Below, piece after piece: positions 1 through 64,000 of a stretch of DNA of 64,000 nt. A program made the position numbers and the translations under genes. The first letter of the stretch is position 1. Each line of letters begins with the position of its first letter. Below the pieces are notes generated by a model that saw nothing but the letters and a program-made list of their open reading frames with translations, did not search any database and had not been told where the DNA came from. The stretch is from Patescibacteria group bacterium (GTDB lineage: Bacteria; Patescibacteriota; Microgenomatia; UBA10105; UBA927). The stretch covers positions 12,530 to 76,529 of the forward strand of contig JBBTUH010000002.1 in assembly GCA_038063875.1 (NCBI GenBank), given 5' to 3'.

Positions 1-50
1 CGTAACTTTGGATAAATTCCATCCGTGCAGTAAGACGACGTCAACCGTTT

Positions 51-1340
51 TCATATCTTGGCGCGAAATTGTTCTCGCGTCGCACCATGCACAACGTGAG
101 TGTTTTTTTTCACGATATAGGAGGGTTGTTTCCCTACACAAAACGATTGATCTTCTACATCTTTGACAATCGTTATCCCAGCGCCAATGCTTGTGTGTGA
201 CCCAATCTTTAGGCCGGGCATAATACTCACATTCACGCCAATCCGCACATGACTTGCTATCATCGCCCCGCACTTATTCTTTTGTGTTGATCCAATATCT
301 TGTTCATCAAGCCGAAGATTGGCAAGAACAGAACCAGAGCCCATACTTATATCCTTTTCCAACACACTGTCTCCTATGTAATTAGAGTGAAACCAACAAT
401 CATCACCGATATAACTTCTCGTGATATCTGTGTTAAATCCCGTTACACATCGTCGACCTATATGGCTCTCTCGTATAATATTGTTATTTCCTATAATAGA
501 TCCTTCACCGATAAATGCTGGTCCGATAATTTTTGTATTTTCATGAATTGTTACATTGTCTTCTATATACACATTCCCCTCTAGAATCACATTTTTTTTG
601 ATAATCACATTTCTGCCTGTTGTTCGATGAAGCTTAGACAAAAGCATCGCATTGACGTCTAGAACATGCCAAGGATACTTGAGAGTCGTAAATGCTCCCG
701 TATACGGAATCATAGTTACATGATGTGTTTTCATCACACTCGTCAATCCTTTTTCATAGATATCGTCAGACGAACCTTGAATTTCCCTCAGTATGTTTGC
801 AAATATTTGTGCGTCTTTGATGTATTGGCTAGATATATAGACAAACGGACTGGGTTCGTGTCCCTCTCCCGGTTTCTCGATAATTTCCGTCACTCGATCA
901 CCTATACATTCAAGATACCCACCGTGAAAATATTTCTCGGGCTTCCACCCCACTAATACGCCAAACACCGATGGATCGTCTGCTCGCTTTAGAATTTGAT
1001 CATAAAGTATCGGCTCTACCAGATCATCGGCTATCACAATTAAAACTGGATTATCACCAAGCCGATCCGCTACTGTCAAAAAAGCGTCAGCCATACCACG
1101 TGGTTTTTCTTGCACCACTACTTGATATGGTACTGGCAGTGATAACGACTCATATTGTGTTTTGGTTTCTGGCGGCGTCACAATGATGACTGATGAAAAA
1201 TTTCGTTTCGCGGCAATGCTGGCCACATGCCAAATAAGTGGCTTCCCTGCAAATGGAAATAATGGTTTATCTTTGGTAAATGGCCAAAAACGCTTGCCAG
1301 CGCCACCCGCAAGCAATACAAGAATTGGTGATTTTTTCAT
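51..1340 (-). CDS. sugar-1-phosphate nucleotidyltransferase with C-terminal left-handed beta-helix (GlmU-like bifunctional architecture)
   Basis: N-terminal LLAGGAGKRFWP nucleotidyltransferase P-loop-like motif. C-terminal runs of hexapeptide repeats (NVILEGNVYIEDNVTIHENTKIIG...). 4-bp overlap with murA start. Confidence 0.5.
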   Translation of the reverse strand: MKKSPILVLLAGGAGKRFWPFTKDKPLFPFAGKPLIWHVASIAAKRNFSSVIIVTPPETKTQYESLSLPVPYQVVVQEKPRGMADAFLTVADRLGDNPVLIVIADDLVEPILYDQILKRADDPSVFGVLVGWKPEKYFHGGYLECIGDRVTEIIEKPGEGHEPSPFVYISSQYIKDAQIFANILREIQGSSDDIYEKGLTSVMKTHHVTMIPYTGAFTTLKYPWHVLDVNAMLLSKLHRTTGRNVIIKKNVILEGNVYIEDNVTIHENTKIIGPAFIGEGSIIGNNNIIRESHIGRRCVTGFNTDITRSYIGDDCWFHSNYIGDSVLEKDISMGSGSVLANLRLDEQDIGSTQKNKCGAMIASHVRIGVNVSIMPGLKIGSHTSIGAGITIVKDVEDQSFCVGKQPSYIVKKNTHVVHGATREQFRAKI

Positions 1341-2689
1341 TCTTCCTCCTTTACACGAGAAATGCTTGCGCCTAATTTTTGTAATCGTTCTACGATGTGC
1401 TCATACCCACGATCCATCTGTTCGACACCGTGCACATAACTTTTGCCCTTTGCAGTTAAGGCAGCCAAAACAAGTGTTGCACCAGCACGTAAATCATTCA
1501 TCGATAATACTGCATTATGAAGCTCGGTCTTGCCTGTAATGCGTATCGCCTGCTGACTCTCAACTGATTTATCTGCCCAATTGAAATTGTAATACGCTGA
1601 TGGATTTTTGACCTTTGGGGTAAAGTATTCAATTTTCGCTCCCATCTTATGGAGCTCTGAGACATAGCTAAATCGACTCTCAAAAACTGTCTCGTGGATA
1701 GTCGATACGCCCTTTGCTTGTGTCATAAAGACCGCCCATGGTCCTTGCCAATCCGTCATAAATCCTGGATGTGGCATAGTGACAACATCGGTGTTTCCAA
1801 CTGTGCCTGTCGCGAGACTATATCGCGTTTCAGTAGGAGAAATGACACTTGCGAGCCCACCAGCTTTGGTAAAAAATTCTAAAAACGTCGTAAGATGCAA
1901 AAGGTTTGAGTCATGAACAGTAATATTCCCACCTGTAATTGCAGCCGCGATGGCAAACGTCACTTCTTCATTACGATCCGGCATAATCCGATATGTGCAA
2001 CCATGTAAACTGGAAACACCGGTCACAACGATTTGTCGTGGCATCGGTCGTTTGATATTGGCTCCCATCGAAGTCAAAAGACTGATGAGATCGTCTACCT
2101 CTACCTCTTCTGCGGCATTGTCTATAACCGTCTCGCCCTCTGCAAGTACCGCCGCCAAAAGAATGGTTTCTGTGCCGGTATGTGTATTTTTGGGAAATGT
2201 GACATGCGTACCATGAAGCGTATCCGCCTTACCATAAAAATATCCGTCTTGTGAATTGTACGTAATCTGTGCACCCATTGCTCGTAATGCATCGATATGT
2301 CGATCTATTGGTCGTGCACCAATGCGACACCCTCCAGGATTTGGAATCTTTGCATCACCAAACCGAGACAGAAGAGGTCCTAAAAGCATCGCAGATGTTC
2401 GTATGCGTGCACCCAAATCCAGCGGCACCGTCGTACTTGCCACACCTTTATGCGTCAGTGTAACCTCGTGATCAGACCACGTGTGTTGTATCCCCATCTT
2501 TGAGAGAAGCTCTAATAAAAGATGCACATCGTGAATATGTGGCATATTTAAAAGTTTAAGCGGCTCATCCGTAAGAAGGGAAGCAACGAGAGCTTTGACC
2601 GCGACGTTTTTGGCGCCTGCTACCGTCACTTCTCCGATAAGTGGCTTTCCTCCCTCAATAACAAATGTATCCATATTAGAACTCCCCAA
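1337..2689 (-). CDS. murA: UDP-N-acetylglucosamine 1-carboxyvinyltransferase
   Basis: 450 aa. The N-terminal VTVAGAKNVAVKALVASLL segment and overall EPSP-synthase-like length are typical of MurA. Sits next to murB. Confidence 0.9.
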   Translation of the reverse strand: MGSSNMDTFVIEGGKPLIGEVTVAGAKNVAVKALVASLLTDEPLKLLNMPHIHDVHLLLELLSKMGIQHTWSDHEVTLTHKGVASTTVPLDLGARIRTSAMLLGPLLSRFGDAKIPNPGGCRIGARPIDRHIDALRAMGAQITYNSQDGYFYGKADTLHGTHVTFPKNTHTGTETILLAAVLAEGETVIDNAAEEVEVDDLISLLTSMGANIKRPMPRQIVVTGVSSLHGCTYRIMPDRNEEVTFAIAAAITGGNITVHDSNLLHLTTFLEFFTKAGGLASVISPTETRYSLATGTVGNTDVVTMPHPGFMTDWQGPWAVFMTQAKGVSTIHETVFESRFSYVSELHKMGAKIEYFTPKVKNPSAYYNFNWADKSVESQQAIRITGKTELHNAVLSMNDLRAGATLVLAALTAKGKSYVHGVEQMDRGYEHIVERLQKLGASISRVKEEE

Positions 2690-3656
2690 TACGCTCTATC
2701 TCTTCTGTAAGTGTAATCCCAAATTGCTCTTTCACTTTCGCTCTTGCGATCTCAATTAATTCTATCACGTCTTTTGCTGTCGCTTTTCCAGTATTCACGA
2801 TAAAATTGGCATGCTGGGGTGATATCATCGCACCACCCACCACAGTTCCTTTAAGCCCTACATGATCCAAAAGACGCCCCGCTGACATCGTACCATCAGG
2901 AGTAGATGCCAGAATCGCTTCAGATTGCGACAAATTACGAAATGTACATCCTGCGGTGAATACGCCTTGTGGTTGCGTATTTTTCCTATGAGCAATACTT
3001 TCGTTTGCAATAGCCCACAGTCTATCTTTATCGTAAGCCGTCAAAGCAAATACGACAGAAATCACAATATCATCGGTTGTTTGTAAACTACTCGTGTCGT
3101 AGGCGAAATGAAAGTACGACTGTGGGACTATCTTTTCTTCCCCTGTCTTGGTAACAATTCTTGCTTGATACACACAGTCACCGACATAGCCATTCGGATG
3201 CGTCCATTTAGAATTCATATACAAAGCACCCCCGACAGAGCCGGGGAGTCCCAAATGCATGTGAAGACCAGAAAGACCCTCATCTACCGTAAATCGCACC
3301 AGTAAATTTATCGGTACGCCTGACTCTGCTTCTACAAACACAGTCTTTTTTTCGATAGATCCTTGTTTTTGAGATTTGATTCCTTTGATGAGTATTTGTT
3401 TTGTTAAATTTCTTATAACCAGCCCTCGCACTCCTTTATCGCTAATGAGGATATTAGATCCTCCGCCAAGCATAAACACCGGCACAGAAAGTAACCGAGC
3501 GTGACTGACTGCCTGCAGTAATTCATCCGCGGTACGTGCTTCATAATACAAATCTGCAGGTCCACCAATTTTAAAGGTCGTAAGAGGACCTAACGGATGA
3601 TCTTCCTGTATTCTATCTCCTAAGATTTGTTTTAACTTTTGTAGTGATTTTGTCAT
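2676..3656 (-). CDS. murB: UDP-N-acetylenolpyruvoylglucosamine reductase
   Basis: 326 aa. FAD-binding N-terminus (TTFKIGGPADLYYEA...GGGSNILISD), typical MurB length and dcw context. Confidence 0.85.
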   Translation of the reverse strand: MTKSLQKLKQILGDRIQEDHPLGPLTTFKIGGPADLYYEARTADELLQAVSHARLLSVPVFMLGGGSNILISDKGVRGLVIRNLTKQILIKGIKSQKQGSIEKKTVFVEAESGVPINLLVRFTVDEGLSGLHMHLGLPGSVGGALYMNSKWTHPNGYVGDCVYQARIVTKTGEEKIVPQSYFHFAYDTSSLQTTDDIVISVVFALTAYDKDRLWAIANESIAHRKNTQPQGVFTAGCTFRNLSQSEAILASTPDGTMSAGRLLDHVGLKGTVVGGAMISPQHANFIVNTGKATAKDVIELIEIARAKVKEQFGITLTEEIERIGEF

Positions 3657-3689
3657 ATTGAATAGTGCCTGCCTGCCGGCGAGGCAGGG

Positions 3690-5123
3690 TTATTTGTTAT
3701 TGAGATATTCCTTTCCCCATGTATAAATGTCTCCAGCGCCCATAAAAAGAATAACGTCGTTTGTTATTGAGAGTTTAGCAAGCGTTGCAAATACAGCATC
3801 TTTTGTTTTCGCATAGACGACGCTGTTGTGATGCTCTCGTACATGAGAAACCAACGTCTCACCCGTAATATCACGTGTGTCACTTTCTCTGGCTGATGCA
3901 TATATGTCCGTCAGCACTACTACATCCGCAGTATCAAAGCTTTTGGCAAAATCAGACAGAAGTATTTTTGTACGTGAGTACGTATGCGGTTGAAACACTG
4001 CGATAATTCGTTTTCCAGCATACCACTGCCTTGTAGCCTGCAATGTCGCTTGTATTTCTTTCGGATGGTGTGCATAATCATCGACGATGATGGCACCATT
4101 TTTTTCTCCGAGATATTCAAACCTTCTTTTCGTACCCCCAAAGTTTTTCAGTCCCTCTCGTATATGATCTAACGATATCCCTGCTGCCTGAGCCGCGATA
4201 ATCGCTGACGTCGCGTTTGAAATATTGTGTTTACCTGCCACCTTTATCACAAACTCACCCATGGAAACGCCTGCTTTTTCTAGCGTAAAAAATTGTCTCC
4301 CATCACCCTGACTTACATGTGTGATATGCACATCAGCTCTCGGAGAGAATCCATAACTAACCACAAATCTATTCGATAATAAAAAGCTGCTTTCTTCGTC
4401 ATCAATATTGACGACTAAGCATTGTGTATGGAAATCCATCTTGGCTACGAGTTTTTGGAATGCTTGTTTGACTGCCGATAAATCTTTGTATACATCAGGA
4501 TGATCAAAGTCGACATTGGTGACCACTACTATCTCAGGATGCGTCCAAAGAAATCGTGGTGTATCATCATGATGAGGATCGGTGACATATTCGTCCCCTT
4601 CGGCGATAAACCAGTTGCCTTTACCAAAATGTCCTGCGGCTCCCAATCCCGTGATAGCACCACACCCTATGGCATACGACGGCTGGAGCTTGGCTTCTTG
4701 AAAAATACATGCGACCATGGCACTGGTTGTCGTCTTCCCATGACTGCCAGCTACCACAACTTGTCGTTTGCCCTCCATAAACTCACCGAGTGCTTGCCCA
4801 TGTGGTAATGCTGGTATCCCTAGCGAGAGTGCAGCAACTACTTCCACATTGTCCCTTCCCCCATGCGCACCGGTATAAATAACAAGGTCAGGAATATCTT
4901 TTGAAAATCTCTGTGCGTCAAATCCGACAAAGATGGTGACTCCTTTTTCATGAAGTTCTTGATCTGTAGGGAAAATATCTTCTGTATCAGATCCAGTAAC
5001 CTTGACCCCAAGATCAGACAAATACGCAGCAAGCGCTGCCATAGCCACACCTTTCACGCCGACCAAATGAACGTACTTTAAGCGTTTGGGCAAATGATTT
5101 TTCATCCCGATAGTGTTATACAT
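3690..5123 (-). CDS. murC: UDP-N-acetylmuramate--L-alanine ligase
   Basis: Mur ligase motifs GSHGKTTTSAM and DDYAHHP. N-terminal VHLVGVKGVAMAALAAYL Rossmann segment typical of MurC. Confidence 0.9.
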   Translation of the reverse strand: MYNTIGMKNHLPKRLKYVHLVGVKGVAMAALAAYLSDLGVKVTGSDTEDIFPTDQELHEKGVTIFVGFDAQRFSKDIPDLVIYTGAHGGRDNVEVVAALSLGIPALPHGQALGEFMEGKRQVVVAGSHGKTTTSAMVACIFQEAKLQPSYAIGCGAITGLGAAGHFGKGNWFIAEGDEYVTDPHHDDTPRFLWTHPEIVVVTNVDFDHPDVYKDLSAVKQAFQKLVAKMDFHTQCLVVNIDDEESSFLLSNRFVVSYGFSPRADVHITHVSQGDGRQFFTLEKAGVSMGEFVIKVAGKHNISNATSAIIAAQAAGISLDHIREGLKNFGGTKRRFEYLGEKNGAIIVDDYAHHPKEIQATLQATRQWYAGKRIIAVFQPHTYSRTKILLSDFAKSFDTADVVVLTDIYASARESDTRDITGETLVSHVREHHNSVVYAKTKDAVFATLAKLSITNDVILFMGAGDIYTWGKEYLNNK

Positions 5124-5137
5124 ACTGCGTAATTTGA

Positions 5138-5869
5138 TTATAGTAAACGTTGATACCCTATAAACCCAATCATCTCACCAAATGTTTCTTTTGTGTCTTT
5201 TCGATATGAAAAAAATGCAGGATGTAGACTCGCGTTGCACATGTTTGCTGTTTCAATATGAGCTTTTCTGATACCACTCCCAAGAAATTGCTCAACGATA
5301 TTTGCTTCTAAATCAAGAAAAAATTCACCAGCCCTGACAACAAGCCCTTTTGCTGTCGTGCCAAATGCGTCGACAAATAATTGCATACGGTCAGTGTTTA
5401 CGTTGTAACAGCACGCGCCTATCGATGGACCCAGTACAACACGAATATTTTTAGCATTTGCACCCGCCGCAATCATTCTTTCTACTAAATATTTTGGAAT
5501 TTTGGCGACAGTACCTTTCCATCCGCAGTGAGCAACGCCGATAATGCGTTTTTGAGGGTCAACTGCCAGTATGGGCACACAATCGGCAGTTCTTACCGTT
5601 AGAAATATCTGATTTTGATCATCTGCTGTTATCAACCCATCCACACCATCAAACACACGAGTATTCTTTATTTTTGAGGTAATAGTCTCTATGTCACCGC
5701 CATGTATTTGTTGCGCTTGAACAAAAATCGTATCGTTGCCAAGAAACGATGCTACATTTTTTTTATCGCGCATATCGCCATGTTCTCTGGTGGTAAATCC
5801 ATGTTTCAAGCCCTCTATAGAAGAGAGGAGCGTAGATGTATATTCGCCGCGATATGATTTATGAAGCAT
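5138..5869 (-). CDS. pgeF: YfiH/PgeF family peptidoglycan editing factor (purine nucleoside phosphorylase-like, DUF152)
   Basis: 243 aa. HGGDIETI...TADCVPILAVDP...VAHCGWKGT matches the conserved His/Cys/His pattern of the YfiH family. Confidence 0.8.
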   Translation of the reverse strand: MLHKSYRGEYTSTLLSSIEGLKHGFTTREHGDMRDKKNVASFLGNDTIFVQAQQIHGGDIETITSKIKNTRVFDGVDGLITADDQNQIFLTVRTADCVPILAVDPQKRIIGVAHCGWKGTVAKIPKYLVERMIAAGANAKNIRVVLGPSIGACCYNVNTDRMQLFVDAFGTTAKGLVVRAGEFFLDLEANIVEQFLGSGIRKAHIETANMCNASLHPAFFSYRKDTKETFGEMIGFIGYQRLL

Positions 5870-7046
5870 AAAGCTTTAGACCTCTAAGGAGTGATTTCAC
5901 TTCTTTTTGATCACTCCATGGGTATTCAATAGTTCCTCTGCATAAACTTTTTTCGTGACCTTTTCCTGTAATAATCACACTATCTCCTTTTGTCGCTGTT
6001 TTTAATGCGAATTTGATGGCATCTTTTCGATTGGGAAATCGATAGACGGTCTTTCCGTCAGGAATGCCCGCTGCAATCTGATCCATAATCGTTTCTATAT
6101 CCTCTGTCCTGTAATCTTCTTCTGTAATGATACTGATATCAGCGTATGCTGCTGATTGTGCACCCATCATTGGACGTTTCGTGCTATCCCGAAGTCCGGC
6201 ACTGCCAAACACATGAATCACTCGTTTTTTGGTCATTTTGCGCACTGTTTTGAGCGCATTATCCAATGCATTTGGTGTGTGAGCAAAGTCGACAATCACC
6301 CGAAATGGCTTCTTTCCCACGACCTGCATGCGACCTACGACTCCTTGAAATGACGCAAGTGTTCGTTTCCAGACGAATGGTTTCACACCTAAGACTTCTG
6401 CCGTAGCAATTGCGGCGAGTGCATTGTAGCGATTAAATTCTCCCGGAAGCAGTATCTTAAGCGGATGCGTACTTGGATTGACCATACTATCCCTTCGAAT
6501 TCCATACGTCACATATCGTTTATGTTTAATGTATGGCAAGGATGCCGAAAATAAATCCGATTCATCACGATTGACGACTGCGACTCTGGAATGTTTAAAA
6601 AGGGATAACTTCGTAGCCAAATAATTCTCAAATGTGCCGTGCCAATCCAAATGCTCATGGGTCACGTTGGTAATCACGCCAACACTAAATGGGATACCTA
6701 AAACACGTGATTGTCCCAAGGCGTGAGAGGTCACCTCGAGAACTACATGCGTATCACCGTGGTTTAGTGCGTCCCGAAGATATTGTTGCACGGACCATGA
6801 GGTCGGCGTGGTGACATGAAAGCCGGTATCATACGAACGCCCAGCGATGACAGCGTGCACAGAGGTAATCATGGATGTTTTTATTTTTGCACGTTTGAGG
6901 ATTTCGTAGAGTATAGTCGCGGTTGTCGTCTTCCCGTCAGTACCTGTGACTCCAATAACCGTTAATTCTCGTGCGGGAAAGCCAAACCATATATTGGCGG
7001 CTATTGCGATGAAAAAATGGTATACCCTTTTTACGAGTTCTCCCAT
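5859..7046 (-). CDS. murE: Mur ligase, MurE-like (UDP-MurNAc-L-Ala-D-Glu:diamino acid ligase) lacking the usual N-terminal domain
   Basis: GVTGTDGKTTTATILYEIL P-loop and a DFAHTPNAL motif (MurE-type DYAHTPDAL). Only 395 aa versus the usual ~490. Position after ftsI matches murE. Confidence 0.6.
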   Translation of the reverse strand: MGELVKRVYHFFIAIAANIWFGFPARELTVIGVTGTDGKTTTATILYEILKRAKIKTSMITSVHAVIAGRSYDTGFHVTTPTSWSVQQYLRDALNHGDTHVVLEVTSHALGQSRVLGIPFSVGVITNVTHEHLDWHGTFENYLATKLSLFKHSRVAVVNRDESDLFSASLPYIKHKRYVTYGIRRDSMVNPSTHPLKILLPGEFNRYNALAAIATAEVLGVKPFVWKRTLASFQGVVGRMQVVGKKPFRVIVDFAHTPNALDNALKTVRKMTKKRVIHVFGSAGLRDSTKRPMMGAQSAAYADISIITEEDYRTEDIETIMDQIAAGIPDGKTVYRFPNRKDAIKFALKTATKGDSVIITGKGHEKSLCRGTIEYPWSDQKEVKSLLRGLKLYAS

Positions 7047-7091
7047 GCTCGTATTATACCGTTTGAAGCAAAATTTACCAAAATCTCGCCT

Positions 7092-8771
7092 TTATCGAGG
7101 TCCTATGCCGTAGTAGGTAAAAAACTCGCGTGCGATCGTAAAAAAGAGTGGCGCTGCAGTCTCTGATCCCCACTGGGATGATTGCGGCTCGCGAAGGGTG
7201 ACAAGCATGACGAATTTGGGGTCATCAACCGGTGCAAATCCGACAAACGAGGCTATTGTTTTGGTTTCATCATAGTGACCTGCGACGGGAATCTGCGCTG
7301 TGCCAGTTTTACCAGCAATTCTGTACCCTACGGGTTTGGCCCATTTGGCTTCACCCTTATCCACTGCCTCCACCATCATTTCGGCAGTAATTCTTGCAGC
7401 TTCAGGGCTTACAACCTGTCGTACCACCTTAGGCTTGACTGCTATGACTCGACCTGATCCCTCACGTATCTCTTTGACAACATGGGGTTGCATGAGTTTA
7501 CCACCATTTGCCAGAGCCGCGACTGCAGTGACCATTTGAATTGGCGTCACCGCAATCCCTTGACCAAACGATGCCGTGAGCTCATCTACCTCTGCCCATG
7601 CATTATCATCACGAAGCGTTGGCGACGATTCGTCTTCTAAATCTATATTCGTCGGCTTCCCAAAACCAAATCGCTTAATGGCTGATAAAAGTCGGTCATG
7701 ACCTAGTTTTTTGGCGACAAAGACCATGCCAACGTTTGAAGAGTACTCGAGAACCTGTGTCATAGATATAGTACCGTGATATTCGTTGTTCCATGTACGT
7801 ATAAAATACGGTCCACTTTCGACCGGTCCTGACTCATCCATCATAGTTTGGGGTGTAATAAGCTTATCGTGTATCGCCGCGGCCATCACCAGTGACTTAA
7901 ACGTACTCCCTGGTTCATAACTCCCTGCGACCACAGGATTTATATACAATTCTTTAGGAAACGCCGCAAAGTTTGATGGATCGTAGTTAGGGAAGCTTGC
8001 CATAGCCAAAACACCACCTGTTTTGGGATCCAATACGACGACTGACCCTTCTTTCGCACCATATTTCTCCATACCCTCCTTGAGTCTGCGCTCCACGATT
8101 TCTTGTACAGCTTTCTCACTCCATAAGACAAGTGTTCGCCCATTTTCTGGCTCGACTCGTTGTTGCTCTCCTATAAGGATTGGCGCACCCTTGGCATCTT
8201 TTTCTAACCGAAGTTTTCCAGATACTCCTCTTAACTGACGATCATAAAACCCCTCTAATCCAAAATATCCACGATCTGTACCATTAACGTCAGAACCCAC
8301 AAATCCCAACATATGTGCAGCTGTAGAGGCCTCAGGATACATGCGCAGTGGCTCTTTCTCAAACCCGAGAGAGGATACATTCAACTTTTTTAGCGCCTCT
8401 ACCATGTTGCCGTCTGCTCGATGAACAAGTGGCGCCCATACGCTCTTTGGGTCGGACACGCTTTGTAAAACAACGGATTCCTCTTGACCGATAATAGGGG
8501 CAACGAGTTTGGCAAACTCTGTAGGATCGGGAATAACTCTGGGCTCTGCAAAGACAAGGTACGCTGGTTTGTTCACCACGATCTGATTATCTTCACGATC
8601 GACAATCGTGCCGCGAGCTGCAGGGAGGGTAAACTCGATGAAATGTTGTGCTGATGCTTCAGTTTGTAACCTGTCACTTGCTATCACCTGCCAATAAAAT
8701 AATCGCAGAGTAACACCCAAAAATCCGACAAGAATAGCAGAATAAATTATAGAGGGCCGTGAGGTACTCAT
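7092..8771 (-). CDS. ftsI: penicillin-binding protein 2/3 family peptidoglycan D,D-transpeptidase
   Basis: N-terminal TM segment. SxxK (GSTFKSL), SSN (YSSNVG) and KTG (AGKTGTAQ) motifs in the correct order. Position after ftsL. Confidence 0.85.
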   Translation of the reverse strand: MSTSRPSIIYSAILVGFLGVTLRLFYWQVIASDRLQTEASAQHFIEFTLPAARGTIVDREDNQIVVNKPAYLVFAEPRVIPDPTEFAKLVAPIIGQEESVVLQSVSDPKSVWAPLVHRADGNMVEALKKLNVSSLGFEKEPLRMYPEASTAAHMLGFVGSDVNGTDRGYFGLEGFYDRQLRGVSGKLRLEKDAKGAPILIGEQQRVEPENGRTLVLWSEKAVQEIVERRLKEGMEKYGAKEGSVVVLDPKTGGVLAMASFPNYDPSNFAAFPKELYINPVVAGSYEPGSTFKSLVMAAAIHDKLITPQTMMDESGPVESGPYFIRTWNNEYHGTISMTQVLEYSSNVGMVFVAKKLGHDRLLSAIKRFGFGKPTNIDLEDESSPTLRDDNAWAEVDELTASFGQGIAVTPIQMVTAVAALANGGKLMQPHVVKEIREGSGRVIAVKPKVVRQVVSPEAARITAEMMVEAVDKGEAKWAKPVGYRIAGKTGTAQIPVAGHYDETKTIASFVGFAPVDDPKFVMLVTLREPQSSQWGSETAAPLFFTIAREFFTYYGIGPR

Positions 8772-8801
8772 CGAGTATATCGTACCATGTTTATATATCG
8801 A

Positions 8802-9104
8802 TTATGGCAGTGTGACGCCAAGGGCAACTGGAGCCTCAGACGAGAGTGCGACGATTTGATTTTTACGTGGTGGTTTAAATCCGAGCGCTTCTGCTTTGGT
8901 TCGCATGACAAGATATGACGAGGCCGATGCCACTTCTGTCACCAGCATATCGCGCATATCATTTTGGGTAGATAATTCATTGTCTAATTGACCGAGATTT
9001 TTCCCAAGGGTGGCTAGTTCGTTTGAGATCACAATTTGATAGATGACAAGGGTAACCGCAATAATCGGTAATATGATAAAAAAAAGTGATCCAATACGTT
9101 TCAT
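8802..9104 (-). CDS. ftsL: FtsL-like cell division protein (small single-pass coiled-coil membrane protein)
   Basis: 100 aa. N-terminal TM helix followed by a predicted coiled coil. Positioned between rsmH and ftsI, with a 4-bp overlap with rsmH. Confidence 0.5.
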   Translation of the reverse strand: MKRIGSLFFIILPIIAVTLVIYQIVISNELATLGKNLGQLDNELSTQNDMRDMLVTEVASASSYLVMRTKAEALGFKPPRKNQIVALSSEAPVALGVTLP

Positions 9105-9964
9105 ATTTTTTTAGCAATGCGTAGTTTGGCACTTCGTGATCGTTTATTCTCGTATACCTCTTTTTCGCCTGCGACAATTGGGTGCTTGGTAATCACTCTC
9201 CATCCATCTCCCCTCATGTACTGCTTTACTATCCTGTCTTCTAGCGAATGAAAGGTAATAATCGCGAGTATTCCGTCTGGCTTTAGTATGTCTTGAACTT
9301 GTCCTAATGCTGTTTTTAAGCTTCCTAACTCATCGTTTACTGCAATGCGTAATGCTTGAAATACTCGAGATAATATCGGTGTCGCGTGCTCTCTAGAGCC
9401 GGCCATCTTCTCTATTACCTCTGCTATGTCAGTCACCGTTTCGATTTTCTTTATCTGACGGGAGCGACAAAGAGCGCGAGCAATTGGTAAAGCCAACTGT
9501 TCTTCGCTAAATTTTGCAATGCACTCATACAACTGCTCCTCGGTCATACGATTCACCAATTGGGCAGCAGTGTCTCCATCGTCTTTCGACATTCGTAAGT
9601 CGAGTGGAGCATCGGTGAATCGATAACTAAATCCTCGATTAGGTGTATCGAGCTGATGGCTAGATACGCCTAAATCAAACAATATTCCATCAATGTGCAA
9701 AAATTGGTTATCCGCAGCTATTTTTCCGATATCTCTGAAATTTCCCTGTACCAATGTGTAACCTTCATACTCTTGCAGTCTCTGTTTGGCTTCGTCAATC
9801 GCATCTGTATCTGTATCAATACCTAGTACTATGCCTTCACGTTTGAGAATCTCTTCTGTGTGTCCAGCACCCCCCAGTGTCGCATCGATATACTTCTTTC
9901 CCGTTTCTATCTCTAGCGCCTCAATCACTTCTGTCTTTAGTACTGGTGTGTGGTAATCGCTCAT
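9101..9964 (-). CDS. rsmH: 16S rRNA (cytosine1402-N4)-methyltransferase
   Basis: HTPVLKTEVIEAL...IDATLGGAGHTEEIL N-terminus is diagnostic of MraW/RsmH. Downstream of mraZ. Confidence 0.9.
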   Translation of the reverse strand: MSDYHTPVLKTEVIEALEIETGKKYIDATLGGAGHTEEILKREGIVLGIDTDTDAIDEAKQRLQEYEGYTLVQGNFRDIGKIAADNQFLHIDGILFDLGVSSHQLDTPNRGFSYRFTDAPLDLRMSKDDGDTAAQLVNRMTEEQLYECIAKFSEEQLALPIARALCRSRQIKKIETVTDIAEVIEKMAGSREHATPILSRVFQALRIAVNDELGSLKTALGQVQDILKPDGILAIITFHSLEDRIVKQYMRGDGWRVITKHPIVAGEKEVYENKRSRSAKLRIAKKI

Positions 9965-10362
9965 GTTTGGCTTAACCTTTTCTCATACTCAATCCATAAT
10001 TTCGTGTCCCAGATTTCGAAATGATCTCCAGCGCCGACGACCTTTATATCACGAGTTATGGTGGCGTAGCTTTTGAGAGCTTGTGGTAGGACGATACGAC
10101 CTAACTTATCCATCTCTACCTTCTCTGCTCCCGAAAACAAATACCTCCGCACTTCTCGTGCTTTTTGGTCTGTGACAGGTGTTTCAAGGTGCTTTTGTGC
10201 CTCTGTTTCCCAAGCTTTTGTATCAAACCCAAATATACATCCGTCGTACCCTCTGGCTAATACTATTGCCCTCGCCTCGATCTCTTGCCGTATCTTACGT
10301 GGGAGCATTAACCTACTACGCTCATCTAATGCATGATCATATTCCCCTAGGAAAAGTTTCAT
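9961..10362 (-). CDS. mraZ: transcriptional regulator MraZ
   Basis: 133 aa. N-terminal FLGEY..LDERSRLMLP (DxxxR) motif repeated in the second half (GRIVLPQ). First gene of the dcw operon. Confidence 0.85.
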   Translation of the reverse strand: MKLFLGEYDHALDERSRLMLPRKIRQEIEARAIVLARGYDGCIFGFDTKAWETEAQKHLETPVTDQKAREVRRYLFSGAEKVEMDKLGRIVLPQALKSYATITRDIKVVGAGDHFEIWDTKLWIEYEKRLSQT

Positions 10363-10723
10363 GCTTTTAATTTACCATATCTTCCCACTACATACCATCT
10401 TTTCCCATTTTTCACGTTTTGTCAAGCCCTCATTTCACGAAAAGCCCAAGCTACGATTCAGAAACTTGCCGAAGCACAAGAGGAATTAGGGAGTCATGAT
10501 ACCGAAAATGTAGCACGAGTTTACGGTGCACAAGGAGTTATTGGGATCATTACACGTAGTCGAGGTGGAAGAAGGGGTATGGAACAAACTCTGGCACAAA
10601 ATAGGAAGTTATTAGAAACCGAGCCTTACGCAACGATAGTCAAGAAACAACGTGAAGTAATACAATTGAGAAACATGCTTCCTAAAGAGGTCACCCGCGC
10701 CCTCAAGTGGGAGTAGTTTACAA

Positions 10724-10763
10724 AGTAGTCAACTTTGGAGCGATCGCAGAAAAGTTGACTACT
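10724..10763 (+). terminator. perfect 13-bp-stem hairpin (agtagtcaacttt / aaagttgactact, 14-nt loop) followed by ttcctatcc; putative intrinsic terminator or regulatory hairpin
   Basis: Read directly from the sequence. Lies 8 bp after a TAG that closes a 45-codon plus-strand ORF (MEQTLAQNRK...). The loop contains GCGATCGC. Confidence 0.4.
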
Positions 10764-10822
10764 TTCCTATCCACTACCTTGACAGGAGGAGTTGTGAGAG
10801 AGAGAATAAGCATCATTGAATT

Positions 10823-11203
10823 ATGACTGCAGTACCGCCTAGTGTAATCATGCGAGAAAGAATGCTTGAAGCGCGTGAAGCTACATATCCTCAAATGCGC
10901 AAGCATTTAATGGCTATAGCCAAAGCTGAACGGTGTATGCATCGATTTTCGTTTGATGCTGTCGCCGGTATAAAGGAGTTAAGAACAAAAATTGCTTCTT
11001 TGAGGCAATCACTTGAAGATCCGAGCTACCCATACCCTCATGTCGCTGATTTTGAGCTCGAACAAAAAAAACTTAGATTATATGTTGCGCGTCAATATGA
11101 CCCATCAACCGTTATAATAGACAATGCGCTACGTGCCCGCGAACGAGTGGAGCGGAAAATGCCAGAGTCAGCGCGTCGGGCGCTAAACTGGATAAAATCT
11201 TAA
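10823..11203 (+). CDS. hypothetical protein (126 aa, charged, predicted helical, no TM)
   Basis: Longest ORF in the region. On the opposite strand to all neighbours. No recognisable family. Confidence 0.4.
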   Translation: MTAVPPSVIMRERMLEAREATYPQMRKHLMAIAKAERCMHRFSFDAVAGIKELRTKIASLRQSLEDPSYPYPHVADFELEQKKLRLYVARQYDPSTVIIDNALRARERVERKMPESARRALNWIKS

Positions 11204-11207
11204 GCAT

Positions 11208-11543
11208 ATGGCAGCACGAAAACTTCCTGAACAGGTTCTTGTATGGGAAAAACAACTTAATGAAACCGGGTTGGGACACCTTGATGTTCGACGCGCTTTG
11301 CGGCAAGTTTCTGCCACTGAAAAACGTTTAAAGAAATTTTCACCCAATGACGTACAGACCTTCGTTGATTTAACAGCTCAAATGATTCAGTCACGCGGCT
11401 CAGGATTTGAACAGAGAACAAGACGGTTAACGGAAAAGCTGTCACAGAATAAGTATTCATCTATTCGTATGGCTTTTCATGATGTGAATAGAGCTAAGCA
11501 ATCACTTCCGGATCAGGTTCGAACAATCCTCGGATGGGCGTGA
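11208..11543 (+). CDS. hypothetical protein (111 aa, basic, predicted helical)
   Basis: Starts 5 bp after the preceding ORF, suggesting an operon pair. No recognisable family. Confidence 0.4.
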   Translation: MAARKLPEQVLVWEKQLNETGLGHLDVRRALRQVSATEKRLKKFSPNDVQTFVDLTAQMIQSRGSGFEQRTRRLTEKLSQNKYSSIRMAFHDVNRAKQSLPDQVRTILGWA

Positions 11544-11544
11544 C

Positions 11545-12012
11545 TTACTCTAGCTCAAAATCCTTGGAGAACTGGCTCCTTTTGTTGGAGGTATCGGTAA
11601 ATTCGAGTGCTACAGACACTGCAGTCACGCCCGCATCTGGTTTACAGACGTTTCGTGAGCACGTCCCGAGGTAGACTTCGCGTTCAAATTTGTCTTGTCC
11701 AGCAACGTCTACCGGCTTACTACCGGAATTGACACCCTTGATGAGCCCTTGGCTATCATAGGTCAACTCATACCCCACCGTGGCGTATTTAGATGCCAAC
11801 GCACTCACAGAAAGCACGACTGCATTTGCCTTGGATTTACTTTCGGTGACGGTAACGACAAGAGATGCATCCGCCTCTGGAAGCAATTCCTGCACTTCTT
11901 CTACCACTGGCACTGGTTCACTGGATGGTGCTACCATTTTGTACACCACGACACCGGTAATAAGAAGCAGTACTGCAAGACCGATGTACATAAACGTCAT
12001 TTTATTTTTCAT
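11545..12012 (-). CDS. hypothetical membrane-anchored or secreted protein
   Basis: 155 aa. N-terminal signal or TM helix (FMYIGLAVLLLITGVVVY) then a Ser/Thr/Val-rich domain. 4-bp overlap with glyQS. Confidence 0.45.
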   Translation of the reverse strand: MKNKMTFMYIGLAVLLLITGVVVYKMVAPSSEPVPVVEEVQELLPEADASLVVTVTESKSKANAVVLSVSALASKYATVGYELTYDSQGLIKGVNSGSKPVDVAGQDKFEREVYLGTCSRNVCKPDAGVTAVSVALEFTDTSNKRSQFSKDFELE

Positions 12013-13382
12013 AATTTGTTTTGAAAATACGCTGACAGATCACTGACAGCAATTCTTTCCTGCGTCATGGTATCTCTGTCACGCACTGTGACTGTACCAT
12101 CTTCTAGCGTAGCATAATCAATCGTTACACACCACGGCGTCCCCGCCTCATCTTGGGAGAGATAGCGCTTGCCTATATTTCCTCTATCATCCCACGCTAT
12201 GGTAAGCGATGACTTGAGGCTATCAAACACACTTTTAGCCTTCTCAACGAGCTCTGGTTTGTTGGCCACCAATGGAAATACTGCGACTTTATATGGCGCT
12301 AACGCGGGCTTGAGGTGAAGCACGGTACGCTTCTCATTTTTCTCATATGCATCAGAGAGCACCATCAGAAACATACGATTAATTCCTACTGCCGGCTCTA
12401 TCACATGCGGCATTACTTTGGTACCTGTCTTAGGATCTATGTAGGAGAGATCCACACCTGAGTGCTTAGACTGCACCGTAAGGTCGTAGTCCGTACGATA
12501 CGCGACACCCCACAATTCTTTCCATCCAAATGGGTACTGGTACTCGAGATCGTAGGTATCTTTGCTGTAGTGACTGCGTTCTTTGTCTGTATGCTGTCTC
12601 CAACGCAGATTATCGGATTTGACTCCCAAGGCTTTCACCACGAAGTCGTGCATATCCGTCCTCCATGCCTCAAAAAGCGTTTTCCAATCTGAAACATTCG
12701 GATCGAAGAAATATTCTATCTCTCCTTGTTCAAACTCAAGCGTGCGAAACACAAATTGTCCTGTGGTGATTTCATTGCGAAATGATTTTCCAATTTGCCC
12801 TACACCAAATGGCAGTGATACACGAGTGGAATCAAGAATATTTTTAAAATTGGTAAATATCCCTTGAGCGGTCTCTCCGCGCATGTAGAGAAGGGACTTT
12901 TCACCCTCTATCACTCCGAGTTTGGTTTCAAACAACAAATTAAATTTCTTCGGGCTCAAAAGCGGATTCTTGTCAGGACTTAAAATCATATGCTCTCCAA
13001 TAAACGCATCCATATCATCAAGCGTCATATCCTCAACTACCACTTGGACGTCTGTATGATCTTTAAGCCATGCTTCTATAAGATGATCAGCGCGATATCG
13101 CTTTTTGGTAACACTATCCTCGACTAGCGGGTCATTAAATGCTGCGACGTGTCCTGAAGCCACCCACGTTTGAGGATGCAAAAGAATTTGCGTATCCACA
13201 CCCACCATATCCGTGCGATTGTTCACAAACGTCTTCCACCACAGCGATTTGATATTGCGAAGTAATTCGACTCCTAATGGTCCGTAATCATACGAACTCA
13301 TCAGTCCCCCATAGATATCACTCGTGGGATACACAAACCCTCGGCGTTTACACAGACTATTTATTTCATCCAATGTTGGCAT
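12009..13382 (-). CDS. glyQS: glycine--tRNA ligase (dimeric GlyQS type)
   Basis: 457 aa. N-terminal RRGFVYPTSDIYGGLMSSYDYGPLG motif is characteristic of alpha2-type GlyRS. Class II core plus C-terminal anticodon-binding domain. Confidence 0.9.
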   Translation of the reverse strand: MPTLDEINSLCKRRGFVYPTSDIYGGLMSSYDYGPLGVELLRNIKSLWWKTFVNNRTDMVGVDTQILLHPQTWVASGHVAAFNDPLVEDSVTKKRYRADHLIEAWLKDHTDVQVVVEDMTLDDMDAFIGEHMILSPDKNPLLSPKKFNLLFETKLGVIEGEKSLLYMRGETAQGIFTNFKNILDSTRVSLPFGVGQIGKSFRNEITTGQFVFRTLEFEQGEIEYFFDPNVSDWKTLFEAWRTDMHDFVVKALGVKSDNLRWRQHTDKERSHYSKDTYDLEYQYPFGWKELWGVAYRTDYDLTVQSKHSGVDLSYIDPKTGTKVMPHVIEPAVGINRMFLMVLSDAYEKNEKRTVLHLKPALAPYKVAVFPLVANKPELVEKAKSVFDSLKSSLTIAWDDRGNIGKRYLSQDEAGTPWCVTIDYATLEDGTVTVRDRDTMTQERIAVSDLSAYFQNKL

Positions 13383-13394
13383 ATGTATAGTATA

Positions 13395-13964
13395 TCATGC
13401 AGCAAGACGACGGATAAGTTTTGCCGACTTTAATTTGCGTTCTGTAATGTCTTCTATAAATGACTCAAGTTTTTTGCCTTCCAACACCTGTCCCTTTGGC
13501 AAAAATCCTAATGCCCACAGAAGTTGTTGGGCAAATTCTCGACTGATTGTATACAACGAATTGCCAGAGGCTTTCCCTATAGCCTCAAACGCATGCATTA
13601 AAAGCGCATACACGTCCCTATGCTCCTGCTTCTCACCCATCAGGGTATCTATAAGTTCGCAAAGAAGGTACGCGACGCTGACGCGATCTAATTCGTTACG
13701 GATATTTGGATATGACTCTATGGAGAGTGTCTCTGTGATACTATCCATCGTCTTTCCTGTATAAACAAGGCACGTGAGCTTGGTAAACACCTCCAAATGC
13801 GGCGCACGCTTACTGGTAATTCTTCGTATACCCTTGGCCATCAGTCGCATCTTGCCAAACTCTTTGGAGAATACGGTCACGATACGATCTGCCTCTGCGT
13901 AATTTTTACGAGACAGTACGATCGCTTCAATAGAATACAATTTGTGGGAGGAGCGATACATGTT
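13395..13964 (-). CDS. recO: DNA repair protein RecO (short form)
   Basis: LYSIEAIVLSRKNYAEADRIVTVFSKEFGKMRLMAKG OB-fold N-terminus typical of RecO. The ORF track extends it to 14087, but that would overlap the upstream gene by 125 bp. The internal Met (MYRSS) at 13964 abuts the upstream stop. Confidence 0.7.
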   Translation of the reverse strand, partial: NMYRSSHKLYSIEAIVLSRKNYAEADRIVTVFSKEFGKMRLMAKGIRRITSKRAPHLEVFTKLTCLVYTGKTMDSITETLSIESYPNIRNELDRVSVAYLLCELIDTLMGEKQEHRDVYALLMHAFEAIGKASGNSLYTISREFAQQLLWALGFLPKGQVLEGKKLESFIEDITERKLKSAKLIRRLAA

Positions 13965-15939
13965 ACAGAATAATTTCTGTATCAGCATCCAAGATAAATT
14001 TTCGCTTATCTTTGCCGTTTTGCTTGATGAGCCACTCTTGACCATCAGTTCCTGCCTGTTTTTGGATAAGCAGTCTGTACTTGCCATCAGGTGACTTTAC
14101 CGGTGATGTGTATGTGAGCTCTAGACGTGCAGTTCCCATAGGATTGACGATCAAGAATCCCTCAAAGTAGGTCTTTGAAAGATCAGAGAACGTATCCATG
14201 GTACTTGCTTTATTATCTTTCGGCGACTGCACACCTTTACTCTCAATGAGAGTACTTCCAGCTGGTGCGTATATCCGAACCCAATTACGAAGCGGTGCGT
14301 TAAGACAAAGTCCACCACTCTCCAAGCCGCAGTCACTGCCTTGGTATGGATTTTTATAATCGACAGACAATTTGGTAGTCACTGTACTATCAGCATTGAC
14401 CGTAATGTCTTTGGTTATTTTTTCCTTCACAAACATATTTGACTTAGCTCCAGCCATATTACTGTTGTTGACGTGTATATAGTCCCACCCATTTCCCTCT
14501 TGGTACTTGAGGGTGCTTGCGATATTCTCACCTGTCATAATGCGACCCGCCATGTTGAAGCTCTCTGCTGCAAGTTGTGTGGATTCATCATGGAAGTACG
14601 TCAACATATGCTTCTGATTTATTTCTGAGAGTAACATCTGGAAAAGCTTCCCCCAGTACTGTGACGGTGATACACCCAATGCTTTTTGCATCAGAAGCTG
14701 CATGAGAGTACCTATGACATCTTTTCTAGCTGTACGCACGTATCCTACAGGACGCGTAGAATAATCCTCTAACTCGTAGACAGCTCTCGGGCAATCACAG
14801 CGCTTATCGATATCTGCCGAAAATACCCGTCCACCGATAGTCTCAGGACCCAATATCTTTAACGCCTCGACCAACACATGCGTATCAAGTGCGATGATGC
14901 CATCAAATTTTTCTGCTCCTGCCGCTGAGTCGTACATCTTTTCAAATTGCTGCATAGAAATCTTGAAGTCAGGACTCAAATTACTGTCTCGTATATGGAG
15001 CTGATAGACCCCTTTATGAAAGGTGAGAATCTCTCGCGGTGCTTCAAATTTCTTTTTCAGAGCACTGTCGAGAGAATAAATGTCATCGGATAATTCAAGG
15101 ACGATCTTGCCTTTTTCAAATCGAAACTGCGCATACGCAGTGAGAAACCCACCCGTGGATCGTAATTCTTTATCATTCTGAAAAAGGATAAGATACCGCT
15201 TCATCTCTGGTTCACCGAGCATGCTTGGCAAATTCTTAAGAAGCGGCTGCGCGTTGACGAAAAGATTCGCTGCATTATCTATCACTTCCTTACCGGCAAT
15301 GAGCTTTTCTCGAATTACTGTTTTACCAATCTGCTTTGGATACCTATTGGGATCGATTTGATCGATTTCTTTACGCATCAGATCAACGGCTGTCGCCATC
15401 TCATTTATTTTTGGCGTGAGGGCACTCATGGTCTTGACGGCAACCTGTATACGTTGGTCAGCTGATCCTTGTACAAACTTACTGCCACCCGTAAACCCTA
15501 AAAGGTCTGCATTTGGCTCTAATGCCTCTATAGCTCGATCTGCCGCATCAAGCGCTGCAAGTCCCGCGTTGACGGCGTGTAACCCATCATTTATATATGC
15601 GCCTAAGAATGGAATATATGAGAGAGGCTTGACCTTCGCGTATTCTTTCGATAACTCTGTTACTTTTACGCGAGTCTTTGCTAATCCATCTTTCGTGGCA
15701 GCCAAATCCTGATTTTTGAGTGCGTCTGCAGTTTGGCGAGCGATAGGGAGTGCTTCATTAGCTTTTGTGATGACGCCGCGAAGTGGCAACAACATGATGC
15801 CAATGATTGCGATAAAAATAACGATGACTAGAAATGGAATACCTACATACTTCCACTGAAATGTGCGTTTTTTTGCCGCAGGAGGAGGGACTTGATCAGG
15901 GAGGGTGTCTACTGAAATTTTCTTAAGTTCTTCGGACAT
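13963..15939 (-). CDS. DUF4012-like membrane-anchored protein (cell-envelope polysaccharide associated)
   Basis: 658 aa. One N-terminal TM helix and a large extracytoplasmic domain with the ELRSTGGF motif recalled from the DUF4012 family. Sits next to the glycan locus. Confidence 0.45.
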   Translation of the reverse strand: MSEELKKISVDTLPDQVPPPAAKKRTFQWKYVGIPFLVIVIFIAIIGIMLLPLRGVITKANEALPIARQTADALKNQDLAATKDGLAKTRVKVTELSKEYAKVKPLSYIPFLGAYINDGLHAVNAGLAALDAADRAIEALEPNADLLGFTGGSKFVQGSADQRIQVAVKTMSALTPKINEMATAVDLMRKEIDQIDPNRYPKQIGKTVIREKLIAGKEVIDNAANLFVNAQPLLKNLPSMLGEPEMKRYLILFQNDKELRSTGGFLTAYAQFRFEKGKIVLELSDDIYSLDSALKKKFEAPREILTFHKGVYQLHIRDSNLSPDFKISMQQFEKMYDSAAGAEKFDGIIALDTHVLVEALKILGPETIGGRVFSADIDKRCDCPRAVYELEDYSTRPVGYVRTARKDVIGTLMQLLMQKALGVSPSQYWGKLFQMLLSEINQKHMLTYFHDESTQLAAESFNMAGRIMTGENIASTLKYQEGNGWDYIHVNNSNMAGAKSNMFVKEKITKDITVNADSTVTTKLSVDYKNPYQGSDCGLESGGLCLNAPLRNWVRIYAPAGSTLIESKGVQSPKDNKASTMDTFSDLSKTYFEGFLIVNPMGTARLELTYTSPVKSPDGKYRLLIQKQAGTDGQEWLIKQNGKDKRKFILDADTEIIL

Positions 15940-15985
15940 ACAATCTATTGTTTCGGAAATTGGGTATGTTTGTCAATACAAACCA

Positions 15986-16624
15986 TTACACTGCCCCCTT
16001 GCCGTAGATCATCGCCCACGGGCTTTTCAGTATTATGATGATATCAAGAAGCAGAGACCCTCGCTGTACATAATCAGCATCAAGCTTGATGCGTTTGTCA
16101 AAGTTTACCTCACTTCGTCCTGACACCTGCCAGTATCCAGTGATCCCAGGGCGCGCTGAAAGCACTACTTTTACCAACTCTCTGGTGTGTGGATACTTTC
16201 TTTGCTGCTCTATAAGCTCGTCAGGATAATAGGGTCTGGGGCCTACTAAACTCATATCACCTTTAAGGACATTTAAGAATTGTGGAATCTCATCGAGTGA
16301 ATGTTTGCGGATAAATTTGCCAACAGTGGTCACCCGAGGATCCTCAAGCAATTTGTAACTGTTTCGCTTGTACTCTTGATACAGCGCCTTTAGTGTCGGA
16401 TCTGTACGTAACTTCTCATGCGCATTGACGATCATTGATCGAAATTTTAGAAGTTTAAACGGTCTCCCATCTTTGCCGACGCGCTCAGGCGTGTCAGCAA
16501 ATATAGGTCCCGGTGAATCAAGTGTGATGGCAATTGCCACGAGAATACTTATAGGCAAGAAAAAAACAAAAAGGATCACACTGCCAACCAAATCTATACA
16601 CCGCTTAAAAATGGAATACCACAT
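15986..16624 (-). CDS. undecaprenyl-phosphate sugar phosphotransferase (small bacterial sugar transferase family, PglC/WbaP C-terminal type); initiating phosphoglycosyl transferase
   Basis: 212 aa. N-terminal re-entrant helix. KLLKFRSM and [21 protein letters not shown] motifs are diagnostic of PF02397. Confidence 0.85.
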
Positions 16625-16630
16625 AAAGTT

Positions 16631-17713
16631 TTAGGTGAGGTGATCGTTGTCAGTCCCCTGCATAGACTCTACAAGTTTTTTGACTTTCGGTACTGATGTT
16701 TTTTTACAGATCAACAAAACGTCTTTGGTGTTGACAACCATTATGCCATCCAGATCAATGGTCGCTACAAGCTGATCGGTATAATTGTACACTAATGAAT
16801 CCTGAACATCTGTAAGCATAACATTGCCTTGCGTCACATTCTTATCATCACTGGTTTCCAACGACTCCTTGAGCGCTTCCCACGCACCGATATCACTCCA
16901 CTCTATGTTTTCCGTAACGACCAGTGAATCTTTTACGTTCATTTTCTCCAAAATTGCATTATCAAAACTTATTTTCTCTAGCGTCGGGTATACGTGGCTT
17001 AATACCGTTTCAAACTCTTTTGTCCCATACGTATTGGCGATTTTCTGTATGCCAGAAGCCAAATTTGGTGCAAACTTTTGATATTGTTTCCACAAAAATG
17101 CTGGCGTGGTCACGAAGTACCCCAAATTCCATGCATGATGCCCGCTGACAAAATATTTTTGTGCGGTCTCTACATCTGGTCGATATTGATAATCTTCAAG
17201 TGAATGAAACGATACGCCATTATGCTCTTCTATTTTCTTGCCATACGATATCCAACCCAAATTTTCGCTAGCAAATCTAGGCTTTTGTGATACAAACACT
17301 ATTTTTTGCGGATCTTTGGATATAACCTCTCCTGCCGTGATAAGAAGTTTACGAAACAATTCTTCCTTTTTGACCAAATGATCGCTCCAGAGAATCACCA
17401 TGGGCTCCAGAGGGCTTTCTTTCAAAAGAATTGCAGACATCAGCCCTACTGCTGGCCCCACATCCCTCACTTGCGGCTCTCCAATCACGTGGGTAGAGGC
17501 TACATGGGGAAGTTGTTTTTTCACAAGCTCTACATACTGCTTTCCCGTCGATATGTACACATCACTCCATAAAAAATCAGGTTGCAGCCGTGACGCAGCA
17601 AGCTGCAACGTAGATTGATCTCCAACTATTTTTTCAAATTGCTTGGGAGATTTCTTCCGTGATAATGGCCATAACCTCGTGCCCACGCCGCCCGCAAATA
17701 TTATCGCTTTCAT
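16631..17713 (-). CDS. manC: mannose-1-phosphate guanylyltransferase (no C-terminal cupin)
   Basis: GGVGTRLWPLSRKKSPKQF canonical ManC/GMP N-terminus. 360 aa. Confidence 0.8.
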   Translation of the reverse strand: MKAIIFAGGVGTRLWPLSRKKSPKQFEKIVGDQSTLQLAASRLQPDFLWSDVYISTGKQYVELVKKQLPHVASTHVIGEPQVRDVGPAVGLMSAILLKESPLEPMVILWSDHLVKKEELFRKLLITAGEVISKDPQKIVFVSQKPRFASENLGWISYGKKIEEHNGVSFHSLEDYQYRPDVETAQKYFVSGHHAWNLGYFVTTPAFLWKQYQKFAPNLASGIQKIANTYGTKEFETVLSHVYPTLEKISFDNAILEKMNVKDSLVVTENIEWSDIGAWEALKESLETSDDKNVTQGNVMLTDVQDSLVYNYTDQLVATIDLDGIMVVNTKDVLLICKKTSVPKVKKLVESMQGTDNDHLT

Positions 17714-17721
17714 AAAAATTC

Positions 17722-18801
17722 CTACCTTTCAGAAACTATACGCATCAGAGTATCGCTCATTTTTTGCTTAAAGTGCTCTTTTGAAAATTGTGCTGCCTGA
17801 TTTTTACAATCTATGGATAGGATACGTGCCATATCAAATTTTTTGATAGCCTGCTTTATAGATTCCACAGACTGCTCCTCAAATAGTATACCAGTCTTTA
17901 GGTCTATAACACTTTCTGACACGCCACTATGTTTATACGCGATAACTGCTTTCCCTCGCGCTTGTGCTTCTACTGCTGCTATACCAAAGTCTTCGTCAGC
18001 CGCATACAGAAACGCACGACAGTTGTCATAATACGAAACCAACTCTTTCTCTGTCAAATGATGTGTCACAAACGTTATGGTATTTCCTGCTATTTTTTGT
18101 AACATAGGCAACTCTCTCCCGCTCCCAACGACCACCAAGGGGACCTGTAACTGATTACACGCGCGGATAAGTAAATCAACGCGTTTATACGAAACAAGGC
18201 GCGAAACTGTCAAAAAATAATCACCAGAAACAAATTGCTTGGCAGGACTAATTTCTACTGGCGGATAGATTACAGCCATAGTTTTTCTATGATAATATTT
18301 TTCAATTCTCGCTTTCACGCGATTTGAGATTGCAATATATGCATCCGGCCTATGTGAGGCTATCAAATCCCAATGTTTTAAAATAGGTGCCCATTTTTTC
18401 AAAAAAAATCCTAATACGGGCATTCGTACATACTGCTCATACCCACTCCATAAATATCTCGTTGGGGTAAGACAATAACATATATGATATGTCTGCGGTT
18501 TCGTAATAATATTCTTAGCTTCCGCAGACGTTACAGAAATCACAAGATCGAACTGATCAAAAGTAAATTGCTCAAAGGCAAACGGTGTCAACATTGGTAA
18601 CACTTCATGAAATGAAGAGGCAAATGGAAGGTTGTTTAAAAACGAGGGTCGCACGCTAAATACCTCAGCCCATCCTGCTTTTTTAGCATTGTATACGGCA
18701 GTATAGAGAGGCGCATCCGGATACAGCTCATGAAGCGCCATAAGCACCCGTTCAGCTCCACCATACTTATTTACCCGATCATATACGAGTGCAACTCTCA
18801 T
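17722..18801 (-). CDS. glycosyltransferase family 4 (GT-B, retaining)
   Basis: 359 aa. C-terminal GT1 domain with an E..G...E-type motif (AVEAQARGKAVIA). Confidence 0.75.
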   Translation of the reverse strand: MRVALVYDRVNKYGGAERVLMALHELYPDAPLYTAVYNAKKAGWAEVFSVRPSFLNNLPFASSFHEVLPMLTPFAFEQFTFDQFDLVISVTSAEAKNIITKPQTYHICYCLTPTRYLWSGYEQYVRMPVLGFFLKKWAPILKHWDLIASHRPDAYIAISNRVKARIEKYYHRKTMAVIYPPVEISPAKQFVSGDYFLTVSRLVSYKRVDLLIRACNQLQVPLVVVGSGRELPMLQKIAGNTITFVTHHLTEKELVSYYDNCRAFLYAADEDFGIAAVEAQARGKAVIAYKHSGVSESVIDLKTGILFEEQSVESIKQAIKKFDMARILSIDCKNQAAQFSKEHFKQKMSDTLMRIVSER

Positions 18802-19861
18802 AAAGCTTTAACGTTTTCTTTGCCATATCATGCCAATCATATTTTTTCAAAAATGATGTCATCTTTTGAGGTGAAATTTGATGATCGCTTTTTTTCCACG
18901 CAAAAAGAAGAGTGGCAAGATGCTTACTGTCGCTTGATGGAAAATACGTAACCATATCCTGAAGTATTTCTTTATGCACAGGAATATTTGACGCGATAAC
19001 GGGACACCCGAAAGAAAGTGCTTCAAGGGGCGGCAGCCCGAAACCCTCCATCAGGGAAGGAAACAAAAGTGCCTGCGCGTATGTATACAAACAGACAAGC
19101 GTCGCATCATCCGCTGCTCCAAAGAAAACTACTCGTGACGACAATCCTCGCGTGATAATCTGTGCGTGCAAACGTTTGTAAAAAAAATCTTCCTTCCCGA
19201 CAAATACTATTTTCGCTTTTGATTTGAAATGAGAAAGAGCGTCAATAACGACAGCAAGATTTTTGTGAGGGTACGCATTTCCTACGTACAAAAAATACGG
19301 AAAAGAAAACAGTGGGCCTGTTTTTTTATTTTCTAAATTCACCCCTTCATATGTCACGGTTATTTTGTCGCCTGCAATTCCATAGTGTTCTTGAATTTCA
19401 TTCTTGGTGGCGTTTGATGGAACGATGATATGTCGTACTTTCTTAATACCTATGGATACAATTACACCATATAAAAATCTTTTCACCTTGTACATCAACC
19501 ATGGACCTGTAGAAGCTTTTCCGGTATCAAAGTGTTTTATTGTGAGATCATGAATCGTCACAATCATCGCTCCGTTATAAAAAATTGGTATATTAAAGTA
19601 TGGAATATGTACAACATCCAAACGCTCTATAGCAAACAAAAACGGCATCACACACTGCTCGAAAACAGTGTGCCATCGGACATTAGCGCGCACCTTTTTC
19701 CATCGAGCGTTGGGAACAATAAAATTGTTAAATCCTGTCCGATATAAAAAAACAACGTATTCATTCTGGTCATCAAGTACTATGAGTTGCCGTATAAGAT
19801 TACGGATATACCGTCCGACACCAGTCTCATCTATAAGGCGCGCGTCTATGCCTATTTTCAT
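18779..19861 (-). CDS. glycosyltransferase family 4
   Basis: 360 aa. GT4 C-terminal domain (MEGFGLPPLEALSFGCPVIASN). Confidence 0.75.
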   Translation of the reverse strand: MKIGIDARLIDETGVGRYIRNLIRQLIVLDDQNEYVVFLYRTGFNNFIVPNARWKKVRANVRWHTVFEQCVMPFLFAIERLDVVHIPYFNIPIFYNGAMIVTIHDLTIKHFDTGKASTGPWLMYKVKRFLYGVIVSIGIKKVRHIIVPSNATKNEIQEHYGIAGDKITVTYEGVNLENKKTGPLFSFPYFLYVGNAYPHKNLAVVIDALSHFKSKAKIVFVGKEDFFYKRLHAQIITRGLSSRVVFFGAADDATLVCLYTYAQALLFPSLMEGFGLPPLEALSFGCPVIASNIPVHKEILQDMVTYFPSSDSKHLATLLFAWKKSDHQISPQKMTSFLKKYDWHDMAKKTLKLYESCTRI

Positions 19862-20781
19862 ATCCCGATTCTCTCCAATAAAAATATACGAATAGTATAA
19901 AAATCATCTACCATCATCGTAATCCACCACGGATATATTTTTTTATAGTGCTTTTTGTAAAACAACCAGTTATATCTATGAAAATATACTTCTGTAACGT
20001 TTCGCCTTTTTTTGAGAATGTTGTCTCTTCCACTTTGCTTCTTGCGATGCAGTATCGACGTTTGCGGATTAAACATGATCTTCCAATCAGCTTTTTTTAT
20101 CCGATAACACCAATCAATGTCCTCACCATACATAAAATAATCCTCATCCAGAAGTCCTACGTGTTCTATAACCTCACGCCTCACCATAAAAAACGCACCG
20201 ACGATACAATCTACCTCGTGAATAGTTTCTAAACCTTTATATCCTTGGTGATATTGTCCAAATATTGTTGACGTAGGGAACAATTTTTCAAGCTTCAACA
20301 AATACGTCAAGGATGCCCATGGTGTCGGAAATCCTCTATGACACGAAGGATCCAAGTCCCCTGATGGTAATAACACCTTGCACGTTGAGACGCCCACATC
20401 ATGATGCGCATCCATATATGAGATCATGGAAAAAAATGTCGTCTCACGCACTTCTGTATCTGAATTTAATAGTAAAATATATCTGCCTTTGGATTTTTTG
20501 ATCCCTGAGTTATTCCCTGCTGCAAAACCTATATTTTTTCCATTTTGTATACGTATAACTTCGGGGAATTCTTTCGAGACCATCTCAAGACTTCCGTCAT
20601 CTGATGCGTTATCACATACGATGACTTCCATTGTGTAATCTCCAAGCAACGAAGCAAAGACTGTAGATAAACACGCACGCAACAGCTCCTTTGTGTTATA
20701 CGAAAGTATGATGACAGAAAGATCGACCTTATCGTTTTTTTTCATGTGTAGTACGCCAAACTGTATCAAGCGTTTTTGCAA
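19858..20781 (-). CDS. glycosyltransferase family 2
   Basis: LSVIILSYNTKELL...VIVCDNASDDGS and downstream DxD-type motifs. The true start is possibly the internal Met at 20745. Confidence 0.8.
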   Translation of the reverse strand: MQKRLIQFGVLHMKKNDKVDLSVIILSYNTKELLRACLSTVFASLLGDYTMEVIVCDNASDDGSLEMVSKEFPEVIRIQNGKNIGFAAGNNSGIKKSKGRYILLLNSDTEVRETTFFSMISYMDAHHDVGVSTCKVLLPSGDLDPSCHRGFPTPWASLTYLLKLEKLFPTSTIFGQYHQGYKGLETIHEVDCIVGAFFMVRREVIEHVGLLDEDYFMYGEDIDWCYRIKKADWKIMFNPQTSILHRKKQSGRDNILKKRRNVTEVYFHRYNWLFYKKHYKKIYPWWITMMVDDFYTIRIFLLERIGI

Positions 20782-21913
20782 TGCTATCCCAATTATATTC
20801 TCTCTCTACCAGCGTTCGAGCTGCTTTTACTACTTTTTCTCTATGGGAGTGATCACTGACCAATCGCGCCAGTTTATCGACAAACTCATGTGGCGTATTG
20901 GCAATCAAAACGTGTTTTTCATCTTCACAATCAATACCTTCTACACCCGCACGCGTAGAAACGACAGGTACACCGCTTGCCATCGCCTCGAGCACTTTAA
21001 ACTTTGTGCCGCCAGCGATGGTCATGGGAGCTAATAAGGCAAACGCAGCATTATACTCATCACGGATATCAGAAACATCAGTTTTACCTATAATTCTACC
21101 GGTTAATGCAGCCAATACATTTTCAGGCATATTTCTCCCAACGATTGTCAATGTGCTCTTTGGAAAACTCTCTGCAATCCTCGGCCAAATATCTGATAAC
21201 AAACGCTCTACAGCCTCTATGTTTGGTAACCAACGAAAATTACCAACAAAGAGAAAATTTTGGAGTATCTCTTTTTTGTGTTTGGGAAACGTAAACGATT
21301 CTGTATCTACACCGTTTGACACGACAGATACAGGAAAACTTAAATATGATTCCATAACACGTTGATCTTTTTGGGACACCGCCGTCACCATGTCAGCCTT
21401 TCGCCATACATAGTGCTCCCAGCGTTTAAGCCGCGAAACATCAATCATAAGAAGAAATCGCAACGGCAAAAAAGAACGTTTTCGCACATACTCTTCATAC
21501 ACCTGATACTCAATATTATGTTCAGAAACCACAATAGGAACGCGTGTATTTGGTATCGATGGCCACACATAAAACGGTTCAAGGTGAATAAGATCAAATG
21601 CTTTCGTAGCGAGTACCTTCGTAAGAAGCCTATACATCTTGGCATTGGCATAGGTCGAAAGCAAAAACGGCATCCGTGTAAACAAAGCTCTGGCTATATA
21701 CGGCACCTGCCATGCGCGACCACGATTGACCATATAAACCTGCTCACAAAATGAAAGGTCATTTTTATAGGATCGCTCTTTCTCATCCCTAATAAATGAG
21801 ACGAGTGTGATTGTATGTTTTGAAGAAAGACGCTTGAGAAGATTATACATCCGTATTTGTCCCCCCGAATGCAGAGGATACGGTAACACTGCTGAAACGA
21901 CGAGGATATTCAT
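20729..21913 (-). CDS. glycosyltransferase family 4
   Basis: 394 aa. N-terminal ILVVSAVLPYPLHSGGQIRMYNL (GT4 N-domain) and C-terminal EAMASGVPVVST. Confidence 0.8.
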   Translation of the reverse strand: MNILVVSAVLPYPLHSGGQIRMYNLLKRLSSKHTITLVSFIRDEKERSYKNDLSFCEQVYMVNRGRAWQVPYIARALFTRMPFLLSTYANAKMYRLLTKVLATKAFDLIHLEPFYVWPSIPNTRVPIVVSEHNIEYQVYEEYVRKRSFLPLRFLLMIDVSRLKRWEHYVWRKADMVTAVSQKDQRVMESYLSFPVSVVSNGVDTESFTFPKHKKEILQNFLFVGNFRWLPNIEAVERLLSDIWPRIAESFPKSTLTIVGRNMPENVLAALTGRIIGKTDVSDIRDEYNAAFALLAPMTIAGGTKFKVLEAMASGVPVVSTRAGVEGIDCEDEKHVLIANTPHEFVDKLARLVSDHSHREKVVKAARTLVEREYNWDSIAKTLDTVWRTTHEKKR

Positions 21914-23331
21914 TTAGGTTTTGTAAGATCGATAATAGCAAACGTATCATTTCGCACGAGCACTGTATAGGTCTCTGCCAGTGTTTTTGTCTCCCAGTCG
22001 GCATCTGTTGGGGACACAGTTACGTAGTGTGTCGCACCTTGTGCTAATTTTTTGTCTATATCAAATCCCAAAGGCCATCCTGTACGCTTGGTCTGATATA
22101 GAAACGTCGTATCACCGTTATATGGTGCTATGACCTTGGCATCTTTGGGCAATATCCTATCAGCTTCTATCCCTGCCATGATAATTTCTGGCCTGTTTAT
22201 CCAGTAATATGTACGCATATGAAACCACGAAAACGCAGTCGTAAATCCTATACCAACAACTAAAAATGTAATAGATGCGACACGAGAGAAATTTGTGTTC
22301 GTTAACAGATATGCAATTCCCTTACCTGCATATAAACATATGACGGGAAGAAGGAGTATCTGATAATAATCATGACGCACGTTGCCAGCGGCAAAAATAA
22401 CAAGATATGCAATGCTTCCAAGCAACAAAAGAGGTGGGACCCATTTTTCTTTTTTATCAAGCTTTAACGTAATGCCAAGTCCTACAAAAACTACTCCCCA
22501 ATATCCTAAGATAAGTTTCGATACGCGTTCAGCAAACAACCAATGAAACCATGCGCCTTTAAATCTGATATTGCCATCATTTAATAGCCATAAAAACACA
22601 GGGATGCCTTCTTTGTACTGCAAGATCCATTGCCTCCACCAAAGAAATGGGACAATAGTGATCAACGCGGCAATAGCCGCACGCGCAAATAATTGTAAAG
22701 AAAATTTATACTGTAAAATCATTAAACCTCCCAATGGCAACAACAAAAAGCCTGCTGTCGGTTTGATAAGAATAGATAGGGATGCACAAATTACGGATAA
22801 GAAAAAAGAAGTCTTCATCATTAAAAAAATACTACTTATCGCAAAAAACACCGCTAATGGCTCGGCTAACACTACCCTCCCATAAAAAACACTATACGGC
22901 AGTATCGCATACAAAAACCCAGCTGAAATTCCAGCAAGCGGTGTGATAAGCACAGAGGCTATAACCGCAAGAAGTACCGCTGTCAAGGCTGATGCAATGA
23001 TAGTGATTATACGAAGCGCTATATCGACTGATAAAAACGGCATCATACGCACAAGCATCGTAGCTGCCGCCTGATACAGTGGGACTTCCACCATCCTATA
23101 CCCATGTGGATTATCTTTGCCTGACTGGATGTTTGAAAGATCATGGTAACGGGGATGCAATACATCTATACCATCTGTCACAAAAATTCGAGCGACAGAT
23201 GCGGTATCTACTTGACGAAAACTATGCCAGTCAGAAACAGGCGCTGTTACTTTGTACAATCGAAGCCCTACAGCCACGACAAATATCCCCACAAGAGCAA
23301 TCGTAAACCAATATTTTTTCAAATCTTTCAT
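21910..23331 (-). CDS. polytopic GT-C fold membrane glycosyltransferase (ArnT/PMT-like, GT39/83-like)
   Basis: 473 aa. At least 10 predicted TM helices. A first periplasmic loop with a D-x-x-x-x-x-R motif after TM1 (QVDTASVAR). 4-bp overlaps with both neighbours. Confidence 0.6.
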   Translation of the reverse strand: MKDLKKYWFTIALVGIFVVAVGLRLYKVTAPVSDWHSFRQVDTASVARIFVTDGIDVLHPRYHDLSNIQSGKDNPHGYRMVEVPLYQAAATMLVRMMPFLSVDIALRIITIIASALTAVLLAVIASVLITPLAGISAGFLYAILPYSVFYGRVVLAEPLAVFFAISSIFLMMKTSFFLSVICASLSILIKPTAGFLLLPLGGLMILQYKFSLQLFARAAIAALITIVPFLWWRQWILQYKEGIPVFLWLLNDGNIRFKGAWFHWLFAERVSKLILGYWGVVFVGLGITLKLDKKEKWVPPLLLLGSIAYLVIFAAGNVRHDYYQILLLPVICLYAGKGIAYLLTNTNFSRVASITFLVVGIGFTTAFSWFHMRTYYWINRPEIIMAGIEADRILPKDAKVIAPYNGDTTFLYQTKRTGWPLGFDIDKKLAQGATHYVTVSPTDADWETKTLAETYTVLVRNDTFAIIDLTKPK

Positions 23332-26309
23332 TCTACTTCTATAACCTTTGTTTCTTGTCGCGCTTTGTTTAGGACAAACTGTTCGTCAAAAAGAAGTACA
23401 TCAGGAGCACCAATCGGACTCTTTATGGCAAATCCATCCTTAACCGTGGGTGCTGTATATACTAGATACGCATACGGATTGAATTTAAACATGTGCCACA
23501 ATGCATCCTCAAGACCCGTTGGGAATATCCATGCTCTCCCGAATCGTATCGGCATATTTACAAAGACAAAGGTATGAGAATTTTGTAATGGAAAATAATT
23601 TGCTTTCAGCGTCAAGATAGTACGCTCGGAAATGTTGGAGGCAGTGTGCCAATCACCGATAACGCGCCGGAGCTCTGTATAATTGAAACCAAACGCCAGC
23701 AAAAGAAGCGTTATTGCAACAAAGATACCACGTCCTTTAAACATTCGTTTCTCTATAAAAACTCCGACTGCAATCGACAAAAACACGGTCGCACTTAACG
23801 CATAACGCTCTGCCATACCACCTAATCCGATAAAGGGAAGCATCGACACACACGCCATCAAAATCCACAACGAAACCTCTCTGTTTGATGACACCATCCT
23901 CCCCAAGCGCTTGAAAAAATACACCAACACTATCGTGAATATCCCGAGTACACCCAACACAATCACAGGCATACCTTTTACGACTTCTCGAAAGGCTGTC
24001 ATCCACTCAACGACCCGCGGTCCTCCATATGTTGCCAATATATAGCCGATGCCATTGGCGGGAATATTAAACGGTAATCTCAAGAAATTGACACTGTAAT
24101 CCCCTGACTGGAGTAGTGAGTGCGCACTCGATCGCATAACCCAATATATGGGAATAACCCCGAGTATCAGCGCATAGTGCGTACGTTTAAATAGTATGAG
24201 AATAGCAACGAGTGCAACAATCAATGGACTTACGATGCCACCCTCATAGGAGAGTGCGGATACCAACGCAAATACTAAAACAGCGCCCGCATAAATTATC
24301 TTTACAAATCTACGCGTTGTGCTCTTTGTACTGATAAGAATAGAAAGTACAAGAAACAGAGTAGACAAGAGGCTAGAAAGACCTGACGTCCAAACGACAT
24401 TCTCATGATGGATAGCCAAGACGATAAACACCGCAGTCGTCAAAAACGCGACACTTGTACGGACAAATCGTGCGCGCAAAATCGCATATACAATAGCCGC
24501 AATGGCTGCAAATAATCCAATAAGCACCATGTGATACCCCCAAGGCTTGAGCCAAAACAAACTATACAAGACAAAGTACATAATTTTTGCAATTGGTCTG
24601 TAAAAAAATCCGCTTGCATCAACAAAAAACTTTGGGAGATCGGAAATAGTCGTTGAGGCAGCCCACCTGAGCCATGTGAAGTCATCTCCGACAAAATAAA
24701 ACGAAATACTATCCTTGAATATCAAAAACGTCAGCATAACGATATACACATACATTGAGAATTGACTCGTACATACTCGCAGCAAAAGCTTCGGGTATGA
24801 TTCTCTCCACGCCCTCACAGAGAGTACCGCCACCATTGCACCGATAAGCGGCCACAACGTAAACGCTACTTTCGACGCCTCAAACACATCAATAAGCGTC
24901 GCATTTAAAAATAACCCGACGATACCAGCGGATAACCCTGTCACAAAGGCCTCTTCGTATGGCGAGAGTAACGGCTTTGCCTTACCATAGAGCGCAAATA
25001 ACGTGATAAAAATTCCAACAAACGCAATCGTTCCAAGGATTCCCGTTTCCCCAAGCATCCGCATATAATCGCTATCACTTGCCACAGACAGACTTGAGTA
25101 TCCGCTCCCTGTTATGATATTTCGTTTAAATGCCGCTATCGCTTTGGGCCATTGGCCTTGTGATCGTGTGGTAAAAGAAATGTCATACACAAATGCTTTT
25201 TGTATAAGAAAATTTCCCGACACTGTAGCGATCTCACCAGAGCCTGTGGAGAGAGGAGTGCTGACAAACATCTCTATAGTTTTAAATGTCTTTGTGGGCT
25301 TTGTAGCTACCTGCGGAGCACTTATAAATCCGCTGCCCGTCGGAAGTGTTTCTACATCCGGCTTTTCTTGTGTACTGACCACCGCATTAGAGCCATTAAT
25401 ACTCTCGAGCGTTCCTATGGGTTGACCCGTTGAGAGGTCAATAATGACATCAGAGAACCGAAGTGTTTTATAAAACCGCTCAGACGCTGTAGAGATGGAA
25501 TTTAAAAGAAGCATACTCACTACCACGACAGGAATAATCCATATTTTCTTATTTTTCCACCACAACATCATCACAATCGATACAAGATACACACCAAACG
25601 ATACACGCGATGCGGTAAAAAGTAAGAGAACCAACGATCCTATGGCAACACTGAGCATACAAAGCTTCTGCCACAATTTTTTCATCCCAAACACAAAGCT
25701 CCCAAACAGCGGGATCAAAAGCACCAAATACGCAGCTAAATCATAATGACCACCAAAGGTAGATGCGATGCGCGCGGTGGGAGGTAAGCGCAGTGGAATG
25801 CCCTTGGAAAATTCTTCATTCATAGTAAGGAATGCTGGCCACCCTACAAACTTTTGCCCGATGCCGTAGATAATCACAACAAGTGTCGCGACCGTAAGAG
25901 TCCAAAGCAACACAGGTAATGCTTTTGGATTTTTGTACACCGCATAAAATCCCACAAAAAACATTCCCATATATTCAATTCTTCGGAATAGATGCAAAAA
26001 TGCTATATGGGCAATAAAGTCAGGATTTTTGACGACAACCATGCCCACTACGACAGAGATGAGACCAACTACCCAATACACAATAATCGGTACAGTGAGA
26101 GGTGTTTTTAGATCAATTTTTCGCTTGACTACCAATATCCCTACTGCAAACAAAACTATAGCTACCAAAAAATCCTCAAGTCGTATATACACCCATGTCT
26201 GCACTACATCCAAAAGCGGCAATTTAGGATACAACGGGATAAACGCCAAAAGAAAGGCGGCTCCCAACAAGAGCCACTCTTTTTTACACCAGTGTATAAG
26301 CTTCTGCAT
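23328..26309 (-). CDS. 993-aa fusion membrane protein: N-terminal O-antigen ligase/polymerase-like (Wzy_C) domain plus a C-terminal GT-C-like polytopic domain
   Basis: GSGYSSLSVASDSDYMRMLGETGILGTIAFVGIF resembles the conserved Wzy_C/PglL segment (G.G......AHNsYL..LaE.GiiG). The C-terminal half is another ~12 TM helices with a GDDFTWLRW loop motif. Confidence 0.55.
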   Translation of the reverse strand: MQKLIHWCKKEWLLLGAAFLLAFIPLYPKLPLLDVVQTWVYIRLEDFLVAIVLFAVGILVVKRKIDLKTPLTVPIIVYWVVGLISVVVGMVVVKNPDFIAHIAFLHLFRRIEYMGMFFVGFYAVYKNPKALPVLLWTLTVATLVVIIYGIGQKFVGWPAFLTMNEEFSKGIPLRLPPTARIASTFGGHYDLAAYLVLLIPLFGSFVFGMKKLWQKLCMLSVAIGSLVLLLFTASRVSFGVYLVSIVMMLWWKNKKIWIIPVVVVSMLLLNSISTASERFYKTLRFSDVIIDLSTGQPIGTLESINGSNAVVSTQEKPDVETLPTGSGFISAPQVATKPTKTFKTIEMFVSTPLSTGSGEIATVSGNFLIQKAFVYDISFTTRSQGQWPKAIAAFKRNIITGSGYSSLSVASDSDYMRMLGETGILGTIAFVGIFITLFALYGKAKPLLSPYEEAFVTGLSAGIVGLFLNATLIDVFEASKVAFTLWPLIGAMVAVLSVRAWRESYPKLLLRVCTSQFSMYVYIVMLTFLIFKDSISFYFVGDDFTWLRWAASTTISDLPKFFVDASGFFYRPIAKIMYFVLYSLFWLKPWGYHMVLIGLFAAIAAIVYAILRARFVRTSVAFLTTAVFIVLAIHHENVVWTSGLSSLLSTLFLVLSILISTKSTTRRFVKIIYAGAVLVFALVSALSYEGGIVSPLIVALVAILILFKRTHYALILGVIPIYWVMRSSAHSLLQSGDYSVNFLRLPFNIPANGIGYILATYGGPRVVEWMTAFREVVKGMPVIVLGVLGIFTIVLVYFFKRLGRMVSSNREVSLWILMACVSMLPFIGLGGMAERYALSATVFLSIAVGVFIEKRMFKGRGIFVAITLLLLAFGFNYTELRRVIGDWHTASNISERTILTLKANYFPLQNSHTFVFVNMPIRFGRAWIFPTGLEDALWHMFKFNPYAYLVYTAPTVKDGFAIKSPIGAPDVLLFDEQFVLNKARQETKVIEVE

Positions 26310-27150
26310 AAGTATCCTTTAGCTGTGCTCTCCCCATCATAACACCGATCATCCATCCAATAAGCGCCTTTGTTTTTAGCAAAAATTTCAAAATAGAAAG
26401 CTGCCATGCAGGCATATACTTCCCATAAAAATGGAGAAGCCCACGATAAATATTTAAGACTGGCCCTTTCCTCTTGTTTTGTGAGCTACCCCCTCCAAGA
26501 TGCACAACAAGCGCGCGATGGTAAAAATATGTAGGATACCCTTTAAGCTTTGCTCGATACAAAAGATCAATCTCTTCCATATACATAAAAATATCTTCAT
26601 CAAATAATAAATCGTTCATGAAAAGCTTTTTGGCAGCGATGATACAGGCTCCTGACACCCAATCTACCTTTCTCGTGCGATCGGGAGACCAACGAGTAAG
26701 CCCCAACACATCACCCTTTAAAAATAACGCGGCAAAGGTAACGGGCAACGTGAAAAATGGCCCACACGACGTCTGTGGGCTTCTATCGGCATTTAAAAGT
26801 TTGCCGCCGACAAACGCGTTGGGATGCTGTTTTACAAAGGCATGCAGCTTGAGAATAGATGAATTCAATGCTACGGTGTCAGAATTTAAAAGCAATATAT
26901 ATTCTCCTTTTGCGACCTTTATCGCTTGGTTATTTGCTTTTCCAAACCCTGCGTTTATTCGATTGAGTATGAGTCGTACTTTCGGAAACTTTTTTTTGAT
27001 TATATCTCTTGTGCCATCGGTGGATATATTATCGACGACGATAACCTCAAATGAAATTTTGGTGTGATCAAGTGATCGAAAAATAGACGCAATGCAATCA
27101 TGTGTTAATTTTTGCGTATTAAAGCTAACGATAATAATAGATAGATCCAT
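26284..27150 (-). CDS. glycosyltransferase family 2
   Basis: LSIIIVSFNTQKL...VIVVDNISTDGT, then DxD and NADRSPQ-like motifs. Confidence 0.8.
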   Translation of the reverse strand: MDLSIIIVSFNTQKLTHDCIASIFRSLDHTKISFEVIVVDNISTDGTRDIIKKKFPKVRLILNRINAGFGKANNQAIKVAKGEYILLLNSDTVALNSSILKLHAFVKQHPNAFVGGKLLNADRSPQTSCGPFFTLPVTFAALFLKGDVLGLTRWSPDRTRKVDWVSGACIIAAKKLFMNDLLFDEDIFMYMEEIDLLYRAKLKGYPTYFYHRALVVHLGGGSSQNKRKGPVLNIYRGLLHFYGKYMPAWQLSILKFLLKTKALIGWMIGVMMGRAQLKDTYAEAYTLV

Positions 27151-27162
27151 AAAAAATTGGGG

Positions 27163-27726
27163 TTATTGAAATAGTCGTGCAAATTTTAATGTATAGTGCA
27201 AGTCTTTAGTTCTATCCTTGATAAATTTAGCGGGAACTCCTCCAACGACAGTGTATGCAGGTACATCCTTTGTGACGACCGCGCCACTTGCGATCACTGC
27301 TCCTTTTCCTATACGTACGTTGGGAAGTATAGTCACTCGTGTGCCTATGACTACGTAGTCTTCAATCACGACCGGTCCACCTATTTCACTAAAATCAGTA
27401 CTCTCGATATCATGCTCCATCGTGTAAATGCGAACTTCCCCAGCAATAGACACATTATCACCTATGATAAGCGGCGATCGATGCGTTTTAAGATAAGAAA
27501 TGAAATGTTTCATTCGCCCATCCAAAAATGCATCATTTCCAATGATTGTGTTATTCCCGATACTGACCCCTGCTGGTTGATTAAATTCAGCTCGCCAGTG
27601 AATTGAAGAATTCTTTCCAATTTTTACTCTAAATAACGTACGGTAAAGAAAAAGCCGGATCGTATGGCTAGGAATGTATCCTGTGAGGGTTGCCAAATAT
27701 ACCCAAAAATCGATAAGCATTCTCAT
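27163..27726 (-). CDS. hexapeptide-repeat (left-handed beta-helix) sugar O-acetyltransferase
   Basis: 187 aa. Tandem [LIV]G..xx repeats ([15 protein letters not shown]...[11 protein letters not shown]...[25 protein letters not shown]). Confidence 0.75.
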
Positions 27727-27732
27727 ATAGTT

Positions 27733-28866
27733 TTATTTTACCTGACTGACAACCTCTTCCAAAACAGAAAGCACTTGTTTGGCGGCAGTATCCCAAGAAA
27801 AAAGCGAAACTCGTTCTTTGCCTACCTGAATACGTGCTTTTTGCTCTGCTGATCCATGCTCACTGAGTGATTTGGTCAGTCCGTCTGTAATACTTGTGAC
27901 ACGTAGCGGATCAACATATATGGCAGCGTCACCTGCTATTTCAGGGATGCTTGATACGTTACTCACCACTATGGGGCATTCATACGCCATCGCCTCAAGG
28001 ACTGGTAATCCAAAGCCCTCATACAGACTTGGGCATACGAAACACTGCGCATGCGTGTAAAGTGTCGCGAGGTCATCATCATGCACAAAATCAAGAATTT
28101 TTACACGATCTTTCACCCCATACACACTAGGAGCTGCGAGTATTTCTTCATACATCCAGCCCTTTTTACCGACAATAACAAGTGTTAACGAAGTGTCTTC
28201 AAGCTTTGAAAAAGCCTCAATAAGGCGCACAAAGTTTTTCCGCGGTTGCAGCGTGCCGACTGAGAGTATATACGGCGTACGTATGCCGTATCGGGTAAGA
28301 GGGGCCTGACGATTATCGATCTTTTTTTTCTTCACGCTCATACTCATCCCTGGATACACGACAACGACGCGATCCGAGGCTAGGTTATAGGCTTCCATTA
28401 TAGCATGTTTGGAGTACTCACTAATCGTTATTACCTTTGCACAGTGCTGCACTGAATATGCTGTCCACGTTGTAAGCTGATAGAGATCCTTTTTGGTAAA
28501 TAACTCAGGATAATGAAGATATGACACGTCCATAATAGAGCAAACGCGGGGAATACCTATAAAACGAGGCACGTAATGTGTCGGAGAAAATACGACATCC
28601 GCGCGTGGTTTATCTTTATAGAGACGCCATGGGAGACCTATAAAAGTCCAAAGTTTTTTCGGTCGTCTCACAACGTAGCGCCATACAGCAGTCTCGATGG
28701 GAAGATCATCAACCGGTGCATCAGGCATGTATACCCTCACAGTACTGAATCGACTTTTTCCTAGCTCTACCGCTGTCTTTATCCCAGTCAGCATCTCGTA
28801 GGCAAATCGACCAATGCCTACACGATTTCCACTATTTGCCTCATACCCGTCAATGGAAAGTATCAT
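27733..28866 (-). CDS. glycosyltransferase family 4
   Basis: 377 aa. C-terminal YEGFGLPVLEAMAYECPIVVSN. Confidence 0.8.
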   Translation of the reverse strand: MILSIDGYEANSGNRVGIGRFAYEMLTGIKTAVELGKSRFSTVRVYMPDAPVDDLPIETAVWRYVVRRPKKLWTFIGLPWRLYKDKPRADVVFSPTHYVPRFIGIPRVCSIMDVSYLHYPELFTKKDLYQLTTWTAYSVQHCAKVITISEYSKHAIMEAYNLASDRVVVVYPGMSMSVKKKKIDNRQAPLTRYGIRTPYILSVGTLQPRKNFVRLIEAFSKLEDTSLTLVIVGKKGWMYEEILAAPSVYGVKDRVKILDFVHDDDLATLYTHAQCFVCPSLYEGFGLPVLEAMAYECPIVVSNVSSIPEIAGDAAIYVDPLRVTSITDGLTKSLSEHGSAEQKARIQVGKERVSLFSWDTAAKQVLSVLEEVVSQVK

Positions 28867-28871
28867 ATGTA

Positions 28872-29456
28872 TTATGGATATCCTGGATACACGACTGTGA
28901 GCTTATCCTCTGAGATCGAAAGAAATTTCATGACATCATTCTTTGTGGCAATACTGTCACAAAAAATCCGATCACATTCTTTCTTTACCCAATGCAAACG
29001 TCTTTTATGCACACCGACGATGTTTGCCCGAAACTGTCCTTGTTTGATATCTATATGTGGCTCTGGATGAGCGTCATTTGGATACGTAAAAACGACTAAA
29101 TCATGCACCGTTGTCACACCTTTTGCCAAGATAAGTGGTGGCTGTGTCCAGTCACTGCTCCAAAACACATCAACATTACCGATAATCCACTCAATTGGTA
29201 CGATATGAAGCCTGTTCCATACAATATCCAAAAGAATTGGCGGGACAGGAATAATGACCGATGAAACATTGGCGTATTTTTTTTCAAGCGAAGCGGCAAA
29301 AGCTTTTAACATATGACGTCTGCGAAGTGATGCGCCAAAAAGAATATAGTGGTGGCCGGCACCTTTGGTAAGTATGGAAGTTACTAACCGCTGTACATAC
29401 CGTGATACTCCTGTGTGTTCAAAGGCTACTTGGCTTATATCAATTCCTATTTTCAT
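28872..29456 (-). CDS. glycosyltransferase family 4 N-terminal domain only (truncated or stand-alone GT4 half)
   Basis: 194 aa. GT4 N-domain features, and it ends in ...LTVVYPGYP, exactly where the C-terminal GT1 domain would begin. The next ORF is an independent full-length GT4. Confidence 0.5.
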   Translation of the reverse strand: MKIGIDISQVAFEHTGVSRYVQRLVTSILTKGAGHHYILFGASLRRRHMLKAFAASLEKKYANVSSVIIPVPPILLDIVWNRLHIVPIEWIIGNVDVFWSSDWTQPPLILAKGVTTVHDLVVFTYPNDAHPEPHIDIKQGQFRANIVGVHKRRLHWVKKECDRIFCDSIATKNDVMKFLSISEDKLTVVYPGYP

Positions 29457-30445
29457 ATTGCGATATATCCCGTAGGATGATTCTCATGCCAATGCCATGC
29501 GGAGGCAATAATGTCTGAGAGTTTTGAATGTTTTGGTACCCACCCGAACTCCTTTTTAAGCTTAGAGGGATCAGCCACAAGCTCTGGCGAATCACCCACT
29601 CGCCTTTCTGATGTGACGACCGTAAACTCACGCCCTGATATTTCCTTCACCAACGCTAAAACCTCAGAAACGGTCGCACCGACCCCTGTGCCTACGTTGT
29701 ACACATCACTTTTATGACCGTTTATCAGTGCATCCATAACCAGCAAATGCGCTTCACATAGGTCATCGATATGAATATAGTCACGAACTGCAGTGCCATC
29801 CTTGGTCTTATAATCCGTGCCGAAGATGTGAAACTGATCCCGAAGACCTAATGCTGTTTGACACGCAAGCGGGATAAGATGTGTTTCTGGCTCATGTGCC
29901 TCGCCGTTTAATCCATCAGAAGCTGCTCCACATGCATTAAAATAACGAAGACTCACTGATCGTATGCCAGAAGACCGATCATAGACATCAAGAAGTTGCT
30001 CAAAATTCCATTTCGACAATCCGTATGTGGATAATGGATTTATAGGATGGGTCTCAGGAATTGGTACTGTTTGCGGCATGCCATAGACAGCTGCTGTCGA
30101 AGAAAAAATAATCGGCATGGATCCTGCGTCCCGCATGCATTCTAATAGTACAGTCGGCGCGATGAGATTATTGCGCATATATCGAATGGGATTTTGGATT
30201 GACTCCTCGACAGATATATACCCCGCAAAATGTAAGACTCCGTCTATGTGATGATTGGTAAAGAGAGAAGAAACAGCATCTTTATCACCGACATTCCCCT
30301 CTACCAACGCCACGCCCTTTGCCATTGCGCGTGCATGACCATATTCGAGGGTATCCAAGACTATAGCTTCATGACCGTGCAACTGAAGCATTCGACACAT
30401 GTTACTTCCGATATACCCAGCACCTCCAGTGACTAAGAACTTCAT
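29453..30445 (-). CDS. galE: UDP-glucose 4-epimerase
   Basis: MKFLVTGGAGYIGSN, a YGLSKWNFE-type YxxxK motif and 330 aa match GalE. Confidence 0.8.
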   Translation of the reverse strand: MKFLVTGGAGYIGSNMCRMLQLHGHEAIVLDTLEYGHARAMAKGVALVEGNVGDKDAVSSLFTNHHIDGVLHFAGYISVEESIQNPIRYMRNNLIAPTVLLECMRDAGSMPIIFSSTAAVYGMPQTVPIPETHPINPLSTYGLSKWNFEQLLDVYDRSSGIRSVSLRYFNACGAASDGLNGEAHEPETHLIPLACQTALGLRDQFHIFGTDYKTKDGTAVRDYIHIDDLCEAHLLVMDALINGHKSDVYNVGTGVGATVSEVLALVKEISGREFTVVTSERRVGDSPELVADPSKLKKEFGWVPKHSKLSDIIASAWHWHENHPTGYIAI

Positions 30446-30449
30446 ACTG

Positions 30450-30671
30450 TTATTTTACCTTATGAGAGGGTGTAAAGGAAAATAGAATGAAGAAAAGAAA
30501 GAATGCTGCCGCATACCACGTAAGCCGTTCTGCGGTAAAAAATATATGCAGTGCAAACAGTGGTAAAGATATACTAAGCATGAGAAGACCAGTCCACGCA
30601 AATAGCAGTGGATTTTTCAACGCTAAAAACGTACCGAGTATGATACCAAACACAATGTCTTGTGGCTTCAT
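30450..30671 (-). CDS. small hydrophobic membrane protein (2-3 TM), unknown function
   Basis: 73 aa, almost entirely hydrophobic. Packed between galE and UXS with 4-bp spacing. Confidence 0.3.
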   Translation of the reverse strand: MKPQDIVFGIILGTFLALKNPLLFAWTGLLMLSISLPLFALHIFFTAERLTWYAAAFFLFFILFSFTPSHKVK

Positions 30672-31615
30672 TGTAAATTTTTGTAATACGAAACAGTTTT
30701 TTTCAATCCTTCATCGACCGATACCACTGGTTGCCAACCCAAAAGCTCTTTGGCCTTTGTGATATCTGGTCGCCTCTTTACCGGATCATCTGATGGCAAA
30801 GGTGCATACATAATCTCTGATGTACTCTGGGTAAGTACTATAATCTTTTTTGCCAAATCTACCATCGTATACTCTTCAGGATTACCAATATTTATGACTT
30901 CACCGTTGGCATCTTCTTTTTCCATCAAAGAAATAAGGCCCTCCACTTGATCTGACACGAAGCAAAGTGATCTAGTCTGTAAACCATCTCCATACACGGT
31001 CAATGGTATATTTGCGAGTGCTTGATTGATAAAATTAGACACCACACGACCATCATCCTTTTTCATATTCGGGCCGTAAGTATTAAAGATTCGTGCAATT
31101 CTTGTGTCCACGCCATATTTTGTGTGATAAAGCATAGTCATCATTTCGCCGAAACGTTTGCTTTCGTCATAACAACTTCTGACACCATTCGGATTTACAT
31201 TTCCCCAATAGTCCTCTTTTTGTGGATGCTCTTTCGGATCCCCGTATACCTCGCTTGTAGAAGTATAGAGAAAACGAGCCCCATGCTCTTTGGCAAATAG
31301 AAGCGCATTTCTCGTTCCCACAGAATTAACGAGCGCTGTTACTTCTGGATTATTCTGGTAATCGATCACTGATGCAGGAGATGCCAAATGCCATACATGT
31401 GTGACATCATCAATCACTGGTAATCCCCCTATAACATCTGCCTGAATAAAGGAAAATTGATGATTATTTTTGGCTTCTCTAAGATTTTCCATCTTACCGG
31501 TAATCAAATTATCAATCGCAACTACCATATGCCCCAGATCAAGAAGTTTGTTTACTAAATTACTCCCTATAAATCCTGCACCACCAGTAACAAGACTAAC
31601 CGCGTTTTTACCCAT
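30668..31615 (-). CDS. uxs: UDP-glucuronate decarboxylase (UDP-xylose synthase)
   Basis: LVTGGAGFIGSNL, YDESKRFGEMM and RIFNTYGPNM...DGRVVSNFINQAL match the UXS-specific signature (RIFNT[FY]GP.M...DGRVVSNF). Confidence 0.8.
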   Translation of the reverse strand: MGKNAVSLVTGGAGFIGSNLVNKLLDLGHMVVAIDNLITGKMENLREAKNNHQFSFIQADVIGGLPVIDDVTHVWHLASPASVIDYQNNPEVTALVNSVGTRNALLFAKEHGARFLYTSTSEVYGDPKEHPQKEDYWGNVNPNGVRSCYDESKRFGEMMTMLYHTKYGVDTRIARIFNTYGPNMKKDDGRVVSNFINQALANIPLTVYGDGLQTRSLCFVSDQVEGLISLMEKEDANGEVINIGNPEEYTMVDLAKKIIVLTQSTSEIMYAPLPSDDPVKRRPDITKAKELLGWQPVVSVDEGLKKTVSYYKNLQ

Positions 31616-31785
31616 GATTGCATTGTATCACAAGGTTTTTGACCATATTTATTCACATACGTAACAATAATCTTTTCCAAGAGCTCACTTTGCGTAATAC
31701 TTAAAATAAGTTTGTTTCATGTAGAGATAGTATCCCTCTTAGGGGTACTATCTAACATCAATCTAAACTAATTAACTGCAGATTA

Positions 31786-32721
31786 TCAAGTATCACAAGC
31801 AGACGTTTTAGTACATTTTTCCCCGTTTTCTTTCTTTATTGGTTGAGGGGATTCATATAAGGCTGTAAGGAACCGCTGAACTTGGAGATATGCCTGTGTT
31901 TTAACTTGTTCACGTAATTCTCCGACAGCTTCTTGAAAATCAGCGACCCAATTTGGCCCTTCTGCTTCTCTCGAGCGAAACTTGTCATGAATAGATTCGA
32001 TGGCTTCTTTAACCAACCCATGCGTGATAAACGGCTGAATTTCTTCCGCCACGGCAAAGGGACCGGATTTATAGTACAAGATCAAACTATGAATATCGTA
32101 GGCATCTTTTTGCTTATACCGAGAACCCACTACAATCCCTTTCATGGTCATGATGCCCACAATATCCGCCATCTTGACGGTAGTTCTACCCTCGGCTCCG
32201 TCGGGCAACTTGCCTTCCAGTATAATATCGATGGCATGATCAAACATTACATCAGCACCCCTAGCTTTTCTGACAAGAAAATCATCTTGAATTCGCTGGT
32301 GACGCTTGTTTTGCTCTGTTCCGCCATATTCAGGTCCTAAAAAATCAATCTGAACTTGTTCTTCCCCTTTGCTGGTTATCACATTTTTTACAAATGAATG
32401 CTGAATTGATTTCCCTTGTGAATCTAGTTTTGGCTCATACCCTCGTTGTTTGAGGATTGTGAGAATTGAATCGTATCCCGCTTCATTTATAAGTTGTGGA
32501 TTGACGGCGATATCAATATCCTTAGAACCAATATGTTTAAAATCCACACCAGATGGTTGGTACGCTTTCAATAGAAGATACGGAACCCAGCCTCCTACTA
32601 ACACCAAGCCATCACGATATGCACGGAGGGAAATCATGAGCTCAAGAAGGTATGACAACGAAACATCAGCAATGTTTGATGTAAATGTAATTTTTGTTCG
32701 ATCTCCTTGTTTTTGTGCCAT
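31786..32721 (-). CDS. putative nucleotidyltransferase (AbiEii/DUF1814-like fold)
   Basis: 311 aa. N-terminal VLVGGWVPYLLL...HIGSKDIDIAV resembles the hG[GS]...[DE]h[DE]h minimal NTase signature. A partner gene lies 9 bp upstream. Confidence 0.4.
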   Translation of the reverse strand: MAQKQGDRTKITFTSNIADVSLSYLLELMISLRAYRDGLVLVGGWVPYLLLKAYQPSGVDFKHIGSKDIDIAVNPQLINEAGYDSILTILKQRGYEPKLDSQGKSIQHSFVKNVITSKGEEQVQIDFLGPEYGGTEQNKRHQRIQDDFLVRKARGADVMFDHAIDIILEGKLPDGAEGRTTVKMADIVGIMTMKGIVVGSRYKQKDAYDIHSLILYYKSGPFAVAEEIQPFITHGLVKEAIESIHDKFRSREAEGPNWVADFQEAVGELREQVKTQAYLQVQRFLTALYESPQPIKKENGEKCTKTSACDT

Positions 32722-32729
32722 GGTTGTTG

Positions 32730-33830
32730 TTAAAAGCCCATCTTTTGCTCTCGCAAATGTTGGGCCTGTTCTGCTCCACGTGCCGGATTATTAAATAAGT
32801 CCATATATAGTTGAATATTTGATACCACAGGAGCCTTTTTCCCAGAAGGAGTAGATATCTGTTGTGTCTGATAAAAAACTCCTTCGTCGTAGGGAATATA
32901 TAGCTCAACATTAGCGCCATTTTCAACTTGTTGAAGACCGAGAAGTTTTTCCCAGTTTTCTAAATCACCAGATTGCTTAATATAAAACTGTAACTTTGTA
33001 ATTCCACGAATAAAGGGGGCAATCAGATCTGCGCCGCTAAAATACGATAAAGCAAATGGCAAGTTTTCAGCTTTCTCTAAAACAGAGGTAAGAAGTTCTG
33101 TAGGATTTTGCACGAAACTAAAAAAGGTAAACTTCTTTATTTTATAGGAGGGATATACTTTTTCCCACGCTTTTAGTAAAAAAACAGGATCCCTCAAAGA
33201 GAGCCTATCTTCTTGATTCCACTCGATTAATTCTTCTTCAATCATTCGATCCAATGTTTTGTGCGTTTGCCCTAGGCTAACGTTGGATTCTTCTGCTAAT
33301 TCACCTAACAGCCAAGTTTTTATCGGTTGAGTAAGTAATACACGAGTAATTCTGCTTGAAACTGGAGCAAAAAGATTTTTTAGCGGCACTTTTTGAACAA
33401 AAGGGTTTTTTTCAACAATTTTTTCGATATACAAAGAACCTTTTTTGAGATAGAAATTGCCAGCTAAATCCATAATTCCCACACCTTCTTCCTTAGCGAC
33501 TTGGCGAGCTTTTTCACCTATAAACTGTCCGGCAACAAAGGGTATGCTCCCAGCTTGAATTGCGTATGCTTTAACGTGACGGGCAACTTCTCTAAAACTA
33601 GCTGTTCCGCCTGTATATTTAACCTCAATAGCGACTTGATAATCCCTGCCTTCAACAGTGAGAATTCCTTGTGAATCAGGACTATTTGTGCCCATTGCTG
33701 GCACGACAAGACCCTCAAAAGCTAAACCCTGAGGAATACTGGCTGATAGTTGATTTATTATTGTCTTTTCGTTCATATAAGACTTTTCATTAAACAGTGA
33801 AAGTATATCAAATAGTGAAAATGATTGCAA
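32730..33830 (-). CDS. hypothetical protein with central winged-helix-like segment; putative partner/antitoxin of the downstream NTase (TTG start)
   Basis: 366 aa. The TTG start was confirmed by reading the codons. The central SSRITRVLLTQPIKTWLLGELAEESNVSLGQTHKTLDRMIEEELI looks like a wHTH. Confidence 0.35.
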   Translation of the reverse strand: MQSFSLFDILSLFNEKSYMNEKTIINQLSASIPQGLAFEGLVVPAMGTNSPDSQGILTVEGRDYQVAIEVKYTGGTASFREVARHVKAYAIQAGSIPFVAGQFIGEKARQVAKEEGVGIMDLAGNFYLKKGSLYIEKIVEKNPFVQKVPLKNLFAPVSSRITRVLLTQPIKTWLLGELAEESNVSLGQTHKTLDRMIEEELIEWNQEDRLSLRDPVFLLKAWEKVYPSYKIKKFTFFSFVQNPTELLTSVLEKAENLPFALSYFSGADLIAPFIRGITKLQFYIKQSGDLENWEKLLGLQQVENGANVELYIPYDEGVFYQTQQISTPSGKKAPVVSNIQLYMDLFNNPARGAEQAQHLREQKMGF

Positions 33831-33870
33831 GGGCAGACTGTGTCACCCCGATTGCTATCCTCGCAAAGCA

Positions 33871-34769
33871 TTAAGCAAAAATTGAAACTGGCAATCCTGC
33901 ACTTGAAGCATATGCATGTTTCATTTTTTCTTCCCATTTATACGGCTTTAATTCCATCATTTCATGGATAATTGATTCTCCAAATACATGCTGTAAATCC
34001 GATTCAAAAGTTTGCCCTAGATACTCTAACCTATCAAGCGTTGCCGTGTCAGCACGATTTCGTGATCGCAAACCTACAAACCGATCATGGAGGCTCACGG
34101 ATTTTTGATCAAATGTCCAGTCACCGTAGGTGAGTACTGCAAATTGTATATCTTTCAATCGACCGCTTTTCCCTCGAGAGAAAAGATACGCATGATCCTC
34201 TTCCTTCATATGATGAAGAAAATATGGATCAGCCCCATTTTGCTCTAATAACGCCAGCGTATTTTTTTTCAGAATATGTTGATGGATGGACGTCATCTGA
34301 CACGTTGTGCCACCCTAATTCATCCATTTGCCTTCGTCCCGCATGATCGATAAGCTTATGATCACGAAGCAAATCAGGATCAAGAGATGCGAGGGATGCT
34401 GGCGTATATCCTAATGCAAGTAATTTTTGTTTCTGCATGGGTGTCGCATGTGCAATTTTATCTGCCAAAAAATGTACATGCCGTGCGGATCCCACTATAT
34501 AATTAAATATTCCTTTCCAACGCACTGCATCCTCAGGAATTTGACAGCCCAAACATCCCCGACCCTTCTGTGACAGTTCTATTATTTTCAAATGTCTTTT
34601 CTGATACTGAACCCAATAAGTAACTTAGTACGGGAAATTCTTTAAGCGTTTCAATCACGAATGGATTGTCCACGCGATATTTCTCTATAAATTTGTCCAC
34701 CGGAATTTTTTGCATCATCAATTCTCTTTTTGACTTCTGCATTATTCCCTCTCGTAGTTCTTGTGACAT
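33871..34769 (-). pseudogene. probable frameshifted gene (three consecutive overlapping ORFs in three frames), unknown function
   Basis: ORFs 34533-34769, 34229-34591 and 33871-34296 overlap by 59 and 68 bp in different frames. A T8 homopolymer sits inside the second overlap. Confidence 0.3.
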
Positions 34770-34801
34770 GGCTTGATTATATCAAATAATATGATACAGT
34801 T

Positions 34802-35767
34802 ATGATCATGAAAATAGCATTGGTAACCGGTGGCGCTGGATTTATCGGTTCTCACCTTGTAGGCAAATTGTCAAAAACCTACAACGTCCATGTAATAGAC
34901 AATCTAGCCACAGGAGATAAAACGTTTCTTCACAAGGACATCCCACTCCATATCGATGACATACGAAATAAAGAAAAAGTATTTTTATTAGTTAAAAAAA
35001 TAAAACCGGACGTTGTTTTTCATATCGCAGGACAAGCTTCCAATATCAATTCTTTTTCCGATCCGCATTTTGACATCGACGTCAATTTTAAAGGGACGGT
35101 CAATATGGTGCTCGCAGCCCTTGCCGCAAAAACACCACGTTTTCTCTATGCATCATCCATGACAGTCTATGGCCATCCTGATACGCTCCCAGTATCGGAA
35201 TCAATGCTTTGCAGGCCGGTTTCATATTACGGTATATCCAAATATGCTGCCGAACGCTTCGTCCACGCGACAGCTGCGCGCACCGATCTCTCACACGCTT
35301 TCAACGTAACCTCTTTTCGCATGTTTAATGTCTATGGCCCAAGGCAGAGCCTGACTAATTCCTATCAAGGAGCTCTCGCCATATTTATCGGCAACGTGTT
35401 GCGAAATGAACCGATTACTATATATGGCGACGGCGTACAGACACGAGATTTTATTTTTGTTGAAGACGTTGTCGACGCGTGGATTCGCGCTGTAGACGAG
35501 CCACACGCATTTCAACAGATATACAACCTAGGAAACGGTAAACAAATAAGTGTCAACGATATGGTGAAAGCGGTGATACTGGCAGCCGGCAAAAATCCCG
35601 ATACGTACCCAATCATCTTTAAAGATCAACGCCCAGGAGAACAACGTTTTATGGAGGCTGATATGAAAAAAGCCTTAAAGGATTTTGCTTTCAAGCCAAA
35701 AACGACATTTCAAAAAGGATTATCAAAAACTCTTGCATGGGCTTATGACAAAGCTTTACTACGATAA
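34802..35767 (+). CDS. NAD-dependent nucleoside-diphosphate-sugar epimerase/dehydratase (extended SDR)
   Basis: KIALVTGGAGFIGSHL and a YGISKYAAE YxxxK motif. 321 aa. Confidence 0.75.
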   Translation: MIMKIALVTGGAGFIGSHLVGKLSKTYNVHVIDNLATGDKTFLHKDIPLHIDDIRNKEKVFLLVKKIKPDVVFHIAGQASNINSFSDPHFDIDVNFKGTVNMVLAALAAKTPRFLYASSMTVYGHPDTLPVSESMLCRPVSYYGISKYAAERFVHATAARTDLSHAFNVTSFRMFNVYGPRQSLTNSYQGALAIFIGNVLRNEPITIYGDGVQTRDFIFVEDVVDAWIRAVDEPHAFQQIYNLGNGKQISVNDMVKAVILAAGKNPDTYPIIFKDQRPGEQRFMEADMKKALKDFAFKPKTTFQKGLSKTLAWAYDKALLR

Positions 35768-36353
35768 ATACTGGAAAGATCAAGAAGAATTAAGTGATCT
35801 TCCTTATAAATGGCCTATACTTAAAGAACTGCTCCCTGACGCAGCACTTGACTTTCTTGACTTTGGCTGTGGCAAAGGAGTTATTACCAAAAAAGTACAC
35901 GAGCTTCGACCAGCGTACAGCATCAGCGGTGTAGACATTTCTCAAAAAGCACTAATGGTTGCCCAAAAAAAAGTTCCCTCGGGCACATTTAACGTAATCA
36001 CAGAAACTCAAAAAATACCATTTCCCACCAATACATTTGATTTCATCCTAGCATCTGATGTGCTCGAACATATCTATGATACAAAAACTGCATTTCAAGA
36101 ACTTTCCAGAGTATTAAAACCAAACGGATCACTGCTTATTAGTTGCCCATATAACGGAAAGCTAAAATTAATACTCGCTATTCTTTTTGGATTTGAATTC
36201 TACTTTGATCCCAATTCTCCACACATTCGACACTTTTCACCAAAGACACTATCAACATGTGTAAAAAATGTGGGGTTAACGGTACAAAAAATAGGCTATT
36301 ATGGACGTTTTTATCCTCTCTCAAAAGGCATGTATCTTCTTGCATACAAATAA
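35745..36353 (+). CDS. class I SAM-dependent methyltransferase
   Basis: LDFGCGKGVIT motif I and ASDVLEHI post-motif II. The ORF track start at 35685 overlaps the previous gene by 83 bp; the internal Met (MTKLYYDKYW) at 35745 is preferred. Confidence 0.7.
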   Translation: MTKLYYDKYWKDQEELSDLPYKWPILKELLPDAALDFLDFGCGKGVITKKVHELRPAYSISGVDISQKALMVAQKKVPSGTFNVITETQKIPFPTNTFDFILASDVLEHIYDTKTAFQELSRVLKPNGSLLISCPYNGKLKLILAILFGFEFYFDPNSPHIRHFSPKTLSTCVKNVGLTVQKIGYYGRFYPLSKGMYLLAYK

Positions 36354-36908
36354 CAACGATCGTCCAGTTGGTAAAAATTTAGGCAAAAGTTCTACATCTA
36401 TTTGATCTGTACACAAAAATCTTGCTTTTTTTATTTCATTCATCCAATCACTTTTTGAAGCGAATGCATAAGGCATAGATATGGCATGGTCTTTCCAAGC
36501 ATTAAAAAACCAATCCATAATTCTCATCCCAGGGATATCCCAAAGCCCGCGATATACAGGCTCAACGAATAACACCTGTTTCTTTGCGACTCGCATACAC
36601 TCAAAAAGAAGTGCAAAAGGCGTAGGCGTATGATGAAACACATGATAGGAAATCACAATATCAAATGATGCCTTCTTAAAAGGCAATGATTTTCCATCAT
36701 ATTTTTTAAAACGAATTCCTTTTGGACGACTGCCAAAATCAACAACATCAACTCCTGTTATATGAAGAGACGGCATCGCTTTAAAAAGTTCTTGCGCAAA
36801 TACGAGATCTCCACATCCAAAATCAAGCACGCTCATCCCCTCATGTAAATACTTTTTCAGTATTTGTACTTTTCTCTGAGCATTAATCAGTTTCATATCC
36901 ATGAACAA
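36321..36908 (-). CDS. class I SAM-dependent methyltransferase (Methyltransf_11-like)
   Basis: VLDFGCGDLVFAQEL motif I and ISYHVFHHTP. Confidence 0.7.
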   Translation of the reverse strand: MFMDMKLINAQRKVQILKKYLHEGMSVLDFGCGDLVFAQELFKAMPSLHITGVDVVDFGSRPKGIRFKKYDGKSLPFKKASFDIVISYHVFHHTPTPFALLFECMRVAKKQVLFVEPVYRGLWDIPGMRIMDWFFNAWKDHAISMPYAFASKSDWMNEIKKARFLCTDQIDVELLPKFLPTGRSLLFVCKKIHAF

Positions 36909-36925
36909 TATAATACAATGCCCTG

Positions 36926-38080
36926 ATGCAAAAGACTATGACAAACAACGCCGTTATTTATGTCAATTTTTCACAATATGATAATACAGGAAGAATACTT
37001 GATTATCTCACAGAGCGCTTTACCTATGTCCTTCACTTTTCCTTCGACCACTTGAGACTAAAAAACGGAAGAAAAACAAATCTTATTACCTTGTATCAAA
37101 AAGGCCACAAACCCAAACAAAACACGCTTTATTCTTTAAGAACTCCTCCATACCTACTCTTTTTATCACTTCCACTCGTCGGGATTCTTATGATATTTCA
37201 AACAATCAAACACTCAGTTCTTTTCAAAAAAACAATTGGACCTTCAGTATTTTTTACCGTAAACGCATTTCCAGCTATGATAGGAATCATACTTCGCACG
37301 ATGCACATCGTGACACACGTGCATTACTGGGTGTGGGATTATTTTCCTGTCAAAGGTCCCGACTGGACTCTTCAAATTATCCGATATACCTACCTCATCT
37401 TTGACATGATCGCGCTTCGATTATCCGATAAACTCATTTTTCCAAATCTTCGACAGTTGCGACTCAGAAAATCTCTACACGGTATCAAAGGCGATCATGC
37501 AATCATCCCATTAGGTTGCTCCAAACCAATTTTGTATTCATCGAAGCAAAAAAACGTTATAGGTTTTTTGGGCATGCTCAAATCGAGTCAAGGATTAGAT
37601 CTTATTTTGAGCTGCTTTGATCAAGTTCTTAAACACAATCCAAATATTCGATTAGAAATCATTGGGTCAGGACCTGAGGAAGAATACTTTCGCATGAAAG
37701 CTAAAAAATATGGTAATAAAATAAATTTTTATGGCTTCATCGAAAATCAAAACATGATCAATAGGATTGTACATCGATGGTTTGCAGGACTTGCGCCGTA
37801 TAAACCTATCATGGGAAATGAATCATATTTTGGAGATCCATCAAAAATTAAAGTATACCTAAGCCAAGGAGTGCCAATTATTACAACCAACGTCACAGAA
37901 TATGGGGCGCTCGCAAAAAAAAACAAATTTGGTATTACTATCGTGTATACAAATAAAGAATTACTTAAGGCGATTCAAACATTATACAAACAGCAGCGAA
38001 CATACCAGAAAAACGCATTACGCTTCGCATCATCGTTATATTATAAAAACCTCTATAAAACTCTCTTCAGATTCCCCTAA
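36926..38080 (+). CDS. glycosyltransferase (GT4-like C-terminal GT-B domain)
   Basis: The C-terminal half (IGFLGML...LEIIGSGPEEEY...YLSQGVPIITTNV) is GT1-domain-like. The N-terminal half has two hydrophobic segments. Confidence 0.65.
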   Translation: MQKTMTNNAVIYVNFSQYDNTGRILDYLTERFTYVLHFSFDHLRLKNGRKTNLITLYQKGHKPKQNTLYSLRTPPYLLFLSLPLVGILMIFQTIKHSVLFKKTIGPSVFFTVNAFPAMIGIILRTMHIVTHVHYWVWDYFPVKGPDWTLQIIRYTYLIFDMIALRLSDKLIFPNLRQLRLRKSLHGIKGDHAIIPLGCSKPILYSSKQKNVIGFLGMLKSSQGLDLILSCFDQVLKHNPNIRLEIIGSGPEEEYFRMKAKKYGNKINFYGFIENQNMINRIVHRWFAGLAPYKPIMGNESYFGDPSKIKVYLSQGVPIITTNVTEYGALAKKNKFGITIVYTNKELLKAIQTLYKQQRTYQKNALRFASSLYYKNLYKTLFRFP

Positions 38081-38656
38081 TTATACCCCAATAACCTCTC
38101 GCAATAAGTTTCCTACCGCACTGCCAAAAAGAGGTAAATATTTTTTTATTTTGTTTTTATCAAGTTCTTCCGTGTGCCACCCATGATAACTTTTTGTTTT
38201 TTTACCTCTCGATATTAAATACAACATATCCAAAACAGCTTTTTCCGGCTCGGCAATATATGTCCCTCCTACCAAGTTAAATCCAAAAAACAGTTCCGAT
38301 TTTATTTTTGAATACTCGCACACAACATTCTTCAAAATTATCCGCTTGGAATGTCTGGAAGTGGCAAGCGTCAGATTATACAGTCCCTGATCTATAATTC
38401 CATACTTTGATAATGCGCTTTCAAAGCTTATATAGCTTGGATAATACAGTTGCGTGGCAAGTTTTTCTACTTCAAACGCATGACCTCGCAGCATATACAC
38501 GCCCCTAGCTATTTGGATTAGGACGGTGGCGTCTTTTAACCTCTTGATAGCCGTATGGATATGCGTCTCATCGGGAAACAGTTTTTTTATATCAGAAATG
38601 TCAAAAACATCCTTCCCCAGCTGTTCTATTTTTTCGACAAGCTCATCTTTTCTCAT
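38081..38656 (-). CDS. AbiEi-like antitoxin/transcriptional regulator (type IV TA, AbiEi_4 N-terminal domain)
   Basis: GVYMLRGH...YPSYISFESALSKYGIID matches the AbiEi N-domain consensus (RGVY...P.aYISleSAL..hGl). 4-bp overlap with the upstream NTase. Confidence 0.55.
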   Translation of the reverse strand: MRKDELVEKIEQLGKDVFDISDIKKLFPDETHIHTAIKRLKDATVLIQIARGVYMLRGHAFEVEKLATQLYYPSYISFESALSKYGIIDQGLYNLTLATSRHSKRIILKNVVCEYSKIKSELFFGFNLVGGTYIAEPEKAVLDMLYLISRGKKTKSYHGWHTEELDKNKIKKYLPLFGSAVGNLLREVIGV

Positions 38657-39336
38657 AAAGCAAACTCCTCCAACACCTTACGATGATTTATTGGGATGAA
38701 TGGATTTAACCGATCCATCAGTTGTTTTTGGGTATACTTAAATTCTTGTTTTATCGCAAATGCCGTATGTAACTTTTGGTGTATGTACCATGCATCAAAT
38801 AAATCCCTAGGCTCTCTTCTTTCCTTCGTTTCCAAAATCTTTACTTTATCCTTTAAAATGGCTTCAATAGTATACACGTTACCAGAAACTTCAATATTAT
38901 TAAAAGGACTTCGCAGAAGACCTACAGTAGAAGCAAAATCTCCCACATTTTTATTAATTTCTACTTTTATGCCGATAGGTATGGGTTTAAATCCCACATC
39001 AAACACTATCTTGGCAAAAAATGTGTTGCGTTTATCATATATATCTTTTACTTTTACTTCAGGCATAATGCTTGATAATTTCTCTATAGTACTTTTAAAA
39101 GAAGCGTACGGAATGCTTTTGAGTAAAGAAAAATCTAAATCCTCGGAAAATCGAAACGAACCATATGCAAGACGCAAAGCCGTCCCTCCTTTAAAAACCA
39201 ACTCCCTCTCAAATGAAGATGTGAAAAGCGTATCCAAAATATACATCTGGTAGTGCTCTTTAAGAATATTGTCAGTAACCGTACGATATTCAACCGCAAG
39301 TTTTTCCGCCTGATCTTGTGTTAACATACTATACAT
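38653..39336 (-). CDS. nucleotidyltransferase AbiEii/DUF1814 toxin family
   Basis: ELVFKGGTALRLAYGSFRFSEDLDFSL is the diagnostic DUF1814 signature (kGGTAL...R.SEDlDf). Confidence 0.8.
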   Translation of the reverse strand: MYSMLTQDQAEKLAVEYRTVTDNILKEHYQMYILDTLFTSSFERELVFKGGTALRLAYGSFRFSEDLDFSLLKSIPYASFKSTIEKLSSIMPEVKVKDIYDKRNTFFAKIVFDVGFKPIPIGIKVEINKNVGDFASTVGLLRSPFNNIEVSGNVYTIEAILKDKVKILETKERREPRDLFDAWYIHQKLHTAFAIKQEFKYTQKQLMDRLNPFIPINHRKVLEEFAL

Positions 39337-39347
39337 AAATGTATAGT
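39328..39347. promoter_or_regulatory. 9-bp inverted repeat actatacat-aa-atgtatagt overlapping the AbiEii start codon; candidate autoregulatory operator
   Basis: Perfect palindrome read directly from the sequence. AbiE-type systems are negatively autoregulated at inverted repeats. Confidence 0.3.
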
Positions 39348-39375
39348 ACCCCTACATTGATTACAAGAAGCACTT

Positions 39376-40596
39376 TCAAAAATCAGCGAAGCGCGCAAGC
39401 GCTTTATCAAATTCATTTTCCCACGTATTTTCTTTTGCGAAATGAATGGAAGCCTCACGCATAGATTGATAAAGTTTCGGGGTAGTTAATATCTTTTGTA
39501 TCGCTTGTGCAAACGCTTCTTTCGTATCATCCACAAGAAGTCCTGCGCCTACCGCATGTATATCCTGCCCAAGCGGCGGCACATCCGTCGTAATCACCGG
39601 CAATCCCGCTGCTACATACGCTCGTATTTTTGTCGCATCACCATATTTTCGTGCGGATCCCTCTACGTTTTTATATGGCGCAAGAGCTACCTGAAACGTA
39701 CGAGCAAGGCTAGAAATTTTTTCTCTGTCTGCGATAAACCCATGAAATATGACGTTCTTACTAATTCCCAATGCTTTTGCTAATTCTTTTAATCTCTCTT
39801 CATTCGGCTCACTCCCACCAATAATATGCAAGATAACATTCGGTATTGTTTTAGCTACGATCGCTGTCGCTTGTACTGCGATATCCGGTCCATTTTCAAA
39901 TCCTAAGGTGCCCAAAAATACAAGAGTATTTTTTTTAATCTTCGTTATTGGCAATGCGTGTATTTGCTTAGGATACAACGCATTTGGCACATGAAGTACA
40001 GGCGCTGCTTTCAACGGATCTAAACCCGCTTTGATACGTGCGGGCATCATGGCTTTTGACACATCCCAAATGACATCAGCATGCATACAGGCCTGCCTAT
40101 CTAGCCAAAGATAAAGAGCATTAAACCAGTGAGAAACATATCGTCGTGGCGAATAATCCGACACATAATACACCACAGTTTTTACCCTTCCCAAACGACG
40201 AAGAAATACTCCCGCGAGCGCATTAATAGCTTCAAATCCGATAAAAAGATCAAACGGCTTCCTTGTTCTCAAACCTTCAACAATAACGGAAAGATAGTCT
40301 CTGATCTTAAACACTATTTGAGTCCCAGACGTATTTGAAAGCCACAATAAAGGAGAAAGAATTGTTAGGACAAATGCCGGCTCTTGAAATGAAACAAATT
40401 TTCCATCCTCATATACTTCTACGCGCGGATTTACAAAATCACTCCCCGGATATACCTGATCTATAAGTACCACTCGCTCAACTCTGGGTACGAAATAATC
40501 ACGCATCGGCTCCAAATTTCCATTGATAGGAAGCCTCACTCCATCTTTCCATGGTGAAAACGTAGCGATAAGGACATGAAAAGATTTATCTATCAT
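39376..40596 (-). CDS. glycosyltransferase family 4
   Basis: 406 aa. C-terminal VFLGTLGFENGPD...HIIGGSEPNEE...YVAAGLPVITTDV. Confidence 0.75.
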   Translation of the reverse strand: MIDKSFHVLIATFSPWKDGVRLPINGNLEPMRDYFVPRVERVVLIDQVYPGSDFVNPRVEVYEDGKFVSFQEPAFVLTILSPLLWLSNTSGTQIVFKIRDYLSVIVEGLRTRKPFDLFIGFEAINALAGVFLRRLGRVKTVVYYVSDYSPRRYVSHWFNALYLWLDRQACMHADVIWDVSKAMMPARIKAGLDPLKAAPVLHVPNALYPKQIHALPITKIKKNTLVFLGTLGFENGPDIAVQATAIVAKTIPNVILHIIGGSEPNEERLKELAKALGISKNVIFHGFIADREKISSLARTFQVALAPYKNVEGSARKYGDATKIRAYVAAGLPVITTDVPPLGQDIHAVGAGLLVDDTKEAFAQAIQKILTTPKLYQSMREASIHFAKENTWENEFDKALARFADF

Positions 40597-42595
40597 GCGC
40601 GCGAGATGTAAATAGGAATAGAAGTACTACGAATAATGTACTAATGGAAATCCACCTCCCCCATAGGTAATATCGACGTGGGGTAAATTCTATAATTACT
40701 TTGCCGTCCGCCATTTCTTGCAGCGCAAACGACATGATTCCAAAATTTTCTTTTTCCGGTGCTATTTTCTTTCCGTTTACAATCGCCTGCCACCCGTGAT
40801 GAAACGACTCCGACATCACAAGTTTTGTGGGTTGCTCTGTAATAACCTCTACCTCGTAATAATCATCAGTTATATTACGCCAGTTTAAAACTGTTCCATT
40901 TTCTATCCAAAAATAATCTTTTGATGGTGGTATTTCATACACTGCGACATCACCCGATTGAATTTTCGTAAGCCATGACACAGTATCAAGAACTTTCTCT
41001 ACATCATCTCTTTTTGTTTGACTATATTTTCTGTCATCGGTAAATATTTCTCCATACGGATCAAAGGGAACGATGATATACCGAATGCTCAAAGCATCCA
41101 ATTGATCTCTAACGGTCGCAATTTGCATCGCGCGTTCTAAAGAAGCGGCGTCAGTGGCGCCCAAAAGTGGTCCTGCTTCTATGGATAACTGATTTTGGGA
41201 AGTGAAGGTAAATCTGCTTTGTCGAGGAACCCACAATGTACGAAAAAATCCTTGTTCTTGAGACAACAATTGTTTTAATGCAATATACTGCTTGGGAACT
41301 TCTCGATAGGTAAATGTACCACCCAAGGCACCTACCATAGAAGGACGAATTAAAATCATCCAATACAATAAAAATACGACCGGAATAAGCCACACTAATG
41401 TAGCATAATATTTTTTTGTGACTTGAGTAATAAAATAAAGAGTAAACGGAATAAGCACGGCATACGAGGTCATAATCAGCACATAAAATTTCGTGGGGTC
41501 GCGAAACATCACAAAAAACGGGATATGCTCAAACAGCCACACGTACACCAAACCAAATGGCTCATTGGCACCTTTGGACAAAAATGCCCCGACTAAACCA
41601 AGTGTCGCAAATCCAAAAACAAATGCATTTTCTTTAATTTTTTTTGTAAAAAGTAAACTAGAAAACGCAAGGATCGGAAGAACGAGAAATTCAGGCTGCA
41701 AAAAATACGTTTTTCCAAACAAATTCTCTGGCCAATTAGGATGGAGAAGCGAAAGTGCGTGAGAAAAATCAGCAAAACTAAAAAATCGGAGTGCGGAAAT
41801 CGTCGTGTACGCACTTCCTAGTGTATCAAGAGTATTCTCTTTAAGAATCAACAGTGGCAACACCCAATAAAGATTTAAAAATATGCTTACTGCACCCGCC
41901 ACAATGCCAAATCGCAACCGTTTCCAAAATAATACAAGTCCATGCTCCTCAAAGAGACAAAGTATCCCCATGCTGATAGCTGAAAGGTATGCAATCCGAG
42001 GATCGAGAGAAATTTGCATTCCAAATACTGCCCCTAATATAAGAGTTGTTGTCCACGGATCTTTTGTACCACGAATAAATCGAAAAAATGCAATAAGCAC
42101 CCATGGAAATATCGACGCAGCATAAAACACCCCCATTTGCCCGCCACCTGTTACCATAAGCACGTAGGTATTCGTCGTCAAAATAAGTGATGCTATTGCA
42201 CGCATCCAGAGGTATGATCTTGGCACTATTGTCGCCATAAGCTGCCAGCCGCCGGTCGCTATAAAAATGAGGGGACACAAAAACCAAAATAGTTTATACA
42301 CGATTACCCATGGCAATCCACTTGCTACAGAAAGCCATGAAGAAATAAAATTATAGGTACTCAAAAAATACGACGGTGACAATCCCCCTAAACCTCCACC
42401 ATACCCACCTTGCCATGCACTAGACAACTGCGCCATCTCGTTTACCATTTCAGGAAATCGATACGACCAATCACCTCCAATAATTTCACCACCTGTAAAC
42501 CACGGTCTATATATAAAAATAAGAAATAACAAAACTAAAAATCCAACAAACACAGCTTTTCTATTCATACGACCCCATTTTTTATATATCTCCAC
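40586..42595 (-). CDS. polytopic membrane protein, GT-C-like (distant paralog of the two downstream giants; AftD/DUF3367- or YfhO-like architecture)
   Basis: 669 aa. About 12 N-terminal TM helices, an extracytoplasmic domain and a final C-terminal TM anchor. The N-terminal WFTGGEIIGGDWSYRFPE parallels the WLK.G.MDLGGDS.RLYFYDP motif of the paralogs. Confidence 0.5.
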   Translation of the reverse strand: MEIYKKWGRMNRKAVFVGFLVLLFLIFIYRPWFTGGEIIGGDWSYRFPEMVNEMAQLSSAWQGGYGGGLGGLSPSYFLSTYNFISSWLSVASGLPWVIVYKLFWFLCPLIFIATGGWQLMATIVPRSYLWMRAIASLILTTNTYVLMVTGGGQMGVFYAASIFPWVLIAFFRFIRGTKDPWTTTLILGAVFGMQISLDPRIAYLSAISMGILCLFEEHGLVLFWKRLRFGIVAGAVSIFLNLYWVLPLLILKENTLDTLGSAYTTISALRFFSFADFSHALSLLHPNWPENLFGKTYFLQPEFLVLPILAFSSLLFTKKIKENAFVFGFATLGLVGAFLSKGANEPFGLVYVWLFEHIPFFVMFRDPTKFYVLIMTSYAVLIPFTLYFITQVTKKYYATLVWLIPVVFLLYWMILIRPSMVGALGGTFTYREVPKQYIALKQLLSQEQGFFRTLWVPRQSRFTFTSQNQLSIEAGPLLGATDAASLERAMQIATVRDQLDALSIRYIIVPFDPYGEIFTDDRKYSQTKRDDVEKVLDTVSWLTKIQSGDVAVYEIPPSKDYFWIENGTVLNWRNITDDYYEVEVITEQPTKLVMSESFHHGWQAIVNGKKIAPEKENFGIMSFALQEMADGKVIIEFTPRRYYLWGRWISISTLFVVLLFLFTSRAHDR

Positions 42596-45500
42596 ATTCC
42601 ATACGATAGTAAACCGATTAATGCCATGGCACTTATGCTTGCACCAATATAAAAATATGATTGCATACTCATATACACTTCCAAATCATATTCACTCTGG
42701 CCATCGGCATCTTCAGGCTTTATATACCACGCGTTGGCATATCCATTCGCTTGAAAGTGACGCGTGTTCGCGATACCTTTACCAGAAGCGGCAAGAGAGA
42801 CGCGCCACCTGCGATTGTACGCTTCGCTTAAGCTTAATACGTATGGCCCATGCGCTCCAGTAACATGAACTTTATACATCGTCGGATTGACTTGAACAAA
42901 CGATATGGTAGGTGGCAAACCATCCTGATTCTGAATCTTCTTTGTAACCATCATGAGAGGATGCGGTACATGAACAAGCGATACGTTTTTAAGCTCAATT
43001 CGTGAAAGTGATAATTGATCAGTGGACGGAGATATCTGTACAAACCCAGTATTGACGTGCGTATTGGTCCGGACCACAGCTTGATACTGTTGCCATGTAG
43101 GGGATTTGAGCATATCTTCAACGATCGTACTTGTTCCGTCAGCCTTTTCAGGCTTTATCTGACTTTCTAGCATCCGGACGACAAACGGTTCCCCACTTGT
43201 CTTATAAGAAAATGTCAAAAGATAATAGCTTTGCGGCTGCCAATCATCAATTTTCCACACCAATCCTTTTGCACCCTTAATATACCGTGCGTCTATCGCA
43301 AAACTTGCTGAATCTGTAGCGGAAAGTTCTGATTCTAGCATCATTCTCGAATTATTCGTTAGCATATTTTGTTGTTCCATCAAAGAAAGACTCCCTTGAT
43401 CCAAGGGATTACTTTCTCCATGACTTACTGTTCCCAATTTTACCCATCGCTCTTTCAAATTCACAGGAACTTGGAAACGTGCATCGTTGATAGTCACAGA
43501 AAGTCGATCATGTACGTTATATGTACTCGTATCCACATACAGGTCGTATGGTCCCGCGTCTTTTTTGGGTAAAGACGCGCTATACGGCACTGTCAAATCG
43601 GAAAGATCCGCACGCGTCCTCTCGAGAAGATTTCCAAACATCATATCTGTTATTCCCTCAAGATAATCTCGATGTGAAACTATTGGGTCTCTATTTTTAA
43701 TCAACAGTGTTACACGCCGATAGTGCTGACGCAAGTATTCAGTCAAAAGAAATCTTTGCTCCGTCTTCCATAATAGCGACTGATCTGTGGTATCAATCAT
43801 TTTGATACTATCATCAAAATATCTATAGTAGCGTGCAAGCGTCGCCTCCCAACTGTTCATAGACATTCTCGATTCTTTATAGACAGTGTTAAAATCCTCA
43901 AGAGTGCGTAGCGTTCCCAATACCGGCATACTCTCACCAAAGCGTTCCAACTCAAGAATTCGCTTGGCAGATAAAAATGATTGTTGATCGATACGCGAAA
44001 AATAATTGGCTCTACCAAACTTCCATAATTTTACTTTTTCCTTCACCACTACCAACGGATATAAAAATGACGATGGCGACTGAGTCACAAACGCATGATG
44101 CATGATTCTCGGCGGATACGGATTTTTTACCATGGCAAGAAGATGGCTTTGCGATTCTGCAGGATAAAAACGAGCGTCAGCAAGCTCGACATCCTCCTCC
44201 TCAAAAAATACAGACGTATCAATAGTATTTGGCAAAACAGTCAATGGCACAGATGCATCGTTTAGTACGCGTGATAGAGAAAGTACATTGCTGGGAACAT
44301 ATACCCGAGGCACAACATCTTTATCATCAAGCGCATACACAAAAAATCGATTATCAAACGACTCTAAGAGTCGCAACGAAAGCGAATCGACAAACTGCTT
44401 ATATTCCTTCTGACGCTTGGGTAAATATTTTCTCACGTCATCGTAGGGAAACGCAGGAAAGGCATCGTACACCTGTGGATCGCTATTATAAAATATATAC
44501 TTGATATTTAAGATGCCCAGTATGCGCTTTACCATTGTAGTATCGTTATTGGCAGTTGCATCCAATAGAATTTCTCGATATCTTCCAAACTCCGCAGTAC
44601 CCGCAAAATCCTGCTTTCCCGCCAAATATGAAATCATCGATGGTCCTTGGTATGCCCCCTCACTTTTTCCAGCCACAATCTGATACCCTGGGTCCGTCAA
44701 CGGGAGCGTTACAAACTTTCCATCATTGGGCAATTGCCTGATGTATTCAAGTGCTTTTACAAATACTGGATCCATGTTCATCGCTATGCGACTATTAGTG
44801 GATTGCCATAAAATCGGGTTTGTTAAGGATCCATTGATAAACGGCCACGCATTGACAAAGAGTAAGAAAATAAATACTCCTAACCAAATCTTCACCTTTG
44901 GATACGCATTTATAATGACAAAAAGTGTCATACCAAAGACAAGAGCGTAATAAAACAAATACGCAGAAGCCCACTGCCCATAAAAATTTCTAAATATTGA
45001 AAATCCGGGAAGTATAAAAAGTTTTTTATACAGCGACAATCCCGCCTCACCTATATTTGCCGTAGCAAAAAAAAATATAGTCAAAAATCCTACACAAAAT
45101 ATTAGAAGCGTTTTTCTATATTTTTGTGGCTCTCCTGCTCCTCGTAACAAGCCAACTATCAGCGTAAACGGCACAAAAATCATAAAGAATAAAAATGTGG
45201 AAAGTTCTCTTGTCTGTGGTAGCATCAACACATTAATTGACGCCTTTATACTTGGTGCTATGGCCGAAAAGTACCCAAGTCCCCGATCATACTTCCCAGC
45301 GGCAGAAAACACAGACGTATACAAAACGCTCCCAGGAGTCACCATACTCGCAATTTGTGGCACTATATGAAATGCCTGAAGAAGTATAAATATAATACAT
45401 GCTACGCCAATCTGTTTCCAACGGATATTCTGACCCAATACCCATTGTTTATACATCAAAAGCAAGACAAGAGTTATCGGATAAAATGCAAAAAAAACCG

Positions 45501-46080
45501 GAGCCGCCGCAAAACTAAAATTGGCAGAAAATACAAAAGTCAGCAAGAGCGCACAGAAAAGATAATACAGTCGATCAGATACCATAAATCGCAATAACAA
45601 ATAAAACATAATAGGGTTAAGGAACACATGATTGTGCGTCATCAGCACCTTGTCCCAACCAAAAATAGAAACAGGGGAGAAAACATACAATAACCCTCCT
45701 GCCACCGCAGCAAACTCTTTTAATCTTTCACCTTTTGTAGCAGTATAGAGAAGTTGTACGATCGATAAATACACAAACAAAAAACTCATAGACACACTCA
45801 AACCATGAAATGCGCTTATTAATACCGTCGATGACACAAATATTCGCTTTGCTACCGCCAAAAAAGCCACAAATGGTATGGTCATAAAACCGATATTCTC
45901 CGAGCCTACACCAGAGGGAGAGACGGCAAATAAAGAATAATTGAGAAGATACCGAAGAGGATCATAAAAGTACAATCGGCTGGAATCACCCCCCAGATCC
46001 ATAAATCCAGGTTTGAGCCAAAAAAAAGGAAAGATAAAGAGAATAAGCGTAATTACAAAAGGAAGAAGCTTACTCCTCAT
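42565..46080 (-). CDS. giant GT-C-like membrane glycosyltransferase (AftD/DUF3367-like) with ~650-aa extracytoplasmic domain and C-terminal TM anchor
   Basis: About 1171 aa from the internal Met (MRSKLLPF) that aligns with the paralog start. The ORF track gives 46137. PGFMDLGGDSSRLYFYDPLRYL resembles the AftD N-terminal signature (PG....DTKLDL..NPLRFL). Confidence 0.5.
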   Translation of the reverse strand: MRSKLLPFVITLILFIFPFFWLKPGFMDLGGDSSRLYFYDPLRYLLNYSLFAVSPSGVGSENIGFMTIPFVAFLAVAKRIFVSSTVLISAFHGLSVSMSFLFVYLSIVQLLYTATKGERLKEFAAVAGGLLYVFSPVSIFGWDKVLMTHNHVFLNPIMFYLLLRFMVSDRLYYLFCALLLTFVFSANFSFAAAPVFFAFYPITLVLLLMYKQWVLGQNIRWKQIGVACIIFILLQAFHIVPQIASMVTPGSVLYTSVFSAAGKYDRGLGYFSAIAPSIKASINVLMLPQTRELSTFLFFMIFVPFTLIVGLLRGAGEPQKYRKTLLIFCVGFLTIFFFATANIGEAGLSLYKKLFILPGFSIFRNFYGQWASAYLFYYALVFGMTLFVIINAYPKVKIWLGVFIFLLFVNAWPFINGSLTNPILWQSTNSRIAMNMDPVFVKALEYIRQLPNDGKFVTLPLTDPGYQIVAGKSEGAYQGPSMISYLAGKQDFAGTAEFGRYREILLDATANNDTTMVKRILGILNIKYIFYNSDPQVYDAFPAFPYDDVRKYLPKRQKEYKQFVDSLSLRLLESFDNRFFVYALDDKDVVPRVYVPSNVLSLSRVLNDASVPLTVLPNTIDTSVFFEEEDVELADARFYPAESQSHLLAMVKNPYPPRIMHHAFVTQSPSSFLYPLVVVKEKVKLWKFGRANYFSRIDQQSFLSAKRILELERFGESMPVLGTLRTLEDFNTVYKESRMSMNSWEATLARYYRYFDDSIKMIDTTDQSLLWKTEQRFLLTEYLRQHYRRVTLLIKNRDPIVSHRDYLEGITDMMFGNLLERTRADLSDLTVPYSASLPKKDAGPYDLYVDTSTYNVHDRLSVTINDARFQVPVNLKERWVKLGTVSHGESNPLDQGSLSLMEQQNMLTNNSRMMLESELSATDSASFAIDARYIKGAKGLVWKIDDWQPQSYYLLTFSYKTSGEPFVVRMLESQIKPEKADGTSTIVEDMLKSPTWQQYQAVVRTNTHVNTGFVQISPSTDQLSLSRIELKNVSLVHVPHPLMMVTKKIQNQDGLPPTISFVQVNPTMYKVHVTGAHGPYVLSLSEAYNRRWRVSLAASGKGIANTRHFQANGYANAWYIKPEDADGQSEYDLEVYMSMQSYFYIGASISAMALIGLLSYGMWRYIKNGVV

Positions 46081-46424
46081 GCGGTTATCTCCCGCCACTG
46101 CGCAATAAGCCCAAGAGCCATAAACAATACTAGCCACACAGCAAATCGCTCAGTAGATATTGAGGCACTGCTTACAAGATACGATATCGCCATGACGACC
46201 AACAAAACAAAACATACTTGAAACACTCGTACACTCGTAAGCTTTCCTGTACGCGCAAAGAACCAATAAAGAAAAAGCCCGCCAAACAATCGCACATCTT
46301 TTGAAATTGGAAACACGAAGACTTCCGCTACAATAAGTATGGAGACGAATGCTAAAAACGTCAGTTGATTTTCATGAATCCATTCGCCAAACACCACAAG
46401 CATGTTTTGTGTTTTCTTAAACAT
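46077..46424 (-). CDS. small 3-4 TM membrane protein, unknown function
   Basis: 115 aa, hydrophobic. Wedged between two giant paralogs and abutting the corrected start of the downstream gene. Confidence 0.35.
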   Translation of the reverse strand: MFKKTQNMLVVFGEWIHENQLTFLAFVSILIVAEVFVFPISKDVRLFGGLFLYWFFARTGKLTSVRVFQVCFVLLVVMAISYLVSSASISTERFAVWLVLFMALGLIAQWREITA

Positions 46425-48558
46425 ATGTTTTTTGACGAATTGACATTAAAGCTAATACGATCAAAGATATCAAGGTAACACCCCACCCAATCCAAATATA
46501 TTTTTGGCTCTTGAGCCTTAAGGTCATAGTATAACTCTTTTTTCCTTCAAGATCATCTGTGGTGAATCGCCACGCATTCGCATAGCCATTTAGTTTGACA
46601 TGCCGATCCTCCGGCACGAGCGTGTTATCAACAAACAATTGCCAATTACGATTGTATGTATTATTCCACACTACTATATTTGGATGCGTATCCTTGGTCG
46701 TAAGCGACATATGATAGAAAACGGGACTTATCCGTGTCGCCATAAATTGCGCTTGACTATCTGGTGCACCCTCAAGCACATCGGTCACATACAATTCTGA
46801 TCTCCATACCGATCTGTCCAATTCATATATTACATACGAACCGTTTGTATAAATGCGTTTCGTCGGAAGCTTGTCTACAAACTCTTCATACCCCTTCTGC
46901 GTTTGTGGAAAAGATGTTTTCATGTATGTATATGGCGACTGTGGGAAACCTGCCTCATAAATAGCAGGATCACTGTTGTGGAAAATATATCGTATAGATA
47001 ATCGAGACAGCAAGCTTGTAATCGCCTCGTAATCTTTTTCCCGTGCATATTTCATCATATCCTCCGGAAATGGACCAAAAATCTGGTAGCCATTAAAATC
47101 TTTTTTACCGGTAAGCTGCGAAATCGTAGAAGTGCCTACATACGCACCGCCATTTTTACCGGCCAATACTTGACTATACGCATCCGTCAAGGGCAGCGTC
47201 AAAATTTTGCCATCATCCGGAAGCGATCGGATAAACGCTAATGTTTCTTCATATTTAGGATCCATGGCAAACGTCATACGTACATTATCTGACTGCGTAT
47301 GAATTTTATTCACCGTCTCCCCCTTTAGAAAAGGCAACGCACTGACTACCCAAAGCACTATGATTACTCCACCCAAATACGACATCCACCTGCGATATGA
47401 CAAATGCTTAATAATTACGTGTATCGCTAACCCTAAAAGTAGGGCATAAAAGAACGCATACACAGACGGCCACTGACCGATAAAATTACGAAACATCGAA
47501 AAACCAGGAATGTAATACAAATTTTTATAAAATTCTACGCCGACGTTGGTAATCTTGGCCGCGTAAAGATACAGAGTAACTAAATAAAATCCAGCAGTAA
47601 GAATCAAAACCTTACTTTTTGTATTCAAAACAAATCCTATCATGATAATGGTCGGCGCTATAAAACTCACCCAAGTAAGCTGTGTGACCATAGGTGTCAT
47701 AAAAATATCTTTTACGACACTTGCAAGCGGTAAAATGGCAGTAAAATACCGCACACCTTCATGCATAATACTTGTGCGATCAAACACTCGAGTATTGGTA
47801 AAGCTTCCGGGTTCAAAAAGATTAATAACCTGCGGCAGGAGATGAAATGCTTGAATACCCAAAAACAACAATCCTCCATAGAACATCCATCTCCATGGAA
47901 TTACTTTCCGGACGACAAACTTGGTGTAGAGCAGTAGAAACACTATTGACAAAGGATAAAACGCAAAAAACGGCGGAGCACTCGTAAGGGCGAAATTAGG
48001 CGCGAAGACAAAGCTAATCCATAGTGCGGCCCAAAGATATTTGACGTTGGTGTCTGTAAAAAACTTGAGGATCAAATAAAACATCAGAGGATTTAAAAAT
48101 ACTTGATTATGAGAGGTGAGCGCCTTGTCATAATTACCAAGCATAATCGGAGCTAAGATATAAAACATACCCGCCATAAGCGGGGCAAGTATACTTTTTT
48201 TTCTGATGACTTCCCTTACTATCCCATACATCGCCAAGAATCCAACGCTCAACTTAAGACCCGAAATAATATTGATTACAATCGTCGGAGACTGGAAAAC
48301 AAACCTCAGCACGGCAATCAGAGCTACATAGGGAAGATAGTACGTATTAGGCTCTGCAAGCCCAAGTCCTTCCGGCACAAAATGATAGAGGCTCACATTT
48401 TTGATAAAGGATATGGGGTCATAAAAATATAATCTCCCGCTATCACCTCCTAAGTCCATCTCGCCAGATTTCAACCAAAAAAATGGTATGGAAAATAAAC
48501 AGGCTGCAAATATCCAGTGAATATTTCGACCTATCCATTTGTATATGATCGTATTCAT
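46417..48558 (-). CDS. GT-C-like membrane glycosyltransferase (AftD/DUF3367-like), paralog of 42565-46080
   Basis: 713 aa. The N-terminal FWLKSGEMDLGGDSGRLYFYDPISFI is nearly identical to the paralog motif. Same TM-domain/extracytoplasmic-domain/C-terminal-TM architecture. Confidence 0.5.
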   Translation of the reverse strand: MNTIIYKWIGRNIHWIFAACLFSIPFFWLKSGEMDLGGDSGRLYFYDPISFIKNVSLYHFVPEGLGLAEPNTYYLPYVALIAVLRFVFQSPTIVINIISGLKLSVGFLAMYGIVREVIRKKSILAPLMAGMFYILAPIMLGNYDKALTSHNQVFLNPLMFYLILKFFTDTNVKYLWAALWISFVFAPNFALTSAPPFFAFYPLSIVFLLLYTKFVVRKVIPWRWMFYGGLLFLGIQAFHLLPQVINLFEPGSFTNTRVFDRTSIMHEGVRYFTAILPLASVVKDIFMTPMVTQLTWVSFIAPTIIMIGFVLNTKSKVLILTAGFYLVTLYLYAAKITNVGVEFYKNLYYIPGFSMFRNFIGQWPSVYAFFYALLLGLAIHVIIKHLSYRRWMSYLGGVIIVLWVVSALPFLKGETVNKIHTQSDNVRMTFAMDPKYEETLAFIRSLPDDGKILTLPLTDAYSQVLAGKNGGAYVGTSTISQLTGKKDFNGYQIFGPFPEDMMKYAREKDYEAITSLLSRLSIRYIFHNSDPAIYEAGFPQSPYTYMKTSFPQTQKGYEEFVDKLPTKRIYTNGSYVIYELDRSVWRSELYVTDVLEGAPDSQAQFMATRISPVFYHMSLTTKDTHPNIVVWNNTYNRNWQLFVDNTLVPEDRHVKLNGYANAWRFTTDDLEGKKSYTMTLRLKSQKYIWIGWGVTLISLIVLALMSIRQKTYV

Positions 48559-49862
48559 GAGATTTTATATTTGGCAAGAAATACATCAAAAACAGAGAGT
48601 ACATACTGTATCATTTCATTCGTAATACCGGGATACACGCCAATCCAAAATCCATCATTCATAATTTTATCAGAATTGGATAGCGTACCTACGACTCGCA
48701 TATCTTTTCTCCCTCGGTATGCCGGATGTTTTAATAAATTTCCAGCAAAAAGATTTCTCGTCCCTATCTTATGATCCTCGAGCCACTCTACAAGCTCCAA
48801 TCTGGTAAATGGTGCACCATCAGCAATGACTATAGGAAACCCAAACCAACAAGGATCAGCTCCGTTTTCTACATCCATAAACAAGAAATATTTTTCGTAT
48901 TTGGATAATCCTTCTAGCAAAGCTTGATAATTAGCCTTTCTTGCTTTAATAAACTTCGGTAATTTATCTAACTGAGCTAGTCCTATAGCCGCCTGCATAT
49001 CAGTAAGCTTCACATTATATCCAATTTGCGAATAAATATATTTATGATCATAGCCATAGGGCAAGTCGCCGAGCTGCCAACGAAAACGTTTGCCGCAGGT
49101 ATTATCTTTTCCCGTATCACACCAACAGTCCCTTCCCCAATCTCGAAACTGTCGGATCGCTTTATGAATAAACGGATTACTTGTCACTACTGCCCCACCT
49201 TCACCCATGGTAATCTGGTGAGCAGGATAAAATGAAAAGGTTGCAACATGACCGAAAGTAGAAACTAATTTGCCATTGTATGTAGAGCCTAATGCGTCAC
49301 AACAATCCTCTATAAACCAAAGCTTGTGTTTGGTTACCAGCTTCATAATCCCGTCAAGTGGCATGGGATTGCCTAGGGTATGAGCCATCATGATGGCTTT
49401 TGTTTTAGGAGTTATCGCTTTTTGTATCGCCTGCACCGTCGCATTCTTTGTCCCCAAATCATTATCGATAAATACAGGGATGAATCCATTTTGAATAATA
49501 GGATTTACTGTAGTAGGAAACCCTGTGGCGACAGTAATGACCTCGTCACCTGCCTTCAGCGCACGCTCGCCAAAAACACTACTGGTAAGCGCCGAAAGTG
49601 CGATAAGATTGGCAGACGATCCAGAATTGACTAAGCTTACATATTTCACACCCAAATAATCACGAAATCGTCTTTCAAATTCTTCACTAAATCGTCCCTC
49701 CGTCCACCAGCCATCAAGCACTGCTTCGACCCCCTTATACATTTCCTCCGCATCAAAAACCTTGCCAGACACAGGCACAGGTGTTACGTTTGGAATAAAT
49801 TTCGATTTGTTATATTTAGCCTTATAATGTGCGCGAATGTGTGAAGCTAGTGCGTTTTTCAT
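48555..49862 (-). CDS. rfbH: CDP-6-deoxy-D-xylo-4-hexulose 3-dehydrase (E1; PMP- and [2Fe-2S]-dependent; RfbH/DdhC)
   Basis: Near-collinear match to remembered RfbH: GERALKAGDEVITVATGFPTTVNP, DCCDALG, FSFYPAHQITMGEGG (His in place of the aminotransferase Lys) and WGRDCWCDTGKDNTCGKRF (Fe-S Cys ligands). Confidence 0.9.
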   Translation of the reverse strand: MKNALASHIRAHYKAKYNKSKFIPNVTPVPVSGKVFDAEEMYKGVEAVLDGWWTEGRFSEEFERRFRDYLGVKYVSLVNSGSSANLIALSALTSSVFGERALKAGDEVITVATGFPTTVNPIIQNGFIPVFIDNDLGTKNATVQAIQKAITPKTKAIMMAHTLGNPMPLDGIMKLVTKHKLWFIEDCCDALGSTYNGKLVSTFGHVATFSFYPAHQITMGEGGAVVTSNPFIHKAIRQFRDWGRDCWCDTGKDNTCGKRFRWQLGDLPYGYDHKYIYSQIGYNVKLTDMQAAIGLAQLDKLPKFIKARKANYQALLEGLSKYEKYFLFMDVENGADPCWFGFPIVIADGAPFTRLELVEWLEDHKIGTRNLFAGNLLKHPAYRGRKDMRVVGTLSNSDKIMNDGFWIGVYPGITNEMIQYVLSVFDVFLAKYKIS

Positions 49863-49891
49863 ATACGGATCCTATTGTATCGAGGTATAGC

Positions 49892-50923
49892 TCAAATCAC
49901 AAACAGACGTTTAAACAATTTTTTCCCGTGAAACTCTATCTCTGAATACCCATACGCAATAACCATCAAAAAACACATAATCGGATGAAGAAACCATGCC
50001 ACATCCCGACGCTTTACATATCCTCGAATACTAAAGATAATCGGCTCAACAAACGTCAAAGAATAAATGACATATTTGAATAAATTCCATCGATCACGCG
50101 AAGACGTCCAATCCATGACATGATACGTCCGCTCTGCTGATTTTTCATCAGTAAAAAGCTGCTTTATGGCCACACGTCTTTTAATATGTAACAAAATATT
50201 GTTGCCCATCACATGAATGATGCTATTGTGTATCACTGCGACTGTATTATGACCACGCTGAACTATATCTTGAAATGCATCAACGTGAATATATGATCTC
50301 TGTTTTTTTATGGCTTCATTAAGAATGGAACGGTTAATAAGAAATCCGTTATCTCCCAACGTAGGCGTATTGTCTGAATTGAAACGAACAACTGAGTATC
50401 GTGCAGATTTACGTATTACGTATCCTTTCGTATACAAATCATTGACGATTGGTTCCTTATCAGATTTTTGTAGATAATACAACGTAGGATCTGGTGATCC
50501 TATCAGAGCAGTATATTTTGTTAAAAATGACATGTCGTCACGATAATCATTATGCATCGGGTAACTGCAAAAGATATCCTCCTTTATCATGGGTTCTACC
50601 AAACACGCCAACCAATTCTCACCGACGGGTATATTGTCAGATTCTAAAATAAGCACCAAATCACCTTTAGCTTTTTTCAATCCCAAAGAAAATCTGTACT
50701 GCTCCTTATCTCTTAAATCAGGACGAACTATCACTGTACACCCATATTTCCTTGCAAGGCTAGCGATTGCATTTGTCGAGCCCCCATCCATAATGATATG
50801 TTCGATGATATATTTTGAATATGTTTGAGATTTAAGTGAATCTAATACATTGCTGAATATTGCCAAATCACTATTATATGTGCCTGTCACAATGGACACA
50901 GTCGGATTAACAATCATATTCAC
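49892..50923 (-). CDS. glycosyltransferase family 2 with C-terminal membrane anchor
   Basis: VSIVTGTYNSDL...IIMDGGSTN and a hydrophobic C-terminus. Confidence 0.75.
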   Translation of the reverse strand: MNMIVNPTVSIVTGTYNSDLAIFSNVLDSLKSQTYSKYIIEHIIMDGGSTNAIASLARKYGCTVIVRPDLRDKEQYRFSLGLKKAKGDLVLILESDNIPVGENWLACLVEPMIKEDIFCSYPMHNDYRDDMSFLTKYTALIGSPDPTLYYLQKSDKEPIVNDLYTKGYVIRKSARYSVVRFNSDNTPTLGDNGFLINRSILNEAIKKQRSYIHVDAFQDIVQRGHNTVAVIHNSIIHVMGNNILLHIKRRVAIKQLFTDEKSAERTYHVMDWTSSRDRWNLFKYVIYSLTFVEPIIFSIRGYVKRRDVAWFLHPIMCFLMVIAYGYSEIEFHGKKLFKRLFVI

Positions 50924-50937
50924 AAAAAATGAAGAAA

Positions 50938-51837
50938 CTATTTTATACGCGCTGCGTGTATCATTTTCAACGAATTTTCATTCTTTATAATAGATTTTGT
51001 ATTATTAACGTTCACGATAAAATTATTTAATTCCAATAGCGTAAGGATTCTCTTCAACGAATTCTTTTTCTTATTCATTCCTGGATGATATTCTATGACA
51101 AACTCTCCAACACGATCTAAATAGTTCCTTGATTCCGCTAGAACCTCCCCTTCCATTCCTTCAACATCTAGCTTCACCACATCCGTCATTTTTCCGCGAA
51201 GAAGCCGAGACAAACGGACCGACTCGACCTGCAAAATGGACATATCCTGCCGGCCCTGAACGAAATCGGAAGCTCCCGTATCCGAAACAGACCATCCGTC
51301 ATTGGATTGAAATGTATAGAACGGATGGCGTTTCTCCAATGAATCGGTAACAAACGCCACTCTGATTTCAATATCACGGAGACCATTTTGCTTGATATTC
51401 CGCTTCAATAATTTTACCGTATGGCTATTTGCTTCAATCGCAACGATCAATGCATCCGGACACACATGCTTAAAATACAGTACGGACATACCCCAACTGC
51501 TGCCACAATCAATAATTGTCATGCGGTTTTTCTTTTTATTCAATTTATACTCCTGAATGCCGAATATTTCGATAAAAAGGAGCGTAAATTCTAGATAATT
51601 AGGAAATTCCATTGTATAGCCAAAAAATGATTCACGCGTTACATGTATCCAGAATAATTTTATATATACTGCTTTCAAAAAAAATTTAGTCTCCAACGCG
51701 AGGATGTGTAACCGTCGAAACAGGCCTAATTCTGTATTAAGAAGTATTGGCAACACACTTTTCAGTAGTGCTTGAAACGTAAAATAATAGAAATACAATC
51801 TAATAAAATATTGAGAATCTGTAATTTTTTTCATCAT
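50938..51837 (-). CDS. FkbM-family methyltransferase (Methyltransf_21) with N-terminal hydrophobic segment
   Basis: IIDCGSSWGMSVLYF...AIEAN...VKLDVEGMEGEVL matches the FkbM domain. The internal Met at 51837 removes a 77-bp overlap with the upstream gene. Confidence 0.7.
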   Translation of the reverse strand: MMKKITDSQYFIRLYFYYFTFQALLKSVLPILLNTELGLFRRLHILALETKFFLKAVYIKLFWIHVTRESFFGYTMEFPNYLEFTLLFIEIFGIQEYKLNKKKNRMTIIDCGSSWGMSVLYFKHVCPDALIVAIEANSHTVKLLKRNIKQNGLRDIEIRVAFVTDSLEKRHPFYTFQSNDGWSVSDTGASDFVQGRQDMSILQVESVRLSRLLRGKMTDVVKLDVEGMEGEVLAESRNYLDRVGEFVIEYHPGMNKKKNSLKRILTLLELNNFIVNVNNTKSIIKNENSLKMIHAARIK

Positions 51838-51841
51838 AGTA

Positions 51842-52723
51842 TTAAATGAATAATTCCCTCTGCAATAACGTTTTTTTATTCTTATACCAATCGTAGAGCC
51901 GAGACAGTGCTGTGTCAAAATCTGTATATTGAACGCTAGACAATTCTTTGCGTAGCCTGTCTGTGGCGCATGTATACTCTAAATTCAGCCCCTTCTTTTC
52001 AAGGAGTATAGGTATATTCTTTTTTGTAATTATAACAATACGCTGGGCTATTGTAACCAGATCAATCGGTATGCCGGTCCCGATGTTATATGTTCGATAT
52101 TGTTGATCATGTTCTACAAAATACTGAAGGATACGAATAAAATCATCAACATAAATATAATCAAATTTAACATTTTGTTTTATTACAATTGGTAAATCAA
52201 ACAACACGCGACAAAGGCTCTGGGAAATAAATCGAAACGCATATTCTTCATGTTTTCCATATATACCAAAAATACTAAGATTAAGCATGTTTAGCGGTGT
52301 CTCTTCTATAAATTTTGCACACACATACTTATACAATCCGAATTCATCAGTTGGTATACGCGTATCCAATGCTTCTTCACGCACACGTATAAGTGACGAC
52401 TGCTTTCCATATTGTGCACCTGAACCTAAGTAAATAAATTTTTTGAAATATCTATGATTATGTACAAGATTAAAAAAAATACGAAGATTATACGACATGA
52501 CATTAGAAACATTCTTTTCAGCTCTATTTCCACCGACATTTGCCGTGTGCACAACGACATCCACTGGATTCTGCTTTAAAAAAGCTTCCACACTGTCAAC
52601 GTTTCCAAGATCTAACTGTTTATGCGTGGGTGCTATAATGGCGTACTTTTCACCGAGCTGTTCTAGAATATTTCTTCCAATAAAGCCGCTGCCCCCCGTG
52701 AGAAAAATAGTATGTTTCCTCAT
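51842..52723 (-). CDS. NAD(P)-dependent epimerase/dehydratase-fold reductase (candidate CDP-4-keto-3,6-dideoxyhexose reductase, RfbJ/RfbS-like)
   Basis: IFLTGGSGFIGRNI Rossmann motif and a YKYVCAKFIEE YxxxK motif. 293 aa, which is the size of abequose/paratose synthases. Context beside rfbH. Confidence 0.55.
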   Translation of the reverse strand: MRKHTIFLTGGSGFIGRNILEQLGEKYAIIAPTHKQLDLGNVDSVEAFLKQNPVDVVVHTANVGGNRAEKNVSNVMSYNLRIFFNLVHNHRYFKKFIYLGSGAQYGKQSSLIRVREEALDTRIPTDEFGLYKYVCAKFIEETPLNMLNLSIFGIYGKHEEYAFRFISQSLCRVLFDLPIVIKQNVKFDYIYVDDFIRILQYFVEHDQQYRTYNIGTGIPIDLVTIAQRIVIITKKNIPILLEKKGLNLEYTCATDRLRKELSSVQYTDFDTALSRLYDWYKNKKTLLQRELFI

Positions 52724-52726
52724 ATG

Positions 52727-53725
52727 TCAAATCACTCTATTAATTGGATTTCCTTCTAAAAAGGCCATAATATTCTCACAAGAAATTCGCAGAATAGTAT
52801 CCAATGCCTCTTTAGTATGATAGGCATTATGTGGTGTTATCATCACTCGTTTATCTACCATAAATTTATAATTAAGAGAGGTTATATCCAATGGGCCGCG
52901 CTTAGAACCACTATTATATTCCTTTAAACCTTGTTCATTTTCCAAAACATCGAGTCCAGCACCATAAAGAATTTCATGTTGCAAAGCCCAATGAATAGCT
53001 TGTGTCTCTATGATCTCACCGCGTGATGTATTAAGCAAAATACTTCCCTTCTTAAGGAAAGAAATATTGCCCATGTTTAACATATGGTGTGTTTCATCAG
53101 TAAGAGGTACATGAATCGTCACAATGTCGCTCTCTTTAAGCAATGTAGACAGATTAATAAATTTAACACCATGCATTTTTGCGCGTTTAGAACTCGGATG
53201 TTTGCTATTTACCAAGACACGCATACCAAAGCCTTTTGCAATCTCTGCTACCCGAACCCCAATATTTCCAAGGCCCACTATCCCGATCGTCTTGCCAAAA
53301 ATGTCAAATCCCTGTGGGCCAACAAGATACTGTCCTGTACGTGATACCTGAACACATGAGGCAATGTTGTGGGTGAGCGATAAAAGTAAACCAAACGTAT
53401 GCTCTGCTACCGCATTGGTAGCATATGAGGGAACGTTCGAGACAACAATTCCTCTCTGCTTACAGTAATCTATGTCAATATTATCAAAACCCGTTGATCG
53501 GGTCGCTATATACTTCAATTTTGGAAGACAGCTTAAAATATCTGCTGTGACCTGAGAAAAACTTCGTATATAGAGAATGTCTGTTTCTTTGATTGTTGCC
53601 GCGTTCTGTATCGTCAATGACTGCCTGTGAAATACAAACGTGTGTTCTGCTGGTAATGATGCAAATTTGATCCGTTCGTCTTCTGTAATATCAAAGAAAG
53701 AAATAATCATAAAACTCCAAAACAA
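52727..53725 (-). CDS. D-isomer-specific 2-hydroxyacid dehydrogenase (NAD-binding)
   Basis: GKTIGIVGLGNIGVRVAEIAKGFGMRVL Rossmann motif, and a catalytic-domain pattern with conserved R and H (SRGEII...MITPHNAY). Confidence 0.8.
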   Translation of the reverse strand: MFWSFMIISFFDITEDERIKFASLPAEHTFVFHRQSLTIQNAATIKETDILYIRSFSQVTADILSCLPKLKYIATRSTGFDNIDIDYCKQRGIVVSNVPSYATNAVAEHTFGLLLSLTHNIASCVQVSRTGQYLVGPQGFDIFGKTIGIVGLGNIGVRVAEIAKGFGMRVLVNSKHPSSKRAKMHGVKFINLSTLLKESDIVTIHVPLTDETHHMLNMGNISFLKKGSILLNTSRGEIIETQAIHWALQHEILYGAGLDVLENEQGLKEYNSGSKRGPLDITSLNYKFMVDKRVMITPHNAYHTKEALDTILRISCENIMAFLEGNPINRVI

Positions 53726-53726
53726 A

Positions 53727-55541
53727 TTAGGGCTCTTTTATTGGATCAATTATCATATTTTTATTAAACTCTTTTCGGGATAAAAATGGCCACATATCTT
53801 CCATGGGCTTAGAGATGAGCTTACCATCTGCACGCACATATGAAGAAACTTTAGGAAGAAGCTGTTGCATCGGATCCATCATGATCTCAAGAAGATATGG
53901 ACCCGTTGTTTCAAGAGCACGTTGAATTGCTTTCTTTAACCCATTATGCCCATGTATTCTACTCGACTGAATGCCGTATGCTTTTGCTATTTTTTGCATG
54001 TTAGGAAAACTAATGCCACTTTTAGGACCTTCTCCTACAAGATGATTAAAAAAGTTAATTTGCGTATTACGAATGGCAACATACCCATCGTTATTGATAA
54101 GAAAAATCTTTATTGGCAATTTATGATAAACAATCGTCTGCAATTCTTGAATATTTAATTGAATACTCCCGTCTCCAGCAATACAAACAACTCTCTTTTT
54201 TCCGTTTGCAATAGATGCGCCAATTGCAGCTGATATGTCATAACCCATAGGTGCAGAACCAATGTTGCCGATGAGGCGTTGACTCTTTTTTAATCGAATA
54301 CTCTGATACGTACAAGTAAATGCTGTACCATCCGCAACTACGATTACCTCATCCTCCTTCATACAGTCGGAAAGTACATCTATAAAGTGATAGGAATTAA
54401 TGTATTTCTTCTGATCTCGCATTTCTGGGAGTACTGGAAGATATGTGTTCCTGATTCTTTTACAATATGCAAACCATTCTGGCCAATCGGAAAATACAAC
54501 TTTTTTTGTTTGCCGATCCATTTCTTCTATAAACACTTTAGCGTCGCAACAGATGGGAACATCTGGATGTACTGTTTTCTTTTTAAGTTCTTCTTTATCA
54601 ATATCCACCATGACATGTGTGGCACCACGAGCAAATGTGTCATAAGCATATGATATGGTCCACGTCGAAAGCCGTGTGCCAATGCTAATAAGGAGATCAC
54701 AATTTTGGACAATAAAATTTCCAACCCGCTCACCAAATAATGCAGGTCGACCAAAGAAAAGCGGATGATCTGATGAAATAATATCATGAGCAGTTACCGC
54801 GGTAAGTATTGGTACATTAAGCCGATCAGCAAGATGTAAGAATTCCTGTACTGCACCTGCCAGTCGGATGCCGTTACCTGCAAGAATCACTGGTCTTTTC
54901 GCGCGTTTAAGCAAAGCCACAGTTTTTGCTATATCTTTTTTCACCTTGTCGTTACTGTCTACATTAAGCTCAATTTCATTTGGATGAAACGCAGGAAGGG
55001 TATCTACATCAATCTGTGCTGCCTGAATATCCAATGGAACATCGATCCAACATGGTCCAGGTCTTCCATGCGTTGCTAAATATAATGCTTTCTCGAGATG
55101 ATACCGTATCTGCCTTGGATCAGTAATCATAACAGCATATTTAGTAATATTTTTCACCACATCTACTATAGGAAGTTCCTGAAGTCCGATTTGCCGCACT
55201 TTGGTATTACCTATCGTCATCTCCAATTTTGACTGACCGGAAATATACAATCCTGGAATAGAATCTAACCACATACCAATAAGACCCGTAATTGCATTGG
55301 TGCCGCCTGGACCAGTCGTCACCTGAACCGGAGCAATCTTTCCTGTAAGTCGTGTATACCCCTCTGCCGCAAACGCACAAGCCTGTTCATGATGACAACA
55401 CCAATAACGTAGACGCGAATTACTACCAAATGATTCATTAAGATGCATCGCCCCTCCACCAGTAACCATAAACGCGTCACGAATGCCGTTATTTACAAGA
55501 AATGAGACGATATAATCTGAAAGTTTAACGATTTTTGTCAT
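53727..55541 (-). CDS. thiamine-pyrophosphate-dependent enzyme, acetolactate synthase large-subunit-like (candidate YerE-type NDP-sugar C-branching enzyme)
   Basis: N-terminal TPP_enzyme_N (TGPGGTNAITGL), a central domain and a C-terminal GDGS...NNDGY TPP-binding motif. 604 aa. Confidence 0.75.
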   Translation of the reverse strand: MTKIVKLSDYIVSFLVNNGIRDAFMVTGGGAMHLNESFGSNSRLRYWCCHHEQACAFAAEGYTRLTGKIAPVQVTTGPGGTNAITGLIGMWLDSIPGLYISGQSKLEMTIGNTKVRQIGLQELPIVDVVKNITKYAVMITDPRQIRYHLEKALYLATHGRPGPCWIDVPLDIQAAQIDVDTLPAFHPNEIELNVDSNDKVKKDIAKTVALLKRAKRPVILAGNGIRLAGAVQEFLHLADRLNVPILTAVTAHDIISSDHPLFFGRPALFGERVGNFIVQNCDLLISIGTRLSTWTISYAYDTFARGATHVMVDIDKEELKKKTVHPDVPICCDAKVFIEEMDRQTKKVVFSDWPEWFAYCKRIRNTYLPVLPEMRDQKKYINSYHFIDVLSDCMKEDEVIVVADGTAFTCTYQSIRLKKSQRLIGNIGSAPMGYDISAAIGASIANGKKRVVCIAGDGSIQLNIQELQTIVYHKLPIKIFLINNDGYVAIRNTQINFFNHLVGEGPKSGISFPNMQKIAKAYGIQSSRIHGHNGLKKAIQRALETTGPYLLEIMMDPMQQLLPKVSSYVRADGKLISKPMEDMWPFLSRKEFNKNMIIDPIKEP

Positions 55542-56295
55542 AAGATAAGGTGAGATAGAGTATATCAGAGAAGCTTTCTAGACGCTGCATGCTACGCAAA
55601 GAAGAAACTGAGACCACTTCACCAGCAGATAGAATCAACCTGCCATCACCATCATGCAACTTTCCTTTGAGTAAACAGAGAAGCTCTCCTCGCGCTTTAT
55701 TAATACAATCACCAACATCTTTCGTATATGAATGGCTTGCGATAGTAAGTAGTGTATGATCAAGTAATTTTTCCATTTTTTTACCATTGGAATATGTATG
55801 AAAATCTACATAGGTATATGCGTCGAGATTCTTTGACATTTGAGAGACTCCCTCATATCCTTGATCTTCTCTACCATATGCATCTTTTAGCCGTACAAGA
55901 TCTTTTTTATTCGGTGGACTTTCCACTTCTATAACGAGCGCCCCGCCTTTGGAAACTGCACGCGTAGTATGAAATACTCCCTCATCGAAGATTATTCCAT
56001 CTCCCTGCTTTCTGGTTAGCCAGCCCTCAAGGGTACTACACACAACTTCACCTGAAACAACTATTAAGGATGTTTTTTTATTGGGATGACAATGCATCGA
56101 CGTTTTATGATTATTATTTAAATTCAACACCCACGCTGCTACGAAAGGATTTTCATACAATAGATATTCATATCCCCATGGTTTATTAACCACAATACCC
56201 CGATAGTTAAAGTTATCGACATCTGTGGGAATTGAAGTACGAAGTTTGGACAAATTTTCAATATCAAACTTTGACCTATAAAATCGATTGATCAT
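55525..56295 (-). CDS. cupin-fold protein with mannose-6-phosphate-isomerase type II-like domain
   Basis: KPWGYEY...HCHPNKKTSLIVVSGEV...VIEVESPPNKKDLVRLKDAYGRE parallels the PMI-type cupin (RPWG.Y...H.HR.EHW.Vv.G...lIEVQ.G....DIVRfeD.YgR). A second, degenerate cupin-like half follows. Confidence 0.6.
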   Translation of the reverse strand: MINRFYRSKFDIENLSKLRTSIPTDVDNFNYRGIVVNKPWGYEYLLYENPFVAAWVLNLNNNHKTSMHCHPNKKTSLIVVSGEVVCSTLEGWLTRKQGDGIIFDEGVFHTTRAVSKGGALVIEVESPPNKKDLVRLKDAYGREDQGYEGVSQMSKNLDAYTYVDFHTYSNGKKMEKLLDHTLLTIASHSYTKDVGDCINKARGELLCLLKGKLHDGDGRLILSAGEVVSVSSLRSMQRLESFSDILYLTLSYDKNR

Positions 56296-56345
56296 AAAAA
56301 TGGAAAATCATGAATAATAAAACGCTCAACTAGAATGTTACGTCC

Positions 56346-56891
56346 TCATTCTTGTTTCTTACGTAAAGCTTCTACGATTTTATCACACCACGCCTCACTC
56401 GTTTCTGGTCTATCCGCTGTAATAAGATTTCCATCTACCACAACATTTTCAGAAACATATGTAGCTCCTGCATGAACAAGATCGGCTTTCATAGCAGGGT
56501 AACATGTCGCTTTTTTTCCATGAAGAATTTCGGCAGTACAAAGCACCCACGGACCATGACAAATTGCTGCAACTATTTTACCCTGCGCATTCATGTCTTG
56601 AATAAATTGTATAACCTTCTCATTTGAACGCACACGATCTGGACCCTCATATCCTCCTGGAAACAGTACTGCAACATAATCATCTGTCTTTAAGAGCGCG
56701 ATATGCACAGTCGGCTCTAGCTTATAACCTTTTTTTCCTTCAATTGTGACATCTGGTATTCTATAAAGTGTCGCAATATCAGTAGTAATTCCATGCTTTG
56801 GTAAATATTCTAAAGGAACTTTTACTTCCATTTCATCGAATCCATTACCGACAATCATAATGGCTTTCTGTTCTTTACTCATAGGGCACAT
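56346..56891 (-). CDS. DJ-1/PfpI family protein (class I glutamine amidotransferase-like fold)
   Basis: GKIVAAICHGPWVL nucleophile-elbow motif. 181 aa. Confidence 0.8.
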   Translation of the reverse strand: MCPMSKEQKAIMIVGNGFDEMEVKVPLEYLPKHGITTDIATLYRIPDVTIEGKKGYKLEPTVHIALLKTDDYVAVLFPGGYEGPDRVRSNEKVIQFIQDMNAQGKIVAAICHGPWVLCTAEILHGKKATCYPAMKADLVHAGATYVSENVVVDGNLITADRPETSEAWCDKIVEALRKKQE

Positions 56892-56894
56892 CCT

Positions 56895-57680
56895 TTATTC
56901 TTGTAACCAATACATTTGATTTTTATCGACCAAATTTTGTAAATAAAGATAATCTCTATCCGTATCCAGCCATTTCCAAAACCCGCGATGCGGAAACACA
57001 GCAAGTTGTTTTTCATTTATAAGCTTTAAGAAAATTTCGGACTCCAATCGACACTCATTAAATGAAGTAAGATACGAAATAAGCTTGCTGCTTGCCACCA
57101 TATAGCCACCATTTACATAGCGTTGTTGTTTTATATTTGCTTCTTTTTTTGCATCATATGGTGCACGTATAATATTTTTTTCGACACTATATTCTCCATC
57201 ACGGTATGGTGGAATAACACCGGTAAGTGTTAATATTTTATTTGACATCTTATGAGAACGAAGTAACATATTTATATCAATATCTGCAATAGTATCAGAG
57301 TATGTAATAAAAAAATCTTCATCCTGAATATATTCTTTACATCTATGGATACGCGCACCGGAATTAGAATTTTCGCCGGTATCTACAAATGTAATGCGCC
57401 ATTTTTCCTCCTGATGTTTACTCAACAGATCAATTTTTGAAGATCCGAGTGACAATTGCATATCCGTCACATATTGATCATAGTGAAGAAAATAGTCTCG
57501 TATAAGCTCTCCCTTTGCTCCTAATGCAAGAATAAAATCATTGTGTCCTGCGAGAGCAAAACGCTTCATTATGTGCCAAAGCACAGGTCGATGCCCAAGC
57601 CGTACCATACCTTTCGGAATATAGGTTGACTCATCATAAAGTCGTATACCCCTCCCGCCGCATAAAATAATTACTTTCAT
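56895..57680 (-). CDS. glucose-1-phosphate cytidylyltransferase paralog (DdhA/RfbF-like)
   Basis: MKVIILCGGRGIRL...PKGMVRLGHRPVLWHIMK...TYSDTIADID...FWKWLDT is collinear with RfbF and with the neighbouring ddhA. Confidence 0.7.
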   Translation of the reverse strand: MKVIILCGGRGIRLYDESTYIPKGMVRLGHRPVLWHIMKRFALAGHNDFILALGAKGELIRDYFLHYDQYVTDMQLSLGSSKIDLLSKHQEEKWRITFVDTGENSNSGARIHRCKEYIQDEDFFITYSDTIADIDINMLLRSHKMSNKILTLTGVIPPYRDGEYSVEKNIIRAPYDAKKEANIKQQRYVNGGYMVASSKLISYLTSFNECRLESEIFLKLINEKQLAVFPHRGFWKWLDTDRDYLYLQNLVDKNQMYWLQE

Positions 57681-58654
57681 GTGTTATTTAAATACCACAA
57701 ATACACTTTTGCTAGGACTTTTTTCAACGTATACGATGGAGCGTATCCTAATCCTTTCACCTTGTCAAAATTTAATGATTGGTAAGGTATTTCATTTTGC
57801 TGTGTATTAAGAATCGAGTATTGTACTTTTTTCTTCAACATTGTTTCAATCGTATTGATAACTTCAAGAACTGTTAAAGATTCGCCTGATGAAAGATTGT
57901 ATGCTTCTCCTTTAGACTTATCAATACAATCAAGAAGAACTCGATATCCGACTACTACATCCTTTACATATACGTAATCACGAACAAACATACCATCACT
58001 TCTTATATCTAATCTAGTATGAGTAATAATTGCATTAAGTACGCTCGGAATAATCCTATTAAAGTTTAAATCCCCTTCTCCGTATATATTGCCAAATCGA
58101 GTTACTACAATGGGCATATTATAAGTCTTAGCGTACGCAAGAGAAATTAAATCTGCAGAAGATTTTGAAACCTCATATGGATGATCGCCACGAAGGGGAT
58201 CAGACTCAACATACTTTTTTGTTGACTTGCCATACGCTTTGTCAGACGAAGCGACTATTATACCCTTAACGCTTCCATAGAGTCGCGCCGCTTCAAGTAT
58301 ATTCGTGGTGCCCAAAACGTTTGTAGTGATGGTTTCCCTAGGATTATTATACGCCGTAGTGACAATCGCCTGTGCCCCTAAATGAAAAATATAATCTATT
58401 TCATATTTGGTTACGATGTCAAACATTCGAGAAAAGTCTTTGAGATCACCTGAAACAAGAGTTACTTTCTTTGCAAGTTTTTGTGTGGCAAAATATGAAC
58501 CTGGATCAAGACTTCGAAAAGGCACGATTACACGAGATCCTTCAGAGATAAGGGATTCTACTAAATGGCTTCCAACAAATCCTGTGCCACCTGTAACCAA
58601 AATTTTTTTGCCTTTTAATTTTCCCATAGCTTCCATGGTTGGGTATCTTGCCAA
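57677..58654 (-). CDS. NDP-sugar 4,6-dehydratase (extended SDR; CDP-glucose 4,6-dehydratase by context)
   Basis: ILVTGGTGFVGSHL, YEVSKSSADL YxxxK and ASSDKAYG motifs. Flanked by two G1P cytidylyltransferases. Confidence 0.6.
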   Translation of the reverse strand: MARYPTMEAMGKLKGKKILVTGGTGFVGSHLVESLISEGSRVIVPFRSLDPGSYFATQKLAKKVTLVSGDLKDFSRMFDIVTKYEIDYIFHLGAQAIVTTAYNNPRETITTNVLGTTNILEAARLYGSVKGIIVASSDKAYGKSTKKYVESDPLRGDHPYEVSKSSADLISLAYAKTYNMPIVVTRFGNIYGEGDLNFNRIIPSVLNAIITHTRLDIRSDGMFVRDYVYVKDVVVGYRVLLDCIDKSKGEAYNLSSGESLTVLEVINTIETMLKKKVQYSILNTQQNEIPYQSLNFDKVKGLGYAPSYTLKKVLAKVYLWYLNNT

Positions 58655-59397
58655 TATGCATTCAAATGCTCTACATCAGCATATGTGTCCATGCAGTGCC
58701 AAAATCCTTCATGTTGATACATCGATAGCTGTTGTTGTTTTGCTAAGCGTTGAAGCGCTGGGTGCTCAGTTTCACCTTCCCGCAAATTATCAAAAAACTT
58801 TCTGTTAAAAATCATAAAGCCACCGTTAATCCAGTCCTTGAGTACCGGCTTTTCCTTAAACTGAAATACCGCCCGTTTAGCTCCAAGCTGTATGAGTCCA
58901 TATTTACTTCTTGGATGAACACCACTAATCGTACCAATTGTCTTCATTTTTTTGTGAAATGCGATTAGTTTAGAGATATTTATATCTCCCACGCCATCAC
59001 CATATGTAACCATAAAATCTTCATCAGCAGGAATGTAATCCTTACATCGCAGAATTCTCTCTCCGGGTAATGTTTCCTGACCAGTATCAACGAAGGTAAT
59101 TTTAAAATCATCAATTAACTTTCCGTCCGTCTTATCCCTATGAATCTTCGTTGCTCCAGTTTTTGTGTGAAGTGTAAAGTCATGCAAAAAATATTTTTGA
59201 TTTAAGAAATAATCTTTTATATAATCGCCCTTATAACCTAATGCAATAATAAATTCGTTAAATCCATAGTGGGCATAAATTTTCATGATATGCCACAAAA
59301 TAGGCTTTCCACCGATAAGCACCATTGGCTTTGGTTTAAACTCCGTTTCTTCCTTTAATCTGTATCCTAATCCACCAGATAAAATAATAGTCTTCAT
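58615..59397 (-). CDS. rfbF: glucose-1-phosphate cytidylyltransferase
   Basis: MKTIILSGGLGYRL...KPKPMVLIGGKPILWHIMKIY...VTYGDGVGDINI...INGGFMIFN...EGFWHCMDT matches Salmonella RfbF/DdhA almost residue-for-residue. Confidence 0.85.
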   Translation of the reverse strand: MKTIILSGGLGYRLKEETEFKPKPMVLIGGKPILWHIMKIYAHYGFNEFIIALGYKGDYIKDYFLNQKYFLHDFTLHTKTGATKIHRDKTDGKLIDDFKITFVDTGQETLPGERILRCKDYIPADEDFMVTYGDGVGDINISKLIAFHKKMKTIGTISGVHPRSKYGLIQLGAKRAVFQFKEKPVLKDWINGGFMIFNRKFFDNLREGETEHPALQRLAKQQQLSMYQHEGFWHCMDTYADVEHLNAYWQDTQPWKLWEN

Positions 59398-59407
59398 AAT
59401 ACAGTCA

Positions 59408-60385
59408 TTATAACGTATATCTCTTTACAAACAAACCTTTCGTCATCCAGAATGTTTCAAGAAACACCAAGCAAATCACAACAATCGGTAACAGCAGTAT
59501 ATTTCTATCTCTTCGCGATACCGAATCTGTAAACATGGTCCACATATACCAGAAAGGAAAAATAATTAATGGCAGCACAAATAACGGATATACAAATGAT
59601 AAAATTGTCAAAACGACTAACATAGGCTTCACGAGAAAAGGAATAAAACCAACTCCCATTTCCCTCCAATGAAGTCGTATCTGCAAAGCGTACGATATTG
59701 CTAAAAATTTTCTACGCTTCACCCAATCTTGCATGCTGTAATTTATGTCTCTTCCATGAAGATGAACCACACGAGCGTTTGTAACCGCTATCTTACCCAA
59801 GGAAGCTAATCGAAAATTCATATCTGCATCTTCAGATCCAATGTAATGATCAAAGTTTTTTGTATCATATCCACCCACACTCAAAAATATATCTCTATCA
59901 TAAGCGTCAAACTTACCATTCAAGCTATGACGCTTAGTTTCGACAACTGAAGCAAATAGGCATTTTTGCCAAAAATTATATTTATCCCATTCTATCTTGC
60001 GATGAACCACGTTAGGCATAGCAGCAATAAAGTTTTTTTTATAAACAAATGGACTCATCAATCGAGCCAACTCAAATTTCGTCGGCAACGTACTATCTGA
60101 ATGAAGTGTCACTATGTATTTACTTCGAGCAAGCGCCGCCCCTAAATTATAACTATGCGAAAGTCCGTATGTTTTCTTTCGTTGAATAATCTTGATAGGA
60201 ATTCTATGATGCATCTTTATAAATGCTTGTGCAACAGCGACGGACCGATCAGGTGAATGGTTATCTATAAGAAGCATTTTCTGTATCGGATAGGTTTGAC
60301 CGTAAATGCTTTTTAAAACATCAGCTAACACACGCTCCACTTTGTAGACAGGAATAATAATCGTCACCGTAGGTAGTTGTTGCAT
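59408..60385 (-). CDS. glycosyltransferase family 2 with C-terminal TM helices
   Basis: VTIIIPVYKVERVL...LLIDNHSPDRS, plus three C-terminal hydrophobic helices. Confidence 0.75.
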   Translation of the reverse strand: MQQLPTVTIIIPVYKVERVLADVLKSIYGQTYPIQKMLLIDNHSPDRSVAVAQAFIKMHHRIPIKIIQRKKTYGLSHSYNLGAALARSKYIVTLHSDSTLPTKFELARLMSPFVYKKNFIAAMPNVVHRKIEWDKYNFWQKCLFASVVETKRHSLNGKFDAYDRDIFLSVGGYDTKNFDHYIGSEDADMNFRLASLGKIAVTNARVVHLHGRDINYSMQDWVKRRKFLAISYALQIRLHWREMGVGFIPFLVKPMLVVLTILSFVYPLFVLPLIIFPFWYMWTMFTDSVSRRDRNILLLPIVVICLVFLETFWMTKGLFVKRYTL

Positions 60386-60391
60386 AATTGT

Positions 60392-60592
60392 CTACTCAGT
60401 ACATGTATGTACAGTTCCTTCTGGGACATGTTGGTTACATTTTGGACAATGCTCACACTTAACAAACGCATGCCCCTTCATCGTGCATCCCTGCGGCGCT
60501 TTGCATTCTTTTAATCCTTGGTCATACTGCTGCTTCATAATAATTGCTATGCATGTTCCGGTACAAATATAGTGTTTTTCCATGTTGCTCAC
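60392..60592 (-). CDS. small Cys/His-rich protein (66 aa, 8 Cys), putative metal-binding or redox protein
   Basis: CTGTC...C...C...C.HCPKC...C spacing. Sits tightly between two GT genes (4-bp overlap upstream, 6-bp gap downstream). Confidence 0.35.
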   Translation of the reverse strand: MSNMEKHYICTGTCIAIIMKQQYDQGLKECKAPQGCTMKGHAFVKCEHCPKCNQHVPEGTVHTCTE

Positions 60593-61701
60593 CCCGCTTT
60601 CTCAAGCACTGCTAATGCTTGGCTATAATATTTTTCATATTCAAAACACTGTGCAAATGCATGTACACCTTTTTGGTATGCGCCACATCGTCTTTTAATG
60701 CGTTTTAACGCGACAGCAAACTCTGCTACTTCATCTATGAGTTCACCAGCCATATAGTGCTTTATATATGGCGCTATGGCAGACGTGTTTGTCATAATGA
60801 CTGGTAGTCCCATTTCTATATATGTTTTTACCTTCCCCGGATCCGTATAGTGTGTAGCCGTATACTCTCCCTTTTCATATAACGCAATGCCAACATGATG
60901 AACTTTTGCTATTTTTTTCAATTCATCGTCATCCACGAATCTGTTGGGAAACCATACGCGATCAGAAATCTTATATTTTATTAATAGAGAATTATATTTC
61001 TCAAAAAGATTTTTTTCACACACACCAATAATTGATAATTCTACCTTTGGAGTATTTTTTATAAAAAGTAACAAATCTTCTATGCCCTGTGAAGGTCGTA
61101 TAGCACCCACAAACAACAATTTAAATGATGAAGTAATTTGCTTTTTTGATCCCGTATATGGTTTTACTCCCCACATAACTGTTTTTTTATTCGCAAGTCT
61201 AACGACCTTGCCATTAAAAATTTTATTAATTCTGTCACTTAAATAGTATGTATACGAAACTCGGTCATGATAATATTTTTTTAGTTTTTCAAAAAGAATG
61301 AGCGACCAATGCACTGGAGGAAAATAGTCTCCTATCCAATATGCATACTCCACACTTCGCAATAATTTCATCACACTCATACCGATAAATGCTACAGGAT
61401 GTCCGCCAAATACCAACACATGCTCTAAGCGTGAAAAATACTGCAGCAGAAAAAGATTATGGTGATACCACCATAAGAAATAATAGAAAAATATATTTGT
61501 TGACGAACCAACGCTATGCTCGTGCGTTAATATTCCTCGATCATACACACGTAGGGCATTGGTACCACCATTCACTCTCGGCATGATTATATATACAACA
61601 AGCTTTTTTGTGTGACGAGCAAAATATTCCATTGTATGCCCGACGCTTTGCAAGCTTGCGTAAAGAAATATAGTGTCATAGTAAAATACGGATTTTTTCA
61701 T
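60589..61701 (-). CDS. glycosyltransferase (GT4-like GT-B)
   Basis: The C-terminal FKLLFVGAIRPSQG...HHVGIALYEKGEYTATHYTDPGKVKTYIEMGLPVIMTN resembles the GT1 domain. Confidence 0.6.
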   Translation of the reverse strand: MKKSVFYYDTIFLYASLQSVGHTMEYFARHTKKLVVYIIMPRVNGGTNALRVYDRGILTHEHSVGSSTNIFFYYFLWWYHHNLFLLQYFSRLEHVLVFGGHPVAFIGMSVMKLLRSVEYAYWIGDYFPPVHWSLILFEKLKKYYHDRVSYTYYLSDRINKIFNGKVVRLANKKTVMWGVKPYTGSKKQITSSFKLLFVGAIRPSQGIEDLLLFIKNTPKVELSIIGVCEKNLFEKYNSLLIKYKISDRVWFPNRFVDDDELKKIAKVHHVGIALYEKGEYTATHYTDPGKVKTYIEMGLPVIMTNTSAIAPYIKHYMAGELIDEVAEFAVALKRIKRRCGAYQKGVHAFAQCFEYEKYYSQALAVLEKAG

Positions 61702-62570
61702 TTTTTTTGTAGGATACTTACCACATTACTTGCTCCATATGGGATATGTGAAAAATACGCATCAATTTTTTCTCCCCACGCATCCCATCGCGAGTTTTTT
61801 GTGAGTATGCGAAAAAATAAACAAGCAACTTTTCCGAGACTTCCTGTATAGTACGTATGCAATTCCGTAAATTTTGCAAATCTTTTTACGATTATTTCTC
61901 TGGTATACCTTCGTAGATGACCAATCCGTCTATCATGAAGCATATTTACCGGCCAAAGAAACGGCCAAACATAGTGTAATTGGATTGGCATAGCCATCAT
62001 AAGTACGGCGTTTTTTTTGAGCACTCGGCCAATCTCTTTAATTGCTTTTTTTTCACGCGGGAGATGTTCAAGTATAGCGTTTGCCACCATCCCATCGGCG
62101 ACACCAATCTTTATTGGTAGATCCTCTGAACTAGCACACACAAGTAATATTTTCTTTTGTAATTTTAGTTTTTCAACTGTCTGTCTTAGCTTCATAAGTT
62201 CTACAAACGTCAAATCCATTGCAATTATACTAAACCCACGTTTCGCAAGCTCTATCGCCATATATCCACTGCCTGTCGCATTATCTATGATAAGCCCCTT
62301 CGTGCGAGGTGAAGAAGAAATAAAGTTGTCTATATATCTTTTTTGCCATGGCTCTAACACGTAGGAAATTCTCGCCTGATCTTCTTTTTCAAAATACTGC
62401 ACTTGCTGTTGTAAATGTGAAGGCAACGAAGTTAAATCAATAAGAATTGGTATTCCGTTTGAGATGGCATAGTCTTTCTTACATTTCCTGCAAAAAAGGC
62501 TTTTTACCTTAGAGACGAGTGATTTTTTACAATGAGGGCAACAAAGATAATGTAGAAGTGGATGATTCAT
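61698..62570 (-). CDS. class I SAM-dependent methyltransferase with N-terminal Trm112-like Cys4 zinc ribbon
   Basis: LCCPHCKKSL...CRKCKKDYAISNGIPIL (Trm112/DUF343-like), then a Methyltransf_11 core (IDNATGSGYMAIELAK...AILEHL). Confidence 0.65.
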   Translation of the reverse strand: MNHPLLHYLCCPHCKKSLVSKVKSLFCRKCKKDYAISNGIPILIDLTSLPSHLQQQVQYFEKEDQARISYVLEPWQKRYIDNFISSSPRTKGLIIDNATGSGYMAIELAKRGFSIIAMDLTFVELMKLRQTVEKLKLQKKILLVCASSEDLPIKIGVADGMVANAILEHLPREKKAIKEIGRVLKKNAVLMMAMPIQLHYVWPFLWPVNMLHDRRIGHLRRYTREIIVKRFAKFTELHTYYTGSLGKVACLFFRILTKNSRWDAWGEKIDAYFSHIPYGASNVVSILQKK

Positions 62571-63727
62571 ACAGATTGAAACGCTTTCTCAAATATCATA
62601 TCCCAACGAAATTTATGTGCTTCTTTTATTGTTTTCTGCTTCATCTCATTTAATACATTCGCGTGGGTAAATAAACGAATAATTGCAGAGGAAATAGCAT
62701 GTGCTTCATATGGTATCACAACTGCCACTCCAGACCGCATAAGCTCTAGTGCGTTGTATGAAACATCGGTCATAAGAAGCGGCACACCGCATGATAGATA
62801 CGTCTTTATTTTCGTAGGATCGGCGTAGTAGCTAAAATTCGTTGTGTCCTTTCCACTTGGTTCATACGTAGCAAGGGCTAAATCAGACTTCATAATATGC
62901 TTCTGTATTACTTTTTGATTAGACTCCCAACCTAAAAATGCTACGTGTTTTGTAAGCGATAAATCATGGACAAGAGTTCGAAGCGTTTGTTCGTACTCCC
63001 CGCCACCAACAATAGCCAATGAAATGCGCGGCAGCTTTTTAATTACCTTGGGCAACGCGCGAATAATCTCTTGCACGCCTTGTTTTTGCAGTAAATGTCC
63101 TACGAAAATAAGTCTGTACTCATTTTTGGCTTTTATTTTTTTTATAATATCCTTTTCCCAAACTCCTATTGGTACGACTATTTGTTTGCCCTTCGTAGTC
63201 TTGAGTCCTAAAAACTTCTTTCGACCATCTTCTATACGTGGTGAGACATTCCAACATATATCAGAGAATCTCACTGCGAAACGCTCCATACCATGGTAGA
63301 TAAAATTGACCAACGAATTCTTGCTTCGTTTCGGAATAAAATCGATTGCATAAAATACAACGCGCTCAACAATTCCCATAGCTCTAAGAATTATACCCAC
63401 ACACGTGTTTAAGGGATTAACGCCTATATAAAGGTATGACCCTCTTGGTAATTTCATACACACAATAACTGTCGCAAGTGCGTCTCGAAAAAATGCCAGT
63501 ATTGTTCCAGCAAATTTTCTTTGCGCCGTGTATTCAACCGATTGTTTTCCTCCATTAAAACGTTTGATAGCATACGAAGAATTTTCAGAAAGCAACGGAT
63601 GGCCTATATAGACAAGCGTCTGTATTTTTTGTGATATAAGATAATCACGAAGCGCTTCTGAAGCACCGTAAAAAAAGGTATGTGTGACGATGATGATCCT
63701 CTGAGGAATATTCAAGCGACTTTGCAT
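62567..63727 (-). CDS. glycosyltransferase family 4
   Basis: 386 aa. C-terminal RLIFVGHLLQKQG...LAIVGGGEYEQ...YLSCGVPLLMTDV. Confidence 0.7.
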   Translation of the reverse strand: MQSRLNIPQRIIIVTHTFFYGASEALRDYLISQKIQTLVYIGHPLLSENSSYAIKRFNGGKQSVEYTAQRKFAGTILAFFRDALATVIVCMKLPRGSYLYIGVNPLNTCVGIILRAMGIVERVVFYAIDFIPKRSKNSLVNFIYHGMERFAVRFSDICWNVSPRIEDGRKKFLGLKTTKGKQIVVPIGVWEKDIIKKIKAKNEYRLIFVGHLLQKQGVQEIIRALPKVIKKLPRISLAIVGGGEYEQTLRTLVHDLSLTKHVAFLGWESNQKVIQKHIMKSDLALATYEPSGKDTTNFSYYADPTKIKTYLSCGVPLLMTDVSYNALELMRSGVAVVIPYEAHAISSAIIRLFTHANVLNEMKQKTIKEAHKFRWDMIFEKAFQSV

Positions 63728-63990
63728 ATATCTTCTAAAATACGGTCGCCGTCATAGGTATACTGCCAATTCGGATAGTGTGATTGAAACTTGGATACAT
63801 CAGAAATATACCAAATATGGTCGCCAATTCGTGGAGCATCCACATGCGTAATTTTTGCCTTTTTGCCTACAATTGCCTCTATCTTAGCCACTGCCTCTAG
63901 AATAGAAATGTTGGAATGCCGTGATCCGCCAATATTATATACTTCTCCTACACGTGGCTTTTTATACACCTCATAAAATGCTGAAATCAA
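63712..63990 (-). CDS. C-terminal fragment of an NAD-dependent epimerase/dehydratase (gene continues beyond the window end)
   Basis: 92 aa. ...VYNIGGSRHSNISILEAV... is typical of the C-terminal substrate domain of extended SDRs. The ORF is open at the window edge. Confidence 0.5.
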   Translation of the reverse strand: MISAFYEVYKKPRVGEVYNIGGSRHSNISILEAVAKIEAIVGKKAKITHVDAPRIGDHIWYISDVSKFQSHYPNWQYTYDGDRILEDICKVA

Positions 63991-64000
63991 ATCATGTGAG

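Follow-up and report, generated by a model that had tools for sequence, protein, structure and literature searches.

A divergent COG4861–DUF1814 gene pair of putative AbiE/MenAT type in a Patescibacteria-like genome

Canonical AbiE systems, as described in Streptococcus agalactiae and Lactococcus lactis, are bicistronic with the gene for the regulator/antitoxin in first position, followed by that of the NTase AbiEii (PF08843/COG2253). The antitoxin AbiEi (COG5340) is about 195 aa long, with an N-terminal winged helix and no nuclease-like domain, and the AbiE operator consists of two 23-bp inverted repeats. In the type VII toxin–antitoxin (TA) systems MenAT1 and MenAT3, the MenT toxins extend tRNAs with nucleotides at the 3' end; MenA1 is a protein of 68 aa without a DNA-binding domain, while MenA3 belongs to COG5340. 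The linkage of COG4861 proteins with DUF1814 nucleotidyltransferases (NTases) was predicted to be AbiE-like in 2014 (Dy et al., PMC3985639), and COG4861–DUF1814 also appears in a list of TA/Abi defence-island families in which PF09952 is given as the equivalent of COG4861 (PMC7251935). In MenA2–MenT2 of Mycobacterium tuberculosis (Rv0837c–Rv0836c), and in the COG4861–COG4849/DUF1814 pairs predicted by Dy et al., the gene for a DUF1814-type NTase directly follows that for a larger COG4861/AbiEi_2 protein (PMC7450476, PMC7319586, PMC3985639). MenT2 (Rv0836c), the sole COG4861-linked NTase to have been studied, was non-toxic in M. smegmatis and E. coli (PMC7450476). The class was predicted earlier and has never been characterised, and the pair described here is a fairly ordinary example of it with one under-described extra domain.

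The pair was found in a 64-kb stretch of DNA (the window) from an uncultured, small-genome lineage, apparently Patescibacteria-like on the evidence of the closest homologues, where it represents a clean, intact copy of this COG4861-linked AbiE/MenAT branch. The two adjacent open reading frames pointed out in a first-pass annotation are both genuine. They lie on the minus strand as a bicistronic unit, A and then B, with an 8-nt gap between them, and are preceded by promoter elements located with a promoter scan, as follows.

31786..32721, minus strand: gene B, 311 aa, pol-beta-superfamily NTase of a divergent DUF1814/AbiEii-like branch; putative toxin
32722..32729, minus strand: intergenic spacer, 8 nt from the A stop codon to the B ATG
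32730..33776, minus strand: gene A, 348 aa, AbiEi_2/COG4861-type, putatively both antitoxin and autorepressor; start revised to ATG 33776
33802..33807, minus strand: -10 box TATACT of the extended type (TG in front), at a distance of 17 nt from the -35 box; invariant in the alignment
33825..33830, minus strand: -35 box TTGCAA, whose first three bases are the TTG earlier taken as the start codon

Gene A had originally been read from this TTG, giving a protein of 366 aa. As the TTG forms part of a conserved -35 box, the start is most likely ATG 33776, which yields 348 aa. Across an alignment of 10 loci, sequence conservation starts at the -35 hexamer, upstream of which the sequences are unrelated; the promoter and a nested palindrome described below are conserved in all 10, while the flanks differ. 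These alignments indicate that the pair has its own predicted sigma-70-like promoter. Three small ORFs further upstream (78, 120 and 141 aa) were considered as a third component of the module and discarded, since they match no family and none of the other loci has them. Scanning the region for Rfam families and tRNAs gave no hits.

Protein B had been proposed to be an NTase from its N-terminus, and its predicted structure and motifs bear this out. The AlphaFold2 model (pLDDT 89.4) gave Foldseek matches to PDB entries with E-values from 3e-4 to 3e-3 and probabilities of 0.99–1.00 at the top of the list, the best being the DUF1814 NTase JHP933 of Helicobacter pylori (4ok0, E 3e-4, probability 1.00) and TglT/MenT3 (6j7r, E 1e-3, together with 6j7o and 6j7q). 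The TM-scores reported by Foldseek for these two proteins are modest (0.37–0.48). With respect to JHP933 (225 aa), B is 14% identical at TM-scores within this range, and carries extra beta-strands and a longer helical tail; with respect to MenT3 the identity is 11–14% and the TM-scores are about 0.4. All four DUF1814/AbiEii motifs, as defined by Dy et al. (hG[GS], DhD, K-x6-R and +DxxD; PMC3985639), are found in B and are kept across about 80 bacterial and archaeal relatives from many phyla, as follows.

32587..32595, minus strand: B motif I, G43-G44-W45 (hG[GS]), invariant in 79/79 relatives
32512..32526, minus strand: B motif II, S66-K-D68-I-D70, with the catalytic aspartates, invariant in 79/79 relatives
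32344..32346, minus strand: B D126, third catalytic carboxylate, invariant in 81/81 relatives
32095..32142, minus strand: B motifs III, K194-x6-R201 (KLxAaxxR type), and IV, K205-D206-A-Y208-D209 (+DxxD), invariant or nearly so

Motifs I and II lie farther apart in B, at a spacing of 23 residues. S66, which stands two residues ahead of the first catalytic aspartate and is invariant in 79/79 relatives, occupies the position of the phospho-acceptors T65 of AbiEii, S78 of MenT3 and T39 of MenT1 (PMC11375011; bioRxiv 10.64898/2026.01.19.700257); by analogy, S66 is predicted to be the phospho-acceptor of B. Sequence and predicted structure identify B as an intact pol-beta-type NTase with invariant catalytic residues. 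Downstream of B, the sequence shows no trace of the C-terminal extension that its long-form homologues carry.

An NTase with a cognate regulator might alternatively serve to modify antibiotics, in the manner of ANT or Lnu enzymes, and ANT(4') does occur far down the Foldseek list for B. The best matches of B are, however, DUF1814 toxins, it carries the DUF1814-specific motifs III and IV, neither an NCBIfam nor a resistance-family match was obtained, and an obligatory AbiEi_2 partner is atypical of resistance genes. Structural matches to ANT(2'') and LnuA were also recovered, and these come from the C-terminal domain of A, not from B. We give this reading almost no weight.

Protein A consists, as judged from its sequence and predicted structure, of three domains, with a PD-(D/E)xK nuclease-like domain at the N-terminus, a winged helix in the middle and AbiEi_2 at the C-terminus, as follows.

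33402..33776, minus strand: A residues 1–125, PD-(D/E)xK nuclease-like domain; motif residues D34 and E51-V-K53, conservation also at D103 and N107
33192..33383, minus strand: A residues 132–195, winged helix-turn-helix (HTH_24, E 0.006; MarR, ArsR and IclR matches; secondary structure of the model)
32733..33188, minus strand: A residues 197–348, AbiEi_2 (PF09952), an NTase-like fold without DxD, with Q263-x-Y265 instead

The central winged-helix segment that had been suggested for A is therefore present, at residues 132–195, whereas the nuclease-like domain ahead of it had gone unrecognised. It is this domain that accounts for the extra length of A, which had been called unusually large and is of normal size for the COG4861/AbiEi_2 class. 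The N-terminal domain has a fold like that of restriction endonucleases and carries a D...(D/E)xK motif on its strands 2 and 3, the combination that defines PD-(D/E)xK proteins. In a quarter to a third of relatives other residues stand in place of E51 and K53, and at about 9/80 loci a short form of A lacks the domain altogether while B is retained. We found no discussion of such a domain in the AbiE or MenAT literature. The C-terminal domain, matched by PF09952 in A (27.9 bits for the 366-aa reading, against a Pfam gathering score of 21) and in 49/50 of its homologues, has the NTase-like fold common to the AbiEi antitoxicity domain, and is presumed to be the antitoxicity domain of A. In the scan of the homologues the 348-aa reading itself was missing from the matches listed, apparently removed by a speed filter. 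A differs in its make-up from both MenA1 and MenA3, and from AbiEi in possessing the nuclease-like domain.

Searches with family models help to place the pair. The first-pass annotation is supported in its core, an AbiE-like operon in which the regulator gene precedes that of the NTase: A exceeds the PF09952 cutoff, and B combines an NTase fold with the four DUF1814 motifs, so that B does not fall outside the NTase fold, nor A into an unrelated enzymatic family. Of the AbiE families proposed for comparison, B lacks a match to PF08843 at E <= 1 and A has none to PF13338 or PF11459, nor to PF17194 or the PADLOC AbiEi models. No PADLOC AbiE model matched B, PF12281 matched it weakly (16.1 bits against a threshold of 26.3), and neither protein was matched by NCBIfam. 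Sequence and profile searches of the PDB with A, B and a plasmid relative returned nothing, or chance matches with E about 1. Canonical AbiE models (PADLOC, PF13338, PF11459) miss A and B, yet strongly detect another AbiE pair about 5 kb away in the window, which served as a positive control (76.6 bits for its AbiEii with PF08843, 84 bits with PADLOC). This other pair, implied earlier as pair #2, is a different, canonical AbiE pair, and a tblastn search found no second paralogous copy of A–B within the 64-kb window. Aligning the profiles of A and B with the AbiEi and AbiEii of the canonical pair by hhalign was uninformative, the template in each case being a single sequence (probability 0.1). 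A link to PF08843 emerges through relatives: plasmid relatives of B, about 30% identical to it (E 1e-29), exceed the PF08843 gathering score, one such plasmid pair has been named AbiEi antitoxin and AbiEii/AbiGii toxin by PGAP, and among 10 intermediate relatives PF08843 was the best match in nine and above the cutoff in three. The MNT–HEPN families, also named for comparison, do not fit: at E <= 1 no HEPN or NTP_transf_2 match was obtained for either protein, and B is partnered by a winged-helix protein carrying AbiEi_2.

Because B lacks PF08843 and A lacks PF13338 and PF11459, the pair is assigned by sequence to the COG4861–DUF1814 class (MenA2–MenT2 type), a sister to canonical AbiE, and not to canonical AbiE itself. 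The likeness to MenA2–MenT2 lies in the gene order and relative size given in published descriptions, in the PF09952 match of A and in a near-obligatory linkage of the two genes (78/80 loci); B is so divergent that it misses PF08843. As the class was predicted in 2014, the field's view of these systems is unchanged; as both the PADLOC AbiE models and PF08843 miss this branch, COG4861-linked systems are likely under-counted in candidate-phyla genomes.

The region of the promoter and of the first codons of gene A contains a putative operator, identified with a repeat finder as a 14-nt direct repeat spaced by 18 nt together with one inverted pair, as follows.

33767..33820, minus strand: putative operator, four 7-nt half-sites in a nested palindrome, conserved in 10 loci
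33820-33814, minus strand: operator box 1, TTTCACT
33802-33796, minus strand: operator box 2, TTTCACT
33791-33785, minus strand: operator box 3, AATGAAA (AGTGAAA in relatives)
33773-33767, minus strand: operator box 4, AACGAAA (AGTGAAA in relatives), in codons 2–3 of A

This 54-bp element extends across the -10 box and the leader and takes in the start codon. TTTCACT occurs six times in the window, two of these occurrences being at the putative operator. In having four 7-nt half-sites, the element differs from the operator of AbiE. A nested palindrome in this position suggests that the operon is autorepressed, presumably through binding of A.

We consider it probable (roughly 0.6) that A and B are a two-gene module of AbiE/MenAT type, autonomous and spread by horizontal transfer, in which a COG4861/AbiEi_2-type A is followed by a DUF1814-like NTase B and which would work as follows. 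By analogy with AbiE and MenAT1/3, the winged helix of A would bind the four TTTCACT half-sites and repress the operon. The C-terminal domain of A would dock on B and neutralise it, through auto-phosphorylation of Ser66, occlusion of the active site, or both. Should phage infection or loss of the element deplete A, freshly synthesised B, lacking the phosphate, would add nucleotides to tRNA 3' ends and so stop translation, and the expected outcome would be growth arrest, in the sense of abortive infection or addiction. The TA or abortive-infection function of the pair is inferred from these related systems. MenT3/TglT is one of the top two structural hits for B, and its phospho-acceptor position corresponds to S66 (PMC11375011). 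The proposal yields concrete hypotheses in the predicted phospho-acceptor Ser66, the 54-bp operator and the nuclease-like domain of the 'antitoxin'.

AbiEi contains nothing equivalent to the conserved nuclease-like domain of A, and this mechanism leaves the domain unexplained; our guess is that it may be a DNA-binding or sensing accessory, possibly a second effector. Were it a working nuclease or DNA sensor, the COG4861-type 'antitoxin' would be more than a repressor and neutraliser, and the system would be either a dual-effector defence, with a DNA nuclease and a tRNA-modifying NTase, or a sensor-coupled TA. We regard this as unlikely; if true, the non-toxicity of MenT2 could reflect a need for activation through the PD-(D/E)xK domain. 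A further departure from classical TA, which seems similarly improbable, would have the domain act as the effector of a defence or regulatory system, a DNA nuclease brought to its target by the winged helix, with B as its regulator or partner, nucleotidylating A or a nucleic acid or making a signal. Against this stand the loci that keep B alongside a short A, which indicate that the core module works without the N-terminal domain, and the replacement of E51 and K53 in many relatives. B, moreover, retains every toxin-type DUF1814 motif and the phospho-acceptor serine, and the C-terminal domain of A matches the AbiEi antitoxicity domain.

The distribution of the module is patchy, with 425 of 185,579 species genomes carrying it. 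Bacteria and archaea alike keep the order of the two genes although the surroundings are unrelated: A lies directly upstream of B in 78/80 GTDB loci, the remaining two ending at a contig edge. Neighbours at the relatives' loci include an IS3 element, a conjugative element with relaxase, TrwB and resolvase, a ParE/HTH TA island and Fic. Relatives occur on plasmids (72 plasmid records), and no relative of B was found in 50,697 phage records. Within the window the module is chromosomal, with no mobility genes adjacent to it. This setting, and the published non-toxicity of MenT2 (PMC7450476), would suit a decaying or domesticated remnant without current toxin activity, for example a transcription factor and an NTase for housekeeping RNA or nucleotide modification. 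Such a fate is distinctly doubtful, as both genes are intact with all catalytic and family-specific residues conserved, the promoter and operator are intact too, and the patchy distribution and association with mobile elements are unlike a housekeeping role. A disruption of gene A in a near-identical contig (L008) could have been taken to mean that B is tolerated without A; it was rejected as an assembly artefact, since it involves seven single-base homopolymer deletions and no substitutions at 3.7x coverage.

The pair was correctly noted at first to sit amid glycan genes: its neighbours on the two sides encode three NAD-dependent epimerase/dehydratases together with methyltransferases and GT1 glycosyltransferases. 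On these grounds the pair might serve the glycan locus, with A regulating polysaccharide genes and B acting as a sugar-nucleotide or glycan-modifying nucleotidyltransferase, and two other loci, those of a 70%-identical relative (L005) and of L014, likewise adjoin epimerases. Only two of 82 independent loci, however, have such neighbours. Conservation ends exactly at the module's own promoter, B has a pol-beta/DUF1814 fold and not that of a sugar-1-phosphate nucleotidyltransferase, and the operator motif appears nowhere else in the glycan region. A glycan function is thus very improbable and largely refuted. The same count of neighbours (2/82) gives no support to the earlier idea that the pair protects a glycan or receptor locus. 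For an autonomous AbiE/MenAT-like module, the position within the glycan genes most likely came about by chance, through insertion into a variable region.

The pair lies on the minus strand, with its two open reading frames at the coordinates given by the first-pass annotation, and consists of an upstream gene, A (a putative AbiEi_2/COG4861-type antitoxin), and a downstream gene, B (a putative nucleotidyltransferase toxin). The two are adjacent as described, although the gap is 8 nt and not 9 bp:

31786..32721, minus strand: gene B, 311 aa from ATG
32730..33830, minus strand: gene A, 366-aa reading from TTG
Protein A, residues about 132-195: winged helix

The TTG is most likely not the start of A. 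It makes up the leading three bases of a sigma-70-like -35 box, in a promoter composed of TTGCAA (-35), 17 nt and TG-n-TATACT (extended -10). When regions 5' of A homologues were aligned from ten loci with otherwise unrelated flanks, the conserved stretch started exactly at the -35 box and reached an ATG, after which the proteins begin M-[NS]-E-N-T-L-I-N-Q-L. Together with the length of most A homologues (347-348 aa), this upstream sequence evidence moves the start to 33776, and gene A is best read as 32730..33776, encoding 348 aa. The same promoter holds two of the six copies of TTTCACT in the 64-kb window, 18 nt apart; joined by two inverted copies, they make up a nested palindrome whose centre is at about 33793/33794:

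33820-33814: putative operator box 1, TTTCACT
33802-33796: putative operator box 2, TTTCACT, overlapping the -10 box
33791-33785: putative operator box 3, AATGAAA
33773-33767: putative operator box 4, AACGAAA, covering codons 2-3 of A

In relatives, boxes 3 and 4 read AGTGAAA, the perfect complement, and at the distant loci L018 and L019 (L numbers denote loci carrying relatives of the pair) the half-site is kept with a different spacing. AbiEi and Rv2827c repress their own operons by binding inverted repeats, which this palindrome resembles (PMC3985639, PMC7319586), and by analogy regulation would pass through the four boxes, with A acting as repressor of the A-B operon. Between this promoter and a divergent epimerase gene, the gap is filled by three co-oriented, partly overlapping putative small ORFs (33871-34769, minus strand; 78, 120 and 141 aa). 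None of the three matched a Pfam, NCBIfam or PADLOC model; the sister contig L008 has gene calls for them too, and no other pair-carrying locus has them.

The structural model of A (pLDDT 88.1) has three domains. Read as 366 aa, A scores above the PF09952 (AbiEi_2) gathering cutoff at residues 217-363 (27.9 bits versus 21), and 49 of 50 A homologues match this family. For the 348-aa reading PF09952 was not listed, although the matched region is identical (32733-33830 versus 32733-33776), presumably a HMMER speed-filter effect and a caution for automated annotation of the family. The N-terminal domain is nuclease-like (PD-(D/E)xK-type), and a nuclease-centred system, in which this domain would be the working part, is the weightiest of four alternative explanations. 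At about nine of 80 loci, A is short and lacks the domain, which is therefore accessory to a core of winged helix and C-terminal domain. These short forms (L026, L033, L036, L040, L041, L043, L048 and L082, plus L028, cut at a contig end) have about 220-230 aa, comprise winged helix and AbiEi_2 domain, accompany an intact B, and come mostly from Pseudomonadota, Myxococcota or Bdellovibrio-like MAGs. We found no paper discussing the nuclease-like domain. In L008, a metagenome contig that is 98.8% identical over 8 kb, the equivalent of window 32730-33830 (5886-6991) has gene A in three pieces; its single-base deletions, seven in all and six within homopolymer runs, without substitutions and at 3.7x coverage, led us to reject a pseudogene in favour of an assembly artefact.

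Against Pfam, B gave a sole, sub-threshold match to NTP_transf_8 (16.1 bits versus 26.3) and none to AbiEii (PF08843); PADLOC and NCBIfam models did not match either. Its confident AlphaFold model (pLDDT 89.4, pTM 0.86) best matched the solved DUF1814 proteins JHP933 (4ok0, E 3e-4) and TglT/MenT3 (6j7r, 6j7o, 6j7q), followed by the generic Pol lambda/beta nucleotidyltransferase core. Antibiotic modification, with B as the modifying transferase, is the least weighty alternative. Among 79-81 relatives from genome loci, G43-G44-W45, H63, G65, S66, D68, D70, D126, K194, K205-D206, Y208 and D209 are 100% conserved, and 79 of 81 retain R201; these residues match motifs I-IV in the DUF1814 definition of Dy et al. 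(PMC3985639). A decayed remnant, second in weight, would be a pair with no current toxin activity; this conservation speaks against it. S66 precedes the first catalytic Asp by two residues, the position of the phospho-acceptors T65 of AbiEii, S78 of MenT3 and T39 of MenT1 (PMC11375011; bioRxiv 10.64898/2026.01.19.700257), and is by analogy a predicted phospho-acceptor. For plasmid-borne relatives at about 30% identity (E 1e-29, 86-93% coverage), PF08843 scores exceed the gathering cutoff (26.4 and 28.5 bits versus 22.5), and PGAP names one of these relatives an AbiEii/AbiGii family toxin; for ten intermediate relatives, PF08843 was the best Pfam match in nine and above cutoff in three. Because of these fold matches, motifs and PF08843-matching relatives, and the lack of a direct model match, B forms a divergent branch within the DUF1814/AbiEii superfamily, one missed by current family models.

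Overall, the evidence best supports reading the pair as an AbiE/MenAT-type module in the COG4861-DUF1814 subclass, which was predicted in 2014 by Dy et al. and is among listed defence-island families (PMC3985639, PMC7251935). The AbiE-like interpretation of the first-pass annotation is supported by the AbiEi_2 match of A and the DUF1814 fold and motifs of B; the families to which it had pointed (PF08843, PF13338 and PF11459) gave no match for the pair, nor did any PADLOC AbiE model, and the pair does not qualify as canonical AbiE. By analogy with characterised systems, the C-terminal domain of A would neutralise B through Ser66 auto-phosphorylation, active-site occlusion or both, and B, when free, would lengthen tRNAs at their 3' ends and so halt translation. 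The main caveat on the toxin reading is MenT2, which showed no toxicity in either of two hosts (PMC7450476). The pair belongs to a known but experimentally uncharacterised kind, and only two features, the nuclease-like domain in its 'antitoxin' and its four-box operator, go beyond published work.

By contrast, the AbiE models strongly detect a second, canonical AbiE pair in this window. It lies about 5 kb off in the same glycan locus (38081-39336, minus strand) and is probably the 'pair #2' of the first-pass annotation:

38653-39336, minus strand: AbiEii, 227 aa (PF08843 76.6 bits, PADLOC AbiEii 84 bits)
38081-38656, minus strand: AbiEi, 191 aa (PADLOC AbiEi 105 bits; no Pfam match)

Its genes overlap by 4 nt, and the toxin gene precedes the antitoxin gene, the opposite of the classical AbiE arrangement.

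The protein collection contained 1341 homologues of B, most of them patescibacterial (WWE3, Roizman-, Woese- and Pacebacteria), and a profile search against 1.84 billion representatives recovered 2323 clusters at 50% identity. Relatives occurred in 425 of 185,579 species genomes, which belong to many bacterial phyla and to the archaeal Thermoplasmatota and Methanobacteriota, and in 72 plasmid records; none were found in phage genomes. Many of the closest homologues (82-84% identity; proteins P0002, P0016, P0025 and P0051; loci L001 (6001-7614), L010 and L011) have 526-542 aa, with an extra C-terminal domain of ~230-250 aa without a Pfam match. Window B ends just past the linker (…PQPIKKE), with no remnant of that domain downstream. 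Since more distant homologues are all short, the domain was acquired within a single subclade; window B lacks it.

At 78 of 80 genome loci, the B homologue had an A homologue directly 5' of it in the same orientation; in the other two, B was at a contig edge. The neighbourhoods were unrelated to each other: one locus had an IS3 transposase next to tryptophan synthase genes, another a ParE/HTH/RHH island, and further loci Fic genes. At L091-L093, a copy 65% identical sits in a relaxase/TrwB/resolvase element with a diversity-generating retroelement; its neighbours (Replic_Relax, TrwB/DUF87 ATPase, resolvase, KilA-N, Bro-N, an SLFN/AlbA_2 protein, and RVT_1 with bAvd) look like an integrative or conjugative element. 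The window pair itself is flanked by NAD-dependent sugar epimerase/dehydratases and has methyltransferases and GT1 glycosyltransferases close by, so its placement inside a glycan locus stands for this window. A function in that locus, third in weight among the alternatives, would draw on this setting; epimerase neighbours are present at only two of 82 independent loci, and the glycan link is therefore not a property of the module. The 64-kb window contains no tRNA genes. GC skew stays below zero throughout, in all 1-kb bins (1-64000), and cumulative skew falls monotonically to -7.7; with no skew switch, the window appears to lie within a single replichore.

Follow-up and report, generated by a model that had tools for sequence, protein, structure and literature searches.

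A probable toxin-first AbiE-family toxin–antitoxin cassette with a conserved palindrome over its predicted promoter in a Patescibacteria bacterium

The window analyzed in this work, a stretch of 64,000 nucleotides from a Patescibacteria group bacterium, carries what is probably a self-contained 1.3-kb toxin–antitoxin (TA) cassette of the toxin-first DUF1814/COG5340 (AbiE/MenAT) type with a palindrome-operated, autorepressed promoter, running on the minus strand from ~39367 down to 38081. The protein-coding part of this cassette has the following features:

38653..39327, minus strand: toxin gene, a compact DUF1814/AbiEii nucleotidyltransferase (NTase) of 224 aa from the conserved "MLTQ" start
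38653..39336, minus strand: longest toxin ORF, 227 aa
38081..38656, minus strand: antitoxin gene, AbiEi-type (COG5340-like), 191 aa, assigned from a PADLOC AbiEi match and from its fold
38653..38656, minus strand: ATGA overlap of the toxin stop and the antitoxin start, read from the sequence
38665..38671, minus strand: GGAGGAG, Shine-Dalgarno-like, 8 nt upstream of the abiEi ATG and within the last toxin codons

Toxin and Antitoxin Genes

An earlier note on this DNA had read a DUF1814/AbiEii motif in the 227-aa protein. We found this motif (FKGGTALRLAYGSFRFSEDLDF), and the HMMER search with PF08843 AbiEii (Pfam) that the note had proposed gave a match of 76.6 bits, above the cut-off of 22.5. 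The PADLOC AbiEii profile also matches the toxin (4e-24), and its AlphaFold model (pLDDT 95) has JHP933 (4o8s), MenT4 (6y56), and MenT3/TglT (6j7n) as the nearest PDB folds. In an alignment of 35 homologs that are 56–80% identical, the fully conserved residues are G50 G51, R62, S64, D68, E126, K164, and R177-D178-L179-x-D181, while E65 and D66 are nearly invariant. DUF1814 motifs I (hGG), II (R..DxD), III (K), and IV (+DxxD; R177-D178-L-F-D181 in this protein) are all present, matching the motifs I–IV that are essential in Streptococcus agalactiae AbiEii (Dy et al., PMC3985639). The toxin is a compact AbiEii-type NTase with every catalytic motif intact. The invariant S64 lies within R62-F-S64-E-D66-L-D68 and occupies the phospho-acceptor position of the R-x-[S/T]-x-D-x-D context. 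The corresponding residue is S78 in MenT3. In S. agalactiae AbiEii it is T65, whose phosphorylation is induced by AbiEi (bioRxiv 10.64898/2026.01.19.700257), and the family strictly conserves either Ser or Thr at this position (PMC11375011).

The assignment of the 191-aa protein required PADLOC profiles and fold comparison, as the Pfam AbiEi models are sub-threshold. Neither PF13338 nor PF17194, the two models that the earlier note had named for this purpose, reached its cut-off (E 0.048 and 0.22, respectively), and the NCBIfam model TAA_AbiEi gave 1e-13 and 51 bits, below its cut-off of 150. The PADLOC AbiEi profile PDLC02241, on the other hand, matches residues 11–178 at 1e-30, and the best 25 PADLOC matches are all named AbiEii or AbiEi. 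The AlphaFold model (pLDDT 82) has a winged helix-turn-helix (wHTH) with H-H-H-E-E topology, and its top Foldseek matches are AbiEi of S. agalactiae (6y8q, E 2.6e-5) and Rv2827c (1zel). The antitoxin is thus an AbiEi-type protein, as had been proposed, with two domains, a wHTH and a C-terminal domain, and its core is invariant across 32–35 homologs. Because this protein matches AbiEi by both profile and fold, the NTase is not solitary. In public records, the antitoxins of this compact subfamily are mostly labeled "hypothetical protein," and such pairs are therefore probably under-counted as AbiE systems.

The two ORFs, their NTase-first order, and the 4-bp overlap at ATGA, which would couple their translation, are as the earlier note had described them. 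An AbiEi homolog follows the toxin gene at every orthologous locus for which downstream DNA is available, and the ATGA overlap is kept in 40 of the 44 distinct orthologous loci. The canonical order with the regulator before the NTase (Dy et al. 2014) was encountered neither in the window nor at any orthologous locus. As all loci with downstream DNA are toxin-first, this order, together with the ATGA overlap, is a fixed trait of the compact lineage. Toxins in this lineage are ~224 aa and antitoxins ~190 aa in length. The GGAGGAG before abiEi was found in the Patescibacteria clade only (9/44 distinct loci), and most orthologs, which have no such sequence, must therefore rely on ATGA re-initiation. 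Canonical-order paralogs adjoin some of the loci (L011, L047, L079, L090, L094, L096, and L098), and the larger, more distant paralogs found beside the loci, on plasmids, and in viral contigs are mostly antitoxin-first. The reversed order itself is already known, since the RlegTA, SanaTA, and SdenTA systems and the RefSeq-annotated pair on Ammonifex degensii pADEG01 precede the present case.

Start Codon and Upstream Region

Upstream of the toxin gene, the following elements were identified:

39327..39348: palindrome TACTATACAT-tt-ATGTATAGTA (minus-strand reading), 10+2+10, candidate AbiEi operator
39338..39343, minus strand: predicted -10 hexamer TACATT, at -16..-11 relative to the conserved ATG
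39354..39356, minus strand: conserved TGT in the promoter spacer
39361..39366, minus strand: predicted -35 hexamer TTGTAA (TTGACA in most orthologs)
39379..39404, minus strand: terminator-like hairpin and T-run, in the last codons of the upstream GT4 (glycosyltransferase) gene

The "MLTQ" ATG (39325..39327), which is Met-4 of the longest ORF, is invariant across orthologs. The upstream ATG (39334..39336) is found as ATG in 39 of 47 orthologs and is absent in the other eight, six of which have no start codon at all at this position (ATA, ATT, AGT, or ACT). Because the Met-4 ATG is invariant and the upstream ATG is not, we take the toxin as a protein of 224 aa that starts at "MLTQ" and is presumably translated from a near-leaderless message; the NCBI call for the identical protein is 224 aa. 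The upstream ATG is merely part of the right arm of the palindrome. This bears on the claim that the palindrome overlaps the NTase start: it does cover the upstream in-frame ATG, but the conserved start is touched by its last base only. In the clade of the window, an AGGGG lies 12 nt upstream of the first ATG and leaves a 227-aa start possible.

The perfect 9-bp inverted repeat that had been reported (actatacat-aa-atgtatagt, at 39328..39347) is present, and its arms extend by one further pair on each side, to 10 bp. The palindrome overlaps four features, namely the -10 box, the site at which transcription is predicted to start, the upstream ATG that is not conserved, and the A of the conserved ATG. 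The window contains no other exact copy of its core. By itself, the palindrome is not statistically significant in the window, which has three 9-bp inverted repeats with perfect arms no more than 4 bases apart (including a nested one) compared with 1.6 +/- 1.3 in dinucleotide-preserving shuffles. We take it as real because of its conservation across orthologs and not because of these window statistics. We aligned the upstream regions of orthologs from several phyla (47 distinct sequences), taking the invariant "MLTQ" start as the anchor; the arm pairs were complementary in 93.6%, and 18 compensatory double changes were observed vs. 5.4 expected, a number reached by 0 of 500 shuffles. Changes on both sides occur at four palindrome pairs, and sliding the partner columns abolishes the signal. 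The variants observed include C..G (in the window), G..C (at most loci), A..T, TGTACA, and TATATA. The suggestion that the palindrome would be kept at orthologous loci is thus borne out by these upstream regions and their compensatory changes, and its position is suited to an operator. By eye, we found no convincing co-variation between the palindrome variants and the wHTH recognition helix.

The palindrome is embedded in a 40-nt conserved block with an abrupt onset, which reads cTTGACA-N4-(A/G)TGT-N5-TAGTATACATT(A/T)ATGTATACT-ATG. The majority-base frequency is 0.89 in this block, whereas third codon positions reach 0.57 and the DNA further upstream 0.42, and the block is conserved to the same degree as second codon positions. 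Conservation across orthologs starts at 39367, one base upstream of the -35 box, and none was observed at -50..-41. In the -35 box, T is found at -39 in 47/47, T at -38 in 45/47, and G at -37 in 44/47 orthologs, while T, A, A, and T of the -10 hexamer are nearly invariant. In the ortholog from Leptolinea (L017), TTGACA-17-TACATT gives a sigma-70-type call with 10/12 matches; TTGTAA-17-TACATT of the window scores 8/12, which is below the threshold of the promoter scan. The TGT in the spacer is conserved at 85–91% (T 40/47, G 43/47, and T 40/47). This TGT and the ACA of the -35 box may form a second, weaker operator half-site, because ACA-N4-TGT repeats the core at the palindrome center. The terminator-like hairpin, which is weakly supported (two such sites found by the scan vs. 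1.4 expected by chance), may insulate the cassette from upstream transcription.

Among distant toxin-first loci, L032 has a 20-nt inverted repeat that ends 5 nt before the ATG, and at L091 (a Xanthobacter plasmid), a 9-bp inverted repeat with perfect arms lies 20 nt upstream. Both differ from the palindrome of the window, and the occurrence of different palindromes at an equivalent place is expected if the operator and the wHTH co-evolve. No upstream palindrome was found at the distant toxin-first loci L092 (Ammonifex) and L093 (a viral contig), a pattern that would also be compatible with the block being a strong portable promoter or a host-factor site to which AbiEi does not bind, with control at the protein level only, as proposed for MenA3/Rv1044. 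Autoregulation is not universal among AbiEi-type antitoxins, as shown by Rv1044, which fails to bind the region upstream of its gene (PMC7319586), and the -35 and -10 boxes account for part of the conservation. However, a promoter explains neither why the right arm, located between the -10 box and the ATG, is nearly invariant nor why the outer arm positions show symmetric compensatory changes. A host factor common to Patescibacteria, Chloroflexota, Atribacterota, and Caldisericota is also unlikely, and of all proteins, only the wHTH antitoxin is always found together with the site. We consider a promoter or host-factor site with protein-level control unlikely, albeit worth keeping in mind.

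Co-variation of the arms is also what an RNA hairpin would produce if the palindrome folded at the 5' end of the toxin mRNA and controlled translation by hiding the upstream AUG or the start, and some loci have G.T combinations that could pair in the sense RNA. However, the arm mismatches are balanced between G.T (17) and A.C (13), and this lack of strand asymmetry argues for a symmetric double-stranded DNA site rather than an RNA hairpin. The loop would be just 2 nt. Given the geometry of the -35 box, 17-bp spacer, and -10 box, transcription is predicted to start downstream of the left arm, and a transcript from the cassette's own promoter would thus lack the complete hairpin. Given the missing G.U vs. 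A.C asymmetry and the position of the left arm, we rejected translational control by a hairpin as improbable. A DNA operator bound by the antitoxin remains our preferred reading of the palindrome.

Genomic Context and Distribution

A toxin identical to that of the window is on record in Patescibacteria (CPR) assemblies from Hainich groundwater. A scan of species-representative genomes and metagenomes found ~80 orthologous loci, and the hosts belong to Patescibacteria, Anaerolineae, Atribacter, Caldisericia, and one Deltaproteobacterium. Cultured carriers were found in Anaerolineae, namely Flexilinea flocculi, Leptolinea tardivitalis, and Pelolinea submarina. In PLSDB, INPHARED, and IMG/VR, searched for plasmid or phage carriage, only distant relatives with <=33% identity were found.

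In the window, two convergent GT4 genes, at 36926..38080 and 39376..40596, flank the cassette tightly: the upstream stop codon lies 10 nt from the -35 box, and at its 3' end the cassette abuts its neighbor directly. The earlier note had proposed surveying related genomes for the same embedded position, and we found that no ortholog outside the source species shares it; none of those loci has homology to the flanking genes of the window. The neighbors elsewhere are mutually unrelated and include MutY, a Schlafen-like helicase, HlyD, a relaxase-like protein, ribosomal protein S2 with topoisomerase, TyrRS, and others. Conservation among orthologs begins at -40 and ends exactly at the abiEi stop codon, and neither terminal repeats nor a conserved 3' end of the cassette was found among them. 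As it occurs in unrelated genomic contexts, the cassette is horizontally mobile.

Three contigs from the same species (L002, L003, and L006) have shortened AbiEi ORFs, as would be expected if the pair were a decaying and inactive remnant. These contigs are of low coverage or rich in indels, with 3–6 gap openings per 2.5 kb, and we put the truncations down to assembly indels rather than to true variants. Five other contigs are identical or differ by substitutions only, and neither the catalytic residues nor the antitoxin core varies among the 32–35 homologs mentioned above, which makes decay very unlikely. Mobility of the cassette would also fit a recombination or integration site, such as a Xer/dif-like one, and the right arm plus start codon resembles, by eye, the central region and XerD arm of Escherichia coli dif, but we rejected this reading as barely credible, because conservation after the ATG follows codons, with third positions that vary (TTA, TTG, CTG, and CTA) such that a second recombinase arm is not maintained, and because no recombinase gene accompanies the cassette, whose 3' end has no matching element.

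The earlier note had also counted two AbiE modules within 7 kb. The cassette at 38081–39347 is upheld, but the other module (31786..33830) is only weakly AbiE-like. Its AbiEi_2 match (27.9 bits) was obtained with the longest ORF and was not reproduced with a shorter start, and PADLOC gave no AbiE match. The downstream 311-aa protein has a sub-threshold NTP_transf_8 match (E 0.011) and, by eye, a GG...DIDI motif. This module may represent a COG4861/COG4849-type pair in which the regulator comes first.

Proposed Mode of Action

By analogy with characterized relatives, the toxin would add nucleotides to the 3' ends of tRNAs and thereby arrest translation. MenT toxins nucleotidylate tRNA 3' ends, and S. 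agalactiae AbiEii modifies tRNAs using UTP or CTP (bioRxiv 10.64898/2026.01.19.700257). Neutralization of the toxin would depend on the C-terminal domain of AbiEi, which would probably induce the toxin to phosphorylate itself at Ser64. The wHTH of AbiEi would bind the 22-bp palindrome as two symmetrically placed copies and repress the promoter; the characterized AbiEi (PMC3985639) and Rv2827c (PMC7319586) each bind inverted repeats that overlap their promoters, and autorepress. In a predicted sigma-70-type promoter with a 17-bp spacer, both the -10 box and the transcript start lie under the palindrome, such that a bound antitoxin would silence both genes; this promoter geometry points to negative autoregulation of the pair. 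Transcription is predicted to start ~3–5 nt before the conserved ATG, which would give a near-leaderless toxin message. The antitoxin would then be made by re-initiation at ATGA, aided in the source organism by the putative GGAGGAG ribosome-binding site. For the compact subfamily, we infer the operator, leaderless-mRNA, and Ser64 steps alike.

Comparison With Known Systems

The cassette is a real but ordinary AbiE-family TA pair. What it usefully adds is the conserved arrangement of promoter and operator, along with a corrected start codon; the value for annotation is modest, and AbiE/MenAT biology is unchanged. The promoter-operator block provides a readily testable hypothesis on the regulation of toxin-first AbiE modules, and the three cultured carriers make the mapping of transcript starts feasible.

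Similar to AbiE of Lactococcus lactis and S. agalactiae, the cassette has a DUF1814 NTase with motifs I–IV and the R-x-[S/T]-x-D-x-D phospho-acceptor context, a two-domain antitoxin with a wHTH and a C-terminal domain, a 4-bp gene overlap, and an inverted repeat on the promoter. In AbiE, however, the regulator precedes the NTase (Dy et al., PMC3985639), and this order is inverted in the window, where the toxin is also shorter (224 aa). The AbiE operator consists of two 23-bp repeats that are 3 bp apart, whereas the window has one 10+2+10 palindrome over the -10 box and predicted start. Furthermore, the S. agalactiae transcript starts 26 bp upstream, in contrast to the predicted near-leaderless toxin mRNA of the window.

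The MenAT systems of Mycobacterium tuberculosis (MenT3/Rv1045, and MenT4/Rv2826c with Rv2827c) resemble the cassette in toxin fold (6y56 and 6j7n), in antitoxin fold (1zel), in the conserved Ser/Thr phospho-acceptor, and in that Rv2827c autoregulates via inverted repeats. They differ in being antitoxin-first, in having larger proteins, and in sequence, with only 13–17% identity.

The closest parallels in gene order are RlegTA, SanaTA, and SdenTA, in which a DUF1814 toxin comes first and a COG5340-like antitoxin is located downstream; this likeness concerns gene order and family description. According to a preprint that summarizes Sberro et al. 2013, RlegA is encoded downstream of RlegT, and SanaTA and SdenTA are toxin-first DUF1814/COG5340 pairs (bioRxiv 10.64898/2026.01.19.700257). 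All three are described as experimentally validated TA pairs, and SanaTA and RlegTA as conferring partial T7 resistance (bioRxiv 10.64898/2026.01.19.700257). Set beside these systems, the subfamily of the window is found mainly in Patescibacteria and Chloroflexota. The pADEG01 pair of A. degensii is likewise annotated in RefSeq as an AbiEii/AbiGii family toxin followed by an "AbiEi family antitoxin domain-containing protein." Its toxin, however, is 288 aa and 28.5% identical to that of the window, and no palindrome was found upstream of it.

In the literature that we searched, we found no mention of the conserved promoter-operator block of the compact subfamily. We tentatively suggest, as an idea that may well prove wrong, that the compact subfamily is a 1.3-kb unit that crosses phyla with a hard-wired 40-bp promoter-operator, the antitoxin's palindromic site lying over the -10 box and the transcript start and extending onto the first base of the start codon. 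Such a unit would have a near-leaderless toxin mRNA, would produce its antitoxin only via ATGA re-initiation, and would build up preferentially in glycan-biosynthesis loci of Patescibacteria, at some sites in the form of tandem TA arrays with repeated 5' glycosyltransferase gene fragments on either side. If true, this regulatory layout differs from those of the characterized AbiE and MenAT promoters.

Genomic neighborhoods of the cassette and their flanking repeats

Among the closest Patescibacteria relatives, the toxin-first AbiE cassette was found amid sugar or glycan genes in all three independent contexts, namely:

L010 (orthologous locus), 4253-6619
L013 (orthologous locus), 907-5551
Window, 26000-51000

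The genes in these contexts encode a DegT aminotransferase, a sugar-1-phosphate nucleotidyltransferase, GT2 and GT4 glycosyltransferases, methyltransferases, and an acetyltransferase. The neighbors of the cassette in other phyla are unrelated genes. Four cassette-bearing loci (L010, L011, L012, and L031) come from MAG records titled "uncultured Gammaproteobacteria bacterium"; their cassettes are 80-81% identical to the Patescibacteria one and have similar, glycan-type neighbors. This suggests mislabeled bins or a recent transfer.

Direct repeats of 59-63 nt flank the cassette on both sides in related Patescibacteria genomes. These repeats are 69-87% identical and represent copies of the 5' end of the GT2 glycosyltransferase gene located downstream of the cassette:

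L011, 1305-1363, 2899-2957, and 4271-4329
L013, 2900-2962 and 4273-4335

L011 and L012 have a tandem run of three AbiE pairs (two antitoxin-first and one toxin-first), with one repeat copy after each pair. This looks like a toxin-antitoxin cassette array at a single insertion hotspot.

Integrity and boundaries of the cassette

Three same-species contigs contain shortened AbiEi ORFs, each beside an intact toxin gene:

L002, 6681-7189, 128 aa
L003, 3846-4385, 179 aa
L006, 1078-1572, 164 aa

Aligned with the locus L001, these three contigs show 3-6 gap openings in every 2.5 kb, and the coverage is ~3.6x in two of them. The truncations are probably assembly indels rather than genuine losses of the antitoxin.

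Two features lie at or near the edges of the cassette in the window:

39379..39404, minus strand, terminator-like GC hairpin and T-run within the final ten codons of the GT4 gene that lies upstream of the cassette
38078..38083, TAATTA, where the abiEi stop codon directly meets that of the convergent GT4 gene

The hairpin and T-run immediately precede the cassette -35 box, and the count of such terminator-like sites in this region is about that expected by chance. At the other edge, the junction has no intergenic bases, which leaves no space for a terminator.

In the Leptolinea ortholog, a second, nested promoter-like match was found:

L017, 2980-3009, ATGTCA-18-TATACT, with the 3' end directly at the toxin ATG

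Transcription from this match would begin within the toxin gene.

Other features of the window

The following features were also identified:

40586..48558, minus strand, a trio of large ORFs adjoining the cassette, with lengths of 669, 1190, and 713 aa
45012..45031, perfect 9-bp inverted repeat with a 2-nt spacer (GTATAAAAAGTTTTTTATAC)
31786..33830, minus strand, wHTH protein of 348/366 aa followed by a 311-aa protein

No Pfam family was found for the three large ORFs, and all that their precomputed annotation offers is a faint indication of YfhO in a fragment of the first ORF. The three probably encode membrane proteins that belong to the glycan locus. The inverted repeat, which is the sole other case of its kind in the window besides the cassette palindrome, falls within the 1190-aa ORF.

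The last pair had been proposed in the earlier note as another AbiE module. The wHTH protein has a borderline AbiEi_2 (PF09952) match (27.9 bits, with the longer start only). The PADLOC AbiE profiles had zero matches to either protein. The 311-aa protein has a nucleotidyltransferase-like GG...DIDI motif and a below-threshold match to NTP_transf_8 (E 0.011). The two genes may form a COG4861/COG4849-type pair in which the regulator comes first.

Follow-up and report, generated by a model that had tools for sequence, protein, structure and literature searches.

CPR bacteria (Patescibacteria) attach to host cells, and depend on them, by way of their envelope. Most have never been cultured, and next to nothing is known of the chemistry of that envelope. 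A 64,000-nucleotide stretch of DNA from a Patescibacteria group bacterium (hereafter the window) raises the question of how such an envelope might be assembled, as it encodes, in immediate succession, three large membrane proteins and a small hydrophobic one. A preliminary description, made from the nucleotide sequence alone, had read the three as tandem paralogous glycosyltransferases of the GT-C type, resembling AftD and, to a lesser extent, YfhO, with a coupled micro-protein. Here we ask what these proteins are, how they are related to one another and what they might build.

Results

The cassette consists of four overlapping minus-strand genes, which encode GT-C proteins of 713, 1171 and 660 aa (copies 3, 2 and 1) and a membrane protein of 115 aa. 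All four open reading frames lie at the positions and on the strand given for them in the preliminary description, and its correction of the start of the giant copy 2 was right: translation from the ATG at 46080, within an ATGA overlap with the stop codon of the micro-protein gene, yields a 1171-aa product identical to P0340 as called in public data. The sizes of copies 3 and 2 stand as described, while the 669 aa of copy 1 probably do not; its start is most likely M10 (ATG at 42568, in an ATGA overlap with the copy-2 stop codon), and the resulting 660-aa protein has the same sequence as P0121, which NCBI annotates as "hypothetical protein [Patescibacteria group bacterium]". The micro-protein frame overlaps the copy-3 stop codon by 8 nt, and overlaps of 4-11 nt join the DegT, copy 3, micro-protein, copy 2, copy 1 and GT4 genes into one run (Table 1).

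Table 1. Features of the cassette and its flanking genes, in window coordinates.
Feature	Position	Strand	Length or residues	Remark
GT2, membrane-anchored, candidate polyprenyl-phosphate sugar synthase	49892..50923	-	343 aa	N-terminal Pfam PF00535
DegT/DnrJ/EryC1 aminotransferase	48555..49862	-		Pfam PF01041, E 1.6e-94
Copy 3, mid-size GT-C_A-fold glycosyltransferase	46417..48558	-	713 aa
Copy 3, first extracytoplasmic loop	48415..48483	-		FFWLKSGEMDLGGDSGRLYFYDP (translation); candidate catalytic D39
Micro-protein	46077..46424	-	115 aa
Copy 2, reading frame as listed	42565..46137	-	1190 aa
Copy 2 (giant GT-C), corrected start	42565..46080	-	1171 aa
Copy 2, first-loop motif	45958..46026	-		FFWLKPGFMDLGGDSSRLYFYDP (translation); candidate catalytic D32
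Copy 2, giant-specific helical bundle	43618..44061	-	residues 674-821	DSSP of model
Copy 2, giant-specific beta-sandwich region	42937..43590	-	residues 831-1048	CBM4/16/22-like carbohydrate-binding fold
Copy 1, reading frame as listed	40586..42595	-	669 aa
Copy 1, revised start	40586..42568	-	660 aa
Copy 1, degenerate first-loop motif	42452..42502	-		WFTGGEIIGGDWSYRFP (translation); candidate catalytic D33
GT4 glycosyltransferase, closing the overlapping gene run	39376..40596	-		Pfam PF00534, E 6.4e-23

The claim that the three large proteins are paralogs proved sound for copies 2 and 3, which are 38% identical over 594 aa (E 3e-127) and have a C-terminal module in common as well, and overstated for copy 1. 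Pairwise comparison of copy 1 with the other two gave an E value of 0.006 in one case and no significant match in the other, and its relationship emerges through HHalign, in which the copy-1 and copy-3 families align over 600 columns (99.4%, E 5e-22) with their GGD loops in register. Copy 1 shares the architecture of the other two GT-C proteins and belongs to a family of its own, remotely related to theirs. For copies 3 and 2 that architecture, with a polytopic N-terminal domain, then an extracytoplasmic domain and finally a single TM helix at the C-terminus (residues 685-712 and 1138-1170, respectively), is seen in AlphaFold2 models with pLDDT values of 88.8 and 85.0; for copy 1, hydropathy and the full-length profile alignment agree with it, so that the arrangement originally proposed for all three is upheld.

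The most similar solved structure to both modelled copies is AftD, with aligned spans of 569 and 646 residues at 11-14% identity. All further structural matches are GT-C enzymes (STT3, PMT, PglB, AglB, ALG9/12, AftA/B, ArnT and DPY19); those of the OST and PMT type align over about 330-445 residues, and the similarity to STT3, PglB and AglB lies mainly in the membrane module. The N-terminal module of TM1-7, with the juxtamembrane helices JM1 and JM2 between TM1 and TM2, places the fold in GT-C_A. At the level of sequence profiles, none of the window proteins matched PF11847, PF09586 or PF13231, the families named in the preliminary description, or any other Pfam GT-C family at E<=1, PF11847 was absent from all 40 copy-3 relatives (0/40), and sequence-profile searches with these proteins reached no solved GT-C structure. 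Because neither a Pfam GT-C family nor a PDB sequence profile was matched, the GT-C assignment rests on predicted structures, and because no match passed threshold, the window proteins fall outside the Pfam families of AftD and YfhO. The likeness to AftD and YfhO that had been noted therefore holds for fold and architecture, with AftD as the closest structure and a CBM-like module in the giant, and fails for Pfam family membership; judged by sequence, the three proteins represent two GT-C families that lack a Pfam model and appear distinct from the AftD and YfhO families.

The first extracytoplasmic loop of each copy carries the GGD motif that had been pointed out earlier, in degenerate form in copy 1 (Table 1). 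Invariant positions in this loop are G37, G38, D39, R42, L43, Y46 and P48 in copy 3 (40 homologs), D28, G30, D32, R35, L36, Y37, Y39 and P41 in copy 2 (45 homologs) and W23, G31, G32, D33 and W34 in copy 1 (40 homologs), whose loop aligns with the GGD of the copy-2/3 family. The aspartates D39, D32 and D33 are invariant or at least 95% conserved in their respective sub-families, as R357 and D530 (copy-3 numbering) are invariant or nearly so in all three. In the model of copy 3 (TM1, residues 2-27; JM1, 40-46; JM2, 48-56), D39 sits between TM1 and JM1, at the tip of juxtamembrane helix 1, and in both models the aspartate (D39 or D32) immediately precedes JM1. The essential catalytic aspartate of GT-C_A enzymes has been defined as the one at the tip of JM1 (PMC12041299). 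In the models, the GGD aspartate occupies the site of these catalytic aspartates, and it is a candidate catalytic residue. In AftD (PDB 6W98/6WBX/6WBY), the essential K39 and D41 lie just after TM1, at the same sequence position as K29, D35 and D39 of copy 3; by position, D39 would correspond to AftD D41 and R357 to AftD K361.

The copies differ in what follows the GT-C core. In copy 3, some 12 TM helices are followed by a soluble domain, then a beta-sandwich and the C-terminal TM anchor. The giant has an AftD-like design of GT-C core, helical bundle, CBM-like beta-sandwich, a C-terminal beta-sandwich shared with the copy-3 module, and TM anchor; its ectodomain (approximately residues 416-1137) exceeds that of copy 3 by roughly 450-460 aa. 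The bundle, with six helices by DSSP of the model, has conserved charged and aromatic residues (Y674, E681, K706, R707, E710, W744, R750 and Y751) and found no match in a PDB sequence search.

Copy 1 has at least 976 homologs. Its strongest named match is NCBIfam MmpA (E 4.5e-11, residues 111-464), at 42 bits against an equivalog cut-off of 210. Among its relatives, PF11847 (GT-C_AftD/DUF3367) appeared below threshold in 2 of 40 (best 21.2 bits, cut-off 26), with a collinear match of residues 93-448 of one relative against profile positions 75-437. YfhO (PF09586) appeared in 4 of 40, all below the cut-off (best 27.8 against 28.5 bits) and covering positions 752-830 of the 835 in the profile, that is, the C-terminal 55-75 aa only; DUF6541 likewise gave sub-threshold matches.

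The micro-protein belongs to a new four-TM family (99 clusters at 50% identity) with both termini in the cytoplasm. Four TM segments are found, with the termini inside by the positive-inside rule, and five C-terminal fusions of family members to two unrelated methyltransferase families agree with this topology. D43 is invariant, conservation of E92, W97, G105 and S64 reaches 90% or more, and position 34 in TM1 is acidic in 93%; the conserved acidic residues fall in TM1 and in both outer loops. The window protein matched neither GtrA/GtcA (PF04138) nor SMR (PF00893) nor GacJ (PF10066) at E<=1, and none of 89 diverse family members matched GtrA, SMR or DUF2304/GacJ at E<=0.05. Its gene directly precedes the giant in all 28 assessable cases, with a gap of at most 6 nt in 26, and is duplicated along with it (patterns such as muGuuGc); tandem pairs of micro-protein genes occur in many loci. 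Comparative genomics thus bears out the tie between the two that had been suspected, and the giant GT-C gene has, in the micro-protein gene, an obligate companion on its upstream side.

Some 45 Patescibacteria species genomes, with GC contents of 30-54%, share the order of mid-size GT-C, micro-protein, giant GT-C and copy-1-type GT-C. With homologs of each protein numbering in the hundreds and the order found again in dozens of genomes, the arrangement is far beyond chance. The earlier view of an actinobacterial family unexpectedly present in triplicate was mistaken: this is a distinct lineage, unrepresented in Pfam and widespread in Patescibacteria, in which the multi-copy state is normal. 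In the window, the cassette lies within a glycan locus of roughly 48 kb that also encodes a PglC-type priming transferase, many GT4 and GT2 enzymes, nucleotide-sugar enzymes, methyltransferases and a Wzy-like protein, and several genomes carry methyltransferase genes as insertions in the cassette or as fusions within it.

On the upstream side, the DegT gene overlaps copy 3 by 4 nt, is translationally coupled to it, and has a homolog in 19 of 50 related loci, making it a variable neighbour outside the conserved core. The GT2, two genes upstream of the GT-C gene, has a C-terminal hydrophobic segment (308-326) and weak PDB matches, to BcsA and 6yv7. It is a candidate synthase of the lipid-linked donor and is likewise variable, occurring in 12 of 50 loci and never as the adjacent gene in the core. 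Because the GT2 and DegT genes are found in just 12 and 19 of 50 loci, they do not define the donor pathway; no decaprenyl-phospho-arabinose pathway genes are present among the annotated ORFs of the region. At the other end, the GT4 gene overlaps copy 1 by 11 nt and is syntenic in the related loci L002 and L003.

Discussion

The known systems nearest to the cassette differ from it in instructive ways. The mycobacterial arabinofuranosyltransferase AftD has the same succession of polytopic GT-C domain, soluble domain and C-terminal TM region, and a soluble domain with carbohydrate-binding modules is found in both, with three CBMs in AftD and CBM-type matches for a beta-sandwich in the giant. In contrast, the AftD C-terminus is a five-helix bundle that binds acyl carrier protein, where copies 3 and 2 are modelled with a single helix, there is no significant sequence similarity, and the host lineages differ. 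The embCAB genes and the Aft/Emb arabinan line of Mycobacteriales, in which tandem GT-C paralogs use a lipid-phosphate sugar donor outside the membrane to build one polymer, offer the closest functional analogy. The CsbB/GtcA/YfhO-type systems combine a GT-C enzyme, a small partner of 3-4 TMs and a nearby membrane GT2 (PMC8035078), and the window has a GT-C enzyme, a small four-TM protein and a candidate membrane GT2; however, they contain one GT-C enzyme where the cassette has three, the micro-protein is unrelated to GtrA/GtcA, and the YfhO likeness is confined to the C-terminal end of copy-1 relatives. MmpA (NCgl2761/Rv0226c; NCBIfam NF053599), known from Corynebacterineae only, is a polytopic protein of AftD-like build whose last TM follows an extracytoplasmic domain; it has been linked to the acetylation and transport of trehalose lipids, acts together with an acetyltransferase and a second, methyltransferase-like partner, and lacks an assigned catalytic motif (PMC8698533).

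Gene structure, homology, fold, motif position, the CBM-like fold, cassette conservation and the linkage of micro-protein to giant are what the analysis shows, whereas the enzymatic activity, donor type, acceptor, cooperation of the enzymes and role of the micro-protein are what we infer in the following. We consider it likely that the cassette is the core of a surface-glycan assembly module of Patescibacteria (CPR), comprising three GT-C_A-fold enzymes and a four-TM partner. Most likely, each enzyme would accept its sugar from polyprenyl phosphate on the outer side of the membrane, with the GGD aspartate at the tip of JM1 and the arginine of the PGF..FR loop serving catalysis and phosphate binding, and would transfer it to a growing or pre-formed extracytoplasmic glycan, in this way extending a polymer. 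The giant may grip the polymer through its CBM-like module, and the three enzymes would probably act in sequence or in a complex, as the mycobacterial Aft/Emb enzymes do for arabinan. The micro-protein would be a dedicated partner of the giant, most likely a small dimeric flippase or a donor-delivery subunit for the lipid-linked sugar, working beside cytoplasmic methyltransferases. GT-C_A enzymes draw on sugars linked to polyprenyl phosphate or diphosphate; as to the donor type here, the only pointers, all of them indirect, are the invariant arginine of the PGF..FR loop and, in the locus, the membrane GT2 and the priming transferase.

The three GT-C proteins might instead be protein glycosyltransferases, either oligosaccharyltransferases or O-glycosyl/mannosyl-transferases in the manner of STT3/PglB/AglB or PMT, that decorate S-layer, pilin or other surface proteins and make no glycan polymer. 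This is unlikely: the OST motif WWDxG (searched as WWD or WW[DE]xG) is found in none of the three, the aligned span is far longer for AftD than for OST or PMT enzymes, the C-terminal TM anchor after the soluble domain together with the CBM-like module is an AftD/YfhO design, and the traces of sequence similarity lead to AftD, MmpA and YfhO rather than to STT3 or PMT. The MmpA trace in turn could mean that one or more copies, especially copy 1, are non-catalytic scaffold or lipid-handling proteins for the modification or export of a membrane glycolipid, as MmpA, the strongest named match of copy 1, has no demonstrated glycosyltransferase activity, and methyltransferase genes in or fused within the cassette recall its methyltransferase-like partner. 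We regard this as distinctly improbable; the copy-1 score falls far under the MmpA cut-off, and the residues common to all the families, namely the aspartate of GGD, the arginine of the FR motif and the Y..D pair of the soluble domain, are kept in the copy-1 family, which argues for a retained active site.

The role of the micro-protein is more evenly contested. Four TMs in about 110 aa, a conserved acidic residue within the membrane and frequent tandem pairs are hallmarks of small dimeric transporters and flippases such as GtrA, ArnE/F and SMR proteins, and it resembles GtrA/GtcA, ArnE/ArnF and the SMR-type Rv3789 in size (~105-125 aa), TM number, the acidic residue in TM1 and occurrence as single genes or tandem pairs beside a GT-C gene; in addition, the conserved core offers no second flippase candidate. 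It differs from these small flippases in its fixed in-in topology, its one particular GT-C partner and its sequence, which in 89 representatives shows no similarity to theirs. There is a real, if somewhat less than even, chance that it transports nothing and serves the giant as a structural or regulatory subunit, like the small OST subunits or the acyl carrier protein bound to AftD, which stabilises the enzyme or tethers methyltransferases. Linkage and co-duplication with the giant specifically and not with the other two GT-C genes, ATGA coupling suggestive of stoichiometric co-expression, fusions suggestive of tethering, and the lack of similarity to the GtrA, SMR, MATE and Wzx families all speak for such a subunit, and strict coupling to one enzyme fits it equally well as a flippase. 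A function like that of GacJ, a small three-TM protein that forms a complex with GacI, a GT-A enzyme of a comparable system (PMC8035078), would make the micro-protein an activator of a GT2 that produces the lipid-linked donor at the cytoplasmic face, and not a partner of the GT-C enzyme. Its termini and the fused methyltransferases do face the cytoplasm, but this is very unlikely, as no family member matches DUF2304/GacJ, and the gene is tied to the giant in every assessable case and the scattered GT2 is never its neighbour.

Beyond the surface-glycan module itself, we advance with due reserve, and as rather unlikely in its full extent, the reading of a Patescibacteria-specific extracytoplasmic glycopolymer line with three cooperating GT-C enzymes of two undescribed families and a new class of small four-TM flippase or donor-presenting subunit for lipid-linked sugars, unrelated to GtrA, SMR, MATE and Wzx. 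This subunit would be in physical association with the CBM-bearing giant as well as, in certain lineages, with sugar methyltransferases of the cytoplasm. If true, it would mean a conserved, lineage-typical envelope polymer in a large uncultured radiation.

The two GT-C families could join CAZy and Pfam, and the case illustrates that structure prediction can recover glycosyltransferase assignments that sequence profiles miss. The micro-proteins form a small membrane-protein family that is new and whose possible part in lipid-linked sugar supply can be tested; targets for mutagenesis in heterologous systems are their D43 and E92 and, in the GT-C enzymes, the GGD aspartate and the FR arginine. 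The cassette probably builds or decorates a surface sugar polymer outside the cell membrane, and its four-gene core, conserved in many CPR lineages, invisible to Pfam and annotated only as "hypothetical", points to a shared surface glycopolymer with an arabinan-like mode of assembly.

Gene organization of the cassette and its surroundings

The genes for three GT-C proteins (copies 1, 2 and 3, copy 2 being the giant) and for a 115-aa four-TM micro-protein belong to an unbroken gene run, in which reading of the junctions gave successive overlaps of 4-11 nt. The likely starts of copies 2 and 1 are fixed by the ATGA overlaps: the giant begins at 46080 and has 1171 aa, the same as the publicly called protein P0340, and copy 1 begins at 42568 with 660 aa, corresponding to the NCBI entry P0121 (“hypothetical protein [Patescibacteria group bacterium]”). 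Translation reproduced the first-loop motif recorded in the preliminary description, which is present in copies 2 and 3 and degenerate in copy 1. Promoter and terminator scans yielded nothing above chance, and no tRNA or Rfam features were found within the 64-kb window. One database protein, P0010 (ENA, on a contig of 996,207 bp), has 417 aa and covers 58% of copy 3 at 100% identity. This suggests that the copy 3 gene was given another start, or is frameshifted or split, in a second assembly of this genome or of one nearly identical to it.

Features of the cassette and the surrounding glycan locus, in window coordinates
Feature	Coordinates	Strand	Remarks
Histidyl-tRNA-synthetase-like gene	12009-13382		Just outside the apparent start of the super-locus
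658-aa single-TM DUF4012 protein, then 212-aa PglC-type Bac_transf priming phosphoglycosyltransferase	13963-16624	minus	
PglC-type priming transferase	15986-16624	minus	The transferase of the row above; super-locus
473-aa, ~10-TM protein	21910-23331	minus	No Pfam match at E ≤ 1
993-aa, ~18-TM protein	23328-26309	minus	Super-locus
AbiE-type pair with AbiEi_2-like protein	31786-33830	minus	
311-aa weakly NTP_transf_8-like protein	31786-32721		Partner of AbiEi_2-like protein
AbiEi_2-like protein	32730-33830	minus	
AbiE-type pair with AbiEii	38081-39336	minus	
191-aa protein	38081-38656		Partner of AbiEii
AbiEii nucleotidyltransferase toxin	38653-39336	minus	
Copy 1, 669-aa ORF	40586-42595	minus	ORF reading; 11-nt overlap with GT4 gene
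Copy 2 (giant), 1190-aa ORF	42565-46137	minus	ORF reading; ATGA overlap with copy 1
Micro-protein, 115-aa ORF	46077-46424	minus	ORF reading; ATGA overlap with copy 2
Copy 3, 713-aa ORF	46417-48558	minus	ORF reading; 4-nt overlap from DegT aminotransferase, 8-nt overlap with micro-protein

The cassette resides in one glycan super-locus that extends from ~16 kb to the window end and appears to start with the DUF4012 protein and the priming transferase. A ManC-like nucleotidyltransferase, many GT4 and GT2 genes, epimerases and dehydratases, a TPP enzyme, an acetyltransferase and several methyltransferases are also encoded there. The GT2 near the cassette gave weak matches to solved GT2 structures and is a candidate for the donor synthase. 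Because of an ArnT/PMT-like “WHSFRQVDTASVARIF” loop directly after TM1, the 473-aa protein is probably an additional, unrecognised GT-C-type enzyme of the super-locus. The 993-aa protein has a sub-threshold match to Wzy_C (O-antigen polymerase/ligase) at residues 222-431 (E 1.5e-4) and a “VGDDFTWLRW” loop in its second polytopic half, and, judged from these sequence features, may be a Wzy/WaaL-like domain fused to another lipid-linked-sugar enzyme. Two AbiE-type toxin-antitoxin-like pairs also lie inside the glycan locus, and the AbiEii pair is missing in two syntenic loci of other genomes (L002 and L003), where the two GT4 genes adjoin.

Two remote families of one GT-C superfamily

The preliminary description had presented three tandem paralogs, which holds for copies 2 and 3 (38% identity over 594 residues, E 3e-127 by pairwise alignment, with a C-terminal module of ~96 residues also in common), whereas copy 1 is only remotely related and forms a separate family, nearly undetectable in pairwise alignments with the other two. 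Profile-profile alignment of the copy-3 and copy-1 families gave a 99.4% probability (E 5e-22) over 600 columns and the whole length, pairing MDLGGDS with EIIGGDW and PGFSMFRNF with PGFVMFRD. The three proteins therefore belong to one superfamily with two families, one comprising copy 3 and the giant and the other copy 1.

The Pfam relationship to AftD/DUF3367 or YfhO that had been proposed for these proteins was not recovered, as no Pfam family was matched by any of the four cassette proteins at E ≤ 1, and the combined Pfam and NCBIfam scans provided no usable family for any of them. Copy 1 matched NCBIfam MmpA (E 4.5e-11) at 42 bits, far below the cut-off of 210. PDB sequence searches with the single proteins, with both family profiles and with a merged superfamily profile returned neither AftD nor any other GT-C protein. 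When 40 members of each family were scanned one by one, the copy-3 family yielded no hits and the copy-1 family yielded marginal matches to YfhO (4/40), DUF6541 (3/40) and GT-C_AftD (2/40). The YfhO matches covered the last 55-75 residues only (profile 752-830 of 835), and an AftD match was collinear over the membrane domain (residues 93-448 against profile 75-437 of 661). MmpA is described as a partial homolog of the N-terminal 668 residues of AftD (PMC8698533). Given this homology and the coordinates of the marginal hits, the sequence traces all point to the AftD/YfhO branch, each of them below the membership threshold. Horizontal transfer of the cassette GT-Cs from Actinobacteria was rejected as their origin, given the depth and breadth of the family in Patescibacteria and its identity of only ~12-14% with AftD.

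Modelled fold and catalytic loop

Copy 3 was modelled with confidence by AlphaFold2 from 40 homologs (pLDDT 88.8, pTM 0.89), and a Foldseek search of the PDB with this model ranked AftD first (6wby, E 1.4e-8, TM-score 0.53), followed by STT3A, PglB and AftA. The GT-C_A class is defined by a TM1-7 module in which two juxtamembrane helices separate TM1 from TM2, together with an essential aspartate at the JM1 tip (PMC12041299). In the copy 3 model, TM1 spans residues 2-27, JM1 residues 40-46 and JM2 residues 48-56, and these modelled helix limits put D39, the invariant GGD aspartate, precisely at the JM1 tip, the catalytic-loop position. The essential K39 and D41 of AftD lie at the same sequence position as the GGD loop, a purely positional correspondence. 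As modelled, copy 3 and the giant have the GT-C_A fold, with AftD as the nearest structure.

Relative to copy 3, three elements are inserted in the giant ahead of the C-terminal beta-sandwich and TM anchor that both proteins share. The inserts were modelled as a small beta unit, a six-helix bundle (residues 674-821) and a large beta-sandwich region (residues 831-1048). Searched on its own, the giant-specific insert had no PDB sequence match. The giant carries a CBM-like fold, and in AftD the GT-C core is likewise joined to CBMs, which bind complex arabinan. By this analogy, the CBM-like fold argues that the giant, at least, acts on polysaccharide.

Conservation of the cassette across Patescibacteria

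Hundreds of homologs of all three large proteins were detected, all annotated as hypothetical and without a Pfam domain, and the named ones come from Patescibacteria (Levy-, Gottesman-, Ames- and Parcubacteria). Locus look-ups for relatives at ~60% and ~40% identity showed an identical gene order of a mid-size GT-C, a ~105-119-aa ORF, a ~1140-1264-aa GT-C and a ~660-710-aa GT-C. A scan of GTDB species representatives gave 46 loci. Every locus was scored with HMMs of the three families, and the most frequent pattern was mid-size GT-C, micro-protein, giant and copy-1-type GT-C, with variants in which a further mid-size GT-C is present, micro genes stand in tandem or the micro-plus-giant unit is doubled. 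A micro ORF lies directly upstream of the giant in all 28 giants with upstream sequence, with a gap of at most 6 nt in 26 of them. Cassette-bearing loci range in GC from 30% to 54%. DegT homologs were present in 19/50 loci, membrane GT2 genes in 12/50 and GT4 genes in 20/50, counts which indicate that the flanking sugar-pathway genes vary and are not kept with the core.

The micro-plus-giant unit is doubled in L025, L027 and L030. Many other loci, including L007, L009, L013, L014, L023 and L037, have two tandem micro genes in front of one giant; both arrangements hint at hetero-dimeric micro-proteins. Many cassette-bearing MAGs have the record title “uncultured Gammaproteobacteria bacterium” (TPA_asm; L009, L011, L013, L014, L017, L020, L023 and others). 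As the L014 giant is 73% identical to the window giant, whose own proteins are deposited as Patescibacteria, these titles are probably placeholders or wrong taxonomy. The remotest mid-size GT-C relatives, at 25-31% identity, were found in a Nitrospirae MAG (L050) and a Guaymas “Gammaproteobacteria” MAG (L048), in each case as a lone gene without micro, giant or copy-1-type neighbours, which suggests that the family is wider than the cassette, and perhaps than Patescibacteria, or that these bins are contaminated.

The micro-protein family

An exhaustive search, clustered at 50% identity, yielded 99 clusters, almost all of 90-140 aa, and the micro-protein is a real protein family. Hydropathy and charge averaged over the family gave four TM segments and a cytoplasmic location for the N- and C-termini, with K/R residues abundant at the N-terminus and in the 58-66 loop. 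The best-kept positions are an acidic residue at position 34 in TM1 (93%) and D43 in the first outer loop (100%), with E92 and K93 in the second outer loop, W97 and G105 in TM4 and E112 near the cytoplasmic C-terminus also well conserved. In five fusions, the micro-domain is N-terminal and a SAM methyltransferase C-terminal (including L020:2910-4028, L036:11036-12088, L039:11075-12082 and proteins P0299 and P0314), and the methyltransferases come from two unrelated families (three FkbM/PF05050, two class-I Methyltransf_11/23). These fusions are independent evidence that the C-terminus is cytoplasmic and tie the micro-protein to sugar methylation. In two related loci, L002 and L004, a separate methyltransferase gene divides the giant from the copy-1-type gene.

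Weak matches among 89 micro members were to DUF6056 (9 members, best E 4e-4), DUF2298 (1) and DUF2079 (1), which are polytopic GT-C-clan families. These matches raised the idea that the micro-protein had split off from the membrane domain of a GT-C. HHalign to both local GT-C profiles gave 0.6% probability, so this origin was rejected, and the unexplained DUF6056-type signal may be compositional. A 5,556-aa protein with five apparent micro matches (P0244) consists of Gly/Val/Leu/Ala-rich repeats without a family-profile match and was discarded as an artefact.

Functional interpretation

In size, four TM segments and the acidic residue in TM1, as well as in its frequent tandem pairs and GT-C adjacency, the micro-protein resembles small, dimeric flippases of lipid-linked sugars such as GtrA/GtcA, ArnE/F and Rv3789, and a role in donor delivery or as a flippase is tentatively favoured, at slightly below even chances. 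The exclusive linkage of the micro-protein to the giant suits a dedicated subunit equally well, and a non-transporting, purely structural role is a reasonable possibility. GtrA, SMR and GacJ/DUF2304 were matched by 0/89 micro members, and a GacJ-like activator of a GT2 is very improbable.

The GGD aspartate is conserved in the merged alignment across all three sub-families and in the window proteins, as are the arginine of the PGF..FR loop (R357, R356 and R364 in the window proteins) and a Y....D pair in the soluble domain (D530, D503 and D534). On these residues, none of the three copies looks like a dead enzyme, and it is quite unlikely that copy 1, the protein with the sub-threshold MmpA match, has a non-catalytic function like that of MmpA. 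Use of the cassette for protein glycosylation is also unlikely; STT3A and PglB follow AftD among the structural matches, and the WWDxG oligosaccharyltransferase motif is absent from copies 1, 2 and 3.

Neither the GT-C superfamily nor multi-component transmembrane glycosylation is new in itself. A search of the literature found no report on CPR/Patescibacteria with GT-C or YfhO, nor one of the cassette. Under the favoured reading, the three GT-C proteins would be active glycosyltransferases using polyprenyl-phosphate sugars as donor, supplied by the micro-protein, and would work together, like the mycobacterial Aft/Emb enzymes, to lengthen or decorate an extracytoplasmic glycan. What appears to be new is two GT-C families missed by every curated profile, a small partner family without relation to known flippases, and a fixed three-enzyme cassette across a major uncultured radiation.
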